From positions 2,241 through 66,240 of the forward strand of contig JAZKXR010000007.1 in NCBI GenBank assembly GCA_045611705.1: 64,000 bases of DNA. Reading direction: 5' to 3'. Numbering within the stretch: position 1 is the stretch's first letter; each line of letters starts with the position of its first letter. The translations under genes and the position numbers were made by a program. Under the pieces are notes generated by a model. The model was not told where the DNA came from. It was given only the letters and a program-made list of their open reading frames with translations, and ran no database searches. This DNA is from Alphaproteobacteria bacterium. Its GTDB lineage: Bacteria > Pseudomonadota > Alphaproteobacteria > CAAHEQ01 > UBA3637. Below, piece after piece: positions 1 through 64,000 of this stretch.

Positions 1-2
1 AA

Positions 3-1646
3 AGTTGTTGTAAAAACGAAAATGTTTATAATGATCCGAATACCAATGAAAAAAAATGTTGTGGTATAGGGCATCATCTATCGGAATATGTTGATATAAA
101 TAAGAACAGAAAAAAACAATGTTGTCCGAATGGGCAAGATGCTAGTTCTTATGGGAATTGTTGCAATACATCTGATTTAGAGTTAAACTGGCGTATAGAA
201 AAAAAATACTGTAAATATTTTTTAGATGCAGGAGATATCAATAATAACATTTGTCCCATACCTGTTCCAGATAGTAATGGTAGAAAAAGATGTCTGACTG
301 GTGCGAATAAAACTATATTTGAAGAAACTGGTGTTGTTTTGGGATGTTCAAATGAAGTCCCCGTTAATTGTCCTTCTAATCAAGTTGTTGTTGAACCACT
401 CAGTTCATCCGAATGTTTCTGTGGCTGTTATAATAATGATCATTGCTTTGATTCGAACCGTGTTGGAATTAAACAACGCTGTCAGGCAGATTATACATGT
501 GCTGTTCCAAAAAAACTCACATATAATAATATAACAGTTGTTTATGATAAATTTTCCGGCGGTGAAATAACTGAAGAAAAAATGAAAAAAATCCTAGAAG
601 CTCTTAAAGAAAAATTAGCGTTAACAGCAGAAGATAGTGTAACCATTCATTTTAAAGCATGGCAGGGAGATTCAAGAATGCTTGGTGCTGGCGGATATTG
701 CTATGGTGGTGATCATAAAAATATACATATTAATGCGGCATTGTGTGATGTGGCAAGTGATGGTAAAACCTTAACCTGTGAAGGAACAATTCTTCATGAA
801 AATATTCATCGTATTGATAGGGTAAACGAACCTTTATGGGGACACTTTGAATCTGGTTTGTCTCGAGCATATGAATCTCTTATCACTGAAACACATGCCC
901 AGGGTTTTGGTACTGTCAGCTATATAAATAATGCTCTAAAATTTTGTTATAAAAATTTAAATGGTAATGTATATAGTATAATGAGTACACAAATAAATGC
1001 AACAGAAGAAGAAAAAAATGACTGTAGGATCTTTACCAATAAGATAAATTCATATGGGAAAAGTGTTGATCATTATGTTAATCTTGGAAATGCCAAACTA
1101 TATTTTTCTAACCCAAAATATTTTGATCCAGAAAATTGTTCAGGTTTAAGGGCTATAATTGAAAAGGAATTTTTGAATTCAGGATATGCGAAGAGGGGCT
1201 ATATTGAAGATAAAATAAAAACATATGAAGAAATGGATGATGATTGGGATTATTTCCGTGACAAACTAGAAATTGCAAAAAGACTGGATAGGTTGGGCTA
1301 TAGACATTCAGGAACAAAAAAAACGTTGACTGAATTGTTGATTGATCTGTATAATAAAGGTTCAAAAGTATGTATCTCGGGGCATGATTTTGTTAACCAT
1401 CCCCAAATCAATATTGAAATATTAAAATCAAGGTTTTCTGAATTTGCAGAAATGAATGATTTTACAGTTGCTAATCAAAAATGTGTTTCGTGTTGGTCTG
1501 GCAAAGGAGCATTGGTATCTGAACAATGTTTTGAATGTCAAAAAAAATTAGAGTGTATAACGGACGAATTTAATACAAATTGTACGCCGATAGATTTCTT
1601 TAATAAATATATTGGAACAAGTGCTGTATCTCAGTTGTTTTACTAG
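3..1646 (+). CDS. Cys-rich secreted protein, 5' end truncated by the window edge; C-terminal domain carries an HExxH (HENIH) Zn-metallopeptidase-like motif
   Basis: Frame 3 is open from nt 3 with no stop before 1646. Repeated CC/CxC motifs (CCGIGHH, CCPNGQ, CCNTSD) and LHENIHRIDRVNE...E(+18) are consistent with gluzincin-type spacing. Confidence 0.55.
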   Translation, partial: SCCKNENVYNDPNTNEKKCCGIGHHLSEYVDINKNRKKQCCPNGQDASSYGNCCNTSDLELNWRIEKKYCKYFLDAGDINNNICPIPVPDSNGRKRCLTGANKTIFEETGVVLGCSNEVPVNCPSNQVVVEPLSSSECFCGCYNNDHCFDSNRVGIKQRCQADYTCAVPKKLTYNNITVVYDKFSGGEITEEKMKKILEALKEKLALTAEDSVTIHFKAWQGDSRMLGAGGYCYGGDHKNIHINAALCDVASDGKTLTCEGTILHENIHRIDRVNEPLWGHFESGLSRAYESLITETHAQGFGTVSYINNALKFCYKNLNGNVYSIMSTQINATEEEKNDCRIFTNKINSYGKSVDHYVNLGNAKLYFSNPKYFDPENCSGLRAIIEKEFLNSGYAKRGYIEDKIKTYEEMDDDWDYFRDKLEIAKRLDRLGYRHSGTKKTLTELLIDLYNKGSKVCISGHDFVNHPQINIEILKSRFSEFAEMNDFTVANQKCVSCWSGKGALVSEQCFECQKKLECITDEFNTNCTPIDFFNKYIGTSAVSQLFY

Positions 1647-1655
1647 GAGGATAAA

Positions 1656-1868
1656 ATGAAAATAACAAAAAAAACGCTTTTAAAAACGTTGTTTATTTCG
1701 GCTTTGTCGGGAATTTCTGTTTTGGGTGGATGCCAAAAAAATCACCATGATGATGTTCCGCAAAAAGGGGGGGAACGTCTTTCCGCAGAAGAATTGAGGA
1801 AGATGGCTGAAGAAATTCGAAAATGGGAATCAAGAAATGTACAATATAATACCAAACAAAGGGATTAA
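1656..1868 (+). CDS. small lipoprotein (signal peptide with lipobox LGGC)
   Basis: Strong RBS AGGAGG 7 nt upstream; N-terminus MKITKKTLLKTLFISALSGISVLGGC. Confidence 0.5.
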   Translation: MKITKKTLLKTLFISALSGISVLGGCQKNHHDDVPQKGGERLSAEELRKMAEEIRKWESRNVQYNTKQRD

Positions 1869-1870
1869 AT

Positions 1871-2845
1871 ATGAAAACATCATCACGTATTGGTTTGTTG
1901 GCATTTGTTTCATCATTGGGATTAAGTTTATCGGCGTGGGCGGCATGGCAATGTTGTTCATTGGATTCGGTGGCATTGTGTGGAGATGTGTGTTGTAAAA
2001 CTGAATGTGCCAGTGATGGTACCTGTCCCGATGATTCTTGTCCATCGGGCCAAGAAAAAGTATCCAATGGTGAATGCTGTGATTCCAATAAGGTTGCCGA
2101 ATCCGGAAGTACAAAAACCTGTTGCGGTTCAAATGAAACAGTTGTTGGTGATCAATGCTGTGCTTCCGATAAAGTGGCCGGCTCTGATTCTTCCCAAACC
2201 TGTTGCGGTGAGGACGAAACAGTGGTTGATGATCAATGCTGTGCCTCCGATAAGGTTGCAGGCTCTGGCGATTCCCAAACCTGCTGTGGTGAGGACGAAA
2301 CAGTGGTTGATGGCAAATGTCAAAAAGAAGATAATGAAGATGAGGACGAAGAAGATAATGTTTGTCCCGATGGGGGAACATTGGTTAAAGGAAATTGTTG
2401 TAGAGATGGTTTTCTTTATGATGATGAGAGCTATGGTTATGTTATACAAAGCTATAGTTCTTGTGGTGTTTGCCCAGAGGGTTCGTCACTTCTTTTTGAC
2501 AGGTTCTGTTGCAAAGGACTGAAAGCTTGGAATGGAACAGAATGGAAAGAAGACACTAATGTTTGGGCGAATTGTTTCTGTGCGGGAAGAGAAGGATCAG
2601 TTGTTTATGATAGCAAATCAGGGGTATGTATGCAATGTTTATCCAATAAACCCTCGTGTACTTTTTCGGGGACTGTTCTTTCTGCCAGTAGTAATTGCAG
2701 TGCAGATGCACCTGCTGGTCTTTTGGAGGAATGTTGTAATCAGGTAGGGGGAATCATGTGTCATGGTAAGTGTTTGACGGAAGGCCGTCATGTGTGCTGT
2801 GATAAAGAACCTTATGTTAGATCGGCATCATTAGGATGTGATTAA
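1871..2845 (+). CDS. Cys-rich secreted repeat protein (Sec signal peptide, CC-motif tandem repeats)
   Basis: Signal peptide ...SLSAWA followed by three 27-aa tandem repeats DQCCASDKVAGSxxSQTCCGEDETVVD. Shares the CC-pair style of the upstream ORF. Confidence 0.6.
   Translation: MKTSSRIGLLAFVSSLGLSLSAWAAWQCCSLDSVALCGDVCCKTECASDGTCPDDSCPSGQEKVSNGECCDSNKVAESGSTKTCCGSNETVVGDQCCASDKVAGSDSSQTCCGEDETVVDDQCCASDKVAGSGDSQTCCGEDETVVDGKCQKEDNEDEDEEDNVCPDGGTLVKGNCCRDGFLYDDESYGYVIQSYSSCGVCPEGSSLLFDRFCCKGLKAWNGTEWKEDTNVWANCFCAGREGSVVYDSKSGVCMQCLSNKPSCTFSGTVLSASSNCSADAPAGLLEECCNQVGGIMCHGKCLTEGRHVCCDKEPYVRSASLGCD
2069..2311 (+). repeat. three tandem 81-nt coding repeats inside the Cys-rich gene
   Basis: Near-identical 81-nt units begin at about 2069, 2150 and 2231. 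Confidence 0.6.
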
Positions 2846-2865
2846 TAAATGAATAACAGTGAAAA

Positions 2866-2899
2866 ATGCCCCTTGAATAAAAGGGGCGTTTTTATTTTT
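2866..2899 (+). terminator. rho-independent terminator after the Cys-rich operon
   Basis: GCCCCTT-loop-AAGGGGC hairpin followed by a T-run. Confidence 0.6.
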
Positions 2900-3139
2900 C
2901 CACGAATTTGATGGTCTTTTTTTATTAAATTGTCTTGGCGGGATATGTGTTTTTTGGGCGTGCGGATGACGAAAATGCGATATAATATAGCTATAACAAA
3001 CGGAAAAAGAAAAGATTTTTATACGTCTTGGTATATTGAATTAAATGGGAATGCCTTGCCCGCTCCATACAGGAGTATGAGAGATGTACTTGATGCAGCT
3101 AAAGAATAAAAAAAAGCCCTGTAAATCAAGGCATAAAAA

Positions 3140-3215
3140 TGGTGCCGACACTCGGATTCGAACCAAGGACCTACTGATTACAAATCAGTTGCTCTACCAG
3201 CTGAGCTATGTCGGC
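3140..3215 (-). tRNA. tRNA-Thr (anticodon UGU)
   Basis: Reverse complement folds as a cloverleaf: acceptor GCCGACA/TGTCGGC, D arm GCTC-AGCTGGTA-GAGC, anticodon loop TTTGTAA, T-loop TTCGAAT, encoded CCA. Confidence 0.85.
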
Positions 3216-3268
3216 ACGGTAGGGATTATATCCGATTTTTATTTAAAATGCAATCTTTTTTTAAAAAA

Positions 3269-3547
3269 TTATGCGTTTTTATTTTTATCCCAGTTTAAAT
3301 CAATGATTTTATTGATTTCCACACGCTTTAAACGATTGGTGTGACCGGCGGTGATTTGAATCATTTTTTTGGGGATTTTTAATTCATCCGATAAAAAATC
3401 AATCAAGGCTTGATTGGCCCGACCATCCACCGCCCGCTCTTTGACGGCAATTTTCCAATGGGTGTTATTCCATAATCCTTCCACGCCACAACGTTTGGCT
3501 CCGGGGCTCAGACGAATTTGTAAAACTGTTTTTTGGGTCATTTTCAT
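3269..3547 (-). CDS. DUF167/YggU-family protein
   Basis: Motifs DGRANQALIDFLS and GHTNRLKRV are typical of UPF0235. Confidence 0.65.
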   Translation of the reverse strand: MKMTQKTVLQIRLSPGAKRCGVEGLWNNTHWKIAVKERAVDGRANQALIDFLSDELKIPKKMIQITAGHTNRLKRVEINKIIDLNWDKNKNA

Positions 3548-3550
3548 CCT

Positions 3551-5503
3551 TTAAAAAAAGCTGTAAGGGTCAATGTCAATACGTACATCCACAGACGGTG
3601 GAATGACAGCACCATCCATCCACAAATGCAAATAGTTTTGAATATTGGTTTGCTTGTTGGTTTTGACCAATAAACGATAGCGATATTTACCCCGTAATTT
3701 TGAAATGGGTGCCACCACAGGACCCAAAACTTCTACACCGTCTTGTTGGGGGGCATGACGCACGATTTTTTGAACGGTTTGATAGGTTAGGGTTTGATTT
3801 TTTCCGCTGATAATCAAGCTGGCCAATTTTCCAAACGGTGGCATTTTCAGGATTTTTCGGCTGATCATTTCTTCGTTTAAAAAGGTGGAACGGTCGTTTT
3901 TTTGCAAGGCCTGAATAATTAAATTATCGGGATTATAGGATTGCAAAATAGCCAAGCCCTTTTTGCTGGCCCGTCCGGCACGCCCCATCACCTGTTGAAT
4001 CAATTGAAAAGTTCTTTCGCCCGCCCGTAAATCACCGCCGGCCAATCCCATATCGGCATCAATCACGCCCACCAAAGTTAAATTGGCAAAGTGATGTCCT
4101 TTGGCCAAAATCTGAGTCCCGATTAAAATGTCAATTTCACCATCATCCATCTGTTTGATAATGGCTTCAAAATCTTTGGGATTTTTTAATGTTTCGGATG
4201 TAATTTGGGCAATTTTTGCATCAGGGAATAAAGAAATGGCTTCTTCGGCCACACGTTCCACCCCCGGACCACAGGCAACCAGATTTTCCGCCTGACAAAC
4301 GGGGCATTTTTTCGGCACGGGCAAATGATAACCGCAATGATGACATTGCAGGTTTTTATCACCCTTATGTGTCACCAACCATGCCGAACAATGCGGACAT
4401 TGTAAACGGTGTCCACAGTTGCGACACAACATTAAAGGTGCATAACCACGGCGGTTTAAAAACAATAAAGATTGTTCTTTTTTATCCAGTTTTTCTTTTA
4501 ATGCATCTTGTAAATCTTTTGATATAAATTGAATGGGGCCTTTTTCCTTTTGACGCATATCCGTAATTTGAATATCGGGCAGGCACGCCCCCGCAAAACG
4601 TTCAGGTAAAACCAAGTGTAAATAATCGCCCTGATGGGTGTGAACATAGGTTTCCAAGCTGGGGGTCGCACTGGCCAAAATCAAAGGGCAATCGGCAATT
4701 TTTGCCCGCACAACGGCCATATCCCGTGCATGATATAAAACGCCTTCTTCTTGTTTAAAGGATGGATCATGTTCTTCGTCCACGATAATTAAACCCAAAT
4801 CTGAAAAAGGTAGAAATAAAGCCGAACGGGCACCAACTACGACACGGGCTGAACCGTTTCTGACGGCTTCCCAAGTATCTCGTCTTTGTTTTGGGGTGAG
4901 TGATGAATGCCACAGGGCCGGTTTTTCGCCAAAGCGTTTTTCAAAACGATTTAACCAAGCGGCCGTTAGGATGATTTCGGGCAAAAGTACCAAAATCTGT
5001 TGATTTGTTTTTTCCAAAACATCAGCGGTTTTTTCAAAGTAAACTTCTGTTTTACCCGATCCTGTTACGCCATCCAACAGAGCAACCTGAAAATTTTGCA
5101 TTTGACATAATTGACGCACGACTTTTTCCTGAGACGGTGAAAATTGAATTTGGTCATGATGCGGGTTAGGTGGCATAAAGATTAAAGGCTTTTTGCTAAT
5201 CTTTCCCATTTCGGGATTTAATGCCATTTTTAAAACAGCCCCAACGGGCGTTAAGGTATAACCGGCTACCCAGTTGATAAAACGTATGGTTTGTTTGTTT
5301 AAGGGTGGTTCAGGCAAAACAGCATCAATTTTTTTTAATTTATCTTCGGGATAAGAATCATCCGGTTTTTTATCCCATACAACGCCCACCAATTTTTTGC
5401 GTCCGAATTGGGCGGATACAAAAGTCCCCGGTACCAGATTTTCATCCGATAAATAATCATAAGCCCCTAATGCCACGGGAAATAAAACAGACAGGCGTTG
5501 CAT
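3551..5503 (-). CDS. priA: primosomal protein N' (PriA helicase)
   Basis: DEEHD box, Walker A GVTGSGKTEVY, Cys-rich zinc ribbon CRNCGHRLQCPHC. Start taken at MQRLSVLFP. Confidence 0.9.
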   Translation of the reverse strand: MQRLSVLFPVALGAYDYLSDENLVPGTFVSAQFGRKKLVGVVWDKKPDDSYPEDKLKKIDAVLPEPPLNKQTIRFINWVAGYTLTPVGAVLKMALNPEMGKISKKPLIFMPPNPHHDQIQFSPSQEKVVRQLCQMQNFQVALLDGVTGSGKTEVYFEKTADVLEKTNQQILVLLPEIILTAAWLNRFEKRFGEKPALWHSSLTPKQRRDTWEAVRNGSARVVVGARSALFLPFSDLGLIIVDEEHDPSFKQEEGVLYHARDMAVVRAKIADCPLILASATPSLETYVHTHQGDYLHLVLPERFAGACLPDIQITDMRQKEKGPIQFISKDLQDALKEKLDKKEQSLLFLNRRGYAPLMLCRNCGHRLQCPHCSAWLVTHKGDKNLQCHHCGYHLPVPKKCPVCQAENLVACGPGVERVAEEAISLFPDAKIAQITSETLKNPKDFEAIIKQMDDGEIDILIGTQILAKGHHFANLTLVGVIDADMGLAGGDLRAGERTFQLIQQVMGRAGRASKKGLAILQSYNPDNLIIQALQKNDRSTFLNEEMISRKILKMPPFGKLASLIISGKNQTLTYQTVQKIVRHAPQQDGVEVLGPVVAPISKLRGKYRYRLLVKTNKQTNIQNYLHLWMDGAVIPPSVDVRIDIDPYSFF

Positions 5504-5548
5504 TTTTTTTAATTTTCCTTTAAACTGATTTTGTAAAGGATACACGAA

Positions 5549-6496
5549 ATGACGACACAATTCAACCCTTTAAGTGAAACAACCGATAAAAATGTCCGAA
5601 AAATATTGAGCAATTGGTGCGAATATTTATCCGTTCAACGCAATTTATCGGACAAAACCGTTTCATCCTATATGGAAGATATGAAAGGGTTTTGTGATTT
5701 TTTATTTACATCTTTTTCGCAAGCGGTTGATGAAAAATTATTACGGGATTTAACCATAACGGATTTTCGTTCTTTTTTGGCTTGGCGTCATCAAAATCAG
5801 GCGGATCGTACAACGGTGGCCCGTGGTGTATCGGCGTTGAAAAACTTTTTTAAATATTTGATGCGTCAAAACATATTAAAAAATACAGCCATTATGTCGG
5901 TCAGGTCTGCCCGACCGCATCATCATTTGCCACATCCGATAACTTCCAATCAGGCTGAGGATTTTTTGAAAACGGCTTTTGAATTACATAAATATCCATG
6001 GTCAGGCTGGCGTGATAAAGCATTGTTTACGTTGATGTACGGTTGCGGTTTGCGTATTGCCGAGGCACTTTCTTTAAATGTGAAGGACGTTGTTCCGATG
6101 CCTGAGGTTTTGTGTATTCGGGGAAAAGGGAATAAGGAACGATTGGTACCCGTTTTACCAAGGGTTCAAAAAACATTACAGACGTATTTGGATCATCATC
6201 CTTATCCACGACCGGATTATCCGCTGTTTGTGGGGTTTCACGGTGACAGAATCAATCCCGGTGTGGTGCAAAGAACCGTGCGTAAAATTCGTGAAAAGTT
6301 ATCTTTGCCCGAAACGACTACACCGCATGCCCTGCGTCACAGCTTTGCCACACATTTATTAGAAAACGGTGGGGATTTAAAAAGCATTCAGGAATTGTTG
6401 GGGCATAAAACTTTATCGGCCACCCAAAGATACACGCAAATTACCACACGGGATATGCAACGGGTTTATCAAAAATCCCATCCACGAGCTGGTTAA
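5549..6496 (+). CDS. tyrosine site-specific recombinase, XerC/XerD family
   Basis: C-terminal catalytic motifs ALRHSFATHLLENGGDLKSIQELLGHKTLSATQRYTQI. Confidence 0.8.
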   Translation: MTTQFNPLSETTDKNVRKILSNWCEYLSVQRNLSDKTVSSYMEDMKGFCDFLFTSFSQAVDEKLLRDLTITDFRSFLAWRHQNQADRTTVARGVSALKNFFKYLMRQNILKNTAIMSVRSARPHHHLPHPITSNQAEDFLKTAFELHKYPWSGWRDKALFTLMYGCGLRIAEALSLNVKDVVPMPEVLCIRGKGNKERLVPVLPRVQKTLQTYLDHHPYPRPDYPLFVGFHGDRINPGVVQRTVRKIREKLSLPETTTPHALRHSFATHLLENGGDLKSIQELLGHKTLSATQRYTQITTRDMQRVYQKSHPRAG

Positions 6497-6891
6497 TCAA
6501 ACATATCTTCGTATTCTTTTGTTTGATTGGGGTCGTTAAAGCCTTCATAAAAATCATCCAATAATAAACTTTGTGTTTTTTTCACTTTGAATTGGCAATT
6601 ATTGCCTGACCATTCCCAATCTATGACACGATCATTTTGAACAAAGACACGCAAATTGCAGTTTTTGACGATTTTGTCCACACGACCAGCCACAATATCT
6701 TGGTTATCAAAAGTATAAACTATAACGTCATAGGCAAATCTTTCGGCTTTTGTCGGAACCCCAAAGTTATCCTGTAATTCGGCCACTGTTTGACCGTAAA
6801 AGATTTGGGAACGTGAAATTTCGGGCTGAATTATAAAAGATCTGGCACAACCCGTCAGGATTAATAAAACGCATACAGCCCATTTTTTCAT
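6493..6891 (-). CDS. lipoprotein, function unknown
   Basis: Lipobox LTGC after an N-terminal hydrophobic segment. Confidence 0.45.
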   Translation of the reverse strand: MKKWAVCVLLILTGCARSFIIQPEISRSQIFYGQTVAELQDNFGVPTKAERFAYDVIVYTFDNQDIVAGRVDKIVKNCNLRVFVQNDRVIDWEWSGNNCQFKVKKTQSLLLDDFYEGFNDPNQTKEYEDMFD

Positions 6892-9563
6892 TCCATATTT
6901 TCCATTCTAAATAATTGATTCTGTTCTTTTTGAATTTCGGTTGGTACAGGCAAATTCTGACTTTCCAAAAACAACGGATTTTTCAATTGGATCAGATTTG
7001 GGCCATATGATTTTTTAATGTTGTTTGGTAATAACCATCCGTCCAACGTAACATCCAATTCATTATTGGTATTTAAAATCAATTGTCCTGAACGTACTGT
7101 ATAAGCTGTTGAATTTGCATCAAACAGGTTTTGAATAGCCTCTTCATCGGATTGTTTTTGCCAGGTTGTGTTGGAAAGTTTTAATGTCAAGTTGCCAAAA
7201 TCAAAGCCATTATTTGAAACAAATACAGGAATATTTAACGAAGACCGACCACCGTTAACGGATATGCCAGGCAATTGCAAATAATCATTTAATTCTTCGG
7301 CATCAAACATTCCCGCTGTTTTTAATGATAAAAGCTCATTTGGATTTTTCAACGGAATCAAAGTGCTGGACATCATAACGTCTTGGCCGGCAATTTGTGC
7401 ATTCAGATTGGCCAATCGTATGGATTGATTATTGATTTGGAATTGTACGTCTAAATTAGAAATCGGCACCAATGTTTGAATTTTTTGAATAAATAAGTTT
7501 TGATTATTGATTGTTATCAAAGGCAATAATGATTTTAGCTTTAATACACTGTTAATGCCGGATACGTTGATATTGTTAAAATCAAATGCAACATCTTTTA
7601 ACGCAATATACATTGGTCCCATTATGTTAACATCAGACATATTCAATTGTCCATATGCCATAAATTGTCCGTCAACATTTGAAAGATTGGATGAAAAAAT
7701 TTCAGATAATTGAGATAATTCAAATGGTATTTCGCTTAAATCAAATGCTGGAATAATGAATTTTCCCGAAAAATAAGATTTTAAAGGATTAAAGAGACCA
7801 TACGCCTTAAATGTAATGGGTGTATCCAAAACGGAACCGGTTATGGATGTTTGTTCACCTATGTTTAAAATATCTAATTTAACAGGTTTTGATAACAAAG
7901 GTGATGATGTTTGAAGCCGATTGGCAGTCAATTGAATTTTGGCTGTTGGATTAAAATAATTTTCAACCAAAAGATCCATTTTATTTATTGTCAAGCCTGA
8001 TGTTTGATAATCTCCCTTTTTTATATCCAATCTTAAAAAGTTATCACTTCTGTCTTGGCCCAAAAAGATAAGCAAATCTAAAACATCGGCATTAAAGGAT
8101 AATTTTTCCTGATTACTTCCGATAAAGCCATTCAATTTAGGTGACTTAATCGGTAATTCAAGTTGCATATATGGATTTTTAAATTGTAAAGAGATATTTT
8201 TTTTCTTAGTCGGTTGTAATTCAAACGAAGTTGATTTTGAAAAGGTCAGGTGTTGATTTTTTATATCAAAAGAAAATGAATTAACATTTATGGTGCTTTC
8301 TTTTTGTATAGCATAATCACATTTTTTCTGTTTTAAAGAACAAGTAAATTTACCGTTCAGACTTGATTGTAAACCGTCAATGCGAACGCTTTGATTGTCA
8401 AAATGTTTCAATTTTAATTGCAATGGTGAATTTGAAATCAATTCGCCATCAGAAGTCAATTCCAATTCTTTAAAATTCAAAGATAAATCAGTTGTCGGTG
8501 TTGCATTTTTGGAATTTGATTCGGTAAAAATAAAACTTCCGTTAAATTTGTTTTGACCTTTGTTTTTCAGATCAATTTGAATTTTCTTTGTTGAGTTAGA
8601 CCGATTTAAATCAGCATCCATTAAAATACTTTTCAGGGTGTCTTGCTGCATCTGTATAACGATACTGCCTTCTAATTTTTCGGTTAACCGTTGTGGCAAA
8701 GTTATTTCACCGGCATTTGTTGTTTTTATTTCAATTTTTCGTTCTTGATGATTGCCTGTTATTTGTAACAGACCATCCAAAGTTAAAAAATCTTCATTGA
8801 TTGAAAAGGGGATAACAACCTGATTTTCATGCATATATGTGCCAGACAGAGAAAACGCAACGGATACATTTTGTTCTTTTCCTTGAATATTCAGAGCGGC
8901 ATTATTGACATGAACAATATTGATGTTTAAATCGTCTTCTTCTTTGTTGGGTGAACTTAATTTTTGTAACAATCCAAAAACCATTTTTGTTCCGACCAAA
9001 TCATTATTTGTTTTATTATTCAAATTAATTCTTAATCCATTGATTTCCAACATACGGATTCTGTTTTGCAACAGATCGGTAAAAGTTGAATGAATAATAA
9101 CGGATGGAATGTTATAATTACCATCAATGTCTTTCAGATTTGTAATATTGATTTGCGAAAATGAATAATCGGGCATTTCCAAAGAATCATATTGAATGTT
9201 GTTTTTTTCCATATACTCTTTCAAATGGCTTGGCAATTGTGCAAAAGAGAACACACACAAACACAGTGTAATAATACCAGACAGATACAAAACACTGATT
9301 ACACCGGCCCAAATTGAATGTAAAAAGATGAACAATCTTTCATTACTTCTGCGGAAAGCATCAATATGAAAGGTGATTTTCATCAATATGGCCATCAACG
9401 ATATGATGTGGGATTGCTTTTTTGGGGAAACGGTTACAATTTCTTCATCTTCGGCTGTAATTTGAGCATACAATTCGCCCTGATTTGCATTCATGCGTGG
9501 CCCGTCTATTGATGGTCTAGGTGTGTTTTGATTAAAATCAGCCATATTATTCCCCTTTTTCAA
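6888..9563 (-). CDS. large N/S-rich membrane-anchored protein (possibly AsmA-like)
   Basis: 891-aa ORF with an N-terminal TM segment and a long beta-rich body; no catalytic motif recognised. Confidence 0.35.
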   Translation of the reverse strand: MKKGNNMADFNQNTPRPSIDGPRMNANQGELYAQITAEDEEIVTVSPKKQSHIISLMAILMKITFHIDAFRRSNERLFIFLHSIWAGVISVLYLSGIITLCLCVFSFAQLPSHLKEYMEKNNIQYDSLEMPDYSFSQINITNLKDIDGNYNIPSVIIHSTFTDLLQNRIRMLEINGLRINLNNKTNNDLVGTKMVFGLLQKLSSPNKEEDDLNINIVHVNNAALNIQGKEQNVSVAFSLSGTYMHENQVVIPFSINEDFLTLDGLLQITGNHQERKIEIKTTNAGEITLPQRLTEKLEGSIVIQMQQDTLKSILMDADLNRSNSTKKIQIDLKNKGQNKFNGSFIFTESNSKNATPTTDLSLNFKELELTSDGELISNSPLQLKLKHFDNQSVRIDGLQSSLNGKFTCSLKQKKCDYAIQKESTINVNSFSFDIKNQHLTFSKSTSFELQPTKKKNISLQFKNPYMQLELPIKSPKLNGFIGSNQEKLSFNADVLDLLIFLGQDRSDNFLRLDIKKGDYQTSGLTINKMDLLVENYFNPTAKIQLTANRLQTSSPLLSKPVKLDILNIGEQTSITGSVLDTPITFKAYGLFNPLKSYFSGKFIIPAFDLSEIPFELSQLSEIFSSNLSNVDGQFMAYGQLNMSDVNIMGPMYIALKDVAFDFNNINVSGINSVLKLKSLLPLITINNQNLFIQKIQTLVPISNLDVQFQINNQSIRLANLNAQIAGQDVMMSSTLIPLKNPNELLSLKTAGMFDAEELNDYLQLPGISVNGGRSSLNIPVFVSNNGFDFGNLTLKLSNTTWQKQSDEEAIQNLFDANSTAYTVRSGQLILNTNNELDVTLDGWLLPNNIKKSYGPNLIQLKNPLFLESQNLPVPTEIQKEQNQLFRMENME

Positions 9564-9575
9564 GGTATGATAACC

Positions 9576-11657
<2,082 letters not shown>

Positions 11658-11727
11658 TTAAAAAGCAAGAGATATTTGTGTTTTTTTGCTGTTATGCCTT
11701 GTCTGGTGGAGATTTGTTTTGCTTTAC

Positions 11728-12372
11728 TGTCATGCCCTGCCAGTCGGGCATCCAACCTACCACTGTCATGCCCGACCCGATCGGGCATCCATAAAGAATT
11801 GAATGTCATGGATCTTCGGATCAAGTCCGAAGATGACAGAGAGAGCATTGTCATGCCCAGCCTGTTGGGCATCCATCCCCCATTGTCATCCCCCACTTGA
11901 TGGGGGAACCATAAGGAATTGAATGCCATAATGGATTCTTCACATACGTTCAGAATGACGGTGGGGGGTGTGCGTCATCCTTGAGGGAGGCAGAGCCGAC
12001 CGAAGGATCCATATTAAGGACTAAAATGCCATGGATCTTCGTGTCAAGCACGAAGATGACAGAGAGAGTGTGTGGATTCTCGGGTCAAGCCCGAGAATGA
12101 CAGAGAGAGTGTTGTCATGTCTTTTCTGTTGGGCATCCATCCCCCATTGTCATCCCCCACTTGATGGGGGATCCATAAGGAATTAAATGCCATAATGGAT
12201 TCTTCACATACGTTCAGAATGACGGTGGGGGGGGTGCGTCATCCTTGAGGGAGGCAGAGCCGACCGAAGGATCCATATTAAGGACTAAAATGCCATAGAT
12301 TCTTCGCTTTGCTCAGAATGACAGGGTGAGAATGGATTCTTCACATACGTTCAGAATGACAGGGTGTTTATT
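11728..12372. repeat. dense array of REP-like GC-clamped hairpin repeats (GTCAT-stem-loop-stem-GGATCC units in both orientations), including a duplicated block of about 167 bp
   Basis: About 20 short palindromic units, e.g. gtcATGCCCgacccgatcGGGCATcc and ggATCTTCGGAtcaagTCCGAAGATgac. Block 11867-12033 is repeated almost exactly at 12131-12296. Confidence 0.7.
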
Positions 12373-12376
12373 CGGG

Positions 12377-12412
12377 CATAAAAAAACACCCCGTTGAAAC
12401 GGAGTGTTTTTT
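12377..12412. terminator. bidirectional intrinsic terminator
   Basis: A-run, then hairpin CACCCCGTT-GAAA-CGGAGTGTT, then T-run; lies downstream of the minus-strand virB2-like gene. Confidence 0.5.
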
Positions 12413-12428
12413 TTGGGATGAGTGATTA

Positions 12429-12773
12429 TTATTGCACAAATCCTGCGTCAATTCCAGGTTCACCTTTGCCTTGTGTTGCAAATTTAATCACGTAGTCGGC
12501 ACAGGCGACAATAGCCACACCGAACACCAAAGCCCACAACCATTTCCATTGGATTTTGCCCAACAAAGCGGCGGCGGCCATACCGATTAAACCAAAAGCA
12601 GCCAAAACATAGAAGACTGTTCTGACACTATTAAAAACGCCACCCAATGTACTGGCGACACCGTCTAATCCAACAGTGGCACCGCCACCACCGCCTTGTG
12701 CCCAAGCATGGCCGGCAAAGGCTACGATACCAAAGATGGCCACGATGGCCAAAGTTTTAAATAATTTTTTCAT
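12429..12773 (-). CDS. virB2: VirB2/TrbC-family T4SS pilin
   Basis: Sec signal ending AWA-Q, Gly-rich mature N-terminus, two hydrophobic helices, about 114 aa. Confidence 0.6.
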   Translation of the reverse strand: MKKLFKTLAIVAIFGIVAFAGHAWAQGGGGGATVGLDGVASTLGGVFNSVRTVFYVLAAFGLIGMAAAALLGKIQWKWLWALVFGVAIVACADYVIKFATQGKGEPGIDAGFVQ

Positions 12774-13071
12774 TTTTTATATTCCTTTCTTTTTTTATTG
12801 ATGCATCAATTCAATTCAAATTCAAAAATTTTTTGACGAATACGATACGCCGGCCAATTTTTTATTTTGATTTTCATGACTCCTTATAAGGATTGATTTT
12901 TGGTTCGGAACCATTCCAAACCATAACTACATCATAAACAAAATTTTGCCTTTGTCCAGTATTTTTTGTAAAAAAATGCAAAAAAAACAAAAATTTTATA
13001 ATTGTTAATAAATTATTAACTTTTTAATGCTTATGATTAAATCAGGTTTTAACATTCGCATCGGGGGATGC

Positions 13072-13833
13072 ATGAAAAAGTTTTTAATCGGCTGGGCTGT
13101 ATTTGGATGGGCTTTGGGTGCTGTTGCCCAAACATCTGATGTTTTGGTTATGCCGAATGCTGATGATTTTTTGGGACCCACTTATGCTATGCCGGATGCC
13201 CCTGTTTTTGTGGAAACACCCAAAATGCCCCCACAAAAAGATATTTTAAGCGAGATTTTTGGTGATAATGCATTGAAATTAAATGCTAACCAACCTGTTC
13301 AACCAATTGCGTCAAAGACAATTACGCCGACCCCCGGGCTGTATTCCCCCAAGCAAAGTATTTTGACGAAGTTGCCGGATTTACCGATGCCTCAGGTAAC
13401 GTTTGAAACGGCTGTGGATACAAAAATCACACCGATTATAAAACAACCCGAATATGCCAATAATTTATTGGCCGAATTACAAGGTGGTAAAAAAACATTT
13501 TTTTCGGCCCCTCGTGAAATTCGTCTTTCTTTTTATCCGGGGCAATCGGCTTTATCGGCCCAGGCATTGAAATGGATTAAAATTTTTGCATTGAAAGTGC
13601 GTGATGATCCGCGTTTGGTGGTGGAAATTCGTGCGTCTGATGAAAATTGGCCGTTGCAAAGCAAACGCGTGGCCTTAATGTTACAGGCTGTGACGGAACA
13701 AGGGGTTTCACGTCATCAAATCTATGTTTATAAAAGTCCGCGTGCGGGCGATAGTGTTTTAATTGGTTATGCAAAGGCAATTGATAAAGAGGTAAAAAAA
13801 GATAAAAAAAGACAAAAAACAATTAATTGGTAA
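13072..13833 (+). CDS. secreted protein with OmpA/MotB-like C-terminal domain
   Basis: Cleavable signal peptide, Pro-rich middle, C-terminus with an OmpA-like pattern (LVVEIRASDE...RVALMLQAVTEQGV). First gene of the pilus-like cluster. Confidence 0.4.
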   Translation: MKKFLIGWAVFGWALGAVAQTSDVLVMPNADDFLGPTYAMPDAPVFVETPKMPPQKDILSEIFGDNALKLNANQPVQPIASKTITPTPGLYSPKQSILTKLPDLPMPQVTFETAVDTKITPIIKQPEYANNLLAELQGGKKTFFSAPREIRLSFYPGQSALSAQALKWIKIFALKVRDDPRLVVEIRASDENWPLQSKRVALMLQAVTEQGVSRHQIYVYKSPRAGDSVLIGYAKAIDKEVKKDKKRQKTINW

Positions 13834-13893
13834 AAAAATGCTTGTATTATAAAAAAAAACAGTGTATGTTTTTTGAAAAACAGGGAGATTGAT

Positions 13894-14589
13894 ATGGTAA
13901 AAAAAATGAAATTATTAAATGCTCTGGTTGTCGGTGGTGTTGTTTTGACCGCTGTTAGTGGTTATGCTCAATCTGGTCAGTTTATTGATTGTTCAAATGG
14001 TGGCAAGGGATGCGATATGCTGTATGCTGCAGATGATGTTTTTTTGGCACCCGATTGCGTGGATTGTGTGTCCGGTGAAATTCAGGTGGAACCGGCTGTA
14101 ACCAAAACATCCTATCAACCTTTGTCTTATTCAATGCCGGCCGATACCCGCGTGGAAGTGTTGCCCAGTGGGGCTGTTCGTACGACAACAACTCAGGTTT
14201 CTGGTGTGCGAAATGGGGTAACGGATGTGCAAACAACACGCAAAGTGGAACGATTGGAAGAACAAACTTTGTCCGGCAAATGGGTTACTCATGATACAAA
14301 TGAAAAAATAGCATTTGGTGAAGGTGTTCACGATTGGGATGCGGCGCGCGGTGAAACATTGAAATCTTTGTTGACTCAATGGTCCGAAGTATCTGGTTGG
14401 ACTTTGGTTTGGAAAATGGATCGTGATTATAATTTGGAAGCCGGCGTTGTTTTCCGTGGTACATATACCGAAGTGGCCAGTGCGATAATTCGTACTTTTG
14501 CCCGTGCGAAACCGGCTCCTATCGGGACTTTTTATCGTGGTAATCGTGTTTTGGTTGTCAGTATACAGGAGGACGAGAATGCTCATTAA
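13894..14589 (+). CDS. TcpQ-like pilus-biogenesis protein (secretin-associated)
   Basis: Signal peptide; C-terminal block GWTLVWKMDRDYNLEAGVVFRGTYTEVASAIIRTF...FYRGNRVLVV resembles the TcpQ/PilL domain. Position immediately 5' of the secretin matches tcpQ-tcpC. Confidence 0.45.
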   Translation: MVKKMKLLNALVVGGVVLTAVSGYAQSGQFIDCSNGGKGCDMLYAADDVFLAPDCVDCVSGEIQVEPAVTKTSYQPLSYSMPADTRVEVLPSGAVRTTTTQVSGVRNGVTDVQTTRKVERLEEQTLSGKWVTHDTNEKIAFGEGVHDWDAARGETLKSLLTQWSEVSGWTLVWKMDRDYNLEAGVVFRGTYTEVASAIIRTFARAKPAPIGTFYRGNRVLVVSIQEDENAH

Positions 14590-16234
14590 AAAATTATCCA
14601 TTGCTTTGTTGGCGGGTTGTGTTGCCTTATCCGGATGTAATCAGCATGTGGTTGAGGCAAATAAGCGTATTGAGGAAACTTTGTCCCGTGTGGAAGAATA
14701 CAAAGAGGCGGCCCAAATTCCGGATTTGCCCGAAGTAACCGATACCGTTCGTATGCAAAACGATATTTACTTGGGTAACCAAAGCGTCAAAATTATGGAA
14801 GGCGATTCTTTACCCAGTTGGTTGGAAAAAGATGACGGTATCACAATGGCTGTATCCGAAGATGCGACTTTGCCAAATATCTTGCAGGAAGTTTCCGATA
14901 TCACGGGTATGAATATCCGTTTGGATGATTTGCGTCAAGAAAATGCAATTCCTGAAAATGCTGTGCCGTTGAAATATTCCGGTTCTTTAAGCGGTTTGTT
15001 GAATTATTTGGCCAATCGTTTTAATGTGTATTGGCGTTATAAGGATGGTGCGATACATTTTTATACAAAAGAAACGCGTGTCTTTACAATTTATGCTTTG
15101 CCGACCGAAACATCTTTGCAGGCCAGCATTACAGGTGCAACCATGGGTGAAAGCGGTGGCGGTAATGCAACGTCCAGCTTGTCGGTCAATTCCGATTTGA
15201 AAATTTGGGAAAGTATTGAAGAAGGCGTCAAACAAGTTGTTGGCGAAAATGGTCAGTTATCATTTTCCCGTGTGGCAGGTACGGTAACCGTGACGGCCAG
15301 TCCTTTTATCGTGCGTAAGGTTGCGGCATATGTGGCCAATTGGAACGAAAAATTGTCCCGTCAGGTGGCCATTACGGTTCGTATTATTCAGGTTACCTTG
15401 AATGATAAAAATAACTATGGTTTGGATTTGGACGCAGCATTTAAAAACAGTGTATTGTCGCCGTTGAAATTTGCAACAACGGTTGTGGAAGAGGGGGCTT
15501 CGGCCATTACCGGCAACTTGTCAATGACATTATTGAAACCCGGCAGATTGAGCGGTTCCAAGGCAATTATTAATGCTTTATCCAGCCAGGGAAAAACAAG
15601 ATTGTTGAATACATCTTCTGTTACAACATTGAATAACAAGTTGGCACCGGTGCAAATTTCAACATCCAAAAACTATTTAAAGGAAATTACCGTTACAACA
15701 TCGGGCAGCGGTGATGATAAATCAACTGATACCGATTATGAAGTGGATACTTTAAACTACGGTTTTACAATGGAGGTTTTGCCCCGTATTTTGGATCATG
15801 GTCGCTTAATCGTTTTGTTTAATTTATCCATTACCGATTTCTTGGGCTTTGAATATGCCGGTTCTGCCGATAAAAAATCAGAATCAGAATCTTCCAGTTC
15901 CTCAGGTGAGGGAACAACGGGGGATTCAAGCAGTGATTCAAGCAGTGATTCAGAAAGCGATTCGGAATCCGAAGTTACCAAATTGCAATTGCCGACAATG
16001 CAGATGCGTGGTTTTGTGCAAGAAATTGCCATGCGTTCAGGTCAAACATTGGTCTTAACTGGATTTGAAGAATTAAGAGAAACAACTTCTTCATCCGGTA
16101 TTGGAAAGGCCAAAATGGGATTATTGGGTGGAAAAGCCTATAATGATATGGAACGCAAGGTTTTGGTGATTACAATGACACCTGAGGTTTTAAGATCTCC
16201 CTTGTCACAAGAAGCCTTAATGCGGGATTATTAA
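14579..16234 (+). CDS. outer-membrane lipoprotein secretin (PilN/TcpC type)
   Basis: AGGAGG RBS, lipobox LSGC, C-terminal secretin domain (TTLNNKLAPVQIS...KVLVITMTPEVL), internal S/D/E-rich low-complexity insert. Confidence 0.8.
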   Translation: MLIKKLSIALLAGCVALSGCNQHVVEANKRIEETLSRVEEYKEAAQIPDLPEVTDTVRMQNDIYLGNQSVKIMEGDSLPSWLEKDDGITMAVSEDATLPNILQEVSDITGMNIRLDDLRQENAIPENAVPLKYSGSLSGLLNYLANRFNVYWRYKDGAIHFYTKETRVFTIYALPTETSLQASITGATMGESGGGNATSSLSVNSDLKIWESIEEGVKQVVGENGQLSFSRVAGTVTVTASPFIVRKVAAYVANWNEKLSRQVAITVRIIQVTLNDKNNYGLDLDAAFKNSVLSPLKFATTVVEEGASAITGNLSMTLLKPGRLSGSKAIINALSSQGKTRLLNTSSVTTLNNKLAPVQISTSKNYLKEITVTTSGSGDDKSTDTDYEVDTLNYGFTMEVLPRILDHGRLIVLFNLSITDFLGFEYAGSADKKSESESSSSSGEGTTGDSSSDSSSDSESDSESEVTKLQLPTMQMRGFVQEIAMRSGQTLVLTGFEELRETTSSSGIGKAKMGLLGGKAYNDMERKVLVITMTPEVLRSPLSQEALMRDY

Positions 16235-16244
16235 AGGAGTCCGT

Positions 16245-17603
16245 ATGGAAAAAGAAGAACAACCGGCGAATTTAATTGATCAATTGGAAACAACACGGGA
16301 TGAGGTTGTCAAACGTTCCTCAACCGGTGTTGTGACCGTTGATGGTCAAAAATATGCGGTTGGTTTGGTATGGCAACCGGTTCAAAATCTGGACGACCCG
16401 ATTGTTGAAATTCGTGAATCTGCCGACAGTGAAACAGGTGCTGATTTATACTGTTTACGTCCGGCGGCAACCCCGCAATACGGTATGGGGTACAGCGAAT
16501 TGGGGCATCGTGATGGTATGCCTTCGTTGGCGGCCGCTGTGGCATCTGTTTTAACCGAATACAGTTCTGTTTGTGCCGTTTTCCGTGTGGATGAAGGATG
16601 GTGGTTGATTGCCATTCGTAATGATTTGATTTTGGCCGAAGAAGATATTGTCTTTGCCACAGAGGTTGAAGCTCAACGTGCCTATGCCGCTATGATGGCG
16701 GTGCCGGATTGGGGGATTCGTATTGTCCCACCGGAATGGAACATAGAAGGTGTTCAACAGGAAGATTTAACAAAACTTGTTCATGGTACACGTAAGGTCC
16801 GTTTGCAATCCATCAATGCCCAAAGACGAACAAAGTTTTTATTGGCTATTGCTCTTTTCATTGTTTTGGGCTTGGCATATTTAATATGGATGTTGGTTCA
16901 GGTTTTAAGCGAGGTGTTTACAGAAGACCAGGATATCATCCGTCCGCCGCCAACGGGTACACAATTGGGGGTTCAGGCCCCACCGCCAACCGCCACGCAT
17001 AAGCCATGGGAAGTTTTGCCGGATATGAAGCAATTCTTTGACCGTTGCTGGAATGCCGCTTATCAGGTTCGGTCGGTTATTGTGCCGGGATGGACAATGG
17101 GTATTATTCAATGTACAAAAGGTGAAGTTTTAACATCATGGCAATTGGAAAATCCGAAATTGGGACGTTTGTCATGGATGCGTTATGGTGTCAATGAATA
17201 TCAATTGAGTCCGAATTTTAAAATTGAAATTAAATCTGACGGAACATCGGCCACCGGCATGGTGACCTTTGATACGAAACTGTCCACGGTTTCATCTGAA
17301 CCAAAAATGACACCGATAGAATTGGAAGAAGATATTCGTGAAATTCAACAGGCAACGGGTTTAAGTTTTCAATTTAATCGCCAAACACTGTTGGATCCGC
17401 CCAATCGGGCCGATGGAACACGTCCACCCAATCAAAAAACATACACATACTATTCTTTTGTGGTTTTATCACCATATGCACCAATGGAATGGTTGTCGTT
17501 TTTTGAAAAGTTTTCTGGTTTGGAAATAACAAAACTGGAATATACGCCGTCTGGCGATGCAACAAACAAATGGAAGTATGAGGGAAGAATCTATGCAAAA
17601 TAA
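16245..17603 (+). CDS. bitopic inner-membrane pilus assembly protein (PilO/TcpR-D-like)
   Basis: Single central TM (LLAIALFIVLGLAYLIWMLV); operon position between the secretin and the PilP-like gene. Confidence 0.35.
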   Translation: MEKEEQPANLIDQLETTRDEVVKRSSTGVVTVDGQKYAVGLVWQPVQNLDDPIVEIRESADSETGADLYCLRPAATPQYGMGYSELGHRDGMPSLAAAVASVLTEYSSVCAVFRVDEGWWLIAIRNDLILAEEDIVFATEVEAQRAYAAMMAVPDWGIRIVPPEWNIEGVQQEDLTKLVHGTRKVRLQSINAQRRTKFLLAIALFIVLGLAYLIWMLVQVLSEVFTEDQDIIRPPPTGTQLGVQAPPPTATHKPWEVLPDMKQFFDRCWNAAYQVRSVIVPGWTMGIIQCTKGEVLTSWQLENPKLGRLSWMRYGVNEYQLSPNFKIEIKSDGTSATGMVTFDTKLSTVSSEPKMTPIELEEDIREIQQATGLSFQFNRQTLLDPPNRADGTRPPNQKTYTYYSFVVLSPYAPMEWLSFFEKFSGLEITKLEYTPSGDATNKWKYEGRIYAK

Positions 17604-18507
17604 AACATTTTTAAAAACATTGTTCGTGATTTCTTTTTTAACTGTACCGGCTTGGGTAATGACGGTTGATGCATCTGTTCCATCGCAACCAGATGCTTCA
17701 AGATCATTAGGATTATCGGATATTGATTTAAGCAATAAAAAAACTGTTGATTTTTCTGCTCGTACATCAATGGATGAATTGGAATTAACAACCTTGCCCG
17801 GTGTCAATGAAACAAATATTACAGGGCCGGCGGCTTTTTCGGAATCTGTTGGCAGCAATGATTATCCCAGTGAACAATTATTGGGTCGTTTGAATCCGGA
17901 TGTTTTTGAAGAAATGGCTGCATTAGAAAGGGATAAAGCCTTTTTAACTTTGCAAGTTCAAAAGGCAGAATTGTCTAATAAATTGGAAGATTTACGTGCG
18001 ACATATCGTCAAAATCGGTTGGATGAAATCGCCAGACGTGAAGATGTGATTCGGACGCGTATTCAATGGTGGCAGGAACAGGAAAAATTGCGTTTAGAGG
18101 CCGAAAATCAACGTCAGGAAGCCGAAGAATTAAAAGCTCAGCGTCAAGAAGCCGAAGCCTTGAAAGAACAATTGGCCGAAGCACAACGTGCTGTTTTGGA
18201 AGCACAGGCACAGGCAGAAGCACAAGCTCGGGCACAACAACAGCAAGCTCAATTAGTGCCAGAGGCAGTGGTTATTGATGAAACAACAGATGCCGATTTG
18301 GAACCCATTGTTTCGCATCCGTCATATGTTTTGGTGGGTGTAAAGGGAACTCGCGGTAATTTACAGGCTCGTGTTAAAAACACATCTTCCGGAGAAATAT
18401 CAAACGTTCGTACGGGTGAAAATTTGTTTGGTGAGGTTGTAACGGCGGTTACACCAGACAGTGTTATTTTATTGCGTGATAATTCCGAATATGTGATTAC
18501 ATTTTAG
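17593..18507 (+). CDS. PilP-like pilus assembly protein (N-terminal anchor, coiled coil, C-terminal beta domain)
   Basis: N-terminal hydrophobic segment, long QA-rich coiled coil, C-terminal VLVGVKGTRGNLQARV...VILLRD resembling the PilP secretin-binding domain. Confidence 0.4.
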   Translation: MQNKTFLKTLFVISFLTVPAWVMTVDASVPSQPDASRSLGLSDIDLSNKKTVDFSARTSMDELELTTLPGVNETNITGPAAFSESVGSNDYPSEQLLGRLNPDVFEEMAALERDKAFLTLQVQKAELSNKLEDLRATYRQNRLDEIARREDVIRTRIQWWQEQEKLRLEAENQRQEAEELKAQRQEAEALKEQLAEAQRAVLEAQAQAEAQARAQQQQAQLVPEAVVIDETTDADLEPIVSHPSYVLVGVKGTRGNLQARVKNTSSGEISNVRTGENLFGEVVTAVTPDSVILLRDNSEYVITF

Positions 18508-18512
18508 TTTGA

Positions 18513-20480
18513 TTGGATTTTGAAATGGTGGAAGAAAATCAACAAATCGTTTCTGAAACTGTGTCAGCGGGTGGGGTTGAAAAATCCGGTGAGGTTTTTT
18601 CATCACCGATATTACCAACCCAGAGTATGCCTGTGGATGAAAACCAGGCGTCACCACAAATTCAATCGGATGAAACCCAATCATTTTCGGCGGCGGATGT
18701 TTTGGCCCCACAGCAAGATTTATCCGAAACTTTGGATACCTTAAAGGAATATTCCGAACAACCTCAAACACCTCAGCCGGCACAGGTGGTACCCGAAGAA
18801 ATTACTGCCCAAACAAAATTGACAGTAGAAGAAGATCCACATGCCGAAGAAGATGATAAAAAAGAACTTTATTCATATGATATTGATCCAAATGATCACA
18901 GTTCCGTTCGTTTTTTAAAGGATTTATATGATAATTCAAACGAATGTATGACATCTGAAACAGGTTCTTTTCCCGTAAATGAAGAAACACGTAAGTTGTT
19001 GGCTTTGTTTTCAAACGGTCGTTTTTTTGTGGTGGAAGAAAGCAAATATGACGGTCGTGTTTTGGGATTTGAATATTTGGCCAAAAAAAGACGTTTACAG
19101 ATATCTGATCCCGAATATGTGACGCCTTCGGAATTGTTGGCTATTTATACCTATGCCGATCAAATTCGTACAGCAACGGATACGATCAGTGCCGAAGAAG
19201 TTCAGCGTCAAACACGTATGCAACGGGACTTTGTAACAGTGATTTCCCGTGCCGCCATTAACCATGTATCTGATATTCACATTGTTGTGGCCGATCACAC
19301 AACGGTTTTATTTCGTGTAAACGGTTTAATGCAAACAGAAATGGAATATAACAAGGATTGGGGTGAAAGCTTTGTTCGTGCGGCCTTTGCCTCGGCGGAT
19401 GTTTCGGATTCCAACTATGCTCAAAATGAATATCAGGCGGCTCAAAAATTGGGGCGTACGCCTTTGCGTGGTTCGGGTGGACGATTGGTGTTGCCTAAAT
19501 CTGTTTTGGGTTTGCGTTTGCAATTTAACCCGATTGCCTTTGGTACCCGCTATGTGATTATCCGTTTATTGTATGCGGATGAAAATGCGGCCTCAGGCGA
19601 TCAAGCATTGGAAAGTTTGGGCTTTTCGGATTATGATATTGAAAAATTCAGATATTTGCGTTCATTGCCAACGGGAATTGTGGTCGTATCTGGACCGACT
19701 GGTTCGGGTAAATCCACAACATTGCAACGTAATATGATTTCTATGTTAAAGGAACGCAACTATGAAACCAACCTGATTACGGTGGAAGACCCGCCCGAAT
19801 ATCCGATTCCCGGTGCTCGTCAGATGCCGGTGACCAACGCGGGTGTTGAAGAAGCCAAAGACCGTGAATTTACAAAGGCTTTGTCGGCGGCTTTGCGTTC
19901 TGACCCTGATTCATTAATGATCGGTGAAATTCGTACGCTTGCGGCGGCCGATTTGGCCTTCCGTGGTGCTTTGTCAGGCCACAACGTATGGACAACTTTG
20001 CACGCCAATACGGCTTCGGCGGTTTTGTTGCGTTTAAAGGATATTGGTGTGGAAGATTTTAAATTACAGGATCCATCCATTATGCGTGGTATGTTGGCCC
20101 AACGTTTGTTCCGAAAAGTTTGTCCGTTTTGCCGAGTGGCAACCAAAACACAGTTAAATCATCCGGCCGTTCAACGTTTGCGTGAAGCCTATGGTGATAT
20201 CGGTTTGGAAAATACTTATTTGCGTGGGGCCGGTTGTGAAGAATGTGATTTTCGTGGCGTCAGTGGACGTTCGGCTGTGGCAGAATTTATTTTACCCGAT
20301 ACAACCTTTTTGGATTTGATGTTAAAGGGGGAAACGCAAAAAGCATTGAATTATTGGGTGACGGATTTACATGGTCGTACCTTGAAAGAAGGGGCCACAG
20401 AGCATATGTTTAAAGGTGAGTTTGATATTGAAGAAGTGGAACGTTGGTGCGGACAACTCAATCAACCGAACCTGATTTAA
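18513..20480 (+). CDS. GspE/PilB/TcpT-family secretion ATPase with a unique acidic N-terminal extension of about 230 aa
   Basis: Walker A GPTGSGKST, Asp box, His box, C-terminal tetracysteine (CPFC...CEEC). Confidence 0.85.
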   Translation: MDFEMVEENQQIVSETVSAGGVEKSGEVFSSPILPTQSMPVDENQASPQIQSDETQSFSAADVLAPQQDLSETLDTLKEYSEQPQTPQPAQVVPEEITAQTKLTVEEDPHAEEDDKKELYSYDIDPNDHSSVRFLKDLYDNSNECMTSETGSFPVNEETRKLLALFSNGRFFVVEESKYDGRVLGFEYLAKKRRLQISDPEYVTPSELLAIYTYADQIRTATDTISAEEVQRQTRMQRDFVTVISRAAINHVSDIHIVVADHTTVLFRVNGLMQTEMEYNKDWGESFVRAAFASADVSDSNYAQNEYQAAQKLGRTPLRGSGGRLVLPKSVLGLRLQFNPIAFGTRYVIIRLLYADENAASGDQALESLGFSDYDIEKFRYLRSLPTGIVVVSGPTGSGKSTTLQRNMISMLKERNYETNLITVEDPPEYPIPGARQMPVTNAGVEEAKDREFTKALSAALRSDPDSLMIGEIRTLAAADLAFRGALSGHNVWTTLHANTASAVLLRLKDIGVEDFKLQDPSIMRGMLAQRLFRKVCPFCRVATKTQLNHPAVQRLREAYGDIGLENTYLRGAGCEECDFRGVSGRSAVAEFILPDTTFLDLMLKGETQKALNYWVTDLHGRTLKEGATEHMFKGEFDIEEVERWCGQLNQPNLI

Positions 20481-20492
20481 GGATGGTGAAGC

Positions 20493-21614
20493 ATGCTGCA
20501 AAAAAAAGAAGAAATAAGATTAAAAGGCGGTGTTGTAGAAAACATCAACATGGCTTATGCTCAACTGATGGTGCGTTTACATGCCGAAGATCGCTTGGAA
20601 ATGTATCGTAAATTATCGGCTCTTTTGAAAAACCGATTTTCTTTGATGGATGCGTTGGAAAGATTGTATCAAATTGCATCAAAAGATGGTAAAAGTCCAT
20701 CGGATACGATGGCGATGGCGGTTGCCAACTGGATGACCAAAATCCGAAACGGTCAAACATTTTCTGAATCTTTACGTGGTTGGGCACCACAAAATGAATT
20801 GTTGCTGTTGTCTGTGGGTGATGTGGCGAATTTGGAATTAGCCCTGGAACACACAGTGCGTGTGGTGGAAGGTATGAACAAGATGCGTTCCTTGGTTTGG
20901 GGTGCAGTGGCATATCCTTTGTTTTTGTTGTGTATGGTGGCCTTGTTGATTTGGGGTGTGGCCAAATTCATGGTGCCACCGATGAAGGAAGCCGTGCCGA
21001 ATTTACAATGGAAAGGTGTGGCCAAAAGTTTGATTGATTTATCCAACTTTGTTGACCAACACCCGATATTATTGTTTGCCATTGTGCCGACAATCAGCAT
21101 ATGTGTAATGATTACATTTCCATATTGGAAAGGCTTGGGACGATCGACTTTTGATAAATTTCCGCCATGGTCCATTTATCGCGGTTTTGTTGGGGTCAGC
21201 TGGCTGTTGGCTCTGTCGGCTTTGGTGCGTGCAGGTATGCCGGTTTCCAAGGCTGTGCGTTCATTGATTGGTGATGATTCCAGCCCTTATTTAAAAAGCC
21301 GTTTAAACCGTGCTTTGATGTTTATCAGTAACGGTGATAACTTGGGTGAAGCGTTATATCATACCAAATATGGTTTCCCTGATGATGAAGTGATCGGCGA
21401 TTTGCGTATTTATGCGGAATTGGATACCTTTGCCGAAGCGTTGGAAAATTTGGCAAACGGTTGGTTGGAATCATCCGTTCGCACCATCGGGAAACAGGCG
21501 GAAATTTTAAACTCAATCGCTATTTTATCCATTGCCGGTGTTATCGGTTGGGTGGTTTGGGGAACCTTTGCCATGCAGGATCAAATGGTCAGCGGTATGG
21601 GCTTGGGCGGTTAG
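20493..21614 (+). CDS. GspF/PilC/TcpE-family polytopic platform protein
   Basis: Two GspF-like repeats with TM segments; 373 aa; RBS AAGGATGG. Confidence 0.7.
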   Translation: MLQKKEEIRLKGGVVENINMAYAQLMVRLHAEDRLEMYRKLSALLKNRFSLMDALERLYQIASKDGKSPSDTMAMAVANWMTKIRNGQTFSESLRGWAPQNELLLLSVGDVANLELALEHTVRVVEGMNKMRSLVWGAVAYPLFLLCMVALLIWGVAKFMVPPMKEAVPNLQWKGVAKSLIDLSNFVDQHPILLFAIVPTISICVMITFPYWKGLGRSTFDKFPPWSIYRGFVGVSWLLALSALVRAGMPVSKAVRSLIGDDSSPYLKSRLNRALMFISNGDNLGEALYHTKYGFPDDEVIGDLRIYAELDTFAEALENLANGWLESSVRTIGKQAEILNSIAILSIAGVIGWVVWGTFAMQDQMVSGMGLGG

Positions 21615-21790
21615 GCCGGTTTGGCATTGCCGATATTTAAGGCACAAACATCCAAAACGTTTTTGATTTTTGAAACAACTTTATCGTCTTTGTTGTTGGG
21701 GGTAATGGCGGTTAAAACGCTGGCCCCCGTCACAATAGATGTTAAAGCGGTGATAAAGTCATAAAAATGATTGATGATAAAGTTTAACAT
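21611..21790 (-). CDS. 59-aa small membrane protein (holin/antiholin-like candidate)
   Basis: MLNFIINHFYDFITALTSIVTGASVLTAITP...; its stop overlaps the pilR-like stop by 4 nt. Below the 60-aa cutoff of the ORF track. Confidence 0.3.
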   Translation of the reverse strand: MLNFIINHFYDFITALTSIVTGASVLTAITPNNKDDKVVSKIKNVLDVCALNIGNAKPA

Positions 21791-21799
21791 TTAATTCTC

Positions 21800-22081
21800 C
21801 TATTTTAAAATAAGGTTTAACAAAGCCATAATCAGGGCAGTGCCTGTTGTGGCCACGATAATGGTAATTAAATTTTTAATTGGCGTAATTTCATTTTTCA
21901 AAACAAACTCTTGTTTTAAATTGGCATACAGTGTGTCAACCTGTTGTTTTATTTCACCAAGTTGTTGTTGCAACAATGAAACAGACGCCATTAATTTGCC
22001 GATTTCTATGGATAAGCTGGGGGCGGGCATATCAGACTCCTTAAACATCTTTATAAAATAAATGATTGCCGATTTGGGCAC
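21800..22081 (-). CDS. small coiled-coil protein with C-terminal TM (holin/spanin-like candidate)
   Basis: C-terminal hydrophobic ITIIVATTGTALIMALLNLIL; immediately downstream of the lysin. Confidence 0.3.
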   Translation of the reverse strand: MPKSAIIYFIKMFKESDMPAPSLSIEIGKLMASVSLLQQQLGEIKQQVDTLYANLKQEFVLKNEITPIKNLITIIVATTGTALIMALLNLILK

Positions 22082-22445
22082 ATGGGATTAAATGTCTGGC
22101 CCACAGGGGATGACATTCAAAAGCATGATAATGTGTGGCCCCGTTTGTGTTATCCGTCAATACACCGGCCAAAGCTCTTTTAACAATTCTTTGGCAAATT
22201 TGATAAACGGGATTTTCGGATAAATCGCTTGTTAAAATTTTGTAATTGACATCATTGTGATTCCAACATGAAAATTGTTTGGGCTTTAAACATACTTCGC
22301 GGATGTTTTTGCCCCACCACATCGGATGGATCAGATTCATTTTGACACGATTTAAAATAACATTGGCAATGGCTTCTTGACCGGCCAAGGATTCGCCACG
22401 GGCTTCACCGTAAATTGTTTTGGCAAAGATTTCTTCTTCTGTCAT
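22041..22445 (-). CDS. SleB/CwlJ-family cell-wall hydrolase (phage lysin)
   Basis: TIYGEARGES...ANVILNR motif of the Hydrolase_2 family. Confidence 0.75.
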   Translation of the reverse strand: MTEEEIFAKTIYGEARGESLAGQEAIANVILNRVKMNLIHPMWWGKNIREVCLKPKQFSCWNHNDVNYKILTSDLSENPVYQICQRIVKRALAGVLTDNTNGATHYHAFECHPLWARHLIPCAQIGNHLFYKDV

Positions 22446-22457
22446 TTATTATTCTCC

Positions 22458-23849
22458 TTATCGCCACAATGGGCGTTGTTTATAAAAAAGCGGTAATGTT
22501 TTCAAACGAACAGGTTCACTCAATAAACATCCCGCCACGGCATCCAAACCGTCATCATGGGTATTGCCTGATGTGTTAAAGTCTTGCATTTCGCGAATAA
22601 AAGGTGTTTTTAAAACACTTTCGTGGGCATATAGGTTACCGTTTAAAAGCGGTGGTTCTATGGCCCCTAAAATGCGTTCGGTTTTGTTTTGTCGGGCTGT
22701 TTCTTCCAATACGGCCACAGCCATACGTTGGCGGGATAATTCCTGACGTAGCAAGGCCGGTAAAAATCGCCCGATACCGTTTGTTTCCAAATGAATGGCC
22801 GGCAACATTAAATCTTTTAAAAACTGAACAACCTTTTGACATTGATAAGAGGTGGCTTCTTCATTTTCAGGAACAGTTAGATATAATAATTGATGAATAT
22901 AATAAAAACCATTTGCATCCGAAAAAACACCCGCCACGACACTTTTATCGCCACCGACTTTACCAAAGGCTGGATCCCACCAGGCACATCCCGAAACTAA
23001 TTGATGTTCGTTTAATTTTAAGACAGCCTGACCATTGGCTTCGGTGTAATCCAAATCATCCGAATAAATTTTTAATTTTCTTTCATCCAAGCGTTGTTTA
23101 TCAAAGGCGACCGCCTCTAACATCATTTGGCTTAAAAATTTAAAACGAGGAGTTGTTCTTTTAATTTGATTTATTTTATCCACAGAAAATCGTTCGGGCC
23201 AAGTGGCCAAGCCTGATGCATCCATAATCGGTAATTTTAAAAGCTTCCAATTTGGTTGATTGTAAATACTTTGGCGTGTATGGGGTGTGCCGATATACAA
23301 AATCAATCCATCGGGTGATAGGATATAATCCAATTCGGCCAGTTTTTGTTTTAAATCTTCACGTTTGCCGGCTGTATCACATGTTTTGGGTACTTCCACA
23401 TCATCACATAAAATGATATCAGCCCGACACCCTGTGATGTTGGCGCTTAAGCCACGTGCCAAAACGGACGGATCACGACCACCGGCAGGACGTTGAACGG
23501 TCAGTTTATCACCGGCCCATTCTTCGGCCTTTTCTGGTTTTAATCCTTGACACAGAGGATGGCGTTCCAAAATATGTTTGATATGACGCACCATTTTTTG
23601 TGCCAAGGCGTGATCGGCCGATAAGACCAATAATCTTAAATTGGGATTTTGCGTTAAAACCCACGCACAAAACAAACCGACAATGGTTGATTTTCCTGAA
23701 TTTCGAAAGGCCATTAAAACGGCCTGTCTGCGTCCTTGTGAAAAATAAAGTTCGGATAAAAAACGACCCATTATCTTATGGTGATTTGGTATGGATAAAT
23801 TTTGTATTTTATCCCAAATCCATACGAATTCCAGAAATGTCGTTTTCAT
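22458..23849 (-). CDS. phage terminase large subunit
   Basis: Walker A MAFRNSGKST near the N-terminus; C-terminal nuclease-like region with acidic residues; position after the structural genes. Confidence 0.75.
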   Translation of the reverse strand: MKTTFLEFVWIWDKIQNLSIPNHHKIMGRFLSELYFSQGRRQAVLMAFRNSGKSTIVGLFCAWVLTQNPNLRLLVLSADHALAQKMVRHIKHILERHPLCQGLKPEKAEEWAGDKLTVQRPAGGRDPSVLARGLSANITGCRADIILCDDVEVPKTCDTAGKREDLKQKLAELDYILSPDGLILYIGTPHTRQSIYNQPNWKLLKLPIMDASGLATWPERFSVDKINQIKRTTPRFKFLSQMMLEAVAFDKQRLDERKLKIYSDDLDYTEANGQAVLKLNEHQLVSGCAWWDPAFGKVGGDKSVVAGVFSDANGFYYIHQLLYLTVPENEEATSYQCQKVVQFLKDLMLPAIHLETNGIGRFLPALLRQELSRQRMAVAVLEETARQNKTERILGAIEPPLLNGNLYAHESVLKTPFIREMQDFNTSGNTHDDGLDAVAGCLLSEPVRLKTLPLFYKQRPLWR

Positions 23850-24099
23850 CTTTTAAATCCTCTTTGGCCTGATGAATTAAATCCAATAAATCGGTTTGAA
23901 TGGTCGGTTGTTTTTTTGGGGCTATATCCAAAATTTTAATCAACAAAGCAATGTGCAATAATGCTGATTTACATGCACTGTGATAGGCATTAAAATCTTT
24001 GGCATTCATGGGGCAATCGGCATTGGCAAAGGATTGATATGTTTGAACGGCTTTTTCCAAAAAAGGTTTCATTTTTTTCAGATAGGCCTTCATACGCAC
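23809..24099 (-). CDS. small phage protein (possible small terminase subunit)
   Basis: 96 aa, immediately 5' of and overlapping the large terminase, as with T7 gp18. Confidence 0.25.
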   Translation of the reverse strand: MRMKAYLKKMKPFLEKAVQTYQSFANADCPMNAKDFNAYHSACKSALLHIALLIKILDIAPKKQPTIQTDLLDLIHQAKEDLKDENDISGIRMDLG

Positions 24100-24576
24100 C
24101 TACTTAATCATTGTTCGGCTGATACCGCTGGCTAAATCACCCAAAGTGCCATACATATTATTTTGGCTGGCCTGATTGATGCTGTTTAATTTTAACAGAT
24201 TTGTCCCAGTGCTGTGATTCAAACTGTTTAACAGGGCATCTGATGATATTTTGGCCTGGTTAACCAAGTATTTATCCTCCATATCATATTCCCTTTGCAT
24301 AGCGTTTAAATAAGTTTGCCCTGTTCCGGATTGACCGGATAATCCCGATGCTCCTAGTTTAGCTTTATAGCTGGCCTGTTGTTGTGCCAACAGATTTTTA
24401 TTTTTTCGTTGTCTTTCGTTTAAAGCCAAACGTGCCTGTTTGTCCTGTAAAGCGGCCTGTTCGGCGGCATAGGCATTGGATCGTTTGATGGCTTTTTTTT
24501 GACGATCGGCATTGGCTTTTGTATAATAGGCCGACCCCAAGATTGAAACGACTGTGGCAATGACTGCTGCTTCCAT
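24100..24576 (-). CDS. small virion/internal protein-like (N-terminal TM, Q/A-rich)
   Basis: N-terminal hydrophobic helix; lies between the gp12-like and terminase genes, where T7 has gp13 to gp16. Confidence 0.3.
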   Translation of the reverse strand: MEAAVIATVVSILGSAYYTKANADRQKKAIKRSNAYAAEQAALQDKQARLALNERQRKNKNLLAQQQASYKAKLGASGLSGQSGTGQTYLNAMQREYDMEDKYLVNQAKISSDALLNSLNHSTGTNLLKLNSINQASQNNMYGTLGDLASGISRTMIK

Positions 24577-24577
24577 A

Positions 24578-26503
24578 TTATCCTCCTATTTTAATATCAC
24601 TGATAACCGAAACCAATTGAAAAGGCAGAGGTTGGTTGCCTTGAATAATCCACAACGGTTCGGTTGGATTTCTTTTCCATCCCAATCCCCGCACAATAAT
24701 GTCTGATGTTTTGGTGATGGGGGCACTGTCCAAAATGTAATTATTCAGGCTTTCATTTATTTCCTGATGCAATCCGCAACCGGTATCAATTTCAAAACTT
24801 TTTGTGTTGATTAAACGGAATACGCCTCTGACAAATCGACATGATGCCACGGGTGCAGAACCATTACTGGCGCCGGCTGCGATGGGCAGTGGGACAATTT
24901 TGTGTGCAAAAGACAATCCGTATTGTAATCTTTGTGCATTGACATTTAACCGAACCGTTCCGTTTGAAATATCTTGATTTTCCTGAACACGTCCATCGGC
25001 CAATAATTGCACATTCCATCCGTTTAAATAATCTAAACCGTCCCAATCCATTTGAGGCGTTTGGCTTGTTTGATTTTGGGCCAAATCCATATACAATTCA
25101 TCATCCATTTTTTCCAAATAAAATTTATCTTTTCTTTGTGTGATGAAATAAGTGTATTTTCCCGAAATAGTGACACTTAAAAATTTACCTTGCGTTTTAT
25201 GGCGTGTCCAACTTTGGATATCTTCACTGCGAAAACTGGTTAAAGAACTCATGGAACCATCCTGCATGATGATATAGGCCTGACGTTGATATTTATCATA
25301 GGCCATATCCACCGGATGATTGATGACATGGTGGGCCAGTAAAGATAAATCGGTGGCCTGGTAGATACCTTCTAAATCCGAAAATAAAAATTCACGGATT
25401 TCTTTGCCGTTGGCACTGGCAAAAATAGTGGCACCGTCAATGCCCACCGGTGGAACATAATTTTCATCGGGTGATCCCACCTGAGTTTGACGATGCAGTT
25501 GAATGGATTCAGGGGTTAAAGGATTGCCCGATACCATCCATTCGGCACCGGTTGTAAAAACCTGTAAGTGCCGACCAGAAAACAAGGCGGTGATTTTATT
25601 TGCCTGATTGGACATCAACGAAAAACAGATGGCTTCGTTATCCAGAGCCGTTCCTTCTTCAAAGTTACCCAAGTCATTACTTTGGCTGAACCATAACGTA
25701 TTGGGTAAACTTTTGGAGCCGCCAAAAACCAATCGGGATTGATAAGTGGTAACCGTTGACGGCCAACCGCGTTCATCACTCCATGCGACTTCGCCCCAAT
25801 ATCTTGTGGCTTCTAATTTTGTTTCTTGTGTGCTGTCTTCATCATCCAACAGTTTTTTTAAAACGGTTGCATTGGCATGTTGGTTATCAGTGACGGCTGT
25901 GATTTTGACATAGCCGGCACCTAATTTGAAAACTTGATTCAAATGTTTGCTTTCAAACAAAGGTGCATCGGCCGTTAAAGTAACCGAATCCAAACATCCG
26001 CTGGATGAAATGGATATGTTTTTATCATTAAAGCGGTGATAGGGGATATGCATATATCCGTTTTGGTTTAAAAATTCAAAGCTTTTTATTTGCCATTGAC
26101 CGTTATCCAATTTGATATGTTGCGGGGTAAAATCGGGATGCACGATAATCACGCCATCCGATAAACATGCCCAACGAATTTGGCGAATATCTTCATCATC
26201 CCAAGGTGTTGTGAGGGTGCTAATCAAAATATCGTTTTGAAAAATCTTTGTTTGATTATTTTGTATAACCAATAAATAAGTATGCGAACTATCTTGCTCA
26301 TAACTGATTAAACGTCCTTTTGTTTGTAATTCAAAAATGTATTTTAATCCGGGTCGGCGATGAACACCGCCGGTGGGTTCAATAAAAACATTTTCCAAAA
26401 TTTGTGCACCATTATGATAGCTGGTTAAATCCACCCGTCCCAACAAATCGGGCGACAATTCACCGGCCGTAAAATTTGTTTTGGCGGTAAATATATTTGT
26501 CAT
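24578..26503 (-). CDS. tail tubular protein B-like (T7 gp12 position)
   Basis: 641 aa; start overlaps the gp11-like stop (ATGA); T7 synteny position. Confidence 0.45.
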   Translation of the reverse strand: MTNIFTAKTNFTAGELSPDLLGRVDLTSYHNGAQILENVFIEPTGGVHRRPGLKYIFELQTKGRLISYEQDSSHTYLLVIQNNQTKIFQNDILISTLTTPWDDEDIRQIRWACLSDGVIIVHPDFTPQHIKLDNGQWQIKSFEFLNQNGYMHIPYHRFNDKNISISSSGCLDSVTLTADAPLFESKHLNQVFKLGAGYVKITAVTDNQHANATVLKKLLDDEDSTQETKLEATRYWGEVAWSDERGWPSTVTTYQSRLVFGGSKSLPNTLWFSQSNDLGNFEEGTALDNEAICFSLMSNQANKITALFSGRHLQVFTTGAEWMVSGNPLTPESIQLHRQTQVGSPDENYVPPVGIDGATIFASANGKEIREFLFSDLEGIYQATDLSLLAHHVINHPVDMAYDKYQRQAYIIMQDGSMSSLTSFRSEDIQSWTRHKTQGKFLSVTISGKYTYFITQRKDKFYLEKMDDELYMDLAQNQTSQTPQMDWDGLDYLNGWNVQLLADGRVQENQDISNGTVRLNVNAQRLQYGLSFAHKIVPLPIAAGASNGSAPVASCRFVRGVFRLINTKSFEIDTGCGLHQEINESLNNYILDSAPITKTSDIIVRGLGWKRNPTEPLWIIQGNQPLPFQLVSVISDIKIGG

Positions 26504-27072
26504 GTGCGTACCTCAATCAAAGAAAAATCCTGAAAACAGGGGTTTGTGGATTGTTGCGAATCCACCAATCTGGCCTGTTTTAATTCTTCGGCGGCAATTT
26601 TACGCATATAATCCGTGCGTGTTGTGCTTTCGGTTAAAGGCAGACAAAATTCGCTGGCCAATTGGGTGATAAAGGCCTTTACAAAAAAAGGCGGAAAAGT
26701 GCTTTCATCGGGTTTTTCAATATAATTTAAAATGACTTCCGATGTATTGGCGTACAGGCATTTGCCCACGATTTTATATTGCAATCCCGAACTTTTGATA
26801 TTTTGTCCGGCCGATAAAATACGCAAACAATTATTTGGTAATTGAAAGGCGTATTGATAATCCGAAACAGGTTTATTTTCCAATCGGGCCAAACTTTTTT
26901 GTTTTAATGCAAAACGCCACGGATAGGATGCCAATAAGTTTTCCAAGGTCGGTTGATACAATTGGGATGCCACGGTGGCTTCACAGGATGTTTCATCAAA
27001 AGAAGAAATACTGTTGGCCCCCAATTCCACCAAAGCACGAGAGCATAAATCAATGTTTGTGTATGACATATT
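26500..27072 (-). CDS. tail tubular protein A (T7 gp11-like gatekeeper)
   Basis: N-terminal pattern LCSRALVELGANSISSFDETS...ASYPWRFA parallels T7 gp11 (NDILASIGEPPVSTLE...QSRGWTF). Start taken at MSYTNIDL. Confidence 0.6.
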   Translation of the reverse strand, partial: NMSYTNIDLCSRALVELGANSISSFDETSCEATVASQLYQPTLENLLASYPWRFALKQKSLARLENKPVSDYQYAFQLPNNCLRILSAGQNIKSSGLQYKIVGKCLYANTSEVILNYIEKPDESTFPPFFVKAFITQLASEFCLPLTESTTRTDYMRKIAAEELKQARLVDSQQSTNPCFQDFSLIEVRT

Positions 27073-27138
27073 GTTCCTTTTGTATGAAAAAATCCCCCTT
27101 GGGATAAAACCAAAGGGGGACAAATGGTAAAGATTTTT

Positions 27139-27996
27139 TTAGACGGCCTTATCCAAGCAAACCATTTTGACAACACCGTTGTCGTCAATCAGGCTGGCTC
27201 CTTGGCTCATCATGTTGTTCACATAATGGGCGGCATAATCGCCATGCCATGTAATATCGGTGGTGATGTCCTGACCGGCGGCCAAACCGACGGCTGATTT
27301 GTGATAGATAAAACAGCTTGTACAGGCTGAATCACCGGCACCTTCTGTGGGCAATCCAGTGTGCATAATCCAATTGATTCCCATCCATTTGCGTGTTTCG
27401 GAACCCGTCAACAACGGATGTGCATCACCCACATAGTTGGCATTTGAAAATTCGTCCAAGCTCAACAATTGATTCCATTGGGCCGGTCCCACCAAAGCAT
27501 AGCGTTCACCGTCATCGGGAACATTGGCAGTGTTGAGTTTTTGAAAGGCCTGCAAAATACGTTCTTTGGTCAAACCTGTTGATCCATCACCGGCAACTTG
27601 TGTGGCATTTTCTAAAACGGAAATAATCAATTCATCTGTTTTACGTCCCAAAGCATAGGCACCGGCTGTGGCCAAAACTTTACGTTCGTCATGGCCGACT
27701 TTTAATTCATCCAATTTGTCAATCCATTGGCCGGCATACCAATCGGACAAAGTGCATTCCACCGGTGCATGTGTAACAGCGGCGGGTGTCAATTGGGCAT
27801 TTCGGGATGATTTTTGGTTGGCTGTTTGGGTGCCGATAACCTGAAAGGTTGTGCTGGAACCTGTAATACCGCCTTTGAAACGAACGGTGTTGCGTAATTT
27901 TGATCCTTGTTGTTGATAGGCTGTGTGGACATCGGCTTCAAAATGTTTTACAAATGAAGCGTCAATTGTGTTTGAAGTTGTCATTATTTTCTCCAT
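27139..27996 (-). CDS. major capsid protein (T7 gp10-like)
   Basis: ASFVKHFEADVHTAYQQQGSKLRNTVRFKGGI...TFQVIG parallels T7 gp10 (LFLKVFGGEVLTAFARTS...FPVLG); C-terminal HKSAVG also matches. Confidence 0.7.
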   Translation of the reverse strand: MEKIMTTSNTIDASFVKHFEADVHTAYQQQGSKLRNTVRFKGGITGSSTTFQVIGTQTANQKSSRNAQLTPAAVTHAPVECTLSDWYAGQWIDKLDELKVGHDERKVLATAGAYALGRKTDELIISVLENATQVAGDGSTGLTKERILQAFQKLNTANVPDDGERYALVGPAQWNQLLSLDEFSNANYVGDAHPLLTGSETRKWMGINWIMHTGLPTEGAGDSACTSCFIYHKSAVGLAAGQDITTDITWHGDYAAHYVNNMMSQGASLIDDNGVVKMVCLDKAV

Positions 27997-28106
27997 ATAG
28001 TTTTAAGTTAAAAAATCCTTATCAAAGGTTGTGAAGAAAATCTTCGCCTTCATTCGGGCTGGTTAAGGTGCGGGGCACTGGGCTTATCCGCGAAACAAAA
28101 AAAGCT

Positions 28107-28793
28107 TTAACCGTATAAACGTTTAAAGCCTTTTTCAATACGGCCGACTAATTCGGGATCTTGATCTTTCCAATATTTTGGATCTTGCATTAATCGGCGT
28201 AAAGTTTTTTCATCATCCATAGGGTTGAGACGACTTTTACCTTTGATAATGGGTGATTCCTGTTTTTCCTGCATCATGCGGTAAAGGGTTAAAACACCGT
28301 CTTTTGTGGATGATAAAATTTCAAAAGTTTTTTGATCTAAATTTTTTTCACCCCATGCAGATAATTCACGGGCGACATTGTTAAAATGTTCGGCACCGCC
28401 AAATTCGTCCTCCAAGGCTTTTAATTCTTTATCACATCCGACTTGACGGGCAAAGTTTTCCAATTGGGGCAAAATAAAATCGGCCGCGATATCATAAACC
28501 CCTTGGACCTGTTCGTTTGTTAATCCCAATTCAAACAATCGTTTGTTAATGATTAAATCGGATACCAATAATGGGTCTTTTGGGGCAATTTTATAATCTT
28601 CGGCTTTATTTGGGATGGTACCGTTTTGTGTTTGTTTGGGGGCACTCATCTTTTTTTCCAAAGCCAAATAAGATTTTAACAATTCATCGGTATTTAATTT
28701 TCCTTCTTTGTTTAAAAATTTTTCGGGGATAGTGGGTGTTTCGTTGATTTGTTCACTCATAAATAATTCCTTTTGTTTAAGGTTGTTTTCCAT
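28107..28793 (-). CDS. scaffolding protein-like (acidic, helical)
   Basis: Position between the portal and capsid genes; charged helical composition. Confidence 0.45.
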   Translation of the reverse strand: MENNLKQKELFMSEQINETPTIPEKFLNKEGKLNTDELLKSYLALEKKMSAPKQTQNGTIPNKAEDYKIAPKDPLLVSDLIINKRLFELGLTNEQVQGVYDIAADFILPQLENFARQVGCDKELKALEDEFGGAEHFNNVARELSAWGEKNLDQKTFEILSSTKDGVLTLYRMMQEKQESPIIKGKSRLNPMDDEKTLRRLMQDPKYWKDQDPELVGRIEKGFKRLYG

Positions 28794-28974
28794 TTTGAAT
28801 TAAACGTTCCATTGTGGCAATCAGGGCACGTTGCCCTTCTAAATACCACAATTCCTGATTGGTGGCCTGTGGGGATAAAATACGGCCAGATATTTTTTGA
28901 CGCAAATAATTTAAAACGGTTTTGCCGTCAGTTGTTTGGGCCAATCTGGTAAAGGCGTGGGCAATACGAATCAT
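28777..28974 (-). CDS. hypothetical small phage protein
   Basis: 65-aa ORF overlapping both neighbours. Confidence 0.2.
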   Translation of the reverse strand: MIRIAHAFTRLAQTTDGKTVLNYLRQKISGRILSPQATNQELWYLEGQRALIATMERLIQNGKQP

Positions 28975-30437
28975 GGTGTACTTTCACTTGGTTGTAATTG
29001 AATAAAGTTAGCAGGCAATCCCATTTTTTCAGTCAGCCATTTCAACACTTCATTTTTGTTCATTTTGGCCAAAACATCATTACCCAGTCCGGCCACGGCG
29101 GATATCCATGTCAGTGCATTTTGTGCTTCTTTTTTGGATTGCATTTCGGCCCGTGGGGATTTATAGGTGATGTTTAATAACTGCCCGTCCAAAAAGATTT
29201 CGGGGATTTCGCCACGTTTGCGTAAAATACCGACAGCCCGTTCAATTAAAGGTGTTAATAATTCGGATTGCAAACGTCCATAGGTGGCACCCAAAATACG
29301 AATCATTTCTTCACTTCGTTCCAAAACTTCGGTGGCGGTCATTTTTGTTTCATCACAAACCGTCCCCAATTTATCGCCCAACATAGCATGACGGATGCGT
29401 TCACGTAAATCCTTGATAACCAATTGGGATACATCAAACTTGCCAGGGGCTTCCAAAGGTGTTAAACCTTTGGATCCGACGGCTTTTGGAATAATTGCAC
29501 CGGGGGTCAGATTGATGGTGGCGGGGTTGAGCACACCATCATCTTCGGCTAACCAGATACCTGTCACGGCAATCGTGGCGTTTTTCAAAATCAATTCCAC
29601 GACTTTGTTGGCTGTTTTAATATCGGGTAAAGCTTTCATGACAGGAGAACGCCCGTAAATTTCCCCCGGTGCTTTCAGCCAGCGGAAAGCGATAAACGGC
29701 GAAGTGGTGTAATGCGTTTCGCTCAGGAGGAAAGGTGACTCCTGATTATCGCCTGAGAATGACTGGCAATTGGGATCTGAAAAGCAAGTATAAGTATAAC
29801 CGCCTTTGGGGCAGGGGATTAAAGCTTCTATTACACGCAAAGGTGATTTATCATCCTTATCCCGTTTGGGTAATTTGTTGGTGCCGAATTTGGCAATAAA
29901 GGATTCTTCATCCATGGCAAAGCTTCTGAAAACTTTATCCAATTTACCGTTATTACCTTCGGCTAAACAGATTTCGTTTAGCGGAACGGCTGTAAATTTA
30001 AAGGCCGATGCTGAACCGATATCGCTTTGTTCAAATAATAAACAGGCTGTACCAACCGTAATTAAATCCAAATAACATTGATGGATTTCTGTTGAAAAGT
30101 TGGATCTGTCCAAATGCGATTGCAATGTGGCGGAAATTTTTTCCAAAGTCGGTGCGATTTGAATTTTTTCACCTGAGGATAATTCATCACCGGCATTTAA
30201 TTGAAACCATTGCACCCAAGGTGGCGTCAGCTCGCTCAACATTAAAGCGGCCAACTGATCTGTTGCATCCAAAGCGGTGGCATCATACAAATTGGCAATT
30301 TTGTTTGCGCTGGGTAAAAAGGTTGTTTGTCGTGTTGGTAGGGCATAGGCATAGCATTCTTGCCAAACCGATTCCCAATCAGACCGTTGTTGCACGGCCT
30401 GTTGATACATTTGATACAGTTTTTTGATATCGGACAT
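28971..30437 (-). CDS. portal (head-to-tail connector, T7 gp8-like)
   Basis: C-terminal region KMTATEVLERSEEMIRILGATYGRLQSELLTPLIERAVGIL parallels T7 gp8 (RVTAEEIRYVASELEDTLGGVYSILSQELQLPLVRVLLKQL). Start at MSDIKK with AAGGAG RBS. Confidence 0.7.
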   Translation of the reverse strand: MSDIKKLYQMYQQAVQQRSDWESVWQECYAYALPTRQTTFLPSANKIANLYDATALDATDQLAALMLSELTPPWVQWFQLNAGDELSSGEKIQIAPTLEKISATLQSHLDRSNFSTEIHQCYLDLITVGTACLLFEQSDIGSASAFKFTAVPLNEICLAEGNNGKLDKVFRSFAMDEESFIAKFGTNKLPKRDKDDKSPLRVIEALIPCPKGGYTYTCFSDPNCQSFSGDNQESPFLLSETHYTTSPFIAFRWLKAPGEIYGRSPVMKALPDIKTANKVVELILKNATIAVTGIWLAEDDGVLNPATINLTPGAIIPKAVGSKGLTPLEAPGKFDVSQLVIKDLRERIRHAMLGDKLGTVCDETKMTATEVLERSEEMIRILGATYGRLQSELLTPLIERAVGILRKRGEIPEIFLDGQLLNITYKSPRAEMQSKKEAQNALTWISAVAGLGNDVLAKMNKNEVLKWLTEKMGLPANFIQLQPSESTP

Positions 30438-30555
30438 TTTTTCTCCTTTGGGTTGATTGCAACTAAAAATAGAAAAAAGGACCTTTCGTAAAACGAAAAG
30501 TCCCTTTGGATACACTTCTATCTTTTAATTGATTTGCATTATATCATAAATTTTT

Positions 30556-30963
30556 TCATTTGTCAAGGAAAATTTTCCTTTTTTCTTTTTTTAAGGTTAA
30601 ATACAGTTGATAGGGTGTCCAAATTTTTGGATTTGTCAGTCCCAAAAAACGTTTGACTGTTTCCACACAGGTCGTGGGTCTGAGGTGAAAGGAAATTTTT
30701 TCGGGTACATTCAAAGTCGTGCGTATTAAACGGTATCCTTTGTTTTTTAAAATTTGGGGAGCATGTCGTTGATGCATTAAAATTAAATCGGTATAATGCA
30801 TCACCGGATCAATTAAAATCCATTCAAAGCCATTGCCGATTAAAAGAGCACAATGATAAAAGCCTTTTTTTAAAAAACGGGTCCACCAATGTGTGGGATT
30901 GCCACCAAAGGCCACATAAGCAAAAGGAAAACGATAAGCGTTTACGGATGGTATGTAAATCAT
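30556..30963 (-). CDS. hypothetical phage early protein
   Basis: ORF between the repressor-proximal region and the portal gene. Confidence 0.3.
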   Translation of the reverse strand: MIYIPSVNAYRFPFAYVAFGGNPTHWWTRFLKKGFYHCALLIGNGFEWILIDPVMHYTDLILMHQRHAPQILKNKGYRLIRTTLNVPEKISFHLRPTTCVETVKRFLGLTNPKIWTPYQLYLTLKKEKRKIFLDK

Positions 30964-30978
30964 GTCAAACTCCTTTAT

Positions 30979-31338
30979 TTATGTGGCATAAACAATTCCT
31001 TTTTGTTTTAATAAATTGCCCAAAAATTTTAATCCTTCATACCACAGACGACAAATTTTTGGTGCATCACCGAAATGTTCGTGTGGTGGAACTTGGGCAA
31101 AGCCGTATTTGGCCAAAACTTTCAAATGTTCGGCTTTTAAGGTGCCGTTTTGCATCAATCTTTTAACGGCAATGGCGATATCGGCCGATTCGCACGGGCG
31201 TGCAATTTTGGATTCTCCTCCATGGCTTCTTTCGTGTTTTAAATTTTCGCATAAACAGTACCAAAACCACGCCTCTTCACTGGAAGAAAAAGGTGTTGTT
31301 TGTCTGTTATCAACGGATGATAGATATTTATTCTTCAT
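30979..31338 (-). CDS. hypothetical phage early protein (Cys/His-containing)
   Basis: First gene transcribed divergently from the repressor; start taken at MKNKYLSS. Confidence 0.3.
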   Translation of the reverse strand: MKNKYLSSVDNRQTTPFSSSEEAWFWYCLCENLKHERSHGGESKIARPCESADIAIAVKRLMQNGTLKAEHLKVLAKYGFAQVPPHEHFGDAPKICRLWYEGLKFLGNLLKQKGIVYAT

Positions 31339-31429
31339 ATTTTTTTCTCCTCGGTTTATAAAAAAGAACAAAACGAGAACTAACATATTTTTTTATGAAT
31401 GTCAAGAGGAAAATAAGAAAAAAATCCTA

Positions 31430-31458
31430 TTGACAAATGCATGGAAATATGTTAAGGT
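31430..31458 (+). promoter_or_regulatory. candidate sigma70 promoter for the repressor gene (TTGACA-17-TAAGGT) in the divergent control region
   Basis: -35 TTGACA at 31430-31435, 17-nt spacer, weak -10; about 30 nt upstream of the repressor ATG. Confidence 0.3.
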
Positions 31459-31488
31459 GGTTTACAACTAAAAAGAGAAAGGAAAAAG

Positions 31489-32124
31489 ATGCAGCTTTCG
31501 TATAATGAAATTTGGCTGGGTTTGGAAAATCTGGCACAAAACAAAGGAATGTCCTTATCGGCGTTGGCACAAAAGGCTGGTTTGGATCCTACTAGTTTTA
31601 ATAAATCTAAGCGAATTGGGGCAGATGGGCGTAAACGTTGGCCGTCCACCGAAAGTATGAATAAAGTTTTAAAGGCTACCAACACCACGGTTTTTGAATT
31701 TATGGAATTGGCGGGGCAGCCTTGTCCAATGCCAAAAAATATGATTCCTTTGTTGGGATTGGCTAAAGCGGGACGGGAAGGTTACTTTGATTCGGACGGT
31801 TGGCCGATTTTGACAGACGATTGGGATGCTGTTGAATTTCCCTTAACGATTGATAAGCGGGTTTATGCTTTGGAGGTTTCGGGTAATAGTATGGAGCCTG
31901 TCTATCGTGAAGGTGATAAATTGATTGTAGCACCTGATTCGGAAATCCGTCGTGGCGATCGTGTAATTGCCAAAACAACATCAGGTGAAGTGATGGTTAA
32001 AGAGTTTATTCGTCGTTCCATGAATCAGGTTGAATTAAAATCATTAAATCCGGATTGTGATGATGTATTGATAAAACCGGCTGATATTAAATGGATTGCA
32101 CGCGTTATTTGGGTTAGCCAATAG
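31489..32124 (+). CDS. CI/LexA-like S24 peptidase transcriptional repressor (HTH plus autocleaving C-terminal domain)
   Basis: N-terminal XRE-type HTH (GMSLSALAQKAGL), C-terminal EVSGNSMEP...K motifs of S24. Confidence 0.8.
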   Translation: MQLSYNEIWLGLENLAQNKGMSLSALAQKAGLDPTSFNKSKRIGADGRKRWPSTESMNKVLKATNTTVFEFMELAGQPCPMPKNMIPLLGLAKAGREGYFDSDGWPILTDDWDAVEFPLTIDKRVYALEVSGNSMEPVYREGDKLIVAPDSEIRRGDRVIAKTTSGEVMVKEFIRRSMNQVELKSLNPDCDDVLIKPADIKWIARVIWVSQ

Positions 32125-32211
32125 TTTTTCTTTTTGATTTTTTTGCTTGCAATTGATGTGAAAGTATGCTAAACATCAAACAGTTTTGATATAATTTACA
32201 AGGAGTCAAGT

Positions 32212-32748
32212 ATGAAAAAATTAGGGATTTTTGGAATTTTAACAATGTTTGTTACATCGCTTCGTGCAAATCCCGCCTGTACCACCTTGTGTCCGTTGGT
32301 TTTAGGTGCCTCTTTGGGGATTGCCCGAAAATTGGGCGTAAAGGACGAAGTGGTCGGTGTTTTATTTGGTGCTTTGTTGGTTATTTTAGGATATTGGTTT
32401 ATTCGCTTTTTTGAAAAAAGAAATTGGAATTTTAAAGGCCGGAATTTTTTATTGATGGCTTTGTCTTTATCAACGGTGGGCTTTGTTTATTTAAACACAT
32501 TGACCTATAAACCTATGCTTCATTGGCATTTGCTCTATATTGATTCGTTTTTGTTAGCCACCTTATGTGGAGCATTGGCGCATATTGGGGGTGTTCATTT
32601 ATATGCTTGGATGAAGGAAAAAAATGGTGGGCATGCCCATTTTCCCTTTGAAAAAGTATTGGTACCCATTTTATGTGATGCTTTGGTGTGTTATCTTTTC
32701 TGGGGAACTAGTTTGTGTGATTGTCAAGAAGTCTTTATTTTGAATTAA
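32212..32748 (+). CDS. polytopic membrane protein, unknown function
   Basis: 4 to 5 hydrophobic helices; AAGGAG RBS; extended -10 TGaTATAAT upstream. Confidence 0.35.
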   Translation: MKKLGIFGILTMFVTSLRANPACTTLCPLVLGASLGIARKLGVKDEVVGVLFGALLVILGYWFIRFFEKRNWNFKGRNFLLMALSLSTVGFVYLNTLTYKPMLHWHLLYIDSFLLATLCGALAHIGGVHLYAWMKEKNGGHAHFPFEKVLVPILCDALVCYLFWGTSLCDCQEVFILN

Positions 32749-32759
32749 AGGAGAAAAAA

Positions 32760-33362
32760 ATGATAAAAAAAGCTGAATCAGTTAAAGAATTTGTGGAACG
32801 TGTGGATGCAACCAAAAAGAAAAATCCAAAAGATTTGTCTTCGGATCAGGATCTGACAATTGCTATTATGAATCTTATTTCCATTGAAGAACACTTGATT
32901 TTTTCGGGTGCTAAAACTGGTAAAGACAGTTTTTATGATTTGGTTCAGGATGTGCGTGAATTACGCAAAAATTTGATGTTGCAAATTATTCCAACCTATG
33001 AAGGTGAAGTGTGGTGTATTTCCAAGCATTTGTTGGCCACCAGTATGCGTTTGATGGAAGTGGGAACAAAACAACAATCCATGGGACATAAAGAAAAGGC
33101 CAATCAATTGTTCACTCAGGCCTATGATTTATACTGTTTGTTCTGGGGTTTAAATATGAATTTGGTGGATACCAAAGATATCGCATGGAAACCTGATAAT
33201 TTAGAAGATGTTGAAAAGGAAGTCGCTGAATTAACAAAGGGTGCTCATGTTGCATCTGTTAAGGATGAAAAAAAAGCCATAGCTGAAGTGGCTCCTGCTA
33301 CAGGTGTTTTTGGTAAGTTGAAAGCGGTTGTACGCAAAGCGGTTGATTGTTGTATTGAATAA
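32760..33362 (+). CDS. hypothetical protein
   Basis: AAGGAG RBS; no recognisable motif. Confidence 0.3.
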   Translation: MIKKAESVKEFVERVDATKKKNPKDLSSDQDLTIAIMNLISIEEHLIFSGAKTGKDSFYDLVQDVRELRKNLMLQIIPTYEGEVWCISKHLLATSMRLMEVGTKQQSMGHKEKANQLFTQAYDLYCLFWGLNMNLVDTKDIAWKPDNLEDVEKEVAELTKGAHVASVKDEKKAIAEVAPATGVFGKLKAVVRKAVDCCIE

Positions 33363-33397
33363 TCAACGGTTGTTCGGTGAAAAAGAGGGGGAATCAC

Positions 33398-34363
33398 ATG
33401 AACACACCACAATTTTGCAAAATATTAGATGGCAATGGCGGTGCAAAAAATATTCGCTTGTCAGAAGTGAATCCGCGTTTAAAAAAACCGGTATGGATTC
33501 ATATTGACTATGAAGATGAAGACAATTTACAATGGTTGAAAAGTTTAAAATTTGATGAAACGGTTTTTGAAAACCTGATTGATGCCGATACAACCCCCCG
33601 ATGTTTTCGCCATAAAAAGGGTTTGTTGTTGGTTGTGCGTGGTGTGAATCCTCGAAAGGGTGAAGATGATGATATGATTGCCGTGCGTATTTGGATGACC
33701 CAAAATCGCCTGTTGACTTTATCACACCGTCCTGTTTCTTCCATCAGTAAGATATTGGAAAAATTACGCCGCAAAAGGGGGCCAGAAACAGTGGGGGATT
33801 GTTTGTCGCTTTTATTGTCACAAATGACCAAACAAATAGAGGAAAGTTTTTTTGCCATCAATGATTCTTTGGATGATTTGGAAGAAAAAGTTATTCGTGG
33901 AAACGGCATTCGTCAAGATGAGGGTCTTCGTGAAACGCTCAGTAATCTTCGTTATATGATTGTGGGTTTAAAGCGTTATATTTTACCGCAAAGGGATGTG
34001 ATGCATTTGTTGGAAAAAACAGATTTTCTTTTTTTCTCCGAGGCAAATTTGGCACGGTTTAGTGAAAATGCACGCGATTTGACGGCGGTTGTGGATGGCT
34101 TGGAATTTGCCAAAGATCACTCGAAATTAACACAGGAAGAACTGGATTCGCAAACAAATATTAATATCAGCCGAACCATGTACTTGATGAGTTTGGTAAT
34201 GGTTATTTTTACACCGCTTACATTTGTGACGGGGTTGTTGGGGGCCAATATTGGGGGTATACCATTCAGCGATAACCCCTATGGGTTTGCTTTTATTTGT
34301 GCAATATTGTTGTGTATGGTCGTATTTCAATTATATTTAATCAAACGCATCAAGTGGTTTTAA
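33398..34363 (+). CDS. zntB: CorA/ZntB-family divalent metal transporter
   Basis: Soluble N-terminal domain, two C-terminal TM helices with GANIGG motif (ZntB-like variant of GMN). Confidence 0.65.
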   Translation: MNTPQFCKILDGNGGAKNIRLSEVNPRLKKPVWIHIDYEDEDNLQWLKSLKFDETVFENLIDADTTPRCFRHKKGLLLVVRGVNPRKGEDDDMIAVRIWMTQNRLLTLSHRPVSSISKILEKLRRKRGPETVGDCLSLLLSQMTKQIEESFFAINDSLDDLEEKVIRGNGIRQDEGLRETLSNLRYMIVGLKRYILPQRDVMHLLEKTDFLFFSEANLARFSENARDLTAVVDGLEFAKDHSKLTQEELDSQTNINISRTMYLMSLVMVIFTPLTFVTGLLGANIGGIPFSDNPYGFAFICAILLCMVVFQLYLIKRIKWF

Positions 34364-35023
34364 TCACCAGTTTTTGCACAAAGCCTGTGTTTTTTCATAA
34401 GATTCCGGCGTATCAATTTGAGCCTGTTTTTTTGCAATTGTTTGATTGATATGCCTTAAAAGAGGTTCTAATTCAGTAATCACTTGCTTTGTTTGTTTTT
34501 CAATCACCTTGGTTATATCTTTTTCCGATGTAACGATTTGTGGGCGCAAATTTGAAATAATCTCATGGATTTTTGCCTCAATATCTGGTCTGAAAAATAA
34601 CATAGCCTGTTGTGCAACGGCAACGTGATGGTTTTCATGTTCGCGAATGACTTCGTATTCGCATGAACCAGGCTTATATTTTTTATCAATATATACTTTT
34701 AATCCGTCTTTTTCATAGCCCATTTTAAAAGCCAAAGCATCCAAACTGACACAGATTTGTTTGCCTTGACGTTCAATTTTGGGTTGAGCTTTGCCGGCAA
34801 TTGAGATGCTTAAATCGGCCACTGTCAAGCCCAAGGTATTTGGGGAAACCTTGTATTTTTTTCCCTGAATGAAATCAGATCTGGATAGCGTGGTAATATA
34901 TTTGACATTTCCGGGATTCGTTGTAATTTGAACGCGGGTGGAAATTTTATCGCAAAACGCACTTGCATTTTGGGATAAAAACAGCGATAATATCGCACAG
35001 AGTATAATTTTTTTGTTCATCAT
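34364..35023 (-). CDS. secreted DUF922-like putative Zn-dependent peptidase
   Basis: Signal peptide; HENHH (HExxH) motif. Confidence 0.4.
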   Translation of the reverse strand: MMNKKIILCAILSLFLSQNASAFCDKISTRVQITTNPGNVKYITTLSRSDFIQGKKYKVSPNTLGLTVADLSISIAGKAQPKIERQGKQICVSLDALAFKMGYEKDGLKVYIDKKYKPGSCEYEVIREHENHHVAVAQQAMLFFRPDIEAKIHEIISNLRPQIVTSEKDITKVIEKQTKQVITELEPLLRHINQTIAKKQAQIDTPESYEKTQALCKNW

Positions 35024-35052
35024 AATTTAATACTAGCACAAAGGAAAACAAA

Positions 35053-35850
35053 ATGCAAAGAATAATTTCATGGAATGTTGCATCGGTCAGATCCAGAATG
35101 CCTGTTTTGGAAAAATTTTTAAAAGAATATCAACCAGATATTGTGTTTTTACAGGAAATAAAAGCCACCGAAGAAAATTTTCCATTTATGGTCTTTAAGG
35201 CTTTGGGATATGATGCTGTTATTTCTGGACAAAAAGGTTATAACGGTGTGGCTTTTTTGTCAAAAATACCATTGACAGATGTTGTTTGTGAATTGCCAAA
35301 TGGTCCTGAATCCGATCCGTTTCAGGCGCGTTTTATTCAGGCTTGTCTGCCTGATGGCAAGATAATTATTTGTGTCTATGCACCAAACGGTGCTCCGCCG
35401 ATGAATAATCCGACCGATACATCACGTTTGGAATTTAAGCTTAAATGGTTTACTGCCTTAACAAAACATATTCAAAATTTGATTCAATCAGGGCATCAAA
35501 TTATTTTGGGTGGTGATTTTAATGTAATAGAGCGAGATACGGATGTTTATAACGCCAAATCCTTTGATGGCAGTGCTTTGATTGTTCCGCCAGTTCGCCA
35601 AGTGTTTGAACAATTAAATCAAACAGGAATTAAAAACATGATTCGCCAATTTAACCCAAAGGAAAAGACATATTCGTTTTGGGATTTTCAAATGGGGGCA
35701 TGGCCGCGAAATTTGGGTATTTTGTTGGATTTTTTCTTTGTGTCACCGGATTTGGAAGAACAGGTTGAAAAGGCTCTGATTTATCGTGAAGTGCGTGGAT
35801 GGGAAAAAACTTCGGACCATGCCCCGATCGGATTGGAAATAAAAACGTAA
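35053..35850 (+). CDS. xthA: exodeoxyribonuclease III
   Basis: MQRIISWNV...FLQEIKA start; C-terminal SDHAP motif. Confidence 0.85.
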   Translation: MQRIISWNVASVRSRMPVLEKFLKEYQPDIVFLQEIKATEENFPFMVFKALGYDAVISGQKGYNGVAFLSKIPLTDVVCELPNGPESDPFQARFIQACLPDGKIIICVYAPNGAPPMNNPTDTSRLEFKLKWFTALTKHIQNLIQSGHQIILGGDFNVIERDTDVYNAKSFDGSALIVPPVRQVFEQLNQTGIKNMIRQFNPKEKTYSFWDFQMGAWPRNLGILLDFFFVSPDLEEQVEKALIYREVRGWEKTSDHAPIGLEIKT

Positions 35851-35928
35851 AAAAAATAACAAAAATATATTTTTTTCTTTTCTTTTTGTTTTAATTGGGC
35901 TAATATATAAAAAAAGGGAGATGAAAAT

Positions 35929-36222
35929 ATGCGGGAACCCATTTTAAAAGCAGTTTGTATGCCTCCCAGACTTTTCTGGGCACCGGCCATTGTGGCCGGG
36001 GCAAACCTGATTGTCCAATTTTCATTGATGTTGATGTGGGTTGGTTTAACGGGCAGATCTTTGATGCCGTTTATTATCAGCATTCCTATTGCACATGCTA
36101 TTATTGCTGCTTGGGGTAAAAAAGAACCGCATCTTTCCAAAATGTTGGTTTCATGGGGACGTTCAGGTCCGACATCCACAAAAAATATTTATCGTTGTCG
36201 TGGAACAAAATTTGCACCATAA
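35929..36222 (+). CDS. virB3: type IV secretion system protein VirB3
   Basis: 97 aa, two TM segments, AAGGGAG RBS, directly upstream of virB4. Confidence 0.7.
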   Translation: MREPILKAVCMPPRLFWAPAIVAGANLIVQFSLMLMWVGLTGRSLMPFIISIPIAHAIIAAWGKKEPHLSKMLVSWGRSGPTSTKNIYRCRGTKFAP

Positions 36223-36231
36223 AGGAATGAT

Positions 36232-38667
36232 ATGAATCTAGATGCCGGAATTTTTGATTACATTGTAACAACAGCCACAGCCCCGTCTATGATCGTGGTT
36301 ATTTTTGGTGTTTTGGCAGCATTGTTTTTGATTTTTGTTTTTATTTCTAAATTCGGTGAATTGGTTTTGCCAAAGCCTGTTGAAACTCGTTTGGCAAACT
36401 TTTTGCCCTTTGATTATTTGGATGAAGATGGTGCGACAATTCATTTGCATAACGGTGGGCTTGCTCGTGTTTTTGAAGTTAAAGGTGCCGATACAACTTT
36501 GGTGTTGCCCGAAGATCGTGAAGTTTTAATGGAAGCACGAAAACGTTGGATTGATTCAATGGTTGAATTACAGGTTGTTGCCCGTGTCGTGACTTTGCGT
36601 GAAAAAGTGGAATTAAAAGAACCGGAAGCTTATAAAGACAATAAGTTGTTAAAAGGCGTTGCCGAACTTTGGATGGAAAATTTAAATCGTATTTTTAATA
36701 ATAAGCATTATATTGTTTTGTCCATCAATGACCGTAAAGATGCCATGAAAGATTTAGATCAGGCTTGTGGTGCTTTGACCAGTATTATGGATGTGTATGA
36801 ACCGAAATTGCTCAGCGAAAAAAACAATGCAAATAATGAAGATAAAAGTCCGTTTTGGTTGTTTGCAAAAATGATCAGCCCTTTGTCCCGCCCAAAACCG
36901 GTGGTTCATTTTGAAAAAAAAGATCGTTTAAATGATTTACTAACCGCTGATTATGTTCATTTTACAAAAGATGACGGTTTGATACGATATTTTAACGGCA
37001 ATCGTGAAAAACTGTCCATCACAATGGGGATTCGCAAACCCGGTGATTTTATGGATGAACAAATGATTGCCGATTTTTTAAGTTTGGATATAGAATTGAC
37101 TTTATTGCATAATATTAAAGGCGTTCCCAGTTTTAAAATTATGCCCGTTGTAATGCAACAACAAAAAATGGCCTATTATACAAGCTTTTCACAAAACGTT
37201 GTTGAACAGTTTGAAGAGGCTAAACAGGCGTTGGATTCCAATGATGTCAATGCCCAAAGTTGGAATGAATACGCACTTAGCATTATTTTATATGGTGAAA
37301 GTTTGGAAGAATTGAAATTTGGTCAGGAGGAAGTGGAACGTATTTGTCGTATGTATAACGTGACTCCTGTTCGTGACGGTTGGGCGACTCAGGCAGTGTT
37401 TTTCAGCCAATTTCCAACCTTTGATATTTATCCCAGAACATACCAGCATTTATCACGTGTTGTGGCCTGTGCAACAATGATTGATAAAGCCCCGATGGGA
37501 CGCACAAAATCCGATTGGGGACCGGTTCCTATCAGTTGGTTCAGAACGATTACAGGCACCCCCTATGCATTCCAATTTCATGTATCCGAAGAACCCTATG
37601 CTGTGGCTCATACGGCCTTGATTGGTCCGACCGGGCAAGGTAAAACAACTTTTTTCAGCTTTATGGCCGGTCAGGCTTTGCGTATTCCTGATTTAAATAC
37701 ATACTTTTTTGACCGCAATAACGGTGCCAAAGTTTTTGCCATTATGAATGGGGCTCCTTATGTGCGTTTTGATGGTGGCGAAGAATCTGTTTCATTAAAT
37801 CCGTTTGCCATTCCCGACACACCGGATAACCGTTCTTTTTTAAGAATGTGGGTGCGTGATATTACCGGTGGGAATGATGCTGTATCAGAAGCCGAAATCG
37901 CCCGTGCGGTCACAACGGCCTTTGAATATTTGCCCCAAAATGAAAGATTGTTAAAAAATTTATATAAATCCTGTTTTGCCCCCAACAGCTTTATGCGTCG
38001 TGAACTCAATCGTTGGATTGATACGGATCAATATGGTCGTATTTTTAATTCACCAACGGATAATTTGGATATTGACAGCCGTTATATGTGCTTTGATTTT
38101 ACCACGATATTCCAAGATCCCATATTGGCACCGGCCGTGATTAGCTATGTGATGCACCGAATTCAAACACTTTCTACGATCAAAGGCACGCCCAGTATGA
38201 TTATGATCGACGAAACGGCCCCGATGTTGGAACATCCCATGTTTAAGGACAGCTTTATTGTCGGTTTGCGGGAAGGTCGTAAAAAACGTCAGGCTTATTT
38301 ATGTGCGTTCCAGCAACCCAAATTTTTGGATGAAAACGGTTTGGGGGATGTGATTCGCGGTCAATGTCAAACGGTTATCTTTTTCCGTAACCCACAGGCC
38401 AACGAATCGGATTATGCCACATGGAACCTTTCACCACGCGAAATGAACTTTATTTTGGGTAAAGAATTTACGGACCGCAAATATGCCATTTTGGTGTCCC
38501 GTCCCGCTATTCATGAATCGGTTATTTTGGATGTGGATTTGTCTGGTTTAGGTCCATATTTAAAGATTTATTCATCGGGTAATAAAAACGTTTTATTGGC
38601 CGAAAAATTGGCCCGTGAATTATCAGATACAGACCAAATCGTTCAAGAATATCTCAAACGTGCTTGA
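36232..38667 (+). CDS. virB4: type IV secretion system ATPase VirB4
   Basis: 811 aa, N-terminal TM, Walker A GPTGQGKTT, CagE/TrbE/VirB4 architecture. Confidence 0.9.
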   Translation: MNLDAGIFDYIVTTATAPSMIVVIFGVLAALFLIFVFISKFGELVLPKPVETRLANFLPFDYLDEDGATIHLHNGGLARVFEVKGADTTLVLPEDREVLMEARKRWIDSMVELQVVARVVTLREKVELKEPEAYKDNKLLKGVAELWMENLNRIFNNKHYIVLSINDRKDAMKDLDQACGALTSIMDVYEPKLLSEKNNANNEDKSPFWLFAKMISPLSRPKPVVHFEKKDRLNDLLTADYVHFTKDDGLIRYFNGNREKLSITMGIRKPGDFMDEQMIADFLSLDIELTLLHNIKGVPSFKIMPVVMQQQKMAYYTSFSQNVVEQFEEAKQALDSNDVNAQSWNEYALSIILYGESLEELKFGQEEVERICRMYNVTPVRDGWATQAVFFSQFPTFDIYPRTYQHLSRVVACATMIDKAPMGRTKSDWGPVPISWFRTITGTPYAFQFHVSEEPYAVAHTALIGPTGQGKTTFFSFMAGQALRIPDLNTYFFDRNNGAKVFAIMNGAPYVRFDGGEESVSLNPFAIPDTPDNRSFLRMWVRDITGGNDAVSEAEIARAVTTAFEYLPQNERLLKNLYKSCFAPNSFMRRELNRWIDTDQYGRIFNSPTDNLDIDSRYMCFDFTTIFQDPILAPAVISYVMHRIQTLSTIKGTPSMIMIDETAPMLEHPMFKDSFIVGLREGRKKRQAYLCAFQQPKFLDENGLGDVIRGQCQTVIFFRNPQANESDYATWNLSPREMNFILGKEFTDRKYAILVSRPAIHESVILDVDLSGLGPYLKIYSSGNKNVLLAEKLARELSDTDQIVQEYLKRA

Positions 38668-38832
38668 TTTTTTCAATAATAAATTTTAAAAGATAAAATC
38701 AATCACTTGCGTTGTTTAAGTGTTTTCTTGACATTTTTTGATAAATCTGATATAATAATGCCGTTTTGCCGAAGGGGCTGGAAATTTGGCTGCCCCCAGG
38801 CGTTGTTTAAACAATCAAAAAAAGGAAGTAAA

Positions 38833-39036
38833 ATGCCAAAATTAAAGTCCAAAAGCTGCGTCAAAAAGCGTTGCAAATTGACCGCCAGCGGAAAAGTTAA
38901 AGTGGGCCACGTGAATAAACGTCACTTGTTGATGAACCACCCGCACAAACGGGATCGTCAGGCTCGTCGTATGCATACAGCCAGCACAACCGTTGGTCGT
39001 ATCTTAAAATTCTTTATTCACGGGAAAGGAGTGTAA
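38833..39036 (+). CDS. rpmI: 50S ribosomal protein L35
   Basis: MPKLKSKSCVKKRCKLTASGKVK... Confidence 0.85.
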   Translation: MPKLKSKSCVKKRCKLTASGKVKVGHVNKRHLLMNHPHKRDRQARRMHTASTTVGRILKFFIHGKGV

Positions 39037-39039
39037 GCC

Positions 39040-39399
39040 ATGGCAAGAGTCAAACGCGGCACAACTGCCCATGCAAAGCATAAAAAGATTTTGAAAATGG
39101 CCAAAGGTTATCGTGGTCGTAATTCCAAAGTTTTCAGAATTGCTAAAGAAAAGGTGGAAAAAGGTCTGCAATACGCTTATCGCGATCGCAGAAAGAAAAA
39201 GACCGAAATGCGCCAATTGTGGATTGCCCGTATCAATGCGGCCGTCCGTGCAAATGGTATGGTCTATTCAACCTTTATGAACGGTTTGAAAAGAGCCGGC
39301 ATTATGATGGACCGTAAAATGTTGGCCAAAGTGGCTGTGGATGATGCAAAATCATTCGCCACATTGGTTGAAGCGGCCAAAAAAGCCCTCGTTAAATAA
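39040..39399 (+). CDS. rplT: 50S ribosomal protein L20
   Basis: [27 protein letters not shown]... Confidence 0.9.
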
Positions 39400-39483
39400 A
39401 TCGTACGAAAAAATAAACCAGCCCCTGATTTGGGGCTGTTTTTTTCATCAAATCTAAAACCACAGGCATAAGCCGATGTTGTT

Positions 39484-40065
39484 TTATTTTAAATAATCAT
39501 CAACATCAATTGTTTTTTTATCCGCATCTGATGCTTTGAAATAAGTATATTCGGATATATCGCCGGCACATTTGGCAAATAAAGAGCCGGGAAAAATTTG
39601 AGTTTTGTTTTTTAAATCACGCAAAGCGGCATTATAAAAACGGCGGCTGGCGGCTATGTTTTCTTCTGTTTCTGAATAAGCATCCATTGCTTTGGCCATT
39701 GTTTTGTCGGATTTCAATTGTGGATAGTTTTCCACCGAAACAATCAATTGTTTCATCGCGTCTTGCAATTTGACTTCGGCCGTAAAACGTTTCACTGAAC
39801 CAATTGCTTCATTCATTGTTTCTGTTCTGAGTTTTGTGATCTTTGTAAAAATTTCTTTTTCGTGTTGCATAAATTTTTGGGCAATTTTTAACACATTTGG
39901 AATTAAATCCGTCCGTTTTTTTAATTGAACGTCAATGCCTGATAAGGCTTCATCCATTTGGTTGCGTGCTTTTATTACCCCTGTATAGCAAGAATATAAA
40001 TAAACAGATAAAAGAATAAGTAAAGAGATGTATATAATAATCATTTTATTTCCTTTCGGTTGCAC
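39484..40065 (-). CDS. lemA: LemA-family protein
   Basis: N-terminal TM, then LemA pattern (ARNQMDEALSGIDVQLKKRTDLIPNV). Confidence 0.7.
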   Translation of the reverse strand: MQPKGNKMIIIYISLLILLSVYLYSCYTGVIKARNQMDEALSGIDVQLKKRTDLIPNVLKIAQKFMQHEKEIFTKITKLRTETMNEAIGSVKRFTAEVKLQDAMKQLIVSVENYPQLKSDKTMAKAMDAYSETEENIAASRRFYNAALRDLKNKTQIFPGSLFAKCAGDISEYTYFKASDADKKTIDVDDYLK

Positions 40066-40151
40066 ATTTTGTCATGACAGAGTAAATAAAAATATTATGC
40101 TTGTCAAGTATAATATTTTATGATAGATTGTTTTGAAAAAAAGGAGATGGC

Positions 40152-41102
40152 ATGCTGTCCAAGGATGAATTTTTAAAAAAAATTGAGGAAAATGTTTTTC
40201 CTTTGATTGATATGGAAAAGGAAGAAAAAGTAAAGCGAATAGCCAAAATATCATCTGTTTGTGTTTTTGTTGTTGCTTTGATTTGTGCCATTGTATATGT
40301 TGCATTACACCCGCCCAAGATTGCCGAAGATTATAAAAATGCAGTACTTTTAATTATTGTGCTTCCTTTTATATTGGCTGTGAATGTTTTCAGTTTTATT
40401 TTGAGACGTTATACTCGTTCTGTCAAAAAAAAATTACGTCCGATTGTTTTAAAGATTTTAAATGCTGTTCATATTCCCGAAAAACAGTTATCCGGTTTAA
40501 GCATTAATCAACTCAGGAAAATTCATTTTTTACCCCGATTTGATTCCAGACGAAAAGATAAAATTAAACACGATAGTTTTGGTATGAAGGATGAATCTTT
40601 GCCTTTTTATATTCAGGAGGTTTTGTTTTCAACCGGCGGAAAACATCCTAAAATTTTTCAAGGCCCTGTTATTCGTTTTTTTCTGCCCGAAAAGTCCGAT
40701 TTTGCATTGATGGTTGTGAAAAAAAATTCTCTTTTGAGTAAAGATGAATTTTCTTTGGGGGCAAAACAATCTTTAAATTCGTTATTCGGAAAAGATGATT
40801 GGCAACCATTGATTTTGGAAAGTGTCTCTTTTAACAAAGATTATTTTGCCTTTACCAATGATCAAATTAAAGCACGCCGTTTGTTAACGCCTGTTTTTAT
40901 GGAACACATTAAGGATGTGGAAAAGGTGTATCATGCCCCGACTAATTTTCTTTTTTATGAAGATCAACTTATTTTATTCGTAAAAACAAACAGAGATATG
41001 TTTGAATTTTTTTCAATGGGAAAAATGAAATCATCTTATATCAGATTTTATAACGAAATAAAAGTATTGCATCAGTTTAAAGATATTTTTGATTTGAAAT
41101 AA
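40152..41102 (+). CDS. membrane protein often paired with LemA (DUF3137-like)
   Basis: Divergent from lemA; two TM helices after an N-terminal soluble segment. Confidence 0.35.
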   Translation: MLSKDEFLKKIEENVFPLIDMEKEEKVKRIAKISSVCVFVVALICAIVYVALHPPKIAEDYKNAVLLIIVLPFILAVNVFSFILRRYTRSVKKKLRPIVLKILNAVHIPEKQLSGLSINQLRKIHFLPRFDSRRKDKIKHDSFGMKDESLPFYIQEVLFSTGGKHPKIFQGPVIRFFLPEKSDFALMVVKKNSLLSKDEFSLGAKQSLNSLFGKDDWQPLILESVSFNKDYFAFTNDQIKARRLLTPVFMEHIKDVEKVYHAPTNFLFYEDQLILFVKTNRDMFEFFSMGKMKSSYIRFYNEIKVLHQFKDIFDLK

Positions 41103-41107
41103 TTATA

Positions 41108-41136
41108 TTGCAATTTCAAAAAAGATAAGCTATAAT
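41108..41136 (+). promoter_or_regulatory. sigma70-type promoter (TTGCAA-17-TATAAT)
   Basis: -35 at 41108-41113, exact 17-nt spacer, consensus -10 at 41131-41136. Confidence 0.45.
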
Positions 41137-41142
41137 TTCATT

Positions 41143-41337
41143 GTTCGGATGGTCCGTCCGAACTGTGGTTTTAGCAGGCCTAATCAATACGGACATTGGG
41201 GATTTGTATCCCAAAGTCGGACATTCACCCAAATGGGTGGATGCTTGCCGAATAAAGGCATTTGCCCAATAGGCAAGGCTATTTTCGTATTGATATGGTT
41301 GCTAACTCCACCCACTTTTCAAAAGTGGGCTTTTTTT
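41143..41337 (+). ncRNA. candidate structured sRNA or attenuator leader of about 195 nt (promoter to intrinsic terminator) upstream of a small lipoprotein gene
   Basis: Hairpins TTCGGAtggtccgTCCGAA, GGGGATttgtATCCC, CACCCAaaTGGGTG, then terminator CCCACTTttcaaAAGTGGG plus T7. GGGTGG can alternatively pair with CCACCC of the terminator. Confidence 0.35.
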
Positions 41338-41352
41338 ATAAAAGGAGTTAAA

Positions 41353-41532
41353 ATGCGATATATAATTTTTGTTGTTATTTTGTCTTTTGTTTTAACGGCT
41401 TGCACTTATGCCGGGCCTTTTATCACAAATGTTTCGCAAAACAAAGACGGCACTTTAACCATTGAAAAATGTTTGGTGGAACATAACGGTTTTGGGATTG
41501 CCACCACAAATTGCACCATCGGAAAAATATAA
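41353..41532 (+). CDS. small lipoprotein (59 aa)
   Basis: AAAGGAG RBS; lipobox LTAC. Confidence 0.4.
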   Translation: MRYIIFVVILSFVLTACTYAGPFITNVSQNKDGTLTIEKCLVEHNGFGIATTNCTIGKI

Positions 41533-41588
41533 TCTCTGAATAAAATCTTGACTTGCATTTTGTTGAAAATCGTTTTATATTCTAGTTT

Positions 41589-42569
41589 ATGTTGACATTT
41601 TTATGGCCATGGTTTGCACTTGTTTTACCATTGGCGTGGGGGATAAGGCGTTTGTTAAAGCCGGCACCACGCATGTCGCAGACTATGGGTGCTATTCGTG
41701 TACCGTTTTGGGACAGATTAAATCAATCGGGATCAGGTAAACAAGCCACCGAAAACAGTGCTTTTTCAAAATTTTTAACCATTATGGCTTGGCTTTTTTT
41801 GGTATTGTCGGCCATGCGTCCGATATGGTGGGGCGAACCGATTGCCAATCAACAATCATCACATAACATCATGTTGGCGTTGGATGTGTCGGGCTCTATG
41901 GAAGAACAGGATTTTGATATCAATCGCCAACCTGTCACCCGTTTGCAAATGTTAAAAGCTTTATCGGATCAATTTATCAAATCACGCCAAGGCGATCATT
42001 TGGGGTTGGTGATTTTTGGATCTGAGGCCTATACCTATGCCCCTTTATCGCCTGATATTACCACTTTGCGTGAATTGTTGGGCGAGGTGGGAATCGGCAT
42101 TGCCGGCACTCAAACAGCCATTGGTGAAGCGTTGGCTTTGGCGGTGCAGGGGGTGGCCAGTGTGCCGACCGACAGCCAAATTGTGATTTTAATGTCCGAT
42201 GGGGCATCCAATGCGGGGCGTGTTTCGGTGGATGAAGCCATCAAGTTGGCAGTGGGACAGGGGATTAAAGTTTACACTATCGGTATCGGTTCGGATGCCA
42301 AGATGATTCAGGACTTTTTTGGTTTGATTCAAATCAATCCGTCACAAAATTTGGATGAAGAAACATTATTGGGAATTGCCCAAAAAACAGGTGGGCGTTA
42401 TTTTCGGGCAAAATCAACGCAAGAGCTGGCCGAAATTTATAACCTGATAAATCAATTGGAACCGGTGGAACGGGAAAGCGAATGGATTCGCCCACGCAAA
42501 GAATTGTTTTATATTCCGTTGATGGTGGCAATGTTTTTATTGTTGTTGGCCCAAAGGAGGGTAAAATGA
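41589..42569 (+). CDS. batA: BatA-like von Willebrand A-domain membrane protein
   Basis: N-terminal TM segments; MIDAS motif DVSGSM. Confidence 0.7.
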   Translation: MLTFLWPWFALVLPLAWGIRRLLKPAPRMSQTMGAIRVPFWDRLNQSGSGKQATENSAFSKFLTIMAWLFLVLSAMRPIWWGEPIANQQSSHNIMLALDVSGSMEEQDFDINRQPVTRLQMLKALSDQFIKSRQGDHLGLVIFGSEAYTYAPLSPDITTLRELLGEVGIGIAGTQTAIGEALALAVQGVASVPTDSQIVILMSDGASNAGRVSVDEAIKLAVGQGIKVYTIGIGSDAKMIQDFFGLIQINPSQNLDEETLLGIAQKTGGRYFRAKSTQELAEIYNLINQLEPVERESEWIRPRKELFYIPLMVAMFLLLLAQRRVK

Positions 42570-43984
42570 TTTTTTTGCGGCCTTGGGCATTTTTGGCGTT
42601 GTTGTTTCCGATTTTTTGGTTGTGGTACCGTCATCATCAAAACGGTGAAAGCCCGTGGAAAAAGTTTATGGATAAAGATTTATGGCGTGCTTTAAGCGTT
42701 AATCAGGCTTCGGATAAAACGGTGGCCAAAAAAAGCCGTTTGATATTGTTATTATGGTTTATTTTAACGTTGGCTTTATCGGGACCGGCTTGGTATAAAA
42801 TGCCCACACCCGCCCGTATCAGCCAACCAAATACCGTTATCGTGATGGATTTAAATCCCGAAATGAATAACGATACGCTTAAAAAAATTCAAATGCGTCT
42901 GTATGATTTATTGGACGTGTTAAAGGGACATCGGGTGGGTTTGGTTTTATACGGCACGGATGAAGGTTATACGGCCATGCCCTTGACCCCTGACAGGACT
43001 TTGATTCAACAATTGATTCCTGATTTAAGGCCAAATGTATTGCCTCAGGTATCGTTGAATCCCAAGGTCGGTATTCGTCAGGCCGAACAATTGTTAAATC
43101 GCACACAGCAACAGGGACAGATTTTATTTTTAACGCCTGATGATAAAAATCTTTCGGCCGATTATCCTTTGACGGTTGTGAATTTAAAAACAAACCTGAA
43201 CGAATTGATACAAAATTTAAAAACACAGCAGGCGCTGGGTGAAAATCAAGATTATAATGCCGATACATGGGCCGATATGGGGATTTGGTTGGTGTTATTG
43301 GCTTTGCCGATTATGTTGCTTTGTTTCAGACGTAATGTATTGTTTTTATTTTTGGGTTTGGCCTTTGTGCCATCCGCCCATGCCGAATGGTTTTTGCGTC
43401 CCGATCAACAGGCTTATCGTTTGAATCAACAAGGGGTTCAGGCCTATCGTCAAGGACAATATCAACAGGCCTATGATTTGTTTCAGGATGCCTATAATCA
43501 AGGTAATGCTTTGGCCTTTCAGGGAAAAATAAAACAAGCAATTGATGCCTATGATACGGCTTTGCGTGAAAATCCCGATGATATGGATGCGAAATTTAAC
43601 AAAGAATATCTGGAAAAACAATTGCAAAATCAGGATAAAAATCAATCAAAGGAAAATCAAGAACAACAAAATCAATCAAACAGTGATAACCAAACAGAAA
43701 ATCAAAACAATTCGGATAAAGAAAACGAACAAAACGAAGCTCAATCATCTGAATCCGAAGCAGAACAGTCAGAACAAAAAAATACCGAACAAGAATCCAA
43801 ACCCCAAAATGCCCAACCCACGCAAGATGAAACGGTGTCGGAATTAGAACAGGCTTTATCCGAACAACCCAGCGAAGAACCCTTTAATCAAAAAGAACAG
43901 CAAATCCTGAATCGGTTAAATTTGGATCCGTCCCGTGTTTTGCGTTATCGTTTAAACTTACAACATCAAAGGAATCAAAGATGA
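42566..43984 (+). CDS. batB: BatB/BatC-like VWA plus TPR protein with a Q/N/E-rich low-complexity tail
   Basis: ATGA overlap with batA; VWA region then TPR-like region (QQAYDLFQDAYNQGNALAFQGKIKQAIDAY). Confidence 0.65.
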   Translation: MIFLRPWAFLALLFPIFWLWYRHHQNGESPWKKFMDKDLWRALSVNQASDKTVAKKSRLILLLWFILTLALSGPAWYKMPTPARISQPNTVIVMDLNPEMNNDTLKKIQMRLYDLLDVLKGHRVGLVLYGTDEGYTAMPLTPDRTLIQQLIPDLRPNVLPQVSLNPKVGIRQAEQLLNRTQQQGQILFLTPDDKNLSADYPLTVVNLKTNLNELIQNLKTQQALGENQDYNADTWADMGIWLVLLALPIMLLCFRRNVLFLFLGLAFVPSAHAEWFLRPDQQAYRLNQQGVQAYRQGQYQQAYDLFQDAYNQGNALAFQGKIKQAIDAYDTALRENPDDMDAKFNKEYLEKQLQNQDKNQSKENQEQQNQSNSDNQTENQNNSDKENEQNEAQSSESEAEQSEQKNTEQESKPQNAQPTQDETVSELEQALSEQPSEEPFNQKEQQILNRLNLDPSRVLRYRLNLQHQRNQR

Positions 43985-45396
43985 AAAAGATAATAGCCTT
44001 TTCCTGTGCTTTGCTTTATTCTTGTTTTGCCCAAGCTGTTGAAGTGACCCTTTCGGCTCAACAAGTCAATCAAGGCGACAGTTTGTCATTAAAAATATCC
44101 GATTCAAAGCCTTTGCAAAAGGTGGATTTAGCCCCATTGACCAAAGATTTTATGTTGGGTGGTCAAAGTCAAAGTCAATCCTCCCGCTTTATCAACGGGG
44201 TTGGTTCAACAACTTATGAATTGGGTATTGTTTTATTTCCGATAAAATCGGGAAAATTGGAAATACCGGCCTTAAAGGTTGGTAACGAAACAACAAAACC
44301 TTTAACTTTAACGGTTCATCCGGCGGGAACAAAATCGGCCACAAATAAAGCAGCGGATAATATTCAATTAAAGGCGGTTGTTTCTGATGCGAAACCCTAT
44401 GTCGGTCAAAGTTTATTTTACACGCTTCAATTGACGGACGGTGTGGGCATTTTGGATGGTGAAGTAATTCCTTCTCAAACGGATAAAATCAATATTATGC
44501 CTGTTGGATCGGATACTCAAAAAAAAGACATTCAAAACGGTCAGGTGATTCGTACCATAGAACGCACCTATCGTATCGTACCTGAATCGGCCGGTAAAAT
44601 TACAATTCCGCCGGCTATTTTTAACGGTCAGGTTGAATATACACAAGAAATTGGTAAAAACAAACGTTCTTTATTTGGTATGTTTGATACATCAGATGTG
44701 TTTGGTAATTTTATGGTATCTGCTCGTCCTGTTCAAATAATCAGCAATCCCATTGAATTGGATGTTCAGGCACAACCGGCTGATTGGTCAGGTTGGTGGT
44801 TGCCCAGCACAGACGTGCAATTAAATGTATCTTATCAGGTGCCACCGGATATTCAAGTCGGTGATGCCATCACGGGTGAATTGATTTTGTCGGCTTTGGA
44901 TGTGGATGCCAATGATATGCCTGTGCCCAAAATCACTGGACAAAGCCAATTCAGGCTTTATCCCGAACCCGAAGAAAGAACCACACAGCTAACATCAGAT
45001 GGTCATGTAAAAGGAACGGTAAAGGCTAAATTTTCTTTGGTGCCGTTACAATCGGGTGCGTGGGAAATACCGGCTGTATCTGTACCATGGTTTAACACGA
45101 AAAGCAAACAAAAAGAGCTGGCCCGAATTGAGGCTTATCCTTTAAATGTGCGTGTGGGGGAAAATCCGTTGCCTGTTTTGGCACCACCTCAACCTACAAT
45201 GCCTGTTCAAACAAAGGATATAACGGCATCTGCGACTAAAACAAATGGTTTTGTGGCGGGTCTTTTATGGGGCATTGGCGGTGTGTTGGGTGTTATGGCA
45301 TTGGTCGGTGGTATTGTTTGGCTGATTTATCGTCGTAAAAAAACAAAAAAGAAGCCAAAAAAGAAGCCAATTCCTGATTTTTATGCTTTCAAGTGA
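43981..45396 (+). CDS. batD: BatD-like protein (signal peptide, C-terminal TM plus basic tail)
   Basis: Operon position; C-terminal GLLWGIGGVLGVMALVGGIVWLIYRRKKTKKK. Confidence 0.6.
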   Translation: MKKIIAFSCALLYSCFAQAVEVTLSAQQVNQGDSLSLKISDSKPLQKVDLAPLTKDFMLGGQSQSQSSRFINGVGSTTYELGIVLFPIKSGKLEIPALKVGNETTKPLTLTVHPAGTKSATNKAADNIQLKAVVSDAKPYVGQSLFYTLQLTDGVGILDGEVIPSQTDKINIMPVGSDTQKKDIQNGQVIRTIERTYRIVPESAGKITIPPAIFNGQVEYTQEIGKNKRSLFGMFDTSDVFGNFMVSARPVQIISNPIELDVQAQPADWSGWWLPSTDVQLNVSYQVPPDIQVGDAITGELILSALDVDANDMPVPKITGQSQFRLYPEPEERTTQLTSDGHVKGTVKAKFSLVPLQSGAWEIPAVSVPWFNTKSKQKELARIEAYPLNVRVGENPLPVLAPPQPTMPVQTKDITASATKTNGFVAGLLWGIGGVLGVMALVGGIVWLIYRRKKTKKKPKKKPIPDFYAFK

Positions 45397-45482
45397 AAAA
45401 AGACTTGACTTTTTATTAAAAATAGTGTAAAAATAACGCCAATATTTAACAAGAAAGGATTTTGGCTATGACAAAAAAATGT

Positions 45483-45761
45483 ATGATTACAGAAAAAGGC
45501 GTTCTGTCCGGTAATAATAACAGCTATTCAAAACGTAAAACACGCCGTCGCTTTATGCCCAACTTGCAAACAGTTGCTATTTACAGCGAAATATTGGGTT
45601 GTGCGGTTGATATTCGTATCACATCCAACGGTTTGCGTACCATTGAAAAAAATGGTGGTTTGGATTTGTATTTGTTAAATACACCGGTTTCAAAGTTGTC
45701 GGCTGAATCCAAAAAATTGCGTGAACGTATTGCTTCAGCCAAAGCTGCCAAAGCCCAATAG
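45483..45761 (+). CDS. rpmB: 50S ribosomal protein L28
   Basis: TGNNNSYSKRKTRRRFMPNLQ motif. Start taken at MITEKG; an upstream in-frame ATG at 45462 is possible. Confidence 0.8.
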   Translation: MITEKGVLSGNNNSYSKRKTRRRFMPNLQTVAIYSEILGCAVDIRITSNGLRTIEKNGGLDLYLLNTPVSKLSAESKKLRERIASAKAAKAQ

Positions 45762-45775
45762 TTTTTCAAGCTATT

Positions 45776-45809
45776 AAAAATCCCCCTTATGAAAGGGGGA
45801 TTTTGTTTT
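45776..45809. terminator. bidirectional intrinsic terminator (ATCCCCCTT-atga-AAGGGGGAT flanked by A- and T-runs)
   Basis: Sits between convergent rpmB and the 242-aa gene. Confidence 0.6.
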
Positions 45810-45819
45810 GCCGTTTATC

Positions 45820-46548
45820 TTATCGGCCGCTTCTGGCTCGGCTCATCGCCAAAGCGTGGGCGGGACCGGCCGGTTTTGTGCTTTCCTTTTTGGGCTGATG
45901 TTCGCTTGATTTCGGATTGCTTTGTTTTTGTGTTTCGGCCTGTTTGGATTGCATGTATTCTTTTGGCACGAACTGAGTCAATTTGTTCCACATTTGAATG
46001 TTGCTTCCTTTTTTGGCCAAGTATTCATTTTTCAAATTGTTCCAAAACTCGGGTGATTTTGGTAAATCCCCCATCACCGCTACACCTTCATTGATGAAGT
46101 TTCGGGCAAAAGATTCCATGATTTCCTCTTTGTTTTTGATGTTCTTTCCAACTTTAAGACTTACCAAAGGCTTTTTGCCATTTTTCAAGGCGTGTACTTT
46201 TAAATATTTTGCCAATTTTCTGTGGAAGTCATCTATGTTTTTACTTTTGATGACAACCCCATTGGAACCAACAGCACTGTATTCTCCGTTTTTAAAGCCA
46301 CCCTTAAAGGACAAACCTGAGTTTCCATTCATATTTGTTTCATCGGGATTTGGTTTATCTTTATTATTATCCTCTAATTCTGGTAATTTAATTTCTTCGT
46401 CTTCTTTGAATTTATACTTTTCCAAATCATCCAATGTAATGGGCGTGCCGGCCTTTATATCCTGATCAAATTTTTTTTCGTTGAATTTGTCTTTCAATTC
46501 AGCCTGAAAGCGTTCTTTGATTGAGTTTGTTTGTGGTTTCATGTGCAC
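45820..46548 (-). CDS. highly charged K/E-rich hypothetical protein (possible secreted effector)
   Basis: 242 aa with no TM and no known motif. Confidence 0.35.
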   Translation of the reverse strand: MHMKPQTNSIKERFQAELKDKFNEKKFDQDIKAGTPITLDDLEKYKFKEDEEIKLPELEDNNKDKPNPDETNMNGNSGLSFKGGFKNGEYSAVGSNGVVIKSKNIDDFHRKLAKYLKVHALKNGKKPLVSLKVGKNIKNKEEIMESFARNFINEGVAVMGDLPKSPEFWNNLKNEYLAKKGSNIQMWNKLTQFVPKEYMQSKQAETQKQSNPKSSEHQPKKESTKPAGPAHALAMSRARSGR

Positions 46549-46701
46549 TCCTTTGTTTGCACTTATATTATACCACAGATCTGAAATTCGTCAAATTGAA
46601 GTCAAAAAATTGTTTTATATCAATGGGATATAAAATAACATTGATACATAATGGATTTTGTAAAGATTTGTTCATATGGCGGATGGGAATTAAAATAACA
46701 T

Positions 46702-47757
46702 TTATCCGCTTTTTTCTTCGTCCAATAAAATAACCCCCCCTTGGGCAAAAGGAATCATTAAACGACGGATAATTCTCCCATCTGGTAAATACAGGAAGAT
46801 TTCTTCTGTTTTGCTGAGCCCCGCAAACTGTTCTCGTTGTTGTTTTTTATATTGTGAAAAATCCATTACGCGGGATAAAAGTCCTTTTTCCTGTAACGAA
46901 TCCCAAAAATTTTCATAATCAGGTTTTGTATTTAACCATGATTCATCTAATTGCCACAAACGTGCAAAACTGGGACTACATGCAATCAATTGGCCGTTGG
47001 CATTAAACAGGCAAACAGCACAGGGCAGTTCTTGACACAAACGTCTGTGTGCCGTTGTAATTTCCCGTACCAAAGATTGTACTTCTTCTTCAGAACGCAT
47101 TTCCTGACCATAAGTCAGGGTATAGGTTGTTTCATCCGATTGAAAAGGACGTGTTTGCCAATGACACTGATTTAAAACATTATTGTCATTTTTTCCAACG
47201 GCCTGATTTGCAAAGATGACTTTGCCTTGCGTTGATCGGATAAATGTTGGAAAAGGAAAGCTTTCCCAGGCATTTTCCAGCAATTGTTTTTGTTGATATA
47301 ATTGGTCATAGTTTTGGTTTAGTTGATCAAATTTTTCCTGATAACGTGATAAATCGTTTATCCAAAAAACACGGGCCCCATTTTCAAACGGACGAGCCCT
47401 TAAATGAAAACTTTGACGACCATGGTGCAATACACCATCAAATGGAATTTCTTTTTTTACCAAAATATCATAATTTTGAATAAAAAACTGTTTATCCTCT
47501 GGGGGCAAATGTTTGATCAATTCTTTAATGGTGCGTGGTCGTTTTGATAAATCCCACATCAAACGCCAAGTTTTATTTAATAAAATTTTTCCGTTAAAAT
47601 CATAACATAACCCAACGGGGATATTGTGTAATAATTGTAATTGCAAATGGTGTTGTTGGCGCAAAAAACGATGTCGGATAAATTGAATCAACCACACACA
47701 ACATCCACCGACAATCAAGGCACACAGAATAATAAAAAAAATGGGATCTATTCTCAT
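46702..47757 (-). CDS. membrane-anchored PAS-like sensor-domain protein without output domain
   Basis: N-terminal TM, then about 330 aa of PAS-like repeats; no kinase or GGDEF motifs. Confidence 0.35.
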   Translation of the reverse strand: MRIDPIFFIILCALIVGGCCVWLIQFIRHRFLRQQHHLQLQLLHNIPVGLCYDFNGKILLNKTWRLMWDLSKRPRTIKELIKHLPPEDKQFFIQNYDILVKKEIPFDGVLHHGRQSFHLRARPFENGARVFWINDLSRYQEKFDQLNQNYDQLYQQKQLLENAWESFPFPTFIRSTQGKVIFANQAVGKNDNNVLNQCHWQTRPFQSDETTYTLTYGQEMRSEEEVQSLVREITTAHRRLCQELPCAVCLFNANGQLIACSPSFARLWQLDESWLNTKPDYENFWDSLQEKGLLSRVMDFSQYKKQQREQFAGLSKTEEIFLYLPDGRIIRRLMIPFAQGGVILLDEEKSG

Positions 47758-47760
47758 TTT

Positions 47761-49269
47761 TTATTTCCTTTCGGGTAAACGATAGGCCAAGGCCTCAGAA
47801 ATATGTTCAGGTAGAATTTCATCTGAAAATGCCATGTCTGCAATAGTACGGGACAGACGTATCATTCGATGAAAACCACGACCGGACAGTTGGAACTTTT
47901 CGGCTGCCTGAATCAATAATTGGCGTGCTTCATTTGTCAGGCTGGCCGTTTGTTCCAATTTTGCACCATCCAATTCGGCATTCAAAACATTTTGTCCCCG
48001 TTTTTGTTGAAAGGCACGTGCTTGAATCACACGGGCCAAAACGGTGGCTGAATCTTCCCCGCCTTCTAATTGTCCCAATATCCATGGGGATAACAGGGGA
48101 ACTTCAATTTGTAAATCAATTCTGTCCAACATTGGTCCGGATATTTTGGATTGATATTCTTCGGCACATCGTGGGGCCCGTGAACATGTTTTGCCCGCCA
48201 CGCCCAAGTATCCGCAACGACACGGATTCATGGCTGAAATCAATTGAAAGCGGGCCGGATATGAAATATGCGAATTGGCCCGTGCCACCGATACAACGCC
48301 TGTTTCAATCGGTTGGCGTAAAGCCTCCAAAGTTTGGCGGGGAAATTCGGGTAATTCGTCCAAAAATAAAACACCTCTATGGGCCAAAGAGATTTCACCC
48401 GGTTTTGCCTTTAATCCCCCCCCAACCATAGCCGGTGTTGAGGCGGAATGGTGTGGAGAACGATAAGGTCTGTGTGTAATCAATTGTCCGTCTTTTAACA
48501 GACCGGCCACAGAATGGATTTTACTGATTTCCAAAATTTCCTGAGTTGTCAAAGGTGGCAAAATGGACGGCAACCGGCTGGCCAACATGGATTTGCCCGA
48601 CCCCGGTGGTCCAATCATCAACATATTGTGTCCGCCAACGGCTGCAATTTCCAAGGCTCGCTTGGCGTTTTCCTGACCTTTGATATCCTTTAAATCCAAA
48701 GCATATGGTAAAATGGCATTTTGTTCGGCTGGTTTGGGTGGTAAAATATCCTCTTGACCTTTGTAATAATTTATCAGTTGCAATAAATCTTTGACAGGGA
48801 CGATATTTTCATTGCCTGACCAAGCGGCTTCTCCGCCTTGTATGGCAGGACACACAAAGCCCATTTGATACCCCATGGTGGCCACACTGGCCGGTAAAAT
48901 ACCCGATACGGGACGAATGGTTCCGTCTAATCCCAACTCACCCATCATGACAGTATTTAAAATTTTGTCGGTTGGAATAACCTCCATCGCTCCCAATAAT
49001 GCCACAGCAATGGGTAAGTCAAAATGGGTGCCTTCTTTTAACACATCAGCCGGTGCCAAATTCACGGTGATATGACTGCCTGGCAAAGATAAACCGATGG
49101 AATGCAAAGCTGAGCGAACTCTTTCACGGCTTTCGGCAATGGATTTATCGGCCAAACCGACAATGGTAAAACTGGGCATACCGCGTGAAATTTGAACCTC
49201 TATTGTAATTCGTAAAACATCAATACCGTTAAAGGCAACCGAATGTGTTTTGGCCAACATATCTATCAT
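47761..49269 (-). CDS. comM: YifB/ComM-family Mg-chelatase-like AAA+ ATPase
   Basis: N-terminal Lon-like domain, Walker A GPPGSGKS, C-terminal ChlI-like region. Confidence 0.85.
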   Translation of the reverse strand: MIDMLAKTHSVAFNGIDVLRITIEVQISRGMPSFTIVGLADKSIAESRERVRSALHSIGLSLPGSHITVNLAPADVLKEGTHFDLPIAVALLGAMEVIPTDKILNTVMMGELGLDGTIRPVSGILPASVATMGYQMGFVCPAIQGGEAAWSGNENIVPVKDLLQLINYYKGQEDILPPKPAEQNAILPYALDLKDIKGQENAKRALEIAAVGGHNMLMIGPPGSGKSMLASRLPSILPPLTTQEILEISKIHSVAGLLKDGQLITHRPYRSPHHSASTPAMVGGGLKAKPGEISLAHRGVLFLDELPEFPRQTLEALRQPIETGVVSVARANSHISYPARFQLISAMNPCRCGYLGVAGKTCSRAPRCAEEYQSKISGPMLDRIDLQIEVPLLSPWILGQLEGGEDSATVLARVIQARAFQQKRGQNVLNAELDGAKLEQTASLTNEARQLLIQAAEKFQLSGRGFHRMIRLSRTIADMAFSDEILPEHISEALAYRLPERK

Positions 49270-49333
49270 CCTTTCGTGATGACGTGATTATACCTGAAAA
49301 TATCAAAAAATTCAAGGTGTAAAAAGTGTTCCT

Positions 49334-49576
49334 TTAATCCTCTAATTTGATGCGAATTTTTTTCAAAATTTCCGATTTATTATAAGGTGGTGAAAATTGT
49401 TCCATTACCCAATTTAAAGCTCGTTCGATTTCTGTGTTTGTGGCGTTTTCATAAATTATTTTTAATTCCTTGATAAAGTTTTCCTTTGATTCGTTTGTTG
49501 ATAAAAAACTTTGTTCGGTTTCAATCGGTTTTTGACGGGTGGCCATAAATTTTTGGGCTTCTTCAAATAAATTCAT
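49334..49576 (-). CDS. hypothetical small protein
   Basis: 80-aa ORF overlapping the trkH stop. Confidence 0.25.
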   Translation of the reverse strand: MNLFEEAQKFMATRQKPIETEQSFLSTNESKENFIKELKIIYENATNTEIERALNWVMEQFSPPYNKSEILKKIRIKLED

Positions 49577-51030
49577 ATATTACGCCTCCATAAAAAAGGA
49601 ACAAACAAAATGATAACGGTAATAAATTCTAAACGCCCTAACAACATCATAAAGGACATTAAAATTTTGGCCATATCTGGTAATCCTGCAAAGGTCATAT
49701 CTGGTCCGATATAGTTGCCCAATCCGGGGCCAACATTACCTATGGCTGATAACGTCCCCGAAAGTGATGTTATCACATCCAATCCTGTTAAGGAAAGTAA
49801 TAAAGTACCAATGCAGACGGATATTAAATATACGCCGATAAAAAATAAAACGGACGAGGCTATTTCTTCGTTGATGGGACGATTACCATAGCGTGGCACG
49901 ACAACAGCATGTGGTTGGACAGAGGCTTTCAGCCGTGATGAAATTTGTCGTCCCATAATAGCAAAACGGAACATTTTGATGCCGCCTGATGTTGAACCGG
50001 CACACGCCCCGACACTTAATAAAAACAAAAAGAATAAAACGCTAAACGATCCCCATAAGGCATAGTTTTCGCTGACAAAACCGGTGGTCGTGATGACGGA
50101 TAATAAAGAAAATAATGACGAACGAAATGTTGTTTCTGTTAAAAGTGCATCACCAATCCAACGTCCCAATAACAAAACAATCAAAGCAACCAATAAAAAG
50201 TGAATATATGTTTTAACCTGAGCGTTTTGTTTGATTAAAAAGAATTGTCTTTGGCATAATTGAATCCAAATAACCAATGGTAATCCCGCCAAGAACATAA
50301 ATGCAATCAGAACCCATTCAATGGTTGGTGAATCAAAAAAAGCAATGCTGGCATCATGCGTTGAAAAACCACCCGTGGCAATAGTTGTCATGGCGTGTAC
50401 CAAAGCATCAAACCAATTCATTCCGGCACTTTTTAAACACAAGGTACAAAATAATGTTAAAGTAATAAATACCGTTAAAATCATATGCATTGTTTGTAAA
50501 ACGGTTGGGCTTTGACGCATGGCATCACCGGAAAATTCAGTGGTAAAAAATTGCATGCCGCCAATGCGTAAAGTTGGCAAAATGGTTACGGCAATCAAGA
50601 TAACCCCAATGCCCCCCAGCCATTGCAGCATCGCACGCCACATCAATAATCCGCGTGCCATGTTGTCCAAACCAGACAAAACAGTGGCACCTGTGGTGGT
50701 CAAACCGGACATAGATTCAAAAAAAGCATCCACATAAGATAATTGTGATATAGATAAATAAATTGGCAAAGAACCCCATATGGCGTATGTCAACCAAATC
50801 AGGGTTGTTGTTAAAAACATTTCTTTTGTCCTTAGTGGTGTTTCTTGTTTGGGACGTAAAATCCAATAAAATAAAGTTGATATAGAAACGGTAAAAATGC
50901 ATGAACTGGCAAATAATTTGGCAGATCTTAAATTATTGAAATATAAATCAATTAAGGCTGGTCCTATTTGAGCCAATCCAAAAAATACGCTCATTAAAGC
51001 GACAATAGAAAAAATAAAACGAAATCTCAT
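49573..51030 (-). CDS. trkH: TrkH/KtrB-family potassium uptake protein
   Basis: Multiple TM-P-loop-TM repeats with Gly motifs (GGIGVILIAV...). Confidence 0.85.
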   Translation of the reverse strand: MRFRFIFSIVALMSVFFGLAQIGPALIDLYFNNLRSAKLFASSCIFTVSISTLFYWILRPKQETPLRTKEMFLTTTLIWLTYAIWGSLPIYLSISQLSYVDAFFESMSGLTTTGATVLSGLDNMARGLLMWRAMLQWLGGIGVILIAVTILPTLRIGGMQFFTTEFSGDAMRQSPTVLQTMHMILTVFITLTLFCTLCLKSAGMNWFDALVHAMTTIATGGFSTHDASIAFFDSPTIEWVLIAFMFLAGLPLVIWIQLCQRQFFLIKQNAQVKTYIHFLLVALIVLLLGRWIGDALLTETTFRSSLFSLLSVITTTGFVSENYALWGSFSVLFFLFLLSVGACAGSTSGGIKMFRFAIMGRQISSRLKASVQPHAVVVPRYGNRPINEEIASSVLFFIGVYLISVCIGTLLLSLTGLDVITSLSGTLSAIGNVGPGLGNYIGPDMTFAGLPDMAKILMSFMMLLGRLEFITVIILFVPFLWRRNI

Positions 51031-51120
51031 TTTTACCTCTTTATCAAAAAGGATAAAATTTTTTACATAAAAAATCAATAATAAATTGCATTTTAAAAGA
51101 CTTTATGCTAAATTCAAACT

Positions 51121-52593
51121 ATGTTGAAGCAAAAAAAATATCTCTTTTTATTCTTGATTTTGTTGGGCGGATTATCCTCTTTTGGTTTTGCCCCGTGTTT
51201 TTTATGGCCTTTGACAGCATTGGGCATTTTTGGATTGATAAGATTATTAAACAAAGAACAAAAACATTCTGGTTGCTTGTTTAAGGGATTCTTTTTCGGT
51301 TTTGGGATGGGTGCTGTTTCAATGCATTGGTTGACTCATGCATTGATGATAGATGGTGGGCGTTTTTTTGTTGCAATACCGTTGGTTTGGTTGTTTTTTG
51401 GATTGTGGTTTGGTTTGTTTTTTGCTTTATCAGCCTTTGGTGCATCTTTTTTTGAATCGGGTTGGCGTCGTCTTTTGGCTTTTTCTGGTTTTTTTGTGAT
51501 ATTTGAATGGGTTCGTTCATGGTTATTCACGGGCTTTCCGTGGAATCCTTTGGGTAATATTTGGAACGATTATTTACCTGTTATGCAAATTGTCAGTGTG
51601 GTCGGTATTTACGGTTTAAGCGGTTTGACGATTTTATTGTTTGGGTCGATTGCTTTGGGATTTAAAAATCGTTTTTTATGGTTGATTTGTTCGTTTTTTT
51701 GTTTAATCACTGTTTTGGGTGGAATTCGTTTGTATACACAACCTATTGGTTCTGTTTGGGGAACGCATCTACGATTGGTGCAACCCAATATTGCCCAAAC
51801 ATTAAAATGGGATCCGAATGAAGAGCAAAAAAACTTGGCCACTTTAATTAGCTTGTCTCGTGAAAACAATAAAGGAATTACGCATATTTTATGGCCCGAA
51901 TCAGCGGTTTCTTTTTTGGTCAATTATGATGATGAAGAACGCTTGCGTTTAATGTCATCTATGGGGCAAGGAATGGTTTTGTTGACGGGTGGTATGCGTT
52001 TGGTTGATCCAAAAACAAAATTATTGGCTAACAGCATTTTTGTATTGGATGATTTGACGGATATTCATGGTTTTTATGATAAATCACATTTGGTTCCGTT
52101 TGGGGAATATATGCCGTTTCGCGGATGGTTGCCGTTTGAAAAATTTGTGCCGATTTCATCCGATTTGTATGAAGGGGAAAAAATTAAAACACTGCCTGTT
52201 TTAAAAACATTTTCGGCTGGTATGTTGGTTTGTTATGAGGTTATCTTTTCTGGTCAGGTTGTGGATAAAAACAATCGTCCGTCATGGTTATTTAATGCAA
52301 CAAATGATGGTTGGTATGGTATCAGCTTTGGCCCACATCAACATTTGGCGATGACACAAACACGCGCAATAGAAGAAGGTTTGCCTCTTGTTCGGTCGGC
52401 CAACACAGGCGTTAGTGCCGTTATTGATCCTATGGGACGTATTTTAAAACAATTGCCATTGGGGCAACAAGGCGTGATTGATTCGGATTTGCCGAAGGCT
52501 TTACCACCCACAATTTACGCCAGATTTGGTGTTAAAATTCCTTTAATTTTGGCTTGTATCTTTTTACTTTTTTCATTTAAAAAGAAAAAATAA
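51121..52593 (+). CDS. lnt: apolipoprotein N-acyltransferase
   Basis: N-terminal polytopic domain plus C-terminal CN-hydrolase domain (WPESAV, CYEVIF). Confidence 0.85.
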   Translation: MLKQKKYLFLFLILLGGLSSFGFAPCFLWPLTALGIFGLIRLLNKEQKHSGCLFKGFFFGFGMGAVSMHWLTHALMIDGGRFFVAIPLVWLFFGLWFGLFFALSAFGASFFESGWRRLLAFSGFFVIFEWVRSWLFTGFPWNPLGNIWNDYLPVMQIVSVVGIYGLSGLTILLFGSIALGFKNRFLWLICSFFCLITVLGGIRLYTQPIGSVWGTHLRLVQPNIAQTLKWDPNEEQKNLATLISLSRENNKGITHILWPESAVSFLVNYDDEERLRLMSSMGQGMVLLTGGMRLVDPKTKLLANSIFVLDDLTDIHGFYDKSHLVPFGEYMPFRGWLPFEKFVPISSDLYEGEKIKTLPVLKTFSAGMLVCYEVIFSGQVVDKNNRPSWLFNATNDGWYGISFGPHQHLAMTQTRAIEEGLPLVRSANTGVSAVIDPMGRILKQLPLGQQGVIDSDLPKALPPTIYARFGVKIPLILACIFLLFSFKKKK

Positions 52594-52600
52594 AAATTAA

Positions 52601-52634
52601 AAAAAGCCCCCTTTTTTCAAAGGGGGCTTTTTTG
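52601..52634. terminator. bidirectional intrinsic terminator (GCCCCC-loop-GGGGGC) between lnt and leuS
   Basis: Hairpin flanked by A-run and T-run. Confidence 0.6.
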
Positions 52635-52643
52635 TTGGTATAT

Positions 52644-55067
52644 TTATTTAATTACCAAATTGACCAAACGGCCGGGGACATAGATTTCTTTGACGATTTC
52701 TTTATCCTGTAAAAAGTCTTTGATTTGATTTTTTGCCATTTGAATTATGGTGTCTTTATCGGTTGTTTTGGCAACCTCAAAAGTGCCACGCAATTTGCCG
52801 TTGGTTTGGATGACGATTTTCATTTCGTCTTTGACCAAGGCGGATTCATTCACCTTGGGCCATTGCTGATTGAATACCGAATAAGGATGTCCCAGTTTTT
52901 CCCACAATTCTTCACCCAAATGCGGTGCAAAGGGGGACAACAACAACACAAAGGTTTTAATGCAATCCATCAAAAATTCTTTATTCACTGGACCTGAAAC
53001 ATAATCGTTCAAAGCATTCAAATATTCCATCATACGGGCCAAAGAGGTGTTAAATTGCATCACATCCATATCTTTGGTAACGGCACCGATGGTGGTATTG
53101 CGAATGAAATCCAATTTCTTTTCATTGGCGGTCATTTCATTGACACTGTTATCCATATTTTGCGATTTTTCAATCAATGTTTCAATGCGTTTGACAAAGC
53201 GTGCCATAGATTCCACACCGTTTTCGTTCCACGGACCGCCATCTGTATAGGCAAAGGCGAATTCCAAGAACATACGGAACACATCCGAACCATACTTTGA
53301 AATGCTGTCATCGGGGTTGATGGTGTTGCCTTTTGATTTGCTCATCTTTTGGCCGTCTGTTCCCAAAATCATGCCTTGATGCACCAAAGATGTAAAGGGT
53401 TCATCAAAATCTAAATACCCCATATCGCGTAATGCTTTTGTGAAAAAGCGTGCATAGAGTAAGTGCATGGTGGCATGTTCTTGCCCGCCTACATATTTAT
53501 CCACGGGCAATAAACGATTGATTTTGTCTTTGTTAAAGACTTCTTTATCGTTTTTATTATCCGGATAACGCAGGAAATACCAGCTGGAATCCACAAAGGT
53601 ATCCATGGTATCGGGATCACGTGTGGCATCCATACCGCATTTGGGGCATTTAGTGTGCATAAATTCGGCACAACGTTTTAATGGTGATTCACCATCGGGA
53701 CGGAATTCCACATTTTCGGGCAACCGTACAGGCAAATCAGATTCCGGCACAGCCACAGCCCCACAAATCGGACAATGAATGACGGGAATCGGGGCACCCC
53801 AATAACGTTGACGTGAAATCAACCAATCACGCAAGCGGAACATGGTTGTCAGTTTGCCATAGCCTGTTTTTTGTAATTTTTCCACAATAGCGGGAATGGC
53901 TTCTTCGGTTGTCATGCCTGAAAATTCGGCCGAGTTGACCAATTTACCGTGTTCACAGAAGGGCAAATCTTTCTCATTTCCGTCTTTATCCACAATGACG
54001 CGGGTAATGGGCAAATTGTATTTTCTGGCAAAATCAAAGTCGCGTTCATCATGGGCCGGCACAGCCATCACAAAACCTGTACCATAGGTGGCAATCACAT
54101 AATCGGCGACCCATACCGGCACTTTACGTCCATCCACAGGGTTTGTGGCATAAGAACCCGTAAACACACCTGTGCGTTCACGTGAATCGGACATGCGGTC
54201 AATTTCTTTGACTTTGGCGGCTTCCATCACATATTGTTCAACGGCCTGTTTTTGTTCGGGTTTGGTCAGCTGGGTAACTGCCGGATGTTCGGGGGCAATC
54301 ACCACATAACTTAAACCATACAAAGTATCGGCGCGTGTTGTAAAGGCCTGTAATTTCATGCCGTTATCGATGTCAAAGGAAATCAATGAACCATGCGATT
54401 TGCCGATCCAATTCTTTTGAATTTTTTTGGTTTTTTCGGGCCAATCCAAATTGTCAATGTCCTTTAACAATTCTTCGGCATAGGCTGTAATTTTGAAGAA
54501 CCATTGTTTCATTTTCTTTTGAATGACAGGGGATTTGCAACGTTCGCAATGACCGTCCACAACCTGTTCGTTGGCCAATACGGTTTGACAGCTGGTACAC
54601 CAGTTGACGGCTGCTTCTTTTTGATAAGCCAAGCCTCGCTCAAACAACTTGGTAAAAATCCATTGTGTCCACTTGTAATATTCTTCATCACAGGTGTTTA
54701 AAGTGTAATTCCAATCAAAAGTAGCCCCCATGGTTTTGAGTTGTTCTGTCATCTTTGCGATACTTTTTAAAGTTGATTCTTTTGGGGGCGTACCTGTTTT
54801 TATGGCATAGTTTTCGGCCGGCAATCCGAAAGCATCAAATCCCATCGGATGAAAAACATTATATCCTTGCATACGTTTAAAACGGGCCCAAGAATCCACG
54901 ACCCCATAGTTATACCAATGTCCACAATGCAAATTGGCAGAAGATGGATATGAAAACATTTCCAAACAATAAAGTTTCTTCTTATTTGAGTTTTCGTCAA
55001 ATTTATAAAGTTCTGAATCAGCCCACTTTTTTTGCCATTTTTTATCAATTTCTGATGAATATGTCAT
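52644..55067 (-). CDS. leuS: leucyl-tRNA synthetase
   Basis: HIGH-type motif (HCGHWYNY), KMSKS motif, 807 aa. Confidence 0.95.
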
Positions 55068-55139
55068 ATTTTTTACCTTTCGTTATTAAAAATAATTTTC
55101 GGGTATTATAGCGGATTTTATGAAAAAAATCCAGTTTTT

Positions 55140-57626
55140 TTAAGCGTCTAAAATTTTACCCACAATTTCACGCGTGGCATCGGACAATTTTGCGGTTTCC
55201 CGCAATCGGGCCAATAACTTTTGCGCATATTGTTTTAAATCGGCCGGCATTTTAGCACTGTTTTTAAAGTTTTTGGCCAAAGTTGCCGCCATGTGTGGGT
55301 TTAATCCGTCCAATTGTTGAATGACATCAATAATTAAATCATAGCCGGCCCGTGTTTGAAAGGCGATTGTATTATTGCAAAATACACCCAATAAAGCACG
55401 CACTTTATTTGGATTTTTTATATCAAATTTGGGATGATTCATCAAACGCTTAATCACACCCACCGTTTCGGCCACGGGATCGGATGCCTGAACCACAAAC
55501 CAACGGTTAAAGGGCAGGGCATCATTTTCGTATCTGGCATAAAAATTATCTAACGCCTCATTGGCTTTGGGATGATGGTAATGTACCAAACAAATCAAAG
55601 CTTCGGTTAAATCCGTAAAGTTGTTGGCCTGATTATATTGTTGCCATGCGGTATCGGATTGATTGGTTAAACTTAAATATCCCAACAAAACATTTTTCAA
55701 CGCACGTTTTCCCATTTGCTCGGGGGTTATTTGGTATTCATTGTTATCCGACATTTGGTTGTATAAATCAAAGATATCATCTTGATAGGTGTCGGCAAAA
55801 TGTTGGCGTATCAAATGACGAACCGATTGCAATTGTTCGGGATTGACATGCTTTAAGTTGTTGATAATTTCGGCATCAGATGGTAATTTTAACATCCACG
55901 ATTTTAACATGTTGTCAATGGGGGCCTTTAAACATCCGCCCATCATTTTTATCAAAGTATCATCGGATGCGGGGGTATCGCTTTTCAAAATATTCAAAAT
56001 GCTGTTCAACATGTATTGGTGCATAACCTGATACCGGTTAAATAAATCCGCATCAAATTGGATTAAATGTTCACGTTGGGCCAAAGTATAATTGACGTTG
56101 ATATCTGCGATGGCCGAAAAACCACGATTGATGGATAAAACGGGCTCTTCAATCACATCAAAAGTAAAGGTTTTTTCTGTTTCATCCAAAATTAAAGTGC
56201 CGTTTAACAAATCTGTTCCGTCTTTGGCCACCAAACCATAGGCCAAAGGAATCATCAACGGTTGCTTTGTGCGTGGATGAGATTGTTCCATATGCACGGT
56301 GAAGGTATTGTTTTCATAATGTGTTTGAATATTGATAATGGGGCGACCCGGCACCTGATACCACAGCATAAATTGACTTAAATCCATATGTGAAGCATCC
56401 TCTATGGCACGTACAAAATCTTGAATTTCAACTGCTTGACCGTCATGACGTGAAAAATACAAACGGCATCCGGCCATAAAGTTATCTCGTCCCACCACTT
56501 CACGCATCATGCGAATGACTTCGGCCCCTTTTTCGTAAATGGTGGCGGTATAAAAATTATCCACTGATTCGGCTTGTTCCAACATAATGGGGTGTGCCAA
56601 AGGTCCGTCATCTTCGGGATATTGAATCTGTTTTAAAGTGGCGACATCATCAATTCGTTGGCAAACACCATAAACATCGTGGGCATATTCGGTATGGCGA
56701 TAAACGGTTAAACTTTCCTTTAACGACAGATGAAACCAATTTTTCAATGTTACCCGATCGCCTGAATAATTGTGAAAATATTCATGGGCAATCGTGGCAT
56801 CAATGCCTTGATAGGCCCAATCGGTTGTTGTCATGGGATTTGCCAATAATACATTGTCGTTAAAAATGTTTAACGATTTATTTTCCATGGCCCCAAAGTT
56901 AAAGTGCGACACGGCAACAATAGAAAAACGATTTAAATCATATTCCAGGCCAAAGACATCTTCATCCCAACGCATGGCACGTTTTAATGATTCCATTGCA
57001 AAGGTCAAACGTTGTTTTTTGCCTTCTTCACAATACAAATACAGATCCACTTTTTTATTGTTTTTGGTGGTGTAAGAATCCTGTAAAATATCCAATTTTC
57101 CCGCCACTAAAGCAAATAAATAGCATGGCTTGGCAAACGGATCTTCAAATGTGATTTGATGATCATCTTCAAAAATAATATTGCCGTTGGATAAACGCAC
57201 AGGATAATCTTTTTTATCGGCTATAATCGTGCACGTATATTGGCTCATCACATCGGGATGGTCTGGGTAAAAGGTGATATAACGAAAGCCTTCGGCTTCG
57301 TTTTGTGTTGTGAATAAACCGCTGGCAATATACAGCCCCATCAATTGTGTGTTTTCCTTTGGATTGATTTGCACTTCGGTTTTTAAAACAAAATCTTTGG
57401 CCGGTGGCATAAAACTCAAACCTTTTGAATTTTGTTCATATTCGTCCAAATTGATGGAAATCAACTTTAATTGAATACCGTTTAAAAAAATCGGCTGATT
57501 TAATTGACAGTTTTGAAAATATAATTCAGCAAACACCTTTGTTTGTGTCGGATGTAAGACAAAGGTCAATTTTGTTTTCGGTAATTCAAAGGTTGGTTTT
57601 TGATAGTCTTTACGAAAAATTGTCAT
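55140..57626 (-). CDS. pepN: aminopeptidase N
   Basis: GAMEN motif and HEYFHNYSGD...E zinc-binding motif. Confidence 0.9.
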   Translation of the reverse strand: MTIFRKDYQKPTFELPKTKLTFVLHPTQTKVFAELYFQNCQLNQPIFLNGIQLKLISINLDEYEQNSKGLSFMPPAKDFVLKTEVQINPKENTQLMGLYIASGLFTTQNEAEGFRYITFYPDHPDVMSQYTCTIIADKKDYPVRLSNGNIIFEDDHQITFEDPFAKPCYLFALVAGKLDILQDSYTTKNNKKVDLYLYCEEGKKQRLTFAMESLKRAMRWDEDVFGLEYDLNRFSIVAVSHFNFGAMENKSLNIFNDNVLLANPMTTTDWAYQGIDATIAHEYFHNYSGDRVTLKNWFHLSLKESLTVYRHTEYAHDVYGVCQRIDDVATLKQIQYPEDDGPLAHPIMLEQAESVDNFYTATIYEKGAEVIRMMREVVGRDNFMAGCRLYFSRHDGQAVEIQDFVRAIEDASHMDLSQFMLWYQVPGRPIINIQTHYENNTFTVHMEQSHPRTKQPLMIPLAYGLVAKDGTDLLNGTLILDETEKTFTFDVIEEPVLSINRGFSAIADINVNYTLAQREHLIQFDADLFNRYQVMHQYMLNSILNILKSDTPASDDTLIKMMGGCLKAPIDNMLKSWMLKLPSDAEIINNLKHVNPEQLQSVRHLIRQHFADTYQDDIFDLYNQMSDNNEYQITPEQMGKRALKNVLLGYLSLTNQSDTAWQQYNQANNFTDLTEALICLVHYHHPKANEALDNFYARYENDALPFNRWFVVQASDPVAETVGVIKRLMNHPKFDIKNPNKVRALLGVFCNNTIAFQTRAGYDLIIDVIQQLDGLNPHMAATLAKNFKNSAKMPADLKQYAQKLLARLRETAKLSDATREIVGKILDA

Positions 57627-58261
57627 TTTAATCTTGCTCGCCAATATTGTTCACGTTCTATGTTTTTTGGGAATCCGCCAAAACCGCCATGATAAATGGA
57701 AATCAAGCTTTTAACGGCATTTTTGATGCCGGCATGGGCAGCTTGTTCATATAAAGCCACTGCTTTTTTTGTATCAGGTTTTCCATAGTATCCCCGTTCA
57801 ATCCAAACAGCCAAAGCATATTTGGCCTCAGGCATTTCTTTGGCGGCTTTTATCATATAATCTTTGGCTTTTTCACGATTTTCTTTGATTTTGTCTCCGG
57901 CATCATATAACAATGCCAAGATATAAAAGGCTTCGGGTGATTTTAATTGTGCGGCTTGTTCGTAATAAAAGGCGGCCTTTGTCATATTAACGGGTACATT
58001 TTTGGCCCCATGATGATAAATTTCTGCCAATGTCAAAGCACTGCTTAAACGGATATCTTCATATTGACTTTTTTGTGCAATTATAAAATGAGAAATTGCT
58101 TTGCTTGGATTCTTATTTAAAAAATTTACACCTTCTGTAAAGTGCATTTCGGGTGTATAATTCCATGAACGCAATAAAACAGAGCCAATTCCAATCAAGA
58201 AAAACAAACCGATAAAGAAAAAAGCATAACGTTTTTTTATGGATAAAGTTTTATGTGTCAT
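57623..58261 (-). CDS. Sel1/TPR-repeat protein with N-terminal TM
   Basis: Sel1-like repeats (AAQLKSPEAFYILALLYDAG, KYALAVWIERGYYG). Confidence 0.55.
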   Translation of the reverse strand: MTHKTLSIKKRYAFFFIGLFFLIGIGSVLLRSWNYTPEMHFTEGVNFLNKNPSKAISHFIIAQKSQYEDIRLSSALTLAEIYHHGAKNVPVNMTKAAFYYEQAAQLKSPEAFYILALLYDAGDKIKENREKAKDYMIKAAKEMPEAKYALAVWIERGYYGKPDTKKAVALYEQAAHAGIKNAVKSLISIYHGGFGGFPKNIEREQYWRARLK

Positions 58262-58329
58262 TTTCTCTCCTTTACAAAAGCTTAAAAACAGTGTACACTA
58301 ACCTTGATAAAAAAACAAGGGGCTTTTTG

Positions 58330-59514
58330 ATGAAATGGTCAGAATTTGAAAATAAAAAAGTGGGCATATGGGGTATGGGGCGTGAAGGCCAATCTGTTTT
58401 AAAGGCTTTAAAAAAACATGTAGCCCAATGCAAAATTATTGAAATTGCCGAAGATAATTTAAATTTATTGGATGATTGTGAAATTGTTGTTAAATCCCCT
58501 GGTGTATCATTATATCGGGATGAAATTAAGCGTACCAAAGAAAAAGGTGTTATCGTTACATCCGGTACGAATATATTCATGGCAAATAAAAATCCAAAAT
58601 CAAAGCTTATTTGTATTACAGGTACCAAAGGTAAAAGCACAACATCATCATTATTGGCACATACATTAAAGGTTTTAGGGTATTCGGTATGTTTTGGCGG
58701 TAATATCGGTAAGCCTTTATTGGATTTTGTGGATGAAACGCCTGATTTTTTTGTGGCTGAAACATCCAGCTATCAATGTGCAGATTTTATCGGTCAACCC
58801 GATTTGGGGATTATGGTGGCACTTTATTCGGCCCACTTGCCCTGGCACGGCTCTTTGGCGCAATATCATAAAGATAAGATGAATATGATTTTACAAAGCC
58901 GACAAACAATAGATATTCGTTCTTTGGATGTTCGGGTGCAAGATGGATATTTTTATTCCCATTCGGAAAAGTTATTTTCGGTGGATGCATTGGCTTTGTA
59001 TGGTGCACACAATCGGGAAAATGCCTGTGTTGTTTTACAGGCGATTAAAATGTTGGGTTTGAATTTAAAAGAGTGCGAAAAAGCTTTTCAAAGTTTTGAA
59101 CCTTTGGCTCATCGCCTGCAAAAAGTGGGACAAATAAACGGTGTTTTATACATCAATGATTCCATTGCGACATTACCCGAATCCGTGATGGTGGCATTGG
59201 ATACGTTTGCCGACCGACCGATTACTTTAATTGTTGGCGGTTGGGATGGCGGTTATGATTATACAGCTTTGGATAAAAAGATAACGGAACGCAAAATTTT
59301 GGCCTTGGCATTGCCTGATACAGGGGCAAAAATAAATACGCCTTACCATGTGGCGGATATGTTGGAAGCCGTTCGATTGGCGTACGAAAAAACACCCATG
59401 GGTGGTGTTGTTTTGATGTCCCCGGGAGCACCCAGTTATAACCAATATAAAAACTTTGAAGAACGCGGTGAAGATTTTATTAAACTGGTTGAAAAATTGA
59501 AAGATAAGGAATAA
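58330..59514 (+). CDS. MurD-family Mur ligase (UDP-N-acetylmuramoylalanine--D-glutamate ligase-like), compact and outside a dcw cluster
   Basis: Rossmann N-terminus VGIWGMGREGQS, P-loop TGTKGKST, MurD-like C-terminus SPGAPSYNQYKNFEERGEDF. Confidence 0.55.
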   Translation: MKWSEFENKKVGIWGMGREGQSVLKALKKHVAQCKIIEIAEDNLNLLDDCEIVVKSPGVSLYRDEIKRTKEKGVIVTSGTNIFMANKNPKSKLICITGTKGKSTTSSLLAHTLKVLGYSVCFGGNIGKPLLDFVDETPDFFVAETSSYQCADFIGQPDLGIMVALYSAHLPWHGSLAQYHKDKMNMILQSRQTIDIRSLDVRVQDGYFYSHSEKLFSVDALALYGAHNRENACVVLQAIKMLGLNLKECEKAFQSFEPLAHRLQKVGQINGVLYINDSIATLPESVMVALDTFADRPITLIVGGWDGGYDYTALDKKITERKILALALPDTGAKINTPYHVADMLEAVRLAYEKTPMGGVVLMSPGAPSYNQYKNFEERGEDFIKLVEKLKDKE

Positions 59515-59516
59515 AA

Positions 59517-60239
59517 ATGACATTAAAAGTTGAACAATTTAATTCACAGGATATACCACAATTTTCAACAGATTTGATTCGTTTTTTATATTCGGATGCT
59601 AATAAAAGAATTCAGCTTTCTTTTTTGTGTTGTCCCCGGGTATTGATTATGCCGACGAAACAAAACGATGGTTTGATTCGTATAAATCGTTTAAAAAAAA
59701 TCGCTCTTAAAAAAAATGGTATATTTACTTATGGGGCATGGCCACAAGACAGAGTATCTCCCATTCAATCAAAAAAATTAAATCAAATGATAAAGAATCA
59801 TCAGATTAGACAGGCCGGACATTATTATGATTTGGCCGGTCAAGCGTGTCATGAATACGAAATAAAAGAAAAAAGATATGTATTTATTCCAAAAGCAAGT
59901 GTATGGTTTGAAGTGAAACCTATTGAATGGATTTATGATTTTAAAACAAATACAGTCCATTCTGTCAGGGCAATTTGGTCAAAAGATGAATTATCACCTA
60001 AGCGTTTAGAAGCTTTTGGTTGGCAAGCTTTACAATCAAATAAATTAATTCACCGGCTTCAAAATAATTCATCCAAAAATCAATCACACACACTGCGTGA
60101 TATTGAATCGGATATGCTTCATGCGGTTCGTTTTTTGCGTGACAAGGAAAAAGAAAACGGAATTGTTGATGGAAAAGGACAAAAAATACTTGATATGATA
60201 TGTGGACAATTTTATAAAAATAAACAGAAAGGAAAATAA
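59517..60239 (+). CDS. hypothetical protein
   Basis: 240-aa ORF tightly coupled to the Mur ligase gene. Confidence 0.3.
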   Translation: MTLKVEQFNSQDIPQFSTDLIRFLYSDANKRIQLSFLCCPRVLIMPTKQNDGLIRINRLKKIALKKNGIFTYGAWPQDRVSPIQSKKLNQMIKNHQIRQAGHYYDLAGQACHEYEIKEKRYVFIPKASVWFEVKPIEWIYDFKTNTVHSVRAIWSKDELSPKRLEAFGWQALQSNKLIHRLQNNSSKNQSHTLRDIESDMLHAVRFLRDKEKENGIVDGKGQKILDMICGQFYKNKQKGK

Positions 60240-60869
60240 ATGACAAAGAAAAAAACAAAAACAAAACATACAATGAAGACTTATCTTTTAACGGGCGTAT
60301 TGGTGATGGCGCCTGTGGCGATTACGCTTTATTTGGCCATGTGGTTGTTTCGTTTAATGGACGGTTGGGCAAAATACCTGATACCCGAAAAATATGCCGA
60401 ATATCTGCCTTATGGTGTGCCAGGATTGGGGATTTGTTTATTGTTTTTATCTTTGATTTTTGTGGGCATGTTCACCACCAACTATGTGGGGCGCTGGGCG
60501 GTTAAAACAGGGCAAAAGATTTTGGCACGTGTTCCTGTGATATCGGGCATTTACGGTGCCATTAAAAAAGTCTTTGAAACATTGATGGGTGATGGCGGTT
60601 CTCAATCATTTCGTCAGGCTGTTTTAATTGAATATCCCCGTAAAGGTTTGTGGACGATTGCTTTTGTGACGGCACCGGTTTATAAAGGGATGAAAAAATA
60701 TCTGCCCAACGATATGATAACCGTTTATGTGCCGACCACACCCAACCCGACATCGGGCTTTATGATTTATGTGGCCAAAAAGGATATTAAGGAATTGGAT
60801 ATTCCTGTGGAAGAAGCCTTAAAGATGGTGTTGTCTATGGGGATTGTGAATCCGACAAAAAAGCCTTAA
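60240..60869 (+). CDS. DUF502-family membrane protein
   Basis: Two N-terminal TM helices plus conserved DUF502-like core. Confidence 0.6.
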   Translation: MTKKKTKTKHTMKTYLLTGVLVMAPVAITLYLAMWLFRLMDGWAKYLIPEKYAEYLPYGVPGLGICLLFLSLIFVGMFTTNYVGRWAVKTGQKILARVPVISGIYGAIKKVFETLMGDGGSQSFRQAVLIEYPRKGLWTIAFVTAPVYKGMKKYLPNDMITVYVPTTPNPTSGFMIYVAKKDIKELDIPVEEALKMVLSMGIVNPTKKP

Positions 60870-61800
60870 GGTTATCCAAATCCCGTGAAATCAGGGCTTT
60901 TTTATAAAGACTGGTATTGGGTTCGCCCCGATAAAGTCCCATCATGTGAGGAATGATTCGGGTGATACGTTTGTAATTTTTTTGCATATAAGGAATCATT
61001 TTTTCCAATACTTCCTCACGTGATAAAATGGGGTGATTGTCGCCATAAAACATTTTATCTACATCCCTTAATTCATAGGGATGACCATAGGCCCAACGCC
61101 CAATCATCACACCATCCACATGGTTTAAATGTTCTTGGGCTTGCGTTAAAGATAATACATTTCCGTTGATGGAAATCGGCATATCTGGAAAAGATTTTTT
61201 TAACTTGTAAACCAGATCATAATTGATAGGTAAACGCAATCTGTTTTCCTTTGGACGCCAATTTAATTTTGCCTGGCGGGCGTGAACGATTAAATGGTTG
61301 CATCCGGCTTTTTTAACCAAGTCCGCCAAATGAAATAATTCTTTCCATCCGTCTCCTCCCACATCCGATAAAGAAATGCGTGTTTTAACCGAAACAGGCA
61401 AACGTGATGCACCACACATTTCGGCCACACAATCGGCAATCACTTCGGGTGTTTTCATTAAAATAGCCCCAAATTTACCCGATTGAACACGTTGGCTGGG
61501 GCATCCGGCATTGATGTTGATGCCTTCATATCCCCAACTTTCGGCCATTTTGGCACATTGGGCCATCAATTTTGGTTCGCTCCCACCCACCTGTAAAATC
61601 AACGGATGTTCTTCGGGATTATAATCCAATAATAATTCTTTGTTGCGTCCTAAAATCAAGGCAGGGCAGGCCACCATTTCCGTATATAATGTGGCGTGAT
61701 GGGTGATGAAACGCAGAAAATATCGGTAATGTCTATCTGTCCAATCCAACATTGGTGCAATAGATATCTTTTGCGAAAATAATTGATTTTTTTGTGTCAT
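60835..61800 (-). CDS. dusA: tRNA-dihydrouridine synthase A
   Basis: IAPMLDWTDRHYRYF motif; catalytic Cys region. Confidence 0.85.
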   Translation of the reverse strand: MTQKNQLFSQKISIAPMLDWTDRHYRYFLRFITHHATLYTEMVACPALILGRNKELLLDYNPEEHPLILQVGGSEPKLMAQCAKMAESWGYEGININAGCPSQRVQSGKFGAILMKTPEVIADCVAEMCGASRLPVSVKTRISLSDVGGDGWKELFHLADLVKKAGCNHLIVHARQAKLNWRPKENRLRLPINYDLVYKLKKSFPDMPISINGNVLSLTQAQEHLNHVDGVMIGRWAYGHPYELRDVDKMFYGDNHPILSREEVLEKMIPYMQKNYKRITRIIPHMMGLYRGEPNTSLYKKALISRDLDNLKAFLSDSQSP

Positions 61801-61845
61801 TGCTATATAATAGCATAAAATCAAAAAAAAAGAAAGGACCAAAAA

Positions 61846-62067
61846 ATGACTTTAACCGAAACAGAAATGAATAAAATACAACAATATTTGCGTCAATTGT
61901 TTTGGAATCCGGATATTACTTTACATCCCGGCAGCGCCAAAGACAGTCCGGCCGAAGTTTATATCGGTAAAGAATTTGTGGGTGTTATTTACAAAAATGA
62001 TGATGACGGTGAAATCTCATTTGATTGGAATATGTCCATTTTAAGTGATGATATTGAACAATTTTAA
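61846..62067 (+). CDS. DUF3126-like small protein
   Basis: About 73 aa, alphaproteobacterial pattern. Confidence 0.4.
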   Translation: MTLTETEMNKIQQYLRQLFWNPDITLHPGSAKDSPAEVYIGKEFVGVIYKNDDDGEISFDWNMSILSDDIEQF

Positions 62068-62070
62068 GGT

Positions 62071-63108
62071 ATGAAAACATCGCTTTTTAATTTTGATTTG
62101 CCCGAAAATTTGATTGCAAATCGGCCCGTTGAACCGCGTGATATGGCCCGTTTATTGCATATTGACGGGATGAATCTGCTTGATAAAATGATGCTGGATT
62201 TACCCGATTTATTGCATTCGGATGATGTTTTGGTGTTTAATAATACCAAAGTAATACCGGCCCGTTTATATGGAGTTCGGGGCCAGGCCAAAATTGAAAT
62301 GACTTTGTTTAAACAGGTGGATTTATCCACATGGGAAACGTTAATTAAAAACGCCCGCCGATTACATGTTGACGATATAATTGTTTTTGATGATAAATTA
62401 AATGCCAAAGTTTTGGAAAAATTACCAAACGGTCCTGTGGTGGTTCAATTTAATCTATCGGGTGGGGATTTGTTTGCCTATTTACACCAAGTTGGCACAA
62501 TGCCTTTACCACCTTATATCAAACGTTTATGGGGCGGTCAGGTTTCTGATAAAGCCGATTATCAAACCATTTACGCTCATCACGAAGGGGCAGTTGCAGC
62601 CCCAACGGCAGGCTTGCATTTTACCAAACGTTTGTTTGATGCATTGGATAAAAAAGGGATTCAACGTGAATTTATCACTTTACATGTGGGGGGTGGAACC
62701 TTTTTGCCGGTGAAGGTGGAAGATACCGAACAACACAAAATGCATGCCGAATATGGCATAATTACATCGGATGTGGCCAAACGATTAAATGAATATAAAA
62801 AACAAGGTCGTCGGATTATTCCTGTGGGAACAACTTCTTTACGTTTATTGGAATCGGCCTCGGATGAAAATGGTGTTTTGCAACCGTTTGCCCGTGAAAC
62901 GTCTATTTTTATTACACCGGGTTACCGCTTTAAATTTATTGATGCATTGTTTACCAATTTCCATACACCTGAATCCACTTTGTTTATGTTGGTCAGTTCA
63001 TTGGCCGGTTTGGATGAAATGCATCACGCATACAAACATGCCGTAGAAAAAGAGTATCGTTTCTTTTCCTACGGCGATGCGTGTTTGATTGAAAAAAAGA
63101 TTGTTTAA
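62071..63108 (+). CDS. queA: S-adenosylmethionine:tRNA ribosyltransferase-isomerase
   Basis: MKTSLFNFDLPENLIANRPVEPRD start; full length 345 aa. Confidence 0.9.
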   Translation: MKTSLFNFDLPENLIANRPVEPRDMARLLHIDGMNLLDKMMLDLPDLLHSDDVLVFNNTKVIPARLYGVRGQAKIEMTLFKQVDLSTWETLIKNARRLHVDDIIVFDDKLNAKVLEKLPNGPVVVQFNLSGGDLFAYLHQVGTMPLPPYIKRLWGGQVSDKADYQTIYAHHEGAVAAPTAGLHFTKRLFDALDKKGIQREFITLHVGGGTFLPVKVEDTEQHKMHAEYGIITSDVAKRLNEYKKQGRRIIPVGTTSLRLLESASDENGVLQPFARETSIFITPGYRFKFIDALFTNFHTPESTLFMLVSSLAGLDEMHHAYKHAVEKEYRFFSYGDACLIEKKIV

Positions 63109-63125
63109 CCTTTTTTTGTTTTCTT

Positions 63126-63863
63126 TTATTTTTTCGTCAAATCCTTTGAACCAATGTATGTTTCAAGGCTCATCAATATAACGGCCAACACTAATGCGGT
63201 AACCCATTGGAATAACGGAAACGAATAACCGTTATAGGTAAAAGTCGCAAATAATGTATAACCGAAGAAAGAAAACAAAATGTCAGCGGTCCATACAACC
63301 AGCATGGCTATCATTGAACAACGCCAAGCACTGTGAACGGGCATTTGTTTATTCTTTTTAATCAACAACCCGATTAAAGAGCTGAATCCAACCAAAGTCA
63401 AATAAAACACCCACAAAAGCACCATTACACACAGGGCAATAATAACAGGTACCCATGTTATGATATAGCCAAAGAATTGTTTCATTTTTTCGGGTGTAAT
63501 AACGAGATCATCTGGAAGTTCAGTTTGGGAAACAATGTTACCGTTTTGAAAAACGGTCAAGGCTTTTTTGGTCAAATAGACACCGTCTTGAATTACGCCT
63601 ACACCCACATAATCACGATCTGTTTGAATATACAAAAGCGGTGTATCCCCCAAAGAACGATAGGTGTTCATATTAATGGGTTCAACGACTGTTTCATCCT
63701 GAATGACAATTGTTGGAATTGAATCAACAAAGCTGGTAAAAATCGGGTCTTGAAAGCCGGCCTTTAAGATATTGGAACTGCCGAACCAAATCAGACACGA
63801 AATAAGTAAGTTGAATATCAAAACAACGATTAAACCACGGCTTTTCATTTTTAATAAGTTCAT
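63126..63863 (-). CDS. polytopic membrane protein, unknown function
   Basis: 5 to 6 hydrophobic helices. Confidence 0.35.
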   Translation of the reverse strand: MNLLKMKSRGLIVVLIFNLLISCLIWFGSSNILKAGFQDPIFTSFVDSIPTIVIQDETVVEPINMNTYRSLGDTPLLYIQTDRDYVGVGVIQDGVYLTKKALTVFQNGNIVSQTELPDDLVITPEKMKQFFGYIITWVPVIIALCVMVLLWVFYLTLVGFSSLIGLLIKKNKQMPVHSAWRCSMIAMLVVWTADILFSFFGYTLFATFTYNGYSFPLFQWVTALVLAVILMSLETYIGSKDLTKK

Positions 63864-64000
63864 ATTTTCCTCCTTTTAAAATGTACTTATAATTAGCGTT
63901 TTGTTTTTTTAATTGTCAAGACTTGTTATAACAAAGCTTTTTCCAATTGTTCAATTTCATCTTTTAATGAAAGTTTGTGCTTTTTGTATTGGGCTACTAA

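Follow-up and report, generated by a model that had tools for sequence, protein, structure and literature searches.

The seven co-linear genes on the plus strand at 13027–21614 of the window (the 64,000-nucleotide stretch of alphaproteobacterial DNA analysed here) probably encode the machinery that assembles an ordinary type IVb pilus (T4bP) of the R64 type, with the pilin genes located elsewhere in the genome and the adjacent virB2 gene belonging to a separate type IV secretion system (T4SS) module. The first-pass annotation, made from the sequence alone, had offered two explanations for a pilus-like machine with no pilin gene of its own, namely that the machine handles an unusual substrate or forms an unusual filament, or that its pilin and peptidase are encoded remotely. 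The former was not borne out, as relatives have canonical prepilins and the neighbouring VirB2/TrbC heads a virB2-virB3-virB4 operon in 11 of them. Because canonical prepilins directly follow pilR in some relatives and pilins with the same N-terminus are remote in others, the locus is read as an ordinary split T4bP locus.

The family searches of each ORF agreed with the gene content and order described earlier, and assignments were obtained for six of the seven operon genes (Table 1). Those of TcpQ, PilN, PilO, the ATPase and the platform were correct, and the PilP assignment found weak support below the family cut-off. The label "OmpA-like" for the first gene had to be dropped, as its product matched nothing in Pfam, NCBIfam or PDB sequence searches; its single-sequence AF2 model had a pLDDT of 46. 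This gene is nevertheless kept at the same operon position across the clade, wherever the upstream flank of a locus is long enough, with a dN/dS of 0.08 against the relative L005. The likely starts of the TcpQ/PilL-like and PilN genes are the ATGs at 13894 and 14579, the latter giving the lipobox MLIKKLSIALLAGCVALSGC; the PilN protein also carries an acidic Ser-rich insert. PilN was matched by tblastn in 2838 plasmid records, conjugative plasmids in the main, and the matches of PilO2, which has one predicted transmembrane (TM) segment, are plasmid genes annotated pilO2. The PilP-like protein starts with a TM or signal segment, continues as a long coiled coil rich in Glu, Gln and Ala and ends in a beta domain; its family profile aligned with IncI1 PilP over 56 C-terminal columns (hhalign probability 64.5%, E 6.3e-5) and it weakly matched the GspC HR domain 7oio. 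The PilQ-type ATPase has a variable N-terminal extension of ~235 aa and a conserved core in an alignment of 41 members, and 3312 homologs were found at E<=1e-20, many at 60–93% identity. The PilR-type platform gene is the last of the operon in the window (dN/dS 0.04 against L005). All seven ORFs are intact, and the dN/dS values of 0.04–0.24 against a 92% relative show that purifying selection acts on the pil genes.

Table 1. Features of the pil locus and of the VirB-type genes in the window.
Feature	Position	Strand	Evidence and remarks
Terminator-like hairpin	12380..12414	-	CACTCCG-TTTCAA-CGGGGTG, then T run on minus strand; directly past trbC stop codon
TrbC/VirB2-type T4SS pilin gene	12429..12773	-	PF04956, 34.6 bits vs cut-off 27.9; divergent from pil operon
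Divergent intergenic region, trbC / first pil gene	12774..13026		AT-rich, 253 bp
First operon gene, 268 aa	13027..13833	+	Secreted protein without family assignment; conserved C-terminal beta-alpha-beta-alpha-beta region
TcpQ/PilL-like secretin partner	13873..14589	+	PF10671, E 5.8e-17; signal peptide
PilN-type lipoprotein secretin	14498..16234	+	PF00263 and TIGR02520 (PilN), E 3.9e-77, 260 bits, below the NCBI cut-off of 287.65
PilO2-type bitopic inner-membrane protein	16245..17603	+	PAP_PilO PF06864, E 3.5e-28, full profile covered
PilP-like protein	17557..18507	+	TIGR03021, E 1.5e-3, below cut-off (weak)
PilQ-type assembly ATPase, GspE/PilB family	18513..20480	+	T2SSE PF00437, E 1.2e-63
PilR-type inner-membrane platform, GspF/PilC family	20493..21614	+	T2SSF PF00482, E 4.4e-23
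Putative virB3, 97 aa, two TM helices	35929..36222	+	Called from position and topology only; directly upstream of virB4
virB4 ATPase	36232..38667	+	PF03135, E 1.4e-13

The pil operon was found in >560 species-level genomes, and 80 of these, with ATPase identity of 56–92%, were examined as relatives. The operon is conserved in every related locus with enough flank. All 80 genomes are gut or rumen Alphaproteobacteria MAGs and no named Rickettsiales or Holosporales genome was among them, which leaves the earlier premise of a Rickettsiales/Holosporales-like genome without footing. A large clade of uncultured gut and rumen Alphaproteobacteria carries the pil system as a fixed part of the chromosome.

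The reported lack of a prepilin and an A24 peptidase near the operon was found to hold for the entire 64 kb. A class-III prepilin was not detected in any frame of the window by motif search or with a profile HMM made from 37 pilins of the family, and none of the ~58 larger ORFs scanned matched Peptidase_A24. A prepilin peptidase was sought across the window and ~1.7 Mb of related loci by motif, by phmmer queries with two genuine T4b peptidases (a method weak for membrane proteins this divergent) and by a multi-TM screen, and no candidate was obtained. In the relatives, one to four class-III prepilins directly follow pilR in 15 of 66 loci, at least one is present somewhere in 25 of the 66, and ~41 have no pilin within 10 kb. 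Most of the clade has the split arrangement, also where no phage is present. In the window a small podovirus-like module adjoins pilR and occupies the site where other relatives have pilin genes. The relatives' pilins share the N-terminus SG|RSMVEMLGVLAIIGVLS with G at -1 and E at +5, and the linked ones match PF08805 PilS (4e-14), Bundlin (1e-10), N_methyl and IncI1 PilS (5.6e-10); several relatives have a PilT-like second ATPase after the pilins. The +1 residue is Arg, which to our knowledge is unusual. Remote pilins of other relatives have a near-identical N-terminus and lie far from the operon. For example, in MAG GCA_045660045.1 one pilin (P0249) is on contig 8 and the pil operon, with no pilin nearby (L016, L091), is on contig 4; another pilin (P0356) stands isolated among housekeeping genes. 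Many remote family pilins are short (120–145 aa), and some have been named "type II secretion system protein", PulG or PilE by NCBI and JGI. The proposal of a remote pilin and peptidase is supported for the pilin by these relatives, and the peptidase is presumed because the pilins conserve the G(-1)/E(+5) signal.

From these features, the pil locus would form the envelope-spanning core of an R64/IncI thin-pilus kind of machine, made of PilL/TcpQ-like, PilN, PilO2, PilP-like, PilQ and PilR proteins and one clade-specific secreted protein. Its substrates would be class-III prepilins of a single family with the above N-terminus and a PilS/bundlin-type globular domain, encoded after pilR in some relatives and elsewhere in most relatives and probably in this genome. 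A remotely encoded A24 peptidase would cut the prepilin after Gly. PilQ may then drive the PilR platform to lift pilins from the inner membrane, and the fibre may exit through the PilN secretin, tied to the inner-membrane parts by PilO2 and PilP. The virB2-virB3-virB4 operon of what is read as a separate T4SS is whole beside the pil genes in some relatives; in the window it is split.

The genes ligA, a YdbH-like gene, xerC and priA lie directly upstream of the locus. The divergent VirB2/TrbC-type gene with a Sec signal noted in the first pass was confirmed by PF04956, and its product has the predicted signal MKKLFKTLAIVAIFGIVAFAGHAWA|Q and two TM helices. The region between trbC and the pil operon presumably holds the promoters of both; a promoter scan of it scored no better than shuffled sequence. 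The hairpin just past the trbC stop codon, which was read by eye and is absent from the consensus-scan listing, suggests that trbC may be monocistronic in this window. A TrbC homolog is divergently placed <1.5 kb from the pil operon in 51 of 69 related species-level genomes, and stays there although the genes beyond it vary between loci; the remaining 18 keep the operon without an adjacent TrbC. As for the virB3-virB4 pair reported in the window, VirB4 was supported by its family match and has homologs at 70–96% identity, whereas the ORF called virB3 had no family match; homologs of the latter are directly behind TrbC in the 11 related loci with virB2-virB3-virB4. The pair stands alone between xthA and rpmI-rplT with no other VirB genes adjoining, and is likewise isolated among housekeeping genes in L085–L087. 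A VirD4-like coupling protein present in the clade points to a fuller T4SS. The neighbouring TrbC is best read as the VirB2 pilin of a distinct VirB-type T4SS and not as a part of the pil machine.

The conserved TrbC neighbour, the isolated virB3-virB4 pair and the many loci without a nearby pilin could also fit a composite apparatus, in which the T4b secretin, ATPase and platform assemble or export the Sec-dependent VirB2/TrbC, perhaps extracted by VirB3 and VirB4, and no class-III pilin is needed. This is highly improbable, as the clade has its own abundant and conserved T4b prepilins, the linked ones in the canonical position after pilR, and the operon persists without TrbC in the 18 loci. 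TrbC as the filament is not needed because it is the first gene of virB2-virB3-virB4, the normal T4SS order, in the 11 relatives, and the coupling protein also speaks for a fuller T4SS. Moreover, we know of no GspF/PilC-type platform that has been demonstrated to work on a VirB2 pilin with its two helices. The idea that the operon is a decaying, non-working remnant of an integrated conjugative element draws on the absence of pilS, pilT, pilU and pilV equivalents from the window and on the phage-like module at the pilin site, the pilin, peptidase and adhesin genes having been lost. It is equally hard to credit given the intact ORFs under purifying selection, the conservation over >560 genomes and a split state that predominates even without phage.

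A device mainly for secretion or DNA uptake, with a short pseudopilus of remote small pilins (120–150 aa), comparable to a T2SS, to a competence pilus or to TCP in its secretion of TcpF and not a long adhesive pilus, is somewhat less far-fetched but still unlikely. The short remote pilins and their database names, the lack of a detected PilV-type adhesin and a ComM/YifB-like gene at 47761–49269 would agree with it. However, the core genes are of PilN, PilO2 and TcpQ types and not GspC, GspL and GspM, the matches of the linked pilins are to PilS and bundlin, some relatives have alongside them a PilT-like retraction ATPase typical of dynamic pili, and nothing links ComM to the pil locus. The R64-type pilus with separate pilin genes is thus the favoured reading, and the residual interest of the locus is the chromosomal pairing of a T4bP operon with virB2. 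The most likely reason for the pairing is an ancestry or regulation in common with a conjugation-like apparatus. In IncI plasmids and PAPI-1 the cells are drawn together by a T4b pilus so that the T4SS can act, and by analogy this may bear on the TrbC pairing. PMC9045228 and PMC5297154 describe conjugative T4b pili, with PilS and PilV pilins, as aiding T4SS-mediated DNA transfer.

Among known systems, TCP of Vibrio cholerae and BFP of EPEC share with the window the TcpQ-domain secretin partner and the general T4b architecture, and their likeness extends to the Bundlin-family pilins of relatives. These operons carry their own peptidases (TcpJ, BfpP). The window differs from them in its PilN-type secretin (TIGR02520) and PilO2, and was grouped with the R64 type for this reason. 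The closest known systems are the R64/IncI1 thin pilus (pilI-pilV; E. coli pF16EC0618-1, CP088371.1) and the related IncI2 TP114 pilus. The order PilL/TcpQ-like, PilN, PilO2, PilP, PilQ, PilR and then, in relatives, a PilS-type prepilin is shared by these and the window; IncI1 PilL, N, O, Q and R match window genes one-to-one in the same order (phmmer 1e-3, 1.5e-37, 6.5e-7, 1.4e-39 and 6.9e-33, respectively), at identities of only ~22–28%, and T4SS genes are linked to pil genes in each. In contrast to plasmid-borne IncI1, the system of the window is chromosomal and vertically inherited in the whole clade, with pilin genes detached from the operon, an extra first gene without family assignment, a PilP-like protein twice as long as IncI1 PilP and with a coiled coil, and P-type VirB2/B3/B4 neighbours as against the MPF_I typing of the compared plasmid; PilM, PilT transglycosylase, PilU peptidase and PilV/shufflon were not found. 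The best plasmid matches were in Thalassospira xiamenensis M-5 (NZ_CP004389.1; PilN at 8.6e-63 with 92% of the query covered, TcpQ at 5e-9) and Bosea sp. ANAM02 pANAM02 (NZ_AP022849.1; TcpQ-family protein at 2e-14). In both, as in the Enterobacter cluster below, the genes pair one-to-one and in sequence with those of the window; they run TcpQ, PilN, PilO2, hypothetical, ATPase and T2SSF, followed by a major pilin or second ATPase, and neither cluster has an annotated TrbC neighbour. The Thalassospira cluster itself encodes a prepilin peptidase, a major pilin and a second ATPase beside DotD/TraH-type T4SS genes, none of which is within the 64 kb of the window. Enterobacter cloacae pSD21_54kb (NZ_CP093917.1), a mobilizable plasmid of a gammaproteobacterium which unlike the window has PilM and a PilV shufflon adhesin, has the order PilN, PilO2, PilP, ATPase, T2SSF, major pilin, second ATPase. 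The same arrangement, with pilR followed by pilin(s) and a PilT-like ATPase, is seen in the more distant relatives L067, L069, L075 and L081, and a PilT-like ATPase after the pilins is present in IncI plasmid clusters as well.

Profile searches together with the ORF listing confirmed seven plus-strand genes as one operon spanning 13027–21614, and the features of this region are collected in the table. The first-pass annotation had assigned TcpQ, PilN secretin, PilO, ATPase and platform functions here, and these were matched by PF10671, TIGR02520/PF00263, PF06864, PF00437 and PF00482, respectively. The PF06864 match of PilO2 spans profile positions 2–419 of 419, and the secretin scored 260 bits against TIGR02520, slightly below the NCBI equivalog cut-off of 287.65. 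The secretin carries a lipoprotein-type signal with the lipobox MLIKKLSIALLAGCVALSGC, as is likewise known for PilN of R64. When the IncI1 plasmid was used in phmmer searches as the reference stand-in for R64, its PilN matched the window secretin at 1.5e-37 and its PilL matched the TcpQ-like protein of the window at 1e-3 and those of relatives at 6.5e-11, while IncI1 PilM, PilT and PilV found no match in the window or the related loci. The N-terminal ~235 aa of the ATPase (18513–19220) correspond to a region that differs greatly in length between clade members, whose ATPases range from 570 to 1019 aa with a core 70–80% identical. All seven pil genes are intact and under purifying selection (dN/dS 0.04–0.24 against the 92% relative), which argues against a dead remnant.

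Features of the pil region and of homologous loci, with the evidence for each (window positions unless a locus is named)
Feature	Position	Strand	Evidence or content
Cys-rich secreted protein, truncated at window 5' end	3-1646	+	C-terminal 547 aa of a 962-aa protein
Cys-rich secreted protein, following gene	1871-2845		
102-aa ORF, probably not a gene	11621-11929	-	Overlaps repeats
REP-like palindromic repeat block	11728-12360		REP/MITE-like
TrbC/VirB2 pilin gene	12429-12773	-	PF04956, 34.6 bits vs cut-off 27.9; Sec signal; two TM helices
Gene 1, secreted protein, 268 aa	13027-13833	+	No family match
TcpQ-domain protein (PilL/TcpQ-like)	13873-14589	+	PF10671, E 5.8e-17, 62 bits vs cut-off 27
PilN-family lipoprotein secretin	14498-16234	+	PF00263 above cut-off; top NCBIfam model TIGR02520 (PilN), E 3.9e-77
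PilO2 (PAP_PilO)	16245-17603	+	PF06864, E 3.5e-28, 99 bits vs cut-off 26.7
PilP-like protein, 316 aa	17557-18507	+	Weak TIGR03021, E 1.5e-3, 19.5 bits vs cut-off 34.65
T2SSE ATPase (GspE-type)	18513-20480	+	PF00437, E 1.2e-63
T2SSF platform (GspF-type), pilR	20493-21614	+	PF00482, E 4.4e-23
Podovirus-like module, ~10.5 kb	21611-31386; 31489-32124	-; +	Convergent to pilR
virB3-virB4 pair	35929-38667		PF03135 (VirB4); position and topology only (VirB3)
Large class-III protein	L009 683-3109		
Large class-III protein	L035 17753-20458	-	
Large class-III proteins	L056 12813-14231 and 15581-17293	-	

The PilP assignment is the weak point of the operon. The gene position agrees with PilP, and hhalign aligned the PilP-like family with IncI1 PilP at a probability of 64.5% (E 6.3e-5) over the C-terminal 56 columns only. 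Together with the sub-threshold TIGR03021 match, these two features are the basis of the assignment, and the product may be a PilP. It also contains a long coiled coil and a faint GspC HR-domain match, and it is about twice the length of R64-type PilP, which has only ~150 aa. The first gene had been labelled OmpA-like, a label that found no support: Pfam (with 27 family members), NCBIfam and PDB profile searches gave no family, and a single-sequence AF2 model of its product (pLDDT 46) was too poor for a fold search. A C-terminal beta-alpha-beta-alpha-beta pattern in this low-confidence model would be compatible with an OmpA-like domain, without demonstrating one.

The claim that the machine genes are present in the window with neither a prepilin nor an A24 peptidase held in profile, motif and HMM searches. 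The class-III signal is absent from every ORF and open frame of the 64-kb window, an HMM built from the family pilins of relatives gave no match in it, and Peptidase_A24 had no match among the window ORFs scanned. In many relatives, class-III prepilins were found whose N-terminus, SG↓RSM(V/I)EMLGVLAI(I/V)GVLS, hardly varies and has G at –1 and E at +5, and the family is recognisable by the N-terminus SG↓RSMVEMLGVLAIIGVLS. The linked prepilins, of 150–210 aa, are encoded directly 3' of pilR on its strand, singly or in tandem arrays of up to four, and in four loci (L067, L069, L075 and L081) a PilT-like ATPase of ~325 aa follows them. Two linked prepilins matched PilS (PF08805) in Pfam at 4e-14 and 2.5e-7, as well as Bundlin (1e-10) and N_methyl, and the prepilins of relatives matched IncI1 PilS at 5.6e-10. 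When one family pilin was used as query, 2163 homologs were obtained; those examined are almost identical over the first ~45 residues and divergent in the globular part.

Linkage of the pilins to the operon was tallied in the 66 loci having at least 3 kb past pilR. A pilin lies directly downstream of pilR in 15 of these and anywhere within ~10 kb in 25, a podovirus-like module takes the place after pilR in 11, and the vicinity is pilin-free in about 40. The split pil locus is thus the normal arrangement in the clade. Two cases of remotely encoded pilins were observed directly. The pilin P0249 lies on contig 8 of the MAG GCA_045660045.1 (locus L091), of which the pil operon is on contig 4 with a pilin-free vicinity (L016), and the pilin P0356 is isolated, with rpsU, efp and rne around it, in a MAG encoding a VirB4 79% identical to that of the window. 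The earlier suggestion that the pilin is encoded remotely is supported by these after-pilR and remote family pilins, and we infer that the genome under study has its own pilin elsewhere. On viewing the relatives the apparent paradox of a pilin-less machine vanishes, and the locus should not be regarded as a new secretion principle.

Other ways to account for the missing pilin were weighed. A prophage that split the operon from pilS, pilU and pilV was rejected, as the genes past the phage-like module (a CI/LexA-like repressor, a membrane protein, CorA, XthA and virB3–virB4) include no pilins, and split loci are also common where the phage module is absent. The truncated Cys-rich ORF at the window 5' end was rejected as a large pilin, since its homolog P0361 has a Sec signal and HExxH and does not have a class-III signal. 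P0361 is the identical, full-length counterpart of this ORF product, which has tandem CGCPKDKDxNQG repeats and an HExxH motif (HENIH). The two neighbouring Cys-rich proteins may be secreted metalloproteases or adhesin-like proteins; they are not pilins. Very large proteins of 472–901 aa with the family class-III signal were also noticed in relatives, one of them having EGF-like Cys-rich domains, and those of L009, L035 and L056 are candidate tip adhesins that may act in the role of PilV.

The prepilin peptidase was sought beyond the window as well. The motif G.GD.K[LFMYIV] is too strict for T4b peptidases of the kind of IncI1 PilU, which has GTGDLWL. IncI1 PilU and the Thalassospira peptidase also served as phmmer queries and matched nothing in the window or 87 related loci. 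The peptidase was not found in the window or in ~1.7 Mb of related loci by motif, phmmer or a screen for multiple TM helices plus G.GD. Class-III signals are processed by A24 prepilin peptidases, and because the G(–1)/E(+5) signal is conserved across dozens of pilins, an A24 peptidase encoded elsewhere presumably processes the family pilins.

The divergent VirB2/TrbC-type pilin gene with a Sec signal was confirmed by PF04956 above cut-off. A terminator-like hairpin follows its stop codon, and scanning the 253-bp divergent region for promoters and terminators did no better than on shuffled sequence. As determined with a family HMM, 51/69 loci have a divergent TrbC no more than 1.5 kb from the first pil gene, and 16 of these 51 have two TrbC copies. 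VirB3, mostly along with VirB4, comes after TrbC on the same strand in 11 loci, which is the standard virB2-virB3-virB4 order. Because the gene content on the far side of TrbC varies among lineages, the linkage of TrbC with the pil operon is conserved and no accident. The window has this set split, with virB2 at 12.4 kb and virB3 and virB4 at 35.9–38.7 kb. The virB3–virB4 pair reported earlier stood for VirB4 by PF03135, with VirB3 placed by position and topology, and in the window and three other relatives it is an isolated pair amid housekeeping genes. None of VirB6, VirB8–VirB11 and VirD4 was found in the window. A VirD4-like protein was found in one related MAG by PF02534 and the NCBIfam VirD4/TraG models (E 1e-37 to 1e-40). 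At this locus (L091 5348–11584; GCA_045660045.1, JAZRDB010000008.1), an RHH protein, a 377-aa protein without assigned function and the 743-aa VirD4-like protein are encoded beside P0249, a small pilin of the family, and a protein that weakly matches T7 tail fibres. Thus, a second locus also has T4SS and T4P genes interleaved with phage-like ones.

TrbC is most simply read as the pilin belonging to a VirB-type T4SS. We consider it highly improbable that the T4b machine assembles VirB2 in a hybrid system, and such a hybrid is not needed to explain the locus. With TrbC taken as the T4SS pilin, common ancestry or regulation would link the T4SS genes with those of the T4b pilus, by analogy to IncI plasmids, TP114 and PAPI-1, in which recipients are found or held for the T4SS with the help of the T4b pilus (PMC9045228, PMC5297154). 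A wider proposal is that the T4b pilus, VirB2/B3/B4 (with VirD4 elsewhere) and perhaps the podovirus-like head module form one chromosomally fixed and vertically inherited DNA-exchange apparatus of a large group of uncultured gut Alphaproteobacteria, with trbC and pil co-regulated from a shared divergent promoter region. Such an apparatus would be domesticated and conjugation-like or GTA-like, not mobile; we hold this to be unlikely, if less so than the hybrid.

The podovirus-like structural module lies 3' of pilR, mostly on the opposite strand. Besides small membrane proteins and a cell-wall hydrolase, it encodes a terminase, nozzle, capsid and scaffold proteins and a portal of the T7 type; neither an integrase nor replication genes were seen in it. 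Eleven related species-level loci have it at the equivalent site. The dN/dS of the module is 0.04–0.15, with the exception of the small ORF p96 (0.51), and its divergence tracks that of host genes against three relatives (L005, L007 and L002). Against a fourth, L006, the module is 95–100% identical at the amino acid level and the pil genes 60–90%, a difference that indicates recent exchange. The portal shares ~32% identity with pelagiphage portals and ~50–55% (one 89%, one 60%) with portals encoded on many IMG/VR contigs, which are mostly of 4–25 kb. The module may be a small site-specific prophage or a GTA-like element. The CI/LexA-like repressor beside it is followed by a CorA-family gene, xthA, virB3–virB4 and rpmI-rplT. 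On the other side of the operon the upstream genes are housekeeping (ligA, a YdbH-like gene, xerC and priA), and the repeat block fills the ligA–trbC gap. This block contains a 228-nt unit twice at 93% identity, units of 30–54 nt three times each, and GGATTCTTCACATACGTTCAGAATGAC three times against 0 expected.

Homologs of the ATPase numbered 3312 at E ≤ 1e-20, many of them 60–93% identical, and at least 563 genomes encode a relative when one genome per species was scanned. The 80 best relatives are all titled ‘Alphaproteobacteria bacterium’ MAGs from gut, rumen or faecal material of human, yak, sheep, goat, roe deer and rabbit. Judged by record titles, none of these 80 is a Rickettsiales or Holosporales record, and the earlier framing in those orders found no support. 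The seven-gene order is constant wherever the flank suffices in a phmmer synteny table of 84 loci. The genome may belong to an RF32-like lineage; a literature search on pili or T4SS in RF32 or CAG-239 gut Alphaproteobacteria returned nothing relevant. These results show the R64-type T4b pilus, familiar chiefly from conjugative plasmids and islands, as a conserved trait of the chromosome across hundreds of uncultured alphaproteobacterial species of the gut and rumen. As these organisms are uncultured, adhesion and DNA-transfer machinery is among the few handles on their gut life. The remaining interest lies in the podovirus-like module by pilR and in the conserved pairing of the operon with virB2; this persistent linkage, which sometimes includes virB3 and virB4, hints at cooperation of pilus and T4SS, comparable to IncI and PAPI-1 conjugation.

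Comparison with known systems bears on what kind of machine is encoded. A type II secretion system was rejected, as the secretin scored 260 bits as PilN versus 36 bits as GspD, and profile searches of the window genes for Gsp-specific families (GspC, GspL, GspM and GspG–K) gave no matches. We conclude that this is an ordinary T4b pilus locus of the R64 type, chromosomal and split, in a clade of gut Alphaproteobacteria. The order of ATPase and platform, co-linear with pilN, pilO and pilP, is identical to that in L088, L089, L092 and L093. Enterobacter pSD21 has the order PilN, PilO2, PilP, ATPase, T2SSF, major pilin, ATPase, PilV, and a Thalassospira plasmid has peptidase, TcpQ, PilN, PilO2, hypothetical, ATPase, T2SSF, major pilin; Bosea pANAM02 carries an annotated plasmid cluster of matching order, and the IncI1 order is pilL-M-N-O-P-Q-R-S-T-U-V. 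Because the pilins of relatives and these annotated plasmid clusters show the matching order, the system is, as predicted from sequence, a genuine T4b pilus of the PilN/PilO2 type represented by R64.

Follow-up and report, generated by a model that had tools for sequence, protein, structure and literature searches.

A conserved T7-like head, tail, packaging and lysis cassette in gut and rumen alphaproteobacterial chromosomes as a possible gene transfer agent of a new kind

A ∼10.5-kb locus in an alphaproteobacterial chromosome joins a T7-type morphogenesis, packaging, and lysis module to a divergent S24 repressor, and the same genes recur in the same order in about 35 species-level gut and rumen alphaproteobacterial MAGs, always flanked by host housekeeping genes. 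On balance, we favor the reading that this cassette is what remains of a temperate T7-like podovirus (LME-1/pelagiphage-type), now fixed in the chromosome, passed on vertically and maintained by selection, and that it would make DNA-filled short-tailed particles and lyse its producer, and would thus be functionally similar to a gene transfer agent (GTA). The DNA analyzed, hereafter the window, is a 64-kb stretch from Alphaproteobacteria bacterium (GCA_045611705.1, contig JAZKXR010000007.1, forward strand positions 2,241 to 66,240), in which the cassette occupies positions 21611-32124. Cassette-bearing hosts are known here from metagenome assemblies. The genomes nearest to the window host are gut and rumen MAGs, which suggests a gut or rumen commensal and lends no support to the reduced, intracellular-type genome assumed in the original prediction.

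Gene content of the cassette and missing phage functions

Virion genes were called from Pfam (PF) and PHROG (phrog) profile matches and from PDB sequence matches, which bear out the T7-like head, short-tail, packaging, and lysis block that had been proposed next to a repressor (Table 1). All virion, packaging, and lysis genes lie on the minus strand, from 21611 to 31386, and T7-like virion order is present, i.e. portal (gp8), scaffold (gp9), capsid (gp10), adaptor (gp11), and nozzle (gp12), with the terminase (gp19) downstream. Solved relatives identified by PDB sequence match are the T7-like phage LME-1 (9EFK and 9EG4), entries 8CK0/8CK1, and the T7 portal (6R21), with the matches to LME-1 and 8CK0/8CK1 covering portal, capsid, adaptor, and nozzle. 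The Walker A, Walker B, and nuclease Asp residues of the large terminase are 94-100% conserved in 36 sequences. Lysis takes up ∼0.8 kb of the 10.5 kb. Within it, the true start of orf93 is probably an internal Met, as judged by the 76-aa form in two other loci (L005 and L009), and the stop codon of orf59 overlaps that of the convergent host T2SS-F gene, so that the intergenic space is zero. A protein identical to orf135a is on record in NCBI, on a 368-kb contig.

Table 1. Features of the cassette, with positions in the window
Feature	Position	Strand	Basis
orf59, small single-TM protein, holin-like	21611..21790	-	ORF and hydrophobic segment read directly; same position kept across loci
orf93, coiled coil and C-terminal TM, holin or spanin-like	21800..22081	-	weak phrog_473 match
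Endolysin, SleB-type cell wall hydrolase	22041..22445	-	PF07486 E 1.3e-21; phrog_938
Large terminase, ATPase and T7-type RNaseH-like nuclease	22458..23849	-	phrog_38 E 1.6e-77; PF22530 weak
orf96, small-terminase candidate	23809..24099	-	position and size only; phrog_31793 (unknown function) E 1.8e-12
gp14-like internal or ejection protein, N-terminal hydrophobic helix	24100..24576	-	PF24072 24.3 bits; phrog_418 weak
Tail nozzle, T7 gp12 type	24578..26503	-	PF25675; phrog_376 E 7e-126; PDB 8CK1 nozzle E 3e-58; LME-1 orf18 E 1e-34
Tail adaptor, T7 gp11 type, 189-aa form as in other loci	26500..27069	-	phrog_394 E 3.6e-52; PDB 8CK1_E, 9EFK_T
Major capsid protein	27139..27996	-	PF19821 E 1.1e-70; LME-1 MCP 9EG4 E 2e-29
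Scaffolding protein, T7 gp9 type	28107..28793	-	PF05396 E 7.5e-07
orf65, Bbp19-like small phage protein	28777..28974	-	PF25181 31.7 bits vs cut-off 25
Portal, T7 gp8 type	28971..30437	-	PF12236 E 3.6e-122; PDB matches; ATG start at 30437, AGGAG site before
Intrinsic terminator, 11-bp stem and T6, late leader	30473..30503	-	35/35 loci at dG <= -8 kcal/mol
Leader boxes CA(A/G)TTA and AGAAsTGTATC, candidate antiterminator loading site	30508..30531	-	conserved
Late promoter TTGACA-N17(TG)-TATAAT	30538..30566	-	consensus matches 12/12; overlaps orf135a end
orf135a, permuted papain-like (NlpC/P60, YiiX-like) cysteine hydrolase candidate	30556..30963	-	early gene 2
orf135b, 119 aa from Met16, candidate Q21/AlpA-like processive antiterminator	30979..31341	-	early gene 1
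GTTC-N7-GTTC, predicted LexA box	31366..31380	-	exact alphaproteobacterial consensus, over early promoter -10
Early promoter TTGACA-N17-TAGTTC, TG upstream	31377..31405	-	read from sequence
Imperfect palindrome AATAAGA-N6-TCCTATT, candidate S24 repressor operator	31412..31431		between divergent -35 elements
Repressor promoter TTGACA-N17-TAAGGT	31430..31458	+	read from sequence
HTH and S24 autocleaving repressor, CI/AlpR/PrtR-like	31489..32124	+	PF00717 E 2.4e-23; cassette-linked in every locus

The absences noted in the original prediction hold for the block and for the 64-kb window alike: neither encodes the single-subunit RNAP or the replication module (DNA polymerase/primase) of an Autographivirales-type phage genome, gp15/gp16 (no ORF of that size lies between nozzle and terminase), a PF03906 fiber (gp17 N-terminal domain), or a phage integrase. 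The sole tyrosine recombinase gene in the window (5549-6496) was rejected as a phage integrase, being of the XerC/D type, adjoining priA, and lying 15 kb off. The window flanks, where the missing phage functions or their pseudogenized remnants had been proposed as a check, contain neither. As for the supposed lack of ejectosome genes, it stands for gp15/gp16 but less so for gp14, since the cassette may still have an internal protein of the gp14 type, with a PF24072 score of 24.3 bits under the 27-bit cut-off.

Searches of the cassette, of the window, and of the 10 kb around the canonical loci turned up no receptor-binding fiber. Without a second locus, the encoded particle may fail to adsorb. 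It is tentatively conceivable, and we keep it as a serious possibility, that the cassette is just one part, the core operon, of an element spread over several loci, with fiber, receptor-binding protein (RBP), and perhaps core proteins encoded elsewhere under the same antiterminator, amounting to either a full GTA or an infectious dispersed phage. There are precedents, as the second operon of FpGTA (fiber, RBP, and lysis) sits 125 kb away, and accessory loci are known for RcGTA and CcGTA. Moreover, a protein with the PF03906 fiber N-domain (27.5 bits) is found in two variant loci, L035 and L036, and the virion genes of L036 are mixed with host genes. Such dispersal is harder to reconcile with the 10-kb surroundings of the canonical loci, in which no fiber-like gene occurs, and with the composite late promoter and leader motif (see below), which is present in one copy per locus and one copy in the 64-kb window.

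Conservation, selection, and descent

In the about 35 loci, the cassette is flanked by a type IVb-like pilus cluster and by three host loci assigned from printed sequences (lnt, mnmG, and the ATP synthase operon), with no integrase or tRNA gene beside it. Linkage to lnt is seen repeatedly across clades, the distance being 19 kb in the window. Nearly every cassette gene shows a dN/dS of 0.03-0.2, equal to that of flanking host genes, with the highest values (0.08-0.5) found for the 96-aa orf96. Identity of the cassette correlates with that of its flanks (r 0.77 for T2SS-E/F and r 0.91 for Lnt). In the distant relatives L036 and L042, ftsZ, murC, and a DEAD-box helicase gene lie scattered among the T7-like genes, which fits old domestication. 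These patterns indicate that the cassette evolves with its host, by vertical inheritance and under purifying selection, one interspecies allelic replacement aside. Both the proposal of domestication rather than decay and the proposed search for the same reduced, syntenic cassette in related genomes have thus been answered in the affirmative. In favor of an ordinary decaying prophage remnant, the cassette is short and many phage functions are missing, and the terminase of L026 is frameshifted. However, that is one of about 35 copies, and the genes are otherwise intact, identically ordered, and under purifying selection across species whose capsid identity drops to about 60%. The regulatory DNA is conserved as well. 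Decay is effectively refuted and retains almost no credence.

The one replacement involves the window and L001, which are 91-98% identical over a 10-kb tract spanning the cassette and 68-85% identical in the flanks; the tract shows homologous allelic replacement between species. Its left crossover falls inside the host T2SS-F gene, implying that chromosomal DNA was transferred. The tract agrees with the left edge of the cassette to about 100 bp, which would also suit a helper-dependent satellite or mobilizable defective prophage, making its own heads and tail hub, preferentially packaging itself, and relying on a co-infecting T7-like phage for fibers, core proteins, and replication. Likewise, fiber and gp15/gp16 are missing while the small-terminase candidate is kept, and IMG/VR holds cassette fragments classed as viral. 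We nevertheless consider a satellite unlikely. An integrase, att repeats, a tRNA target, and a replication module are lacking at every border in about 35 genomes, the cassette diverges together with host genes, it abuts the host T2SS-F gene with zero spacing, and the left crossover lies in host DNA. Furthermore, the IMG/VR contigs bring no further phage genes, and the nearest cultured phages, none of which has the cassette, reach a portal identity of only about 32%. Quite improbable, in our estimation, is a phage without a replicon, fixed in the chromosome, whose terminase would initiate in or near the cassette and preferentially pack it with its neighbors, and which would spread between species only through homologous replacement of resident alleles, with periplasm-limited delivery (a gp14-like protein and no gp15/gp16) followed by recipient uptake.

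Predicted control and particle production

The original prediction placed the block under a CI-like repressor. An S24 repressor does adjoin it, but control appears to involve more parts, namely a LexA box, a promoter-terminator late leader, and a Q21/AlpA-like protein. In the repressor, Ala94-Gly95, Ser134, and Lys171 are 97% conserved. That this protein is LexA itself was rejected, because its TIGR00498 score is 39.6 bits against a cut-off of 110.95, the S24 domain alone aligns, and the LexA winged helix is unmatched. The candidate operator is a perfect palindrome (AAATAGG...CCTATTT) in L029 and L030. An exact GTTC-N7-GTTC box, the consensus for alphaproteobacterial LexA (PMC3091678), recurs at this position in over 30 loci. 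A near-consensus late promoter, leader boxes, and an intrinsic terminator follow one another in 35/35 loci, with differing stem sequences; the hairpins have a mean dG of -14.2 kcal/mol, and -8 kcal/mol is reached by 1.7% of shuffles. The best fold matches of orf135b are Q21, then AlpA, with modest scores and without sequence similarity. Production may be under host control, given the conserved LexA box predicted at the early promoter, yet the cassette carries its own repressor too.

Control is apparently SOS-induced and antitermination-gated, and we infer the following sequence of events. In uninduced cells, host LexA bound over the -10 element would keep the early promoter shut, and the S24 repressor would occupy the AATAGG palindrome between the divergent promoters. 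DNA damage would activate RecA and trigger autocleavage of LexA and of the S24 repressor, a step suggested for the latter by its conserved Ala-Gly, Ser, and Lys residues. The early operon (orf135b and orf135a) would then be switched on. The late promoter is probably constitutive, with transcripts halting at the terminator about 60 nt downstream until orf135b loads on RNA polymerase at the leader boxes. Read-through would yield portal, scaffold, capsid, adaptor, nozzle, the gp14-like protein, the small-terminase candidate, large terminase, lysin, and holins, upon which terminase would fill procapsids with DNA. Because excision and replication genes are absent, the packaged substrate would have to be chromosomal DNA in situ, and packaging could be site-specific given the small-terminase candidate. 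The LME-1 major capsid protein (289 aa), the nearest solved capsid homologue (E 2e-29), forms a T=7, 60-nm head for a 30-kb genome, so the capacity of the cassette capsid may exceed the 10.5-kb locus, unlike in classical GTAs. Upon producer lysis, particles would bring DNA to related cells for homologous recombination. As gp15/gp16 are absent and perhaps only a gp14-like outer-membrane component is left, cytoplasmic entry may need recipient functions, as for RcGTA.

Alternatively, the cassette may serve a use other than transfer, i.e. SOS-triggered lysis releasing DNA, vesicles, or public goods (compare AlpA/AlpBCDE), PBSX-like killer particles, or interference with related podoviruses. The combination of S24 repressor, AlpA-like regulator, and lysis genes resembles the AlpR/AlpA lysis circuit, and DNA delivery is made doubtful by the fiber and ejectosome genes that were not found. 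On the other hand, portal, capsid, scaffold, and terminase are constrained like host genes, with ATPase and nuclease motifs intact in nearly all copies, which is hard to explain unless DNA packaging is the selected function, and lysis needs less than a tenth of the locus. We therefore place a non-transfer use on the unlikely side.

Comparison with known systems

Phage LME-1, Carin-1, and HTVC010P-type pelagiphages share with the cassette homologous portal, capsid, adaptor, and nozzle, T7-like order, and chromosomal residence. They differ as 30-40 kb infectious phages with fibers, internal virion proteins, and the other two-thirds of a phage genome, whereas the cassette amounts to roughly a third of such a genome, without fiber, gp15/16, integrase, or replication genes. 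Capsid-forming PICIs and satellites are likewise small (10-15 kb) elements encoding their own capsid, portal, and terminase, but they have an integrase, att sites, a replication module, and helper tails; the cassette is devoid of the first three and has its own adaptor and nozzle. Pseudomonas has a DNA-damage lysis circuit, AlpR/AlpA. In P. aeruginosa AlpR/AlpA (and PrtR/PrtN), an S24 autocleaving repressor similarly stands beside a small positive regulator, with lysis among the outputs. AlpA is a processive antiterminator, but it drives a lysis operon only, and PrtN drives tailocins, whereas the cassette output would be a full head, tail, and packaging set.

Among GTAs, BaGTA (Bartonella; Bartogtaviriformidae) and CcGTA (Caulobacter) are also alphaproteobacterial domesticated phage clusters that co-evolve with their hosts, and in both the capsid operon lies behind a terminator that is controlled by an antiterminator of its own, BrrG (Q21-like) and GafZ, respectively. 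As published, their gene sets and orders appear unrelated to those of the cassette, CcGTA being RcGTA-like with a long tail, and neither gene list includes a T7-type adaptor and nozzle. In the BaGTA bgt cluster, terL precedes portal by published order (PMC3610622), unlike in the cassette, and the regulator is encoded elsewhere, in a locus derived from another phage. SOS control through an S24 repressor is a prophage pattern, whereas RcGTA-type agents use CtrA or quorum sensing.

The original prediction held that a podovirus-based GTA had never been described, a statement outdated by FpGTA of Faecalibacterium prausnitzii, the first podovirus-like GTA-like element, reported in 2026 (PMC12946183). 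Its particles were shown experimentally to be 40 nm and to contain about 8.5-9 kb of random DNA (PMC12946183). As compared with its published description, FpGTA resembles the cassette in having a ∼10.5-kb operon with terminase, portal, scaffold, and capsid, in being short-tailed, genus-wide, and lysis-linked, and in residing in a gut commensal. It differs in belonging to Bacillota, in an operon that starts with terminase genes according to the paper, and in a second operon for fiber, RBP, and lysis. The cassette, known from sequence, has T7-type order (portal-scaffold-capsid-adaptor-nozzle...terminase), lysis in cis, and a predicted SOS/antitermination switch. As the criteria for GTAs (viriforms) of Kogay et al. 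2022 (PMC9662315) specify, it is a phage-like structural cluster in a cellular genome without replication or integration functions, and it evolves with its host. The same criteria also name packaging of host DNA with no bias toward the element's own genes, a head that cannot hold the encoding locus, and production controlled by the host. FpGTA establishes that a different gut bacterium carries a podovirus-like GTA operon of 10.5 kb, and the alphaproteobacterial cassette, as judged from its sequence, makes a strong candidate gene transfer agent of a new kind.

Content and control of the T7-type cassette

As assessed by ORF listing and profile searches, the cassette (21611-32124) consists of a T7-type virion, packaging and lysis block together with its regulation, all within 10.5 kb. 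When compared with the sequences of solved structures, its portal, capsid, adaptor and nozzle match those of the T7-like Legionella phage LME-1 (9EFK, 9EG4) and 8CK0/8CK1, and the portal also matches that of T7. Nothing similar to an RNAP, a DNA polymerase/primase, gp15/gp16 or a fibre was found in the block or in the rest of the 64-kb window; both the coordinates and the absences listed in the original prediction were correct. The block had no match among phage genomes by megablast.

Features of the window and of related loci (window coordinates unless a locus is named)
Feature	Position	Strand	Match or remark
Portal	within 21611-31386	-	PF12236, E 3.6e-122
orf65, Bbp19-like protein, 65 aa	within 21611-31386	-	profile search
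Scaffold, T7 gp9-type	within 21611-31386	-	PF05396
Major capsid protein	within 21611-31386	-	PF19821, E 1e-70
gp11 adaptor	within 21611-31386	-	phrog_394
gp12 nozzle	within 21611-31386	-	PF25675; phrog_376, E 7e-126
gp14-like protein, 158 aa	within 21611-31386	-	PF24072, 24.3 bits, below cut-off
orf96, small-terminase candidate, 96 aa	within 21611-31386	-	placed like T7 gp18
Large terminase	within 21611-31386	-	phrog_38, E 1.6e-77
SleB-type lysin	within 21611-31386	-	PF07486
Two small membrane proteins	within 21611-31386	-	ORF listing and profile searches
HTH + S24 repressor (REP)	31489-32124	+	divergent from other cassette genes
Type IVb-pilus-like or thin-pilus-like cluster	12429-21614		TrbC/VirB2-type pilin, secretin, PilO accessory protein, T2SS-E ATPase, T2SS-F platform protein
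VirB4/TrbE-like ATPase gene	36232-38667		adjoins rpmI-rplT
YifB/ComM-family Mg-chelatase-like ATPase	47761-49269		TIGR00368, 552 bits
Low-GC stretches	1-2000, 7000-10000, 39000-42000		GC 0.32-0.35 vs about 0.41
ORFs in low-GC stretches	339-1646, 6493-6891, 41149-41532		no Pfam match
Split large terminase	L036 14809-20519		also L035, L037
Scattered capsid, adaptor, nozzle genes	L042 6646-19711		
1.7 kb insertion	L019 about 4900-6560		between repressor and early promoter
GTA_holin_3TM protein	L043 18002-18676		PF11351, after lysin

The region between the repressor gene and orf135b, the first early gene, is conserved across clades. Within it lie near-consensus promoters in divergent orientation, the palindrome AATAAGA-N6-TCCTATT, imperfect as written and perfect in some clades, and, over the early -10, an exact GTTC-N7-GTTC, the alphaproteobacterial LexA-box consensus (PMC3091678). 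This box is found at the same position in >30 loci, with about 1.5 chance matches expected per 64 kb. The adjacent repressor was rejected as a LexA protein (39.6 bits vs a cut-off of 110.95). The late promoter, which has an extended -10 and a 12/12 consensus, overlaps the end of the second early gene, orf135a. Downstream are two conserved boxes, CA(A/G)TTA and AGAAsTGTATC. A hairpin plus T-run comes next, about 60 nt ahead of where the portal gene starts; the hairpin is present in 35/35 loci (mean dG -14.2 kcal/mol; only 1.7% of shuffles reach -8), and its stem sequences vary between lineages. The composite promoter/leader motif occurs once in each locus and once in the window, with no second copy in either.

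This arrangement of late promoter and leader terminator has the same layout as lambda PR'-tR'. It is also like that of the Bartonella and Caulobacter gene transfer agents (GTAs) BaGTA (BrrG) and CcGTA (GafZ), in which antitermination control was recently shown, and the pair formed by the repressor and the candidate antiterminator orf135b is similar to AlpR/AlpA. For orf135b, Foldseek against BFVD returned nothing significant, and profile searches of both early proteins against PDB sequences gave no match. The model of orf135a (pLDDT 85) matches NlpC/P60 and YiiX-type cysteine hydrolases, with His36 and Cys98 invariant. The proposed control chain would run from the SOS box through the S24 repressor to a small antiterminator (orf135b) and on to a terminator-gated late operon; regulator binding and terminator read-through we infer.

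Conservation, descent and replacement of the cassette

Gene order, compared by tblastn and ORF clustering, is REP / orf135b orf135a portal (orf65) scaffold capsid gp11 gp12 gp14-like orf96 terL lysin holin orf59. The reduced cassette singled out by the original prediction is kept in this order in about 35 species-level genomes, over capsid identities from 99% to about 60%. Its flanks are host genes that vary by clade. The clade of the window has pilus genes and corA there; another has lnt beside the repressor gene; a third carries lnt, mnmG and an XRE regulator gene next to the lysis genes; and still others have ATP synthase genes. In the loci, the lnt, mnmG and ATP synthase flanks were assigned by reading the sequences. 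The window's own lnt, confirmed by Pfam, lies 19 kb from the repressor gene. No integrase, tRNA gene or replication genes were found at the cassette borders in any locus, and a search there for direct or inverted repeats, as att sites or terminal repeats, gave short chance-level matches only; the 25-nt border repeat D2 is T-rich leader sequence.

Nearly every cassette gene has a dN/dS of 0.03-0.2 (pairwise Nei-Gojobori), equal to that of flanking host genes, with orf96 somewhat above the others. The Walker A, Walker B and nuclease residues of the terminase are 94-100% conserved, as are the Ala-Gly cleavage site, Ser and Lys of the repressor; one copy of the terminase, in locus L026, is frameshifted. 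Across 66 pairs, cassette protein identity correlates with that of T2SS-E/F (r = 0.77) and of Lnt (r = 0.91). An ordinary decaying prophage is excluded by the shared order, low dN/dS, conserved catalytic residues and correlation with flank identity. Together, these sequence comparisons argue for a single old domestication followed by vertical descent, and the reading of the cassette as a domesticated, regulated unit is well supported. When metagenomes were scanned for empty sites with the flanking T2SS-F protein, the one close relative recovered had the cassette. Other matches, about 60% identical, had no cassette beside T2SS-F, which is uninformative because other clades carry it elsewhere.

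The window and L001, a related locus, form the single large outlier among the 66 pairs. They are 91-98% identical from about 21530 to 31400-32000, vs 68-85% in the flanks. The left crossover falls within the final 85 nt of T2SS-F, a host gene, and the right one in or near the repressor gene, both in the most conserved sequences available. Since the left crossover lies in a host gene, the transferred DNA was chromosomal, from a donor of the same context. As judged from nucleotide identity, this pattern shows homologous replacement of the entire cassette between two species, whatever the route of the DNA.

Host background and variant loci

A capsid scan of species-representative genomes found 43 loci, nearly all in MAGs of uncultured Alphaproteobacteria from human gut, rumen, abomasum and omasum. 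Nothing supports the intracellular lifestyle initially supposed for the host, the nearest genomes being gut and rumen MAGs. A GC-based guess of Bartonella and BaGTA was likewise rejected, given these nearest genomes and the different gene order of BaGTA. Outside the cassette the window is host DNA, including priA, an XerC/D-type recombinase gene, ligA, corA, an exonuclease III-family gene, trkH, lnt, leuS and others. Only in the clade of the window does the pilus-like cluster abut the lysis end of the cassette, where its stop codon and that of orf59 overlap. The VirB4/TrbE-like gene stands alone, its surroundings lacking further type IV secretion genes, and its position is kept in L001, L002 and L009.

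In more distant gut Alphaproteobacteria (L035-L037, including Candidatus Enterousia, and L042) the T7-like genes are rearranged, with ftsZ, murC and a gene for a DEAD-box helicase lying among them. L035 and L036 encode a short protein with the T7 fibre N-terminal domain. In the three species L035-L037 the large terminase is split into an ATPase gene (N-terminal, about 205 aa) and a nuclease gene (C-terminal, about 293 aa), with ftsZ and the portal gene lying between the two. In L042, the structural genes are scattered among murC, histidine kinase and DEAD-box helicase genes. The L019 insertion is GC-rich and highly repetitive (CCGCACACC- and CACCACCG-like units) and includes a small ORF, the downstream operator and promoter block being intact. 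One clade (L028-L033, L051) has an extra ORF of 64-96 aa between terminator and portal, ending ...RKxLLGE, which is absent from the window and is shared with MT838907, a 5 kb faecal 'Bacteriophage sp.' fragment with 51% portal identity. L043 (Skermanella) has a distantly related, high-GC version of the module, which encodes a 704-aa protein of no assigned family between nozzle and terminase.

A possible transfer agent

Portal, capsid, scaffold and the two terminase domains are all strongly constrained, which suggests that DNA packaging is the selected activity. With no means to excise or replicate, the cassette would have to package chromosomal DNA. Lysis genes in the late operon would release the particles. 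Functionally this would make the cassette a GTA, its role in transfer being putative. As caveats, a small-terminase candidate (orf96) is present, neither a fibre nor gp15/16 was found in the window, and the homologous capsid of LME-1 is T=7, so that the head may have room for more DNA than the locus contains. RcGTA of Rhodobacter depends on recipient uptake functions for delivery, and ComM-type proteins are needed there for uptake of its DNA. By analogy, delivery through recipient uptake functions would fit particles without periplasm-spanning gp15/16, and a tie between the window's YifB/ComM-family gene and uptake of particle DNA is speculation. In FpGTA of Faecalibacterium, fibre and RBP genes can sit 125 kb away (PMC12946183), which makes a second locus for these functions plausible here too, although none was seen in the window or the related loci.

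GTAs arose independently several times. The original prediction held that no podovirus-based GTA had been described; FpGTA, reported in 2026, is such a podovirus-like GTA-like element (PMC12946183). In the literature searched, we found no T7-type GTA, no RF32 GTA and no GTA in these gut Alphaproteobacteria. If functional, the cassette would represent a T7-type podovirus domesticated independently into a GTA-like agent, and the first of its kind in the uncultured Alphaproteobacteria that inhabit human and ruminant guts. Unusually compact and with fully readable control logic, it offers a tractable minimal system for asking how phages become domesticated, whether antitermination is a general principle of GTA control, and how a T7-like tail delivers DNA without gp15/16 and fibres. 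It also hints that genes may move through the microbiomes of gut and rumen by a route as yet unexamined.

Follow-up and report, generated by a model that had tools for sequence, protein, structure and literature searches.

A candidate conditional-termination leader RNA upstream of a small lipoprotein gene in an uncultured alphaproteobacterium

Here, we describe a structured RNA found in a window of 64,000 nucleotides, the whole stretch of DNA that was analysed, which covers positions 2,241 to 66,240 of contig JAZKXR010000007.1 in the Alphaproteobacteria assembly GCA_045611705.1. The RNA lies on the + strand at approximately 41143-41338, between a promoter and the ribosome-binding site (RBS) of a gene encoding a 59-aa lipoprotein. 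The sole T4SS gene nearby is VirB4-like (36232-38667), and rpmI, rplT and the genes for LemA and a DUF3137 protein lie between it and the lipoprotein gene.

The RBS, AAAGGAG (41341-41347), and the lipoprotein open reading frame (ORF; 41353-41532, with the ATG at 41353 and the stop codon at 41530-41532), both on the + strand, were found as listed in a preliminary description of this DNA. The N-terminus, MRYIIFVVILSFVLTAC, has a signal peptide and a lipobox, L-T-A-C (LTAC), whose Cys is invariant in 93 homologues, and the product is thus predicted to be a bacterial lipoprotein. Its invariant or near-invariant residues are C17, G21, P22, N26, E38, K39, C40, N45 and C54. An AF2 model (mean pLDDT 85) consists of the signal helix and a three-stranded beta meander. 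No Pfam or NCBIfam family was found for the protein at E<=10, and a Foldseek search of the PDB with the model gave no match at E<=0.001. One homologue, P0001, carries the JGI label VirB7, which we consider unsupported, given the lack of a Pfam, NCBIfam or PDB match and the position of the gene outside any virB operon. In several loci, the cassette of RNA and lipoprotein gene adjoins cation-efflux and Cu/Zn-SOD genes, and the lipoprotein has a conserved EKCMVEHN motif. We did not adopt the idea of metal sensing: the neighbourhoods in question are variants of a single syntenic region, and the idea does not fit the SLOG-linked members of the RNA family, described below.

The promoter (41108-41136, + strand) is of the sigma-70 type and consists of TTGCAA (41108-41113), a 17-nt spacer and TATAAT (41131-41136). 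Its activity is predicted from a consensus scan, in which 10 of the 12 positions matched. The pattern TTG..-17-TAnAAT is found at equal spacing from the first hairpin of the RNA, P0, in related loci (L001, L002, L014, L015, L019, L023, L026 and L033), and transcription would probably start at around 41142-41144, a few bases past TATAAT. At the other end, a terminator scan located the intrinsic terminator T (41307-41337 on the + strand, including the 3' strand of the antiterminator helix AT, see below). Its 8-bp stem (41311-41329) pairs CCCACUUU (41311-41318) with AAAGUGGG (41322-41329) around a 3-nt loop and is followed by a C and a U7 tract (41331-41337); the predicted energy of the hairpin is -10.0 kcal/mol. 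With a G+C-rich hairpin directly before a U-tract, T is a predicted intrinsic (Rho-independent) terminator. The near-consensus sigma70 promoter and the strong intrinsic terminator claimed in the preliminary description have thus both been recovered. A U-rich tail after T is kept in all lipoprotein-linked members of the family. In many SLOG-type members, the T hairpin is present without a good U-tract, so control there may not use intrinsic termination. From the U-tract to the ATG there are 15 nt, too short a distance for a separate promoter of the ORF.

The transcript 41137-41338 has a minimum free energy of -83.4 kcal/mol, compared with -52.7 +/- 4.9 kcal/mol for 200 shuffled sequences (z = -6.24), none of which equalled it. 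In addition to T, the RNA of the window forms the hairpins P0, P2, P3 and P4, in keeping with the four hairpins of the preliminary description. The architecture goes beyond four hairpins, however: a long-range helix closes the structure, and there is an alternative set of helices besides. All of these elements are on the + strand, and they are described here from 5' to 3'.

Hairpin P0 (41143-41163) pairs GUUCGGA with UCCGAAC and has the loop UGGUCCG. A hairpin is found at this position in all type-1 members of the family, with differing stem sequences. The GUCCG of its loop can pair with CGGAC at 41218-41222, an interaction that we call PK0; most members have GCCC:GGGC here and the subtype of the window has GUCC:GGAC, with 89.5% paired and three pairs compensatory. 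Hairpin D (41167-41180) pairs GGUU with GGCC, and the innermost pair, next to its loop, varies (CG in 10 cases, UA in 10, UG in 6 and GC in 4). The loop of D, UUAGCA, is also strand A (41171-41176), which has an alternative partner far downstream in strand A' (UGCUAA, 41300-41305). Compensatory changes are seen in 5 of the 6 pairs of helix A:A' in type 1 and in 5 of 7 in type 2. As the inner part of the long closing helix, strand B (AUCAAUACG, 41183-41191) pairs with strand B' (CGUAUUGAU, 41286-41294); in this inner part, 100% of cells are paired and 7 of the 9 pairs are compensatory across 31 sequences.

Hairpin P2 (41192-41218), seen in the minimum free energy fold, varies in length and sequence across the family; the region is of variable length in alignments A5 and A7, and in type 2 it is a 5-bp hairpin with 94% paired. 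Hairpin P3 (41222-41243; predicted energy -13.9 kcal/mol) pairs CAUUCACCC with GGGUGGAUG and is 92% paired. Its variation is all one-sided, with C and U exchanging in the 5' arm while the 3' arm (41235-41243) is constant, which points to a further constraint on the 3' arm; this arm doubles as the 5' strand of AT. Helix P4 (41244-41277), which pairs CUUGCC with GGCAAG, has the conserved internal loops GAAUAAA (41250-41256) and CAAUA (41267-41271) and is capped by the apical hairpin P4a (41257-41266, GGC-AUUU-GCC). P4 is 97% paired, with compensatory changes in three pairs in type 1 and likewise in three in type 2. The bases AAU-AAGG and AAUA of its loops are invariant or nearly so throughout the family, and the RNA thus has a conserved core with invariant unpaired bases. 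Hairpin C (41279-41298) pairs CUAU (41279-41282) with AUGG (41295-41298), and its loop holds B'. The C helix is 98% paired, with one pair being CG in 22 sequences and UA in 6; in type 2 it has two compensatory pairs and occurs as the variants ACUAU/AUAGU, GCUAU/AUAGC and ACUC/GAGU. Finally, helix AT is formed by GGGUGGA (41235-41241) and UCCACCC (41307-41313) and overlaps the 5' arm of the terminator.

To place these elements in an evolutionary setting, relatives of the RNA were collected. With a covariance model built from them, the + strand of the window reaches 157.9 bits (E ~5e-44) and the - strand 15.5 bits, and the search found no further credible copy within the 64 kb. Among related gut Alphaproteobacteria MAGs, all the lipoprotein homologues that were found have a copy of the RNA before them. 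At every alphaproteobacterial locus, the RNA is separated from the lipoprotein ATG by 12-15 nt, in at least five neighbourhoods as well as in tandem arrays, one of which has three units of RNA and lipoprotein gene. The neighbourhoods include rplT or DUF3137 to batA, lon to infC, cation-efflux, sodC to cation-efflux, dnaJ to mutL, and a position after a small ORF. These alphaproteobacterial cassettes contain the RNA and the lipoprotein gene only, and in L003-L005 both are absent. Gammaproteobacterial homologues of the lipoprotein (L036) are without the RNA, and the link between the two is therefore clade-specific.

A metagenome scan gave approximately 29 additional copies, mostly 5' of YpsA-like SLOG genes in contexts resembling mobile elements. 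Across the family, the downstream genes encode small lipoproteins, YpsA-like SLOG proteins, a 140-aa lipoprotein, a membrane protein and proteins of unknown type. So heterogeneous a set offers no hint of a metabolic role and is atypical of riboswitches that sense a metabolite. Some copies are without a downstream gene, namely L033a, L042 copy 2 and the L020 junction, where the terminator of one RNA abuts the promoter of the next. Members were found only in uncultured gut and rumen bacteria. BLASTN of phage and plasmid records gave no match to the RNA, the viral contigs of IMG/VR contained 0 matches to its DNA pattern, and the search for a cultured host through the SLOG protein returned metagenome proteins only. 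An exact look-up of the BatA protein of the window found no record.

The conserved helices fall into two sets. State I consists of the long closing helix (A+B), hairpin P3 and terminator T, while State II consists of hairpins D and C and the antiterminator helix AT. Among 31 type-1 sequences, 84% of State I cells are paired compared with 73% after shuffling, and double-change cells number 203 compared with 71, with 0 of 500 shuffles as high. In 10 type-2 sequences, State I has 15 compensatory pairs. The paired fraction of State II is 97% in type 1, where D and C contain varying pairs, and 96% in type 2, with six compensatory pairs. The covariation counts derive partly from a model-fitted alignment, and many of the sequences are close kin. 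In some sequences, P0 and T were placed out of register both by MAFFT and by the earliest covariance-model alignments; these two hairpins were therefore judged by per-sequence folds and sequence tables rather than by column counts.

Helix AT is the most universal of all. Its seven core pairs are formed in 224 of 224 cells (32 distinct sequences), and two columns show coordinated changes, from G:C to U:A in nine sequences and from U:A to C:G in two. The helix thus occurs as three coordinated sequence variants, and the GGUUGGA and GGGCGGA variants are also compensated in the 5' arm of P3. AT is kept even in L051 and L074, which lack the 5' arm of P3, and in L042 copy 2 and L033 copy a, which lack the 3' arm of T. 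The alternative pairing of GGGTGG with CCACCC, put forward in the preliminary description, therefore holds as a perfect seven-pair core in all 32 distinct members with two covarying positions, and the structure as a whole is conserved in relatives with compensatory changes. Having bases in common with both P3 and T, AT cannot coexist with either of them. The evolutionary retention of an alternative helix over the 5' arm of T points to a terminator-antiterminator riboregulator, and the covariation supports two mutually exclusive, evolutionarily maintained folds. Strict exclusivity in type 1 is limited to AT versus P3 and T: there, D/A and C/B use no common bases and could coexist as a pseudoknot, so a two-state picture of the whole molecule may be oversimplified. 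In type 2, C' also uses columns of B' and A'.

In the RNA of the window, State I is predicted at -83.4 kcal/mol and a forced State II at -56.4 kcal/mol, i.e. State I is 27 kcal/mol more stable. Folding of successive prefixes shows that P3 and the A+B helix form earlier than T. State I is therefore both the thermodynamic and the co-transcriptionally first-formed state, which suggests that the default is OFF and that an effector would have to stabilise the AT-containing fold. Given the size of the energy difference, a strong stabiliser would be needed.

These results support a promoter-to-terminator structured RNA with an antiterminator alternative, as first proposed. We consider it probable that the feature is a cis-acting 5' leader of the small lipoprotein gene, containing a conditional transcription terminator in the manner of a riboswitch-like attenuator. 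The constant same-strand position of the RNA and its co-inheritance with the ORF suggest a cis-regulatory 5' leader. In the mechanism that we envisage, the transcript would start just after TATAAT, so that its 5' end would be hairpin P0. In State I, the long helix (A with A', B with B') would enclose a junction of P2, P3 and P4; T would then form, polymerase would halt in the U7 tract, and an RNA of about 195 nt would be released with no lipoprotein mRNA. In State II, the local hairpins D and C would form and the P3 3' arm, GGGUGGA, would take UCCACCC, the 5' half of T, which would block T and allow read-through into the ORF 15 nt further on. An effector that stabilises the AT-containing fold would turn the gene ON, and candidates include a small molecule, an ion, a protein or another RNA. 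In this scheme, we infer termination in vivo, the direction of switching, and both the existence and the nature of the effector.

The RNA could instead be an independent trans-acting sRNA of about 195 nt with its own promoter and terminator, the lipoprotein gene being a mere neighbour or served by leaky read-through; a dual role, with the terminated leader also active in trans, would be possible too. The unit is complete from promoter through terminator, and the strong preference for State I means that the terminated species should dominate. The structure is also more elaborate than a simple attenuator requires, and the copies that no ORF immediately follows (L033 copy a, L042 copy 2 and L020) would fit a role in trans, although such gene-less copies look degenerate, with the T 3' arm missing, for example. 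We nevertheless regard this explanation as unlikely. The RNA stands 12-15 nt before every alphaproteobacterial lipoprotein copy across several neighbourhoods and tandem arrays, the two are lost jointly, and the ORF has no space for a promoter of its own; this fixed linkage favours a cis leader over an sRNA. A conserved, covarying pairing of the antiterminator with the 5' arm of T would also be purposeless in a plain sRNA.

Equally improbable in our estimate, and differing from the small-molecule form of the switch in the nature of the effector, is a leader controlled by protein. The fold would then be selected by HU or another general factor, or by a dedicated antiterminator that binds RNA, through contact with the P4 internal loops or the GGAUG box. 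The heterogeneity of the downstream genes, often in contexts resembling mobile elements, would suit a regulator belonging to the element better than a metabolite, and a protein could bind at the invariant AAUAAGG and AAUA loops. HU genes lie directly 5' of the RNA in L051 and near the copies in L042. No regulator gene, however, is consistently linked to the RNA, the alphaproteobacterial cassettes having no other gene than that of the lipoprotein, and the Rfam targets of known protein-dependent antiterminators do not match.

We also considered a type III-like toxin-antitoxin or addiction module, in which an RNA antitoxin and a leaky terminator would precede a toxic small protein (the lipoprotein or the SLOG protein) in a layout like that of ToxI-ToxN. 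The order of promoter, RNA, terminator and small ORF fits, the units are mobile, duplicated and in contexts resembling mobile elements, and YpsA-family proteins inhibit cell division when overproduced. Even so, this is very improbable, and an identity as a type III (ToxIN-like) antitoxin was rejected: the RNA has no tandem repeats in 41137-41338, and the downstream products, including the 59-aa lipoprotein, are mutually unrelated and are not endoribonucleases or other nucleases. A lipoprotein that leaves the cytoplasm would be beyond the reach of neutralisation by a cytoplasmic RNA, and the covarying competition between terminator and antiterminator indicates transcriptional control.

The remaining explanation, that the region has no dedicated function and is the terminator of the upstream gene with fortuitous structure, has in its favour only the position after the DUF3137 gene and is already refuted by conservation and covariation, with homologues bearing compensatory changes in dozens of contigs, a conserved promoter belonging to the RNA itself and a strand-specific family model. 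The preliminary description had named a distal terminator of the upstream gene as the case that would undo its reading; this is excluded, as rplT in L001 and L011 ends in a separate terminator directly before the promoter of the RNA, and the RNA also moves with the lipoprotein gene into unrelated neighbourhoods.

The conditional-termination leader that we favour is of a mechanistic kind already known, and Rfam 15 has no entry for the conserved RNA family of which it is a member. A search of the whole window with the 4227 covariance models of Rfam 15 at the gathering threshold gave one tRNA only, located elsewhere. For the region 41000-41450 at E<=10, there were chance matches only, the best being Arrc14 with 21.5 bits against a cutoff of 99 and covering the terminator alone. 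In 16 related loci, Rfam found tRNAs only, and representatives of the SLOG type and of type 2 gave nothing relevant at E<=5. The earlier statement that the RNA has no known riboswitch consensus is thus borne out for the window, its relatives and its subtypes. A literature search on DUF1273/YpsA/SLOG with structured RNAs or riboswitches, and on the GGGUGGAUG box, returned nothing relevant. In the main text and the first 200 of the 408 supplementary files of a study of human-microbiome structured RNAs (PMC8040213), no motif sequence matches the RNA; one motif listed there has DUF1273 among its neighbouring gene domains.

Among the closest mechanistic parallels are transcriptional ON riboswitches such as the pbuE/ydhL adenine riboswitch. 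These likewise have a leader running from the start site, a conserved multi-helix core, an antiterminator helix with a 3' strand that takes in bases of the terminator's 5' arm, an RBS close behind the intrinsic terminator, and termination as the default, with read-through via a stabilised alternative helix. Unlike them, this RNA matches no Rfam 15 riboswitch class in sequence or structure and precedes genes that are not metabolic; the 5' strand of the antiterminator is sequestered in an additional hairpin, P3, and a further tier of alternative pairing (D and C versus A and B) spans the molecule. T-box leaders are also long, with several helices, and pair a G-rich box (GGGUGGUACCGCG in T-boxes, GGGUGGAUG here) with the 5' side of the terminator as the antiterminator, but the downstream genes here encode lipoproteins or SLOG proteins rather than aminoacyl-tRNA synthetases or amino-acid functions. 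T-boxes are not known to be typical of Alphaproteobacteria. A T-box identity was rejected, as the RF00230 covariance model gave no match even at E<=10; a Stem I and a specifier loop are absent as judged by that model alone. 6S RNA and ANTAR-target RNA were rejected too, with no covariance model match and their visible defining features missing.

Classical bistable attenuators (the trp leader with 1:2/3:4 versus 2:3, and the mgtA and pyrimidine leaders) share with this RNA two exclusive sets of helices, one of them containing the terminator and both conserved. They differ from it in that the RNA has no conserved leader peptide and no known RNA-binding regulator associated with it. Attenuation by a leader peptide was rejected because the ORFs running through the RNA (41141-41272 and 41149-41532) are unconserved and the indels in homologues are not multiples of three. 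The RNA further resembles the orphan riboswitch candidates and structured non-coding RNAs obtained from metagenomes (Weinberg-type motifs), which are defined by covariation, come from uncultured gut or rumen hosts and often lie beside mobile-element genes; unlike those of them that are in Rfam, it is not among the Rfam families.

A bolder version of the conditional-termination reading is that the RNA represents a novel class of riboswitch, with an orphan aptamer whose eight-helix core would be pseudoknotted or bistable, in uncultured gut and rumen Alphaproteobacteria-like bacteria and their mobile elements. In response to a cellular signal, it would activate expression of small lipoproteins of the envelope and of YpsA-like SLOG (nucleotide-binding) proteins, and the P0 loop would act as a selector pairing with up to three alternative GGGC boxes. 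We offer this version tentatively and consider it doubtful as a whole.

If the conditional-termination reading holds, a regulatory RNA family missing from Rfam 15 would be added, represented by dozens of sequences in metagenomes of the human gut and the rumen and from a bacterial clade without a cultured model. It would provide a clear natural example of a bistable RNA, whose compensatory substitutions in both folds constitute a natural set of mutants for studies of co-transcriptional switching. The identity of the effector could reveal which signal governs the small lipoproteins of the envelope and the SLOG-domain proteins of mobile elements. For annotation of the window, the RNA would account for the 250-nt 'intergenic' gap before the lipoprotein gene, and it advises caution with coding calls on the in-frame upstream extension of the ORF, as in the 68-aa and 127-aa ORF calls.

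The RNA lies in a 250-nt region flanked by the DUF3137 gene (40152-41102) and a 59-aa ORF (41353-41532, +) whose product begins MRYIIFVVILSFVLTAC, a signal peptide and lipobox. A consensus scan places the promoter TTGCAA-17-TATAAT at 41108-41136 (+), matching at 10 of 12 positions, and a terminator scan places an intrinsic terminator, T, on the same strand (stem 41311-41329, followed by C and U7), with the RBS AAAGGAG evident in the sequence at 41341-41347 (+). Upstream in the window are rpmI-rplT, LemA (minus strand) and DUF3137; downstream are batA, batB and batD. The preliminary description had allowed that the hairpin might simply be the distal terminator of the upstream gene. This was ruled out, since rplT ends in a separate terminator immediately 5' of the RNA promoter in two related loci, L001 (JAZQUH010000011) and L011. 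The LemA and DUF3137 genes that separate rplT from the RNA in the window (39484-41102) are missing at the equivalent place in both loci. A VirB4/TrbE-like ATPase gene (36232-38667) adjoins rpmI-rplT; a scan of a few ORFs around it recognised no other type IV secretion gene.

A coding origin for the region was also ruled out, as the ORFs crossing the RNA are not conserved. Gene callers push the lipoprotein ORF 5' into the RNA, giving a 127-aa ORF in the window (41149-41532), and the lipoprotein homologue P0001 from JGI has 68 aa, starting inside the terminator; both extensions are almost certainly artefacts.

The minimum free energy of the RNA region is -83.4 kcal/mol, against -52.7 +/- 4.9 kcal/mol in shuffled sequences (z = -6.24). 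This optimal fold, State I, comprises a closing helix A:A' together with B:B', P3 and T. The alternative, State II, comprises hairpins D and C and an antiterminator helix, AT, and reaches -56.4 kcal/mol when forced. The sets {A, B, P3, T} and {D, C, AT} are each fully nested. The loop of hairpin D is strand A, that of hairpin C is strand B', and AT joins the 3' arm of P3 to the 5' arm of the terminator, with local energies of -13.9 (P3), -10.0 (T) and -12.8 kcal/mol (AT duplex). As AT uses the same bases as P3 and T, it is strictly either-or with them.

A covariance model built from 18 sequences finds a single copy in the window, at 41137-41339 (+), scoring 157.9 bits against 15.5 bits on the reverse strand. 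Covariation was assessed on a model-based alignment of 31 type-1 sequences, the covariation figures being indicative rather than event-based statistics because many sequences are closely related and the alignment is partly fitted to the model. The nested type-1 fold (P0, A:A', B:B', P3, P4, P4a and T) is 84% paired, compared with 73% in shuffles, and holds 203 double-change cells against 71, a value that none of 500 shuffles matched; when partners were slid by a few columns, pairing collapsed to 32-48%. Helix B is 100% paired in these sequences, with seven of its nine pairs compensatory, and helix A has five compensatory pairs of six. P4 contributes three, and P3 varies on its 5' arm only. The loop of P0 and a box just 5' of P3 covary: a GCCCA loop goes with a GGGC box in most members, and a GUCCG loop with GGAC in the window subtype.

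Judged by its sequence variation, the second helix set is maintained too. Taken together, D, C and AT are 97% paired; the innermost, loop-side pair of D occurs as CG (10), UA (10), UG (6) and GC (4), and one pair of C as CG (22) and UA (6). Counted over 32 distinct sequences drawn from every subtype, the seven-pair core of AT is formed in all 224 cells. Its two strands change in concert, as GGGUGGA/UCCACCC, GGUUGGA/UCCAACC or GGGCGGA/UCCGCCC; the third form occurs in two sequences, a copy in L042 and another in L058. Ten alphaproteobacterial type-2 sequences, whose 5' end is different, support both helix sets independently. In type 2, C' also overlaps B' and A'.

State I is far more stable, and folding of successive prefixes of the window RNA forms P3 and the closing helix before T is transcribed, which would make termination the default outcome; read-through would then depend on an effector stabilising the fold that contains AT. 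AT is kept by every member, including some in which the 5' arm of P3 or the 3' arm of T is missing, which suggests that it is part of the conserved core, with P3 and T as the competing platform. In this arrangement the RNA is like those ON riboswitches whose aptamer helix shares its 3' strand with the terminator. D/A and C/B may either alternate or coexist as pseudoknots. A terminator-antiterminator leader is a well-known mechanistic kind. The leader probably controls the lipoprotein gene only, to the exclusion of batA, because batA retains its own AT-rich upstream block with TTGCAT-17-TATATT, which persists even where the cassette is absent (L003-L005).

Loci matched through BatA place the window's origin in an uncultured Alphaproteobacteria MAG from the gut. 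The batA product of L001 is 99% identical to that of the window, and those of L002 to L005 are increasingly distant. The RNA and the lipoprotein gene are both present in L001 and L002 and both absent in L003 to L005, where rplT leads directly to batA. L002 carries three tandem promoter-RNA-lipoprotein units (2660-3944), and a single unit is kept in the window (41108-41532) and in L001 (3511-3944), with different RNA subtypes. This retention of different subtypes explains the strong divergence of the RNA in a region where the two genomes otherwise share 99% identity, and the differences are largely compensatory. The locus appears to be an array under differential loss or recombination.

Elsewhere on alphaproteobacterial contigs the RNA stands immediately 5' of the lipoprotein ORF in varied neighbourhoods: between lon and infC, in the sodC/cation-efflux and dnaJ/mutL intervals, and past a cation-efflux gene or a small ORF. 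The cassette repeatedly adjoins a cation-efflux (CDF) gene (L015, L026-L033), a Cu/Zn superoxide dismutase gene also adjoins it in L026-L032, and the lipoprotein motif EKCMVEHN...C is conserved; these features may reflect a metal link or merely shared synteny. A lipoprotein profile search returned 178 matches, Gammaproteobacteria among them, indicating a wider small-lipoprotein family, and the RNA is not present beside the gammaproteobacterial homologue in Methylotuvimicrobium. The JGI label "VirB7" on a homologue is unsupported by profile searches and by a fold search with a confident AF2 model.

Searches against Rfam 15 matched no family, either across the whole window at the gathering threshold or in the RNA region at E<=10, and the metagenome loci, SLOG-type and other, likewise had no Rfam match. 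Phage, plasmid and viral collections yielded no match to the RNA, and a repeat element within the window was ruled out for it. Neither Rfam nor the literature searchable here contains this family, its architecture or its gene associations.

A metagenome scan with a degenerate pattern drawn from the conserved core gave 36 loci. About 29 of them are true members; the other seven, close to the number expected, are chance matches. The members come mostly from rumen and gut samples. In most, the protein 3' of the RNA has about 150 aa with an N-terminal C(A/V/T)FFGHR and a weak Pfam YpsA/SLOG match (E about 1e-5, below the curated cutoff); other downstream products are a 140-aa lipoprotein (L069), a membrane protein (L056) and unknown proteins. 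The contexts look mobile-element-like: a large serine recombinase with DUF2924 (L048), Fic-like and UmuC-like ORFs judged by sequence rather than profile (L040) and three RNA copies (L042). In L051 (864-4190) the order is HU, RNA motif, YpsA-like SLOG, bAvd-like, a small no-family ORF and a reverse transcriptase, resembling a diversity-generating retroelement adjoining the motif. The MutL proteins of one SLOG-type contig and an alphaproteobacterial locus share 54% identity, which hints at a related host clade. SLOG-type members (L040, L048, L050, L063 and others) carry a third box, UUGGGCUG, just 5' of the start codon and 10-20 nt past the T hairpin, complementary to the P0 loop (CAGCCCAA). 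This box, which is lacking in the window RNA, may provide a further arm of translational control.

Two tandem-repeat regions were seen elsewhere in the window. At 11792-12360, in the gap between two minus-strand ORFs, a unit of about 264 nt recurs in tandem (228-nt copies at 93% identity) and contains inverted repeats, among them GGATCTTCGGATCAAGTCCGAAGATGAC; this may be a repeat element or an array of structured RNAs. Inside the ORF at 1871-2845, three in-frame 81-nt tandem repeats (2068-2310; 70-72% identical) would, on our reading, encode a Cys-rich module.
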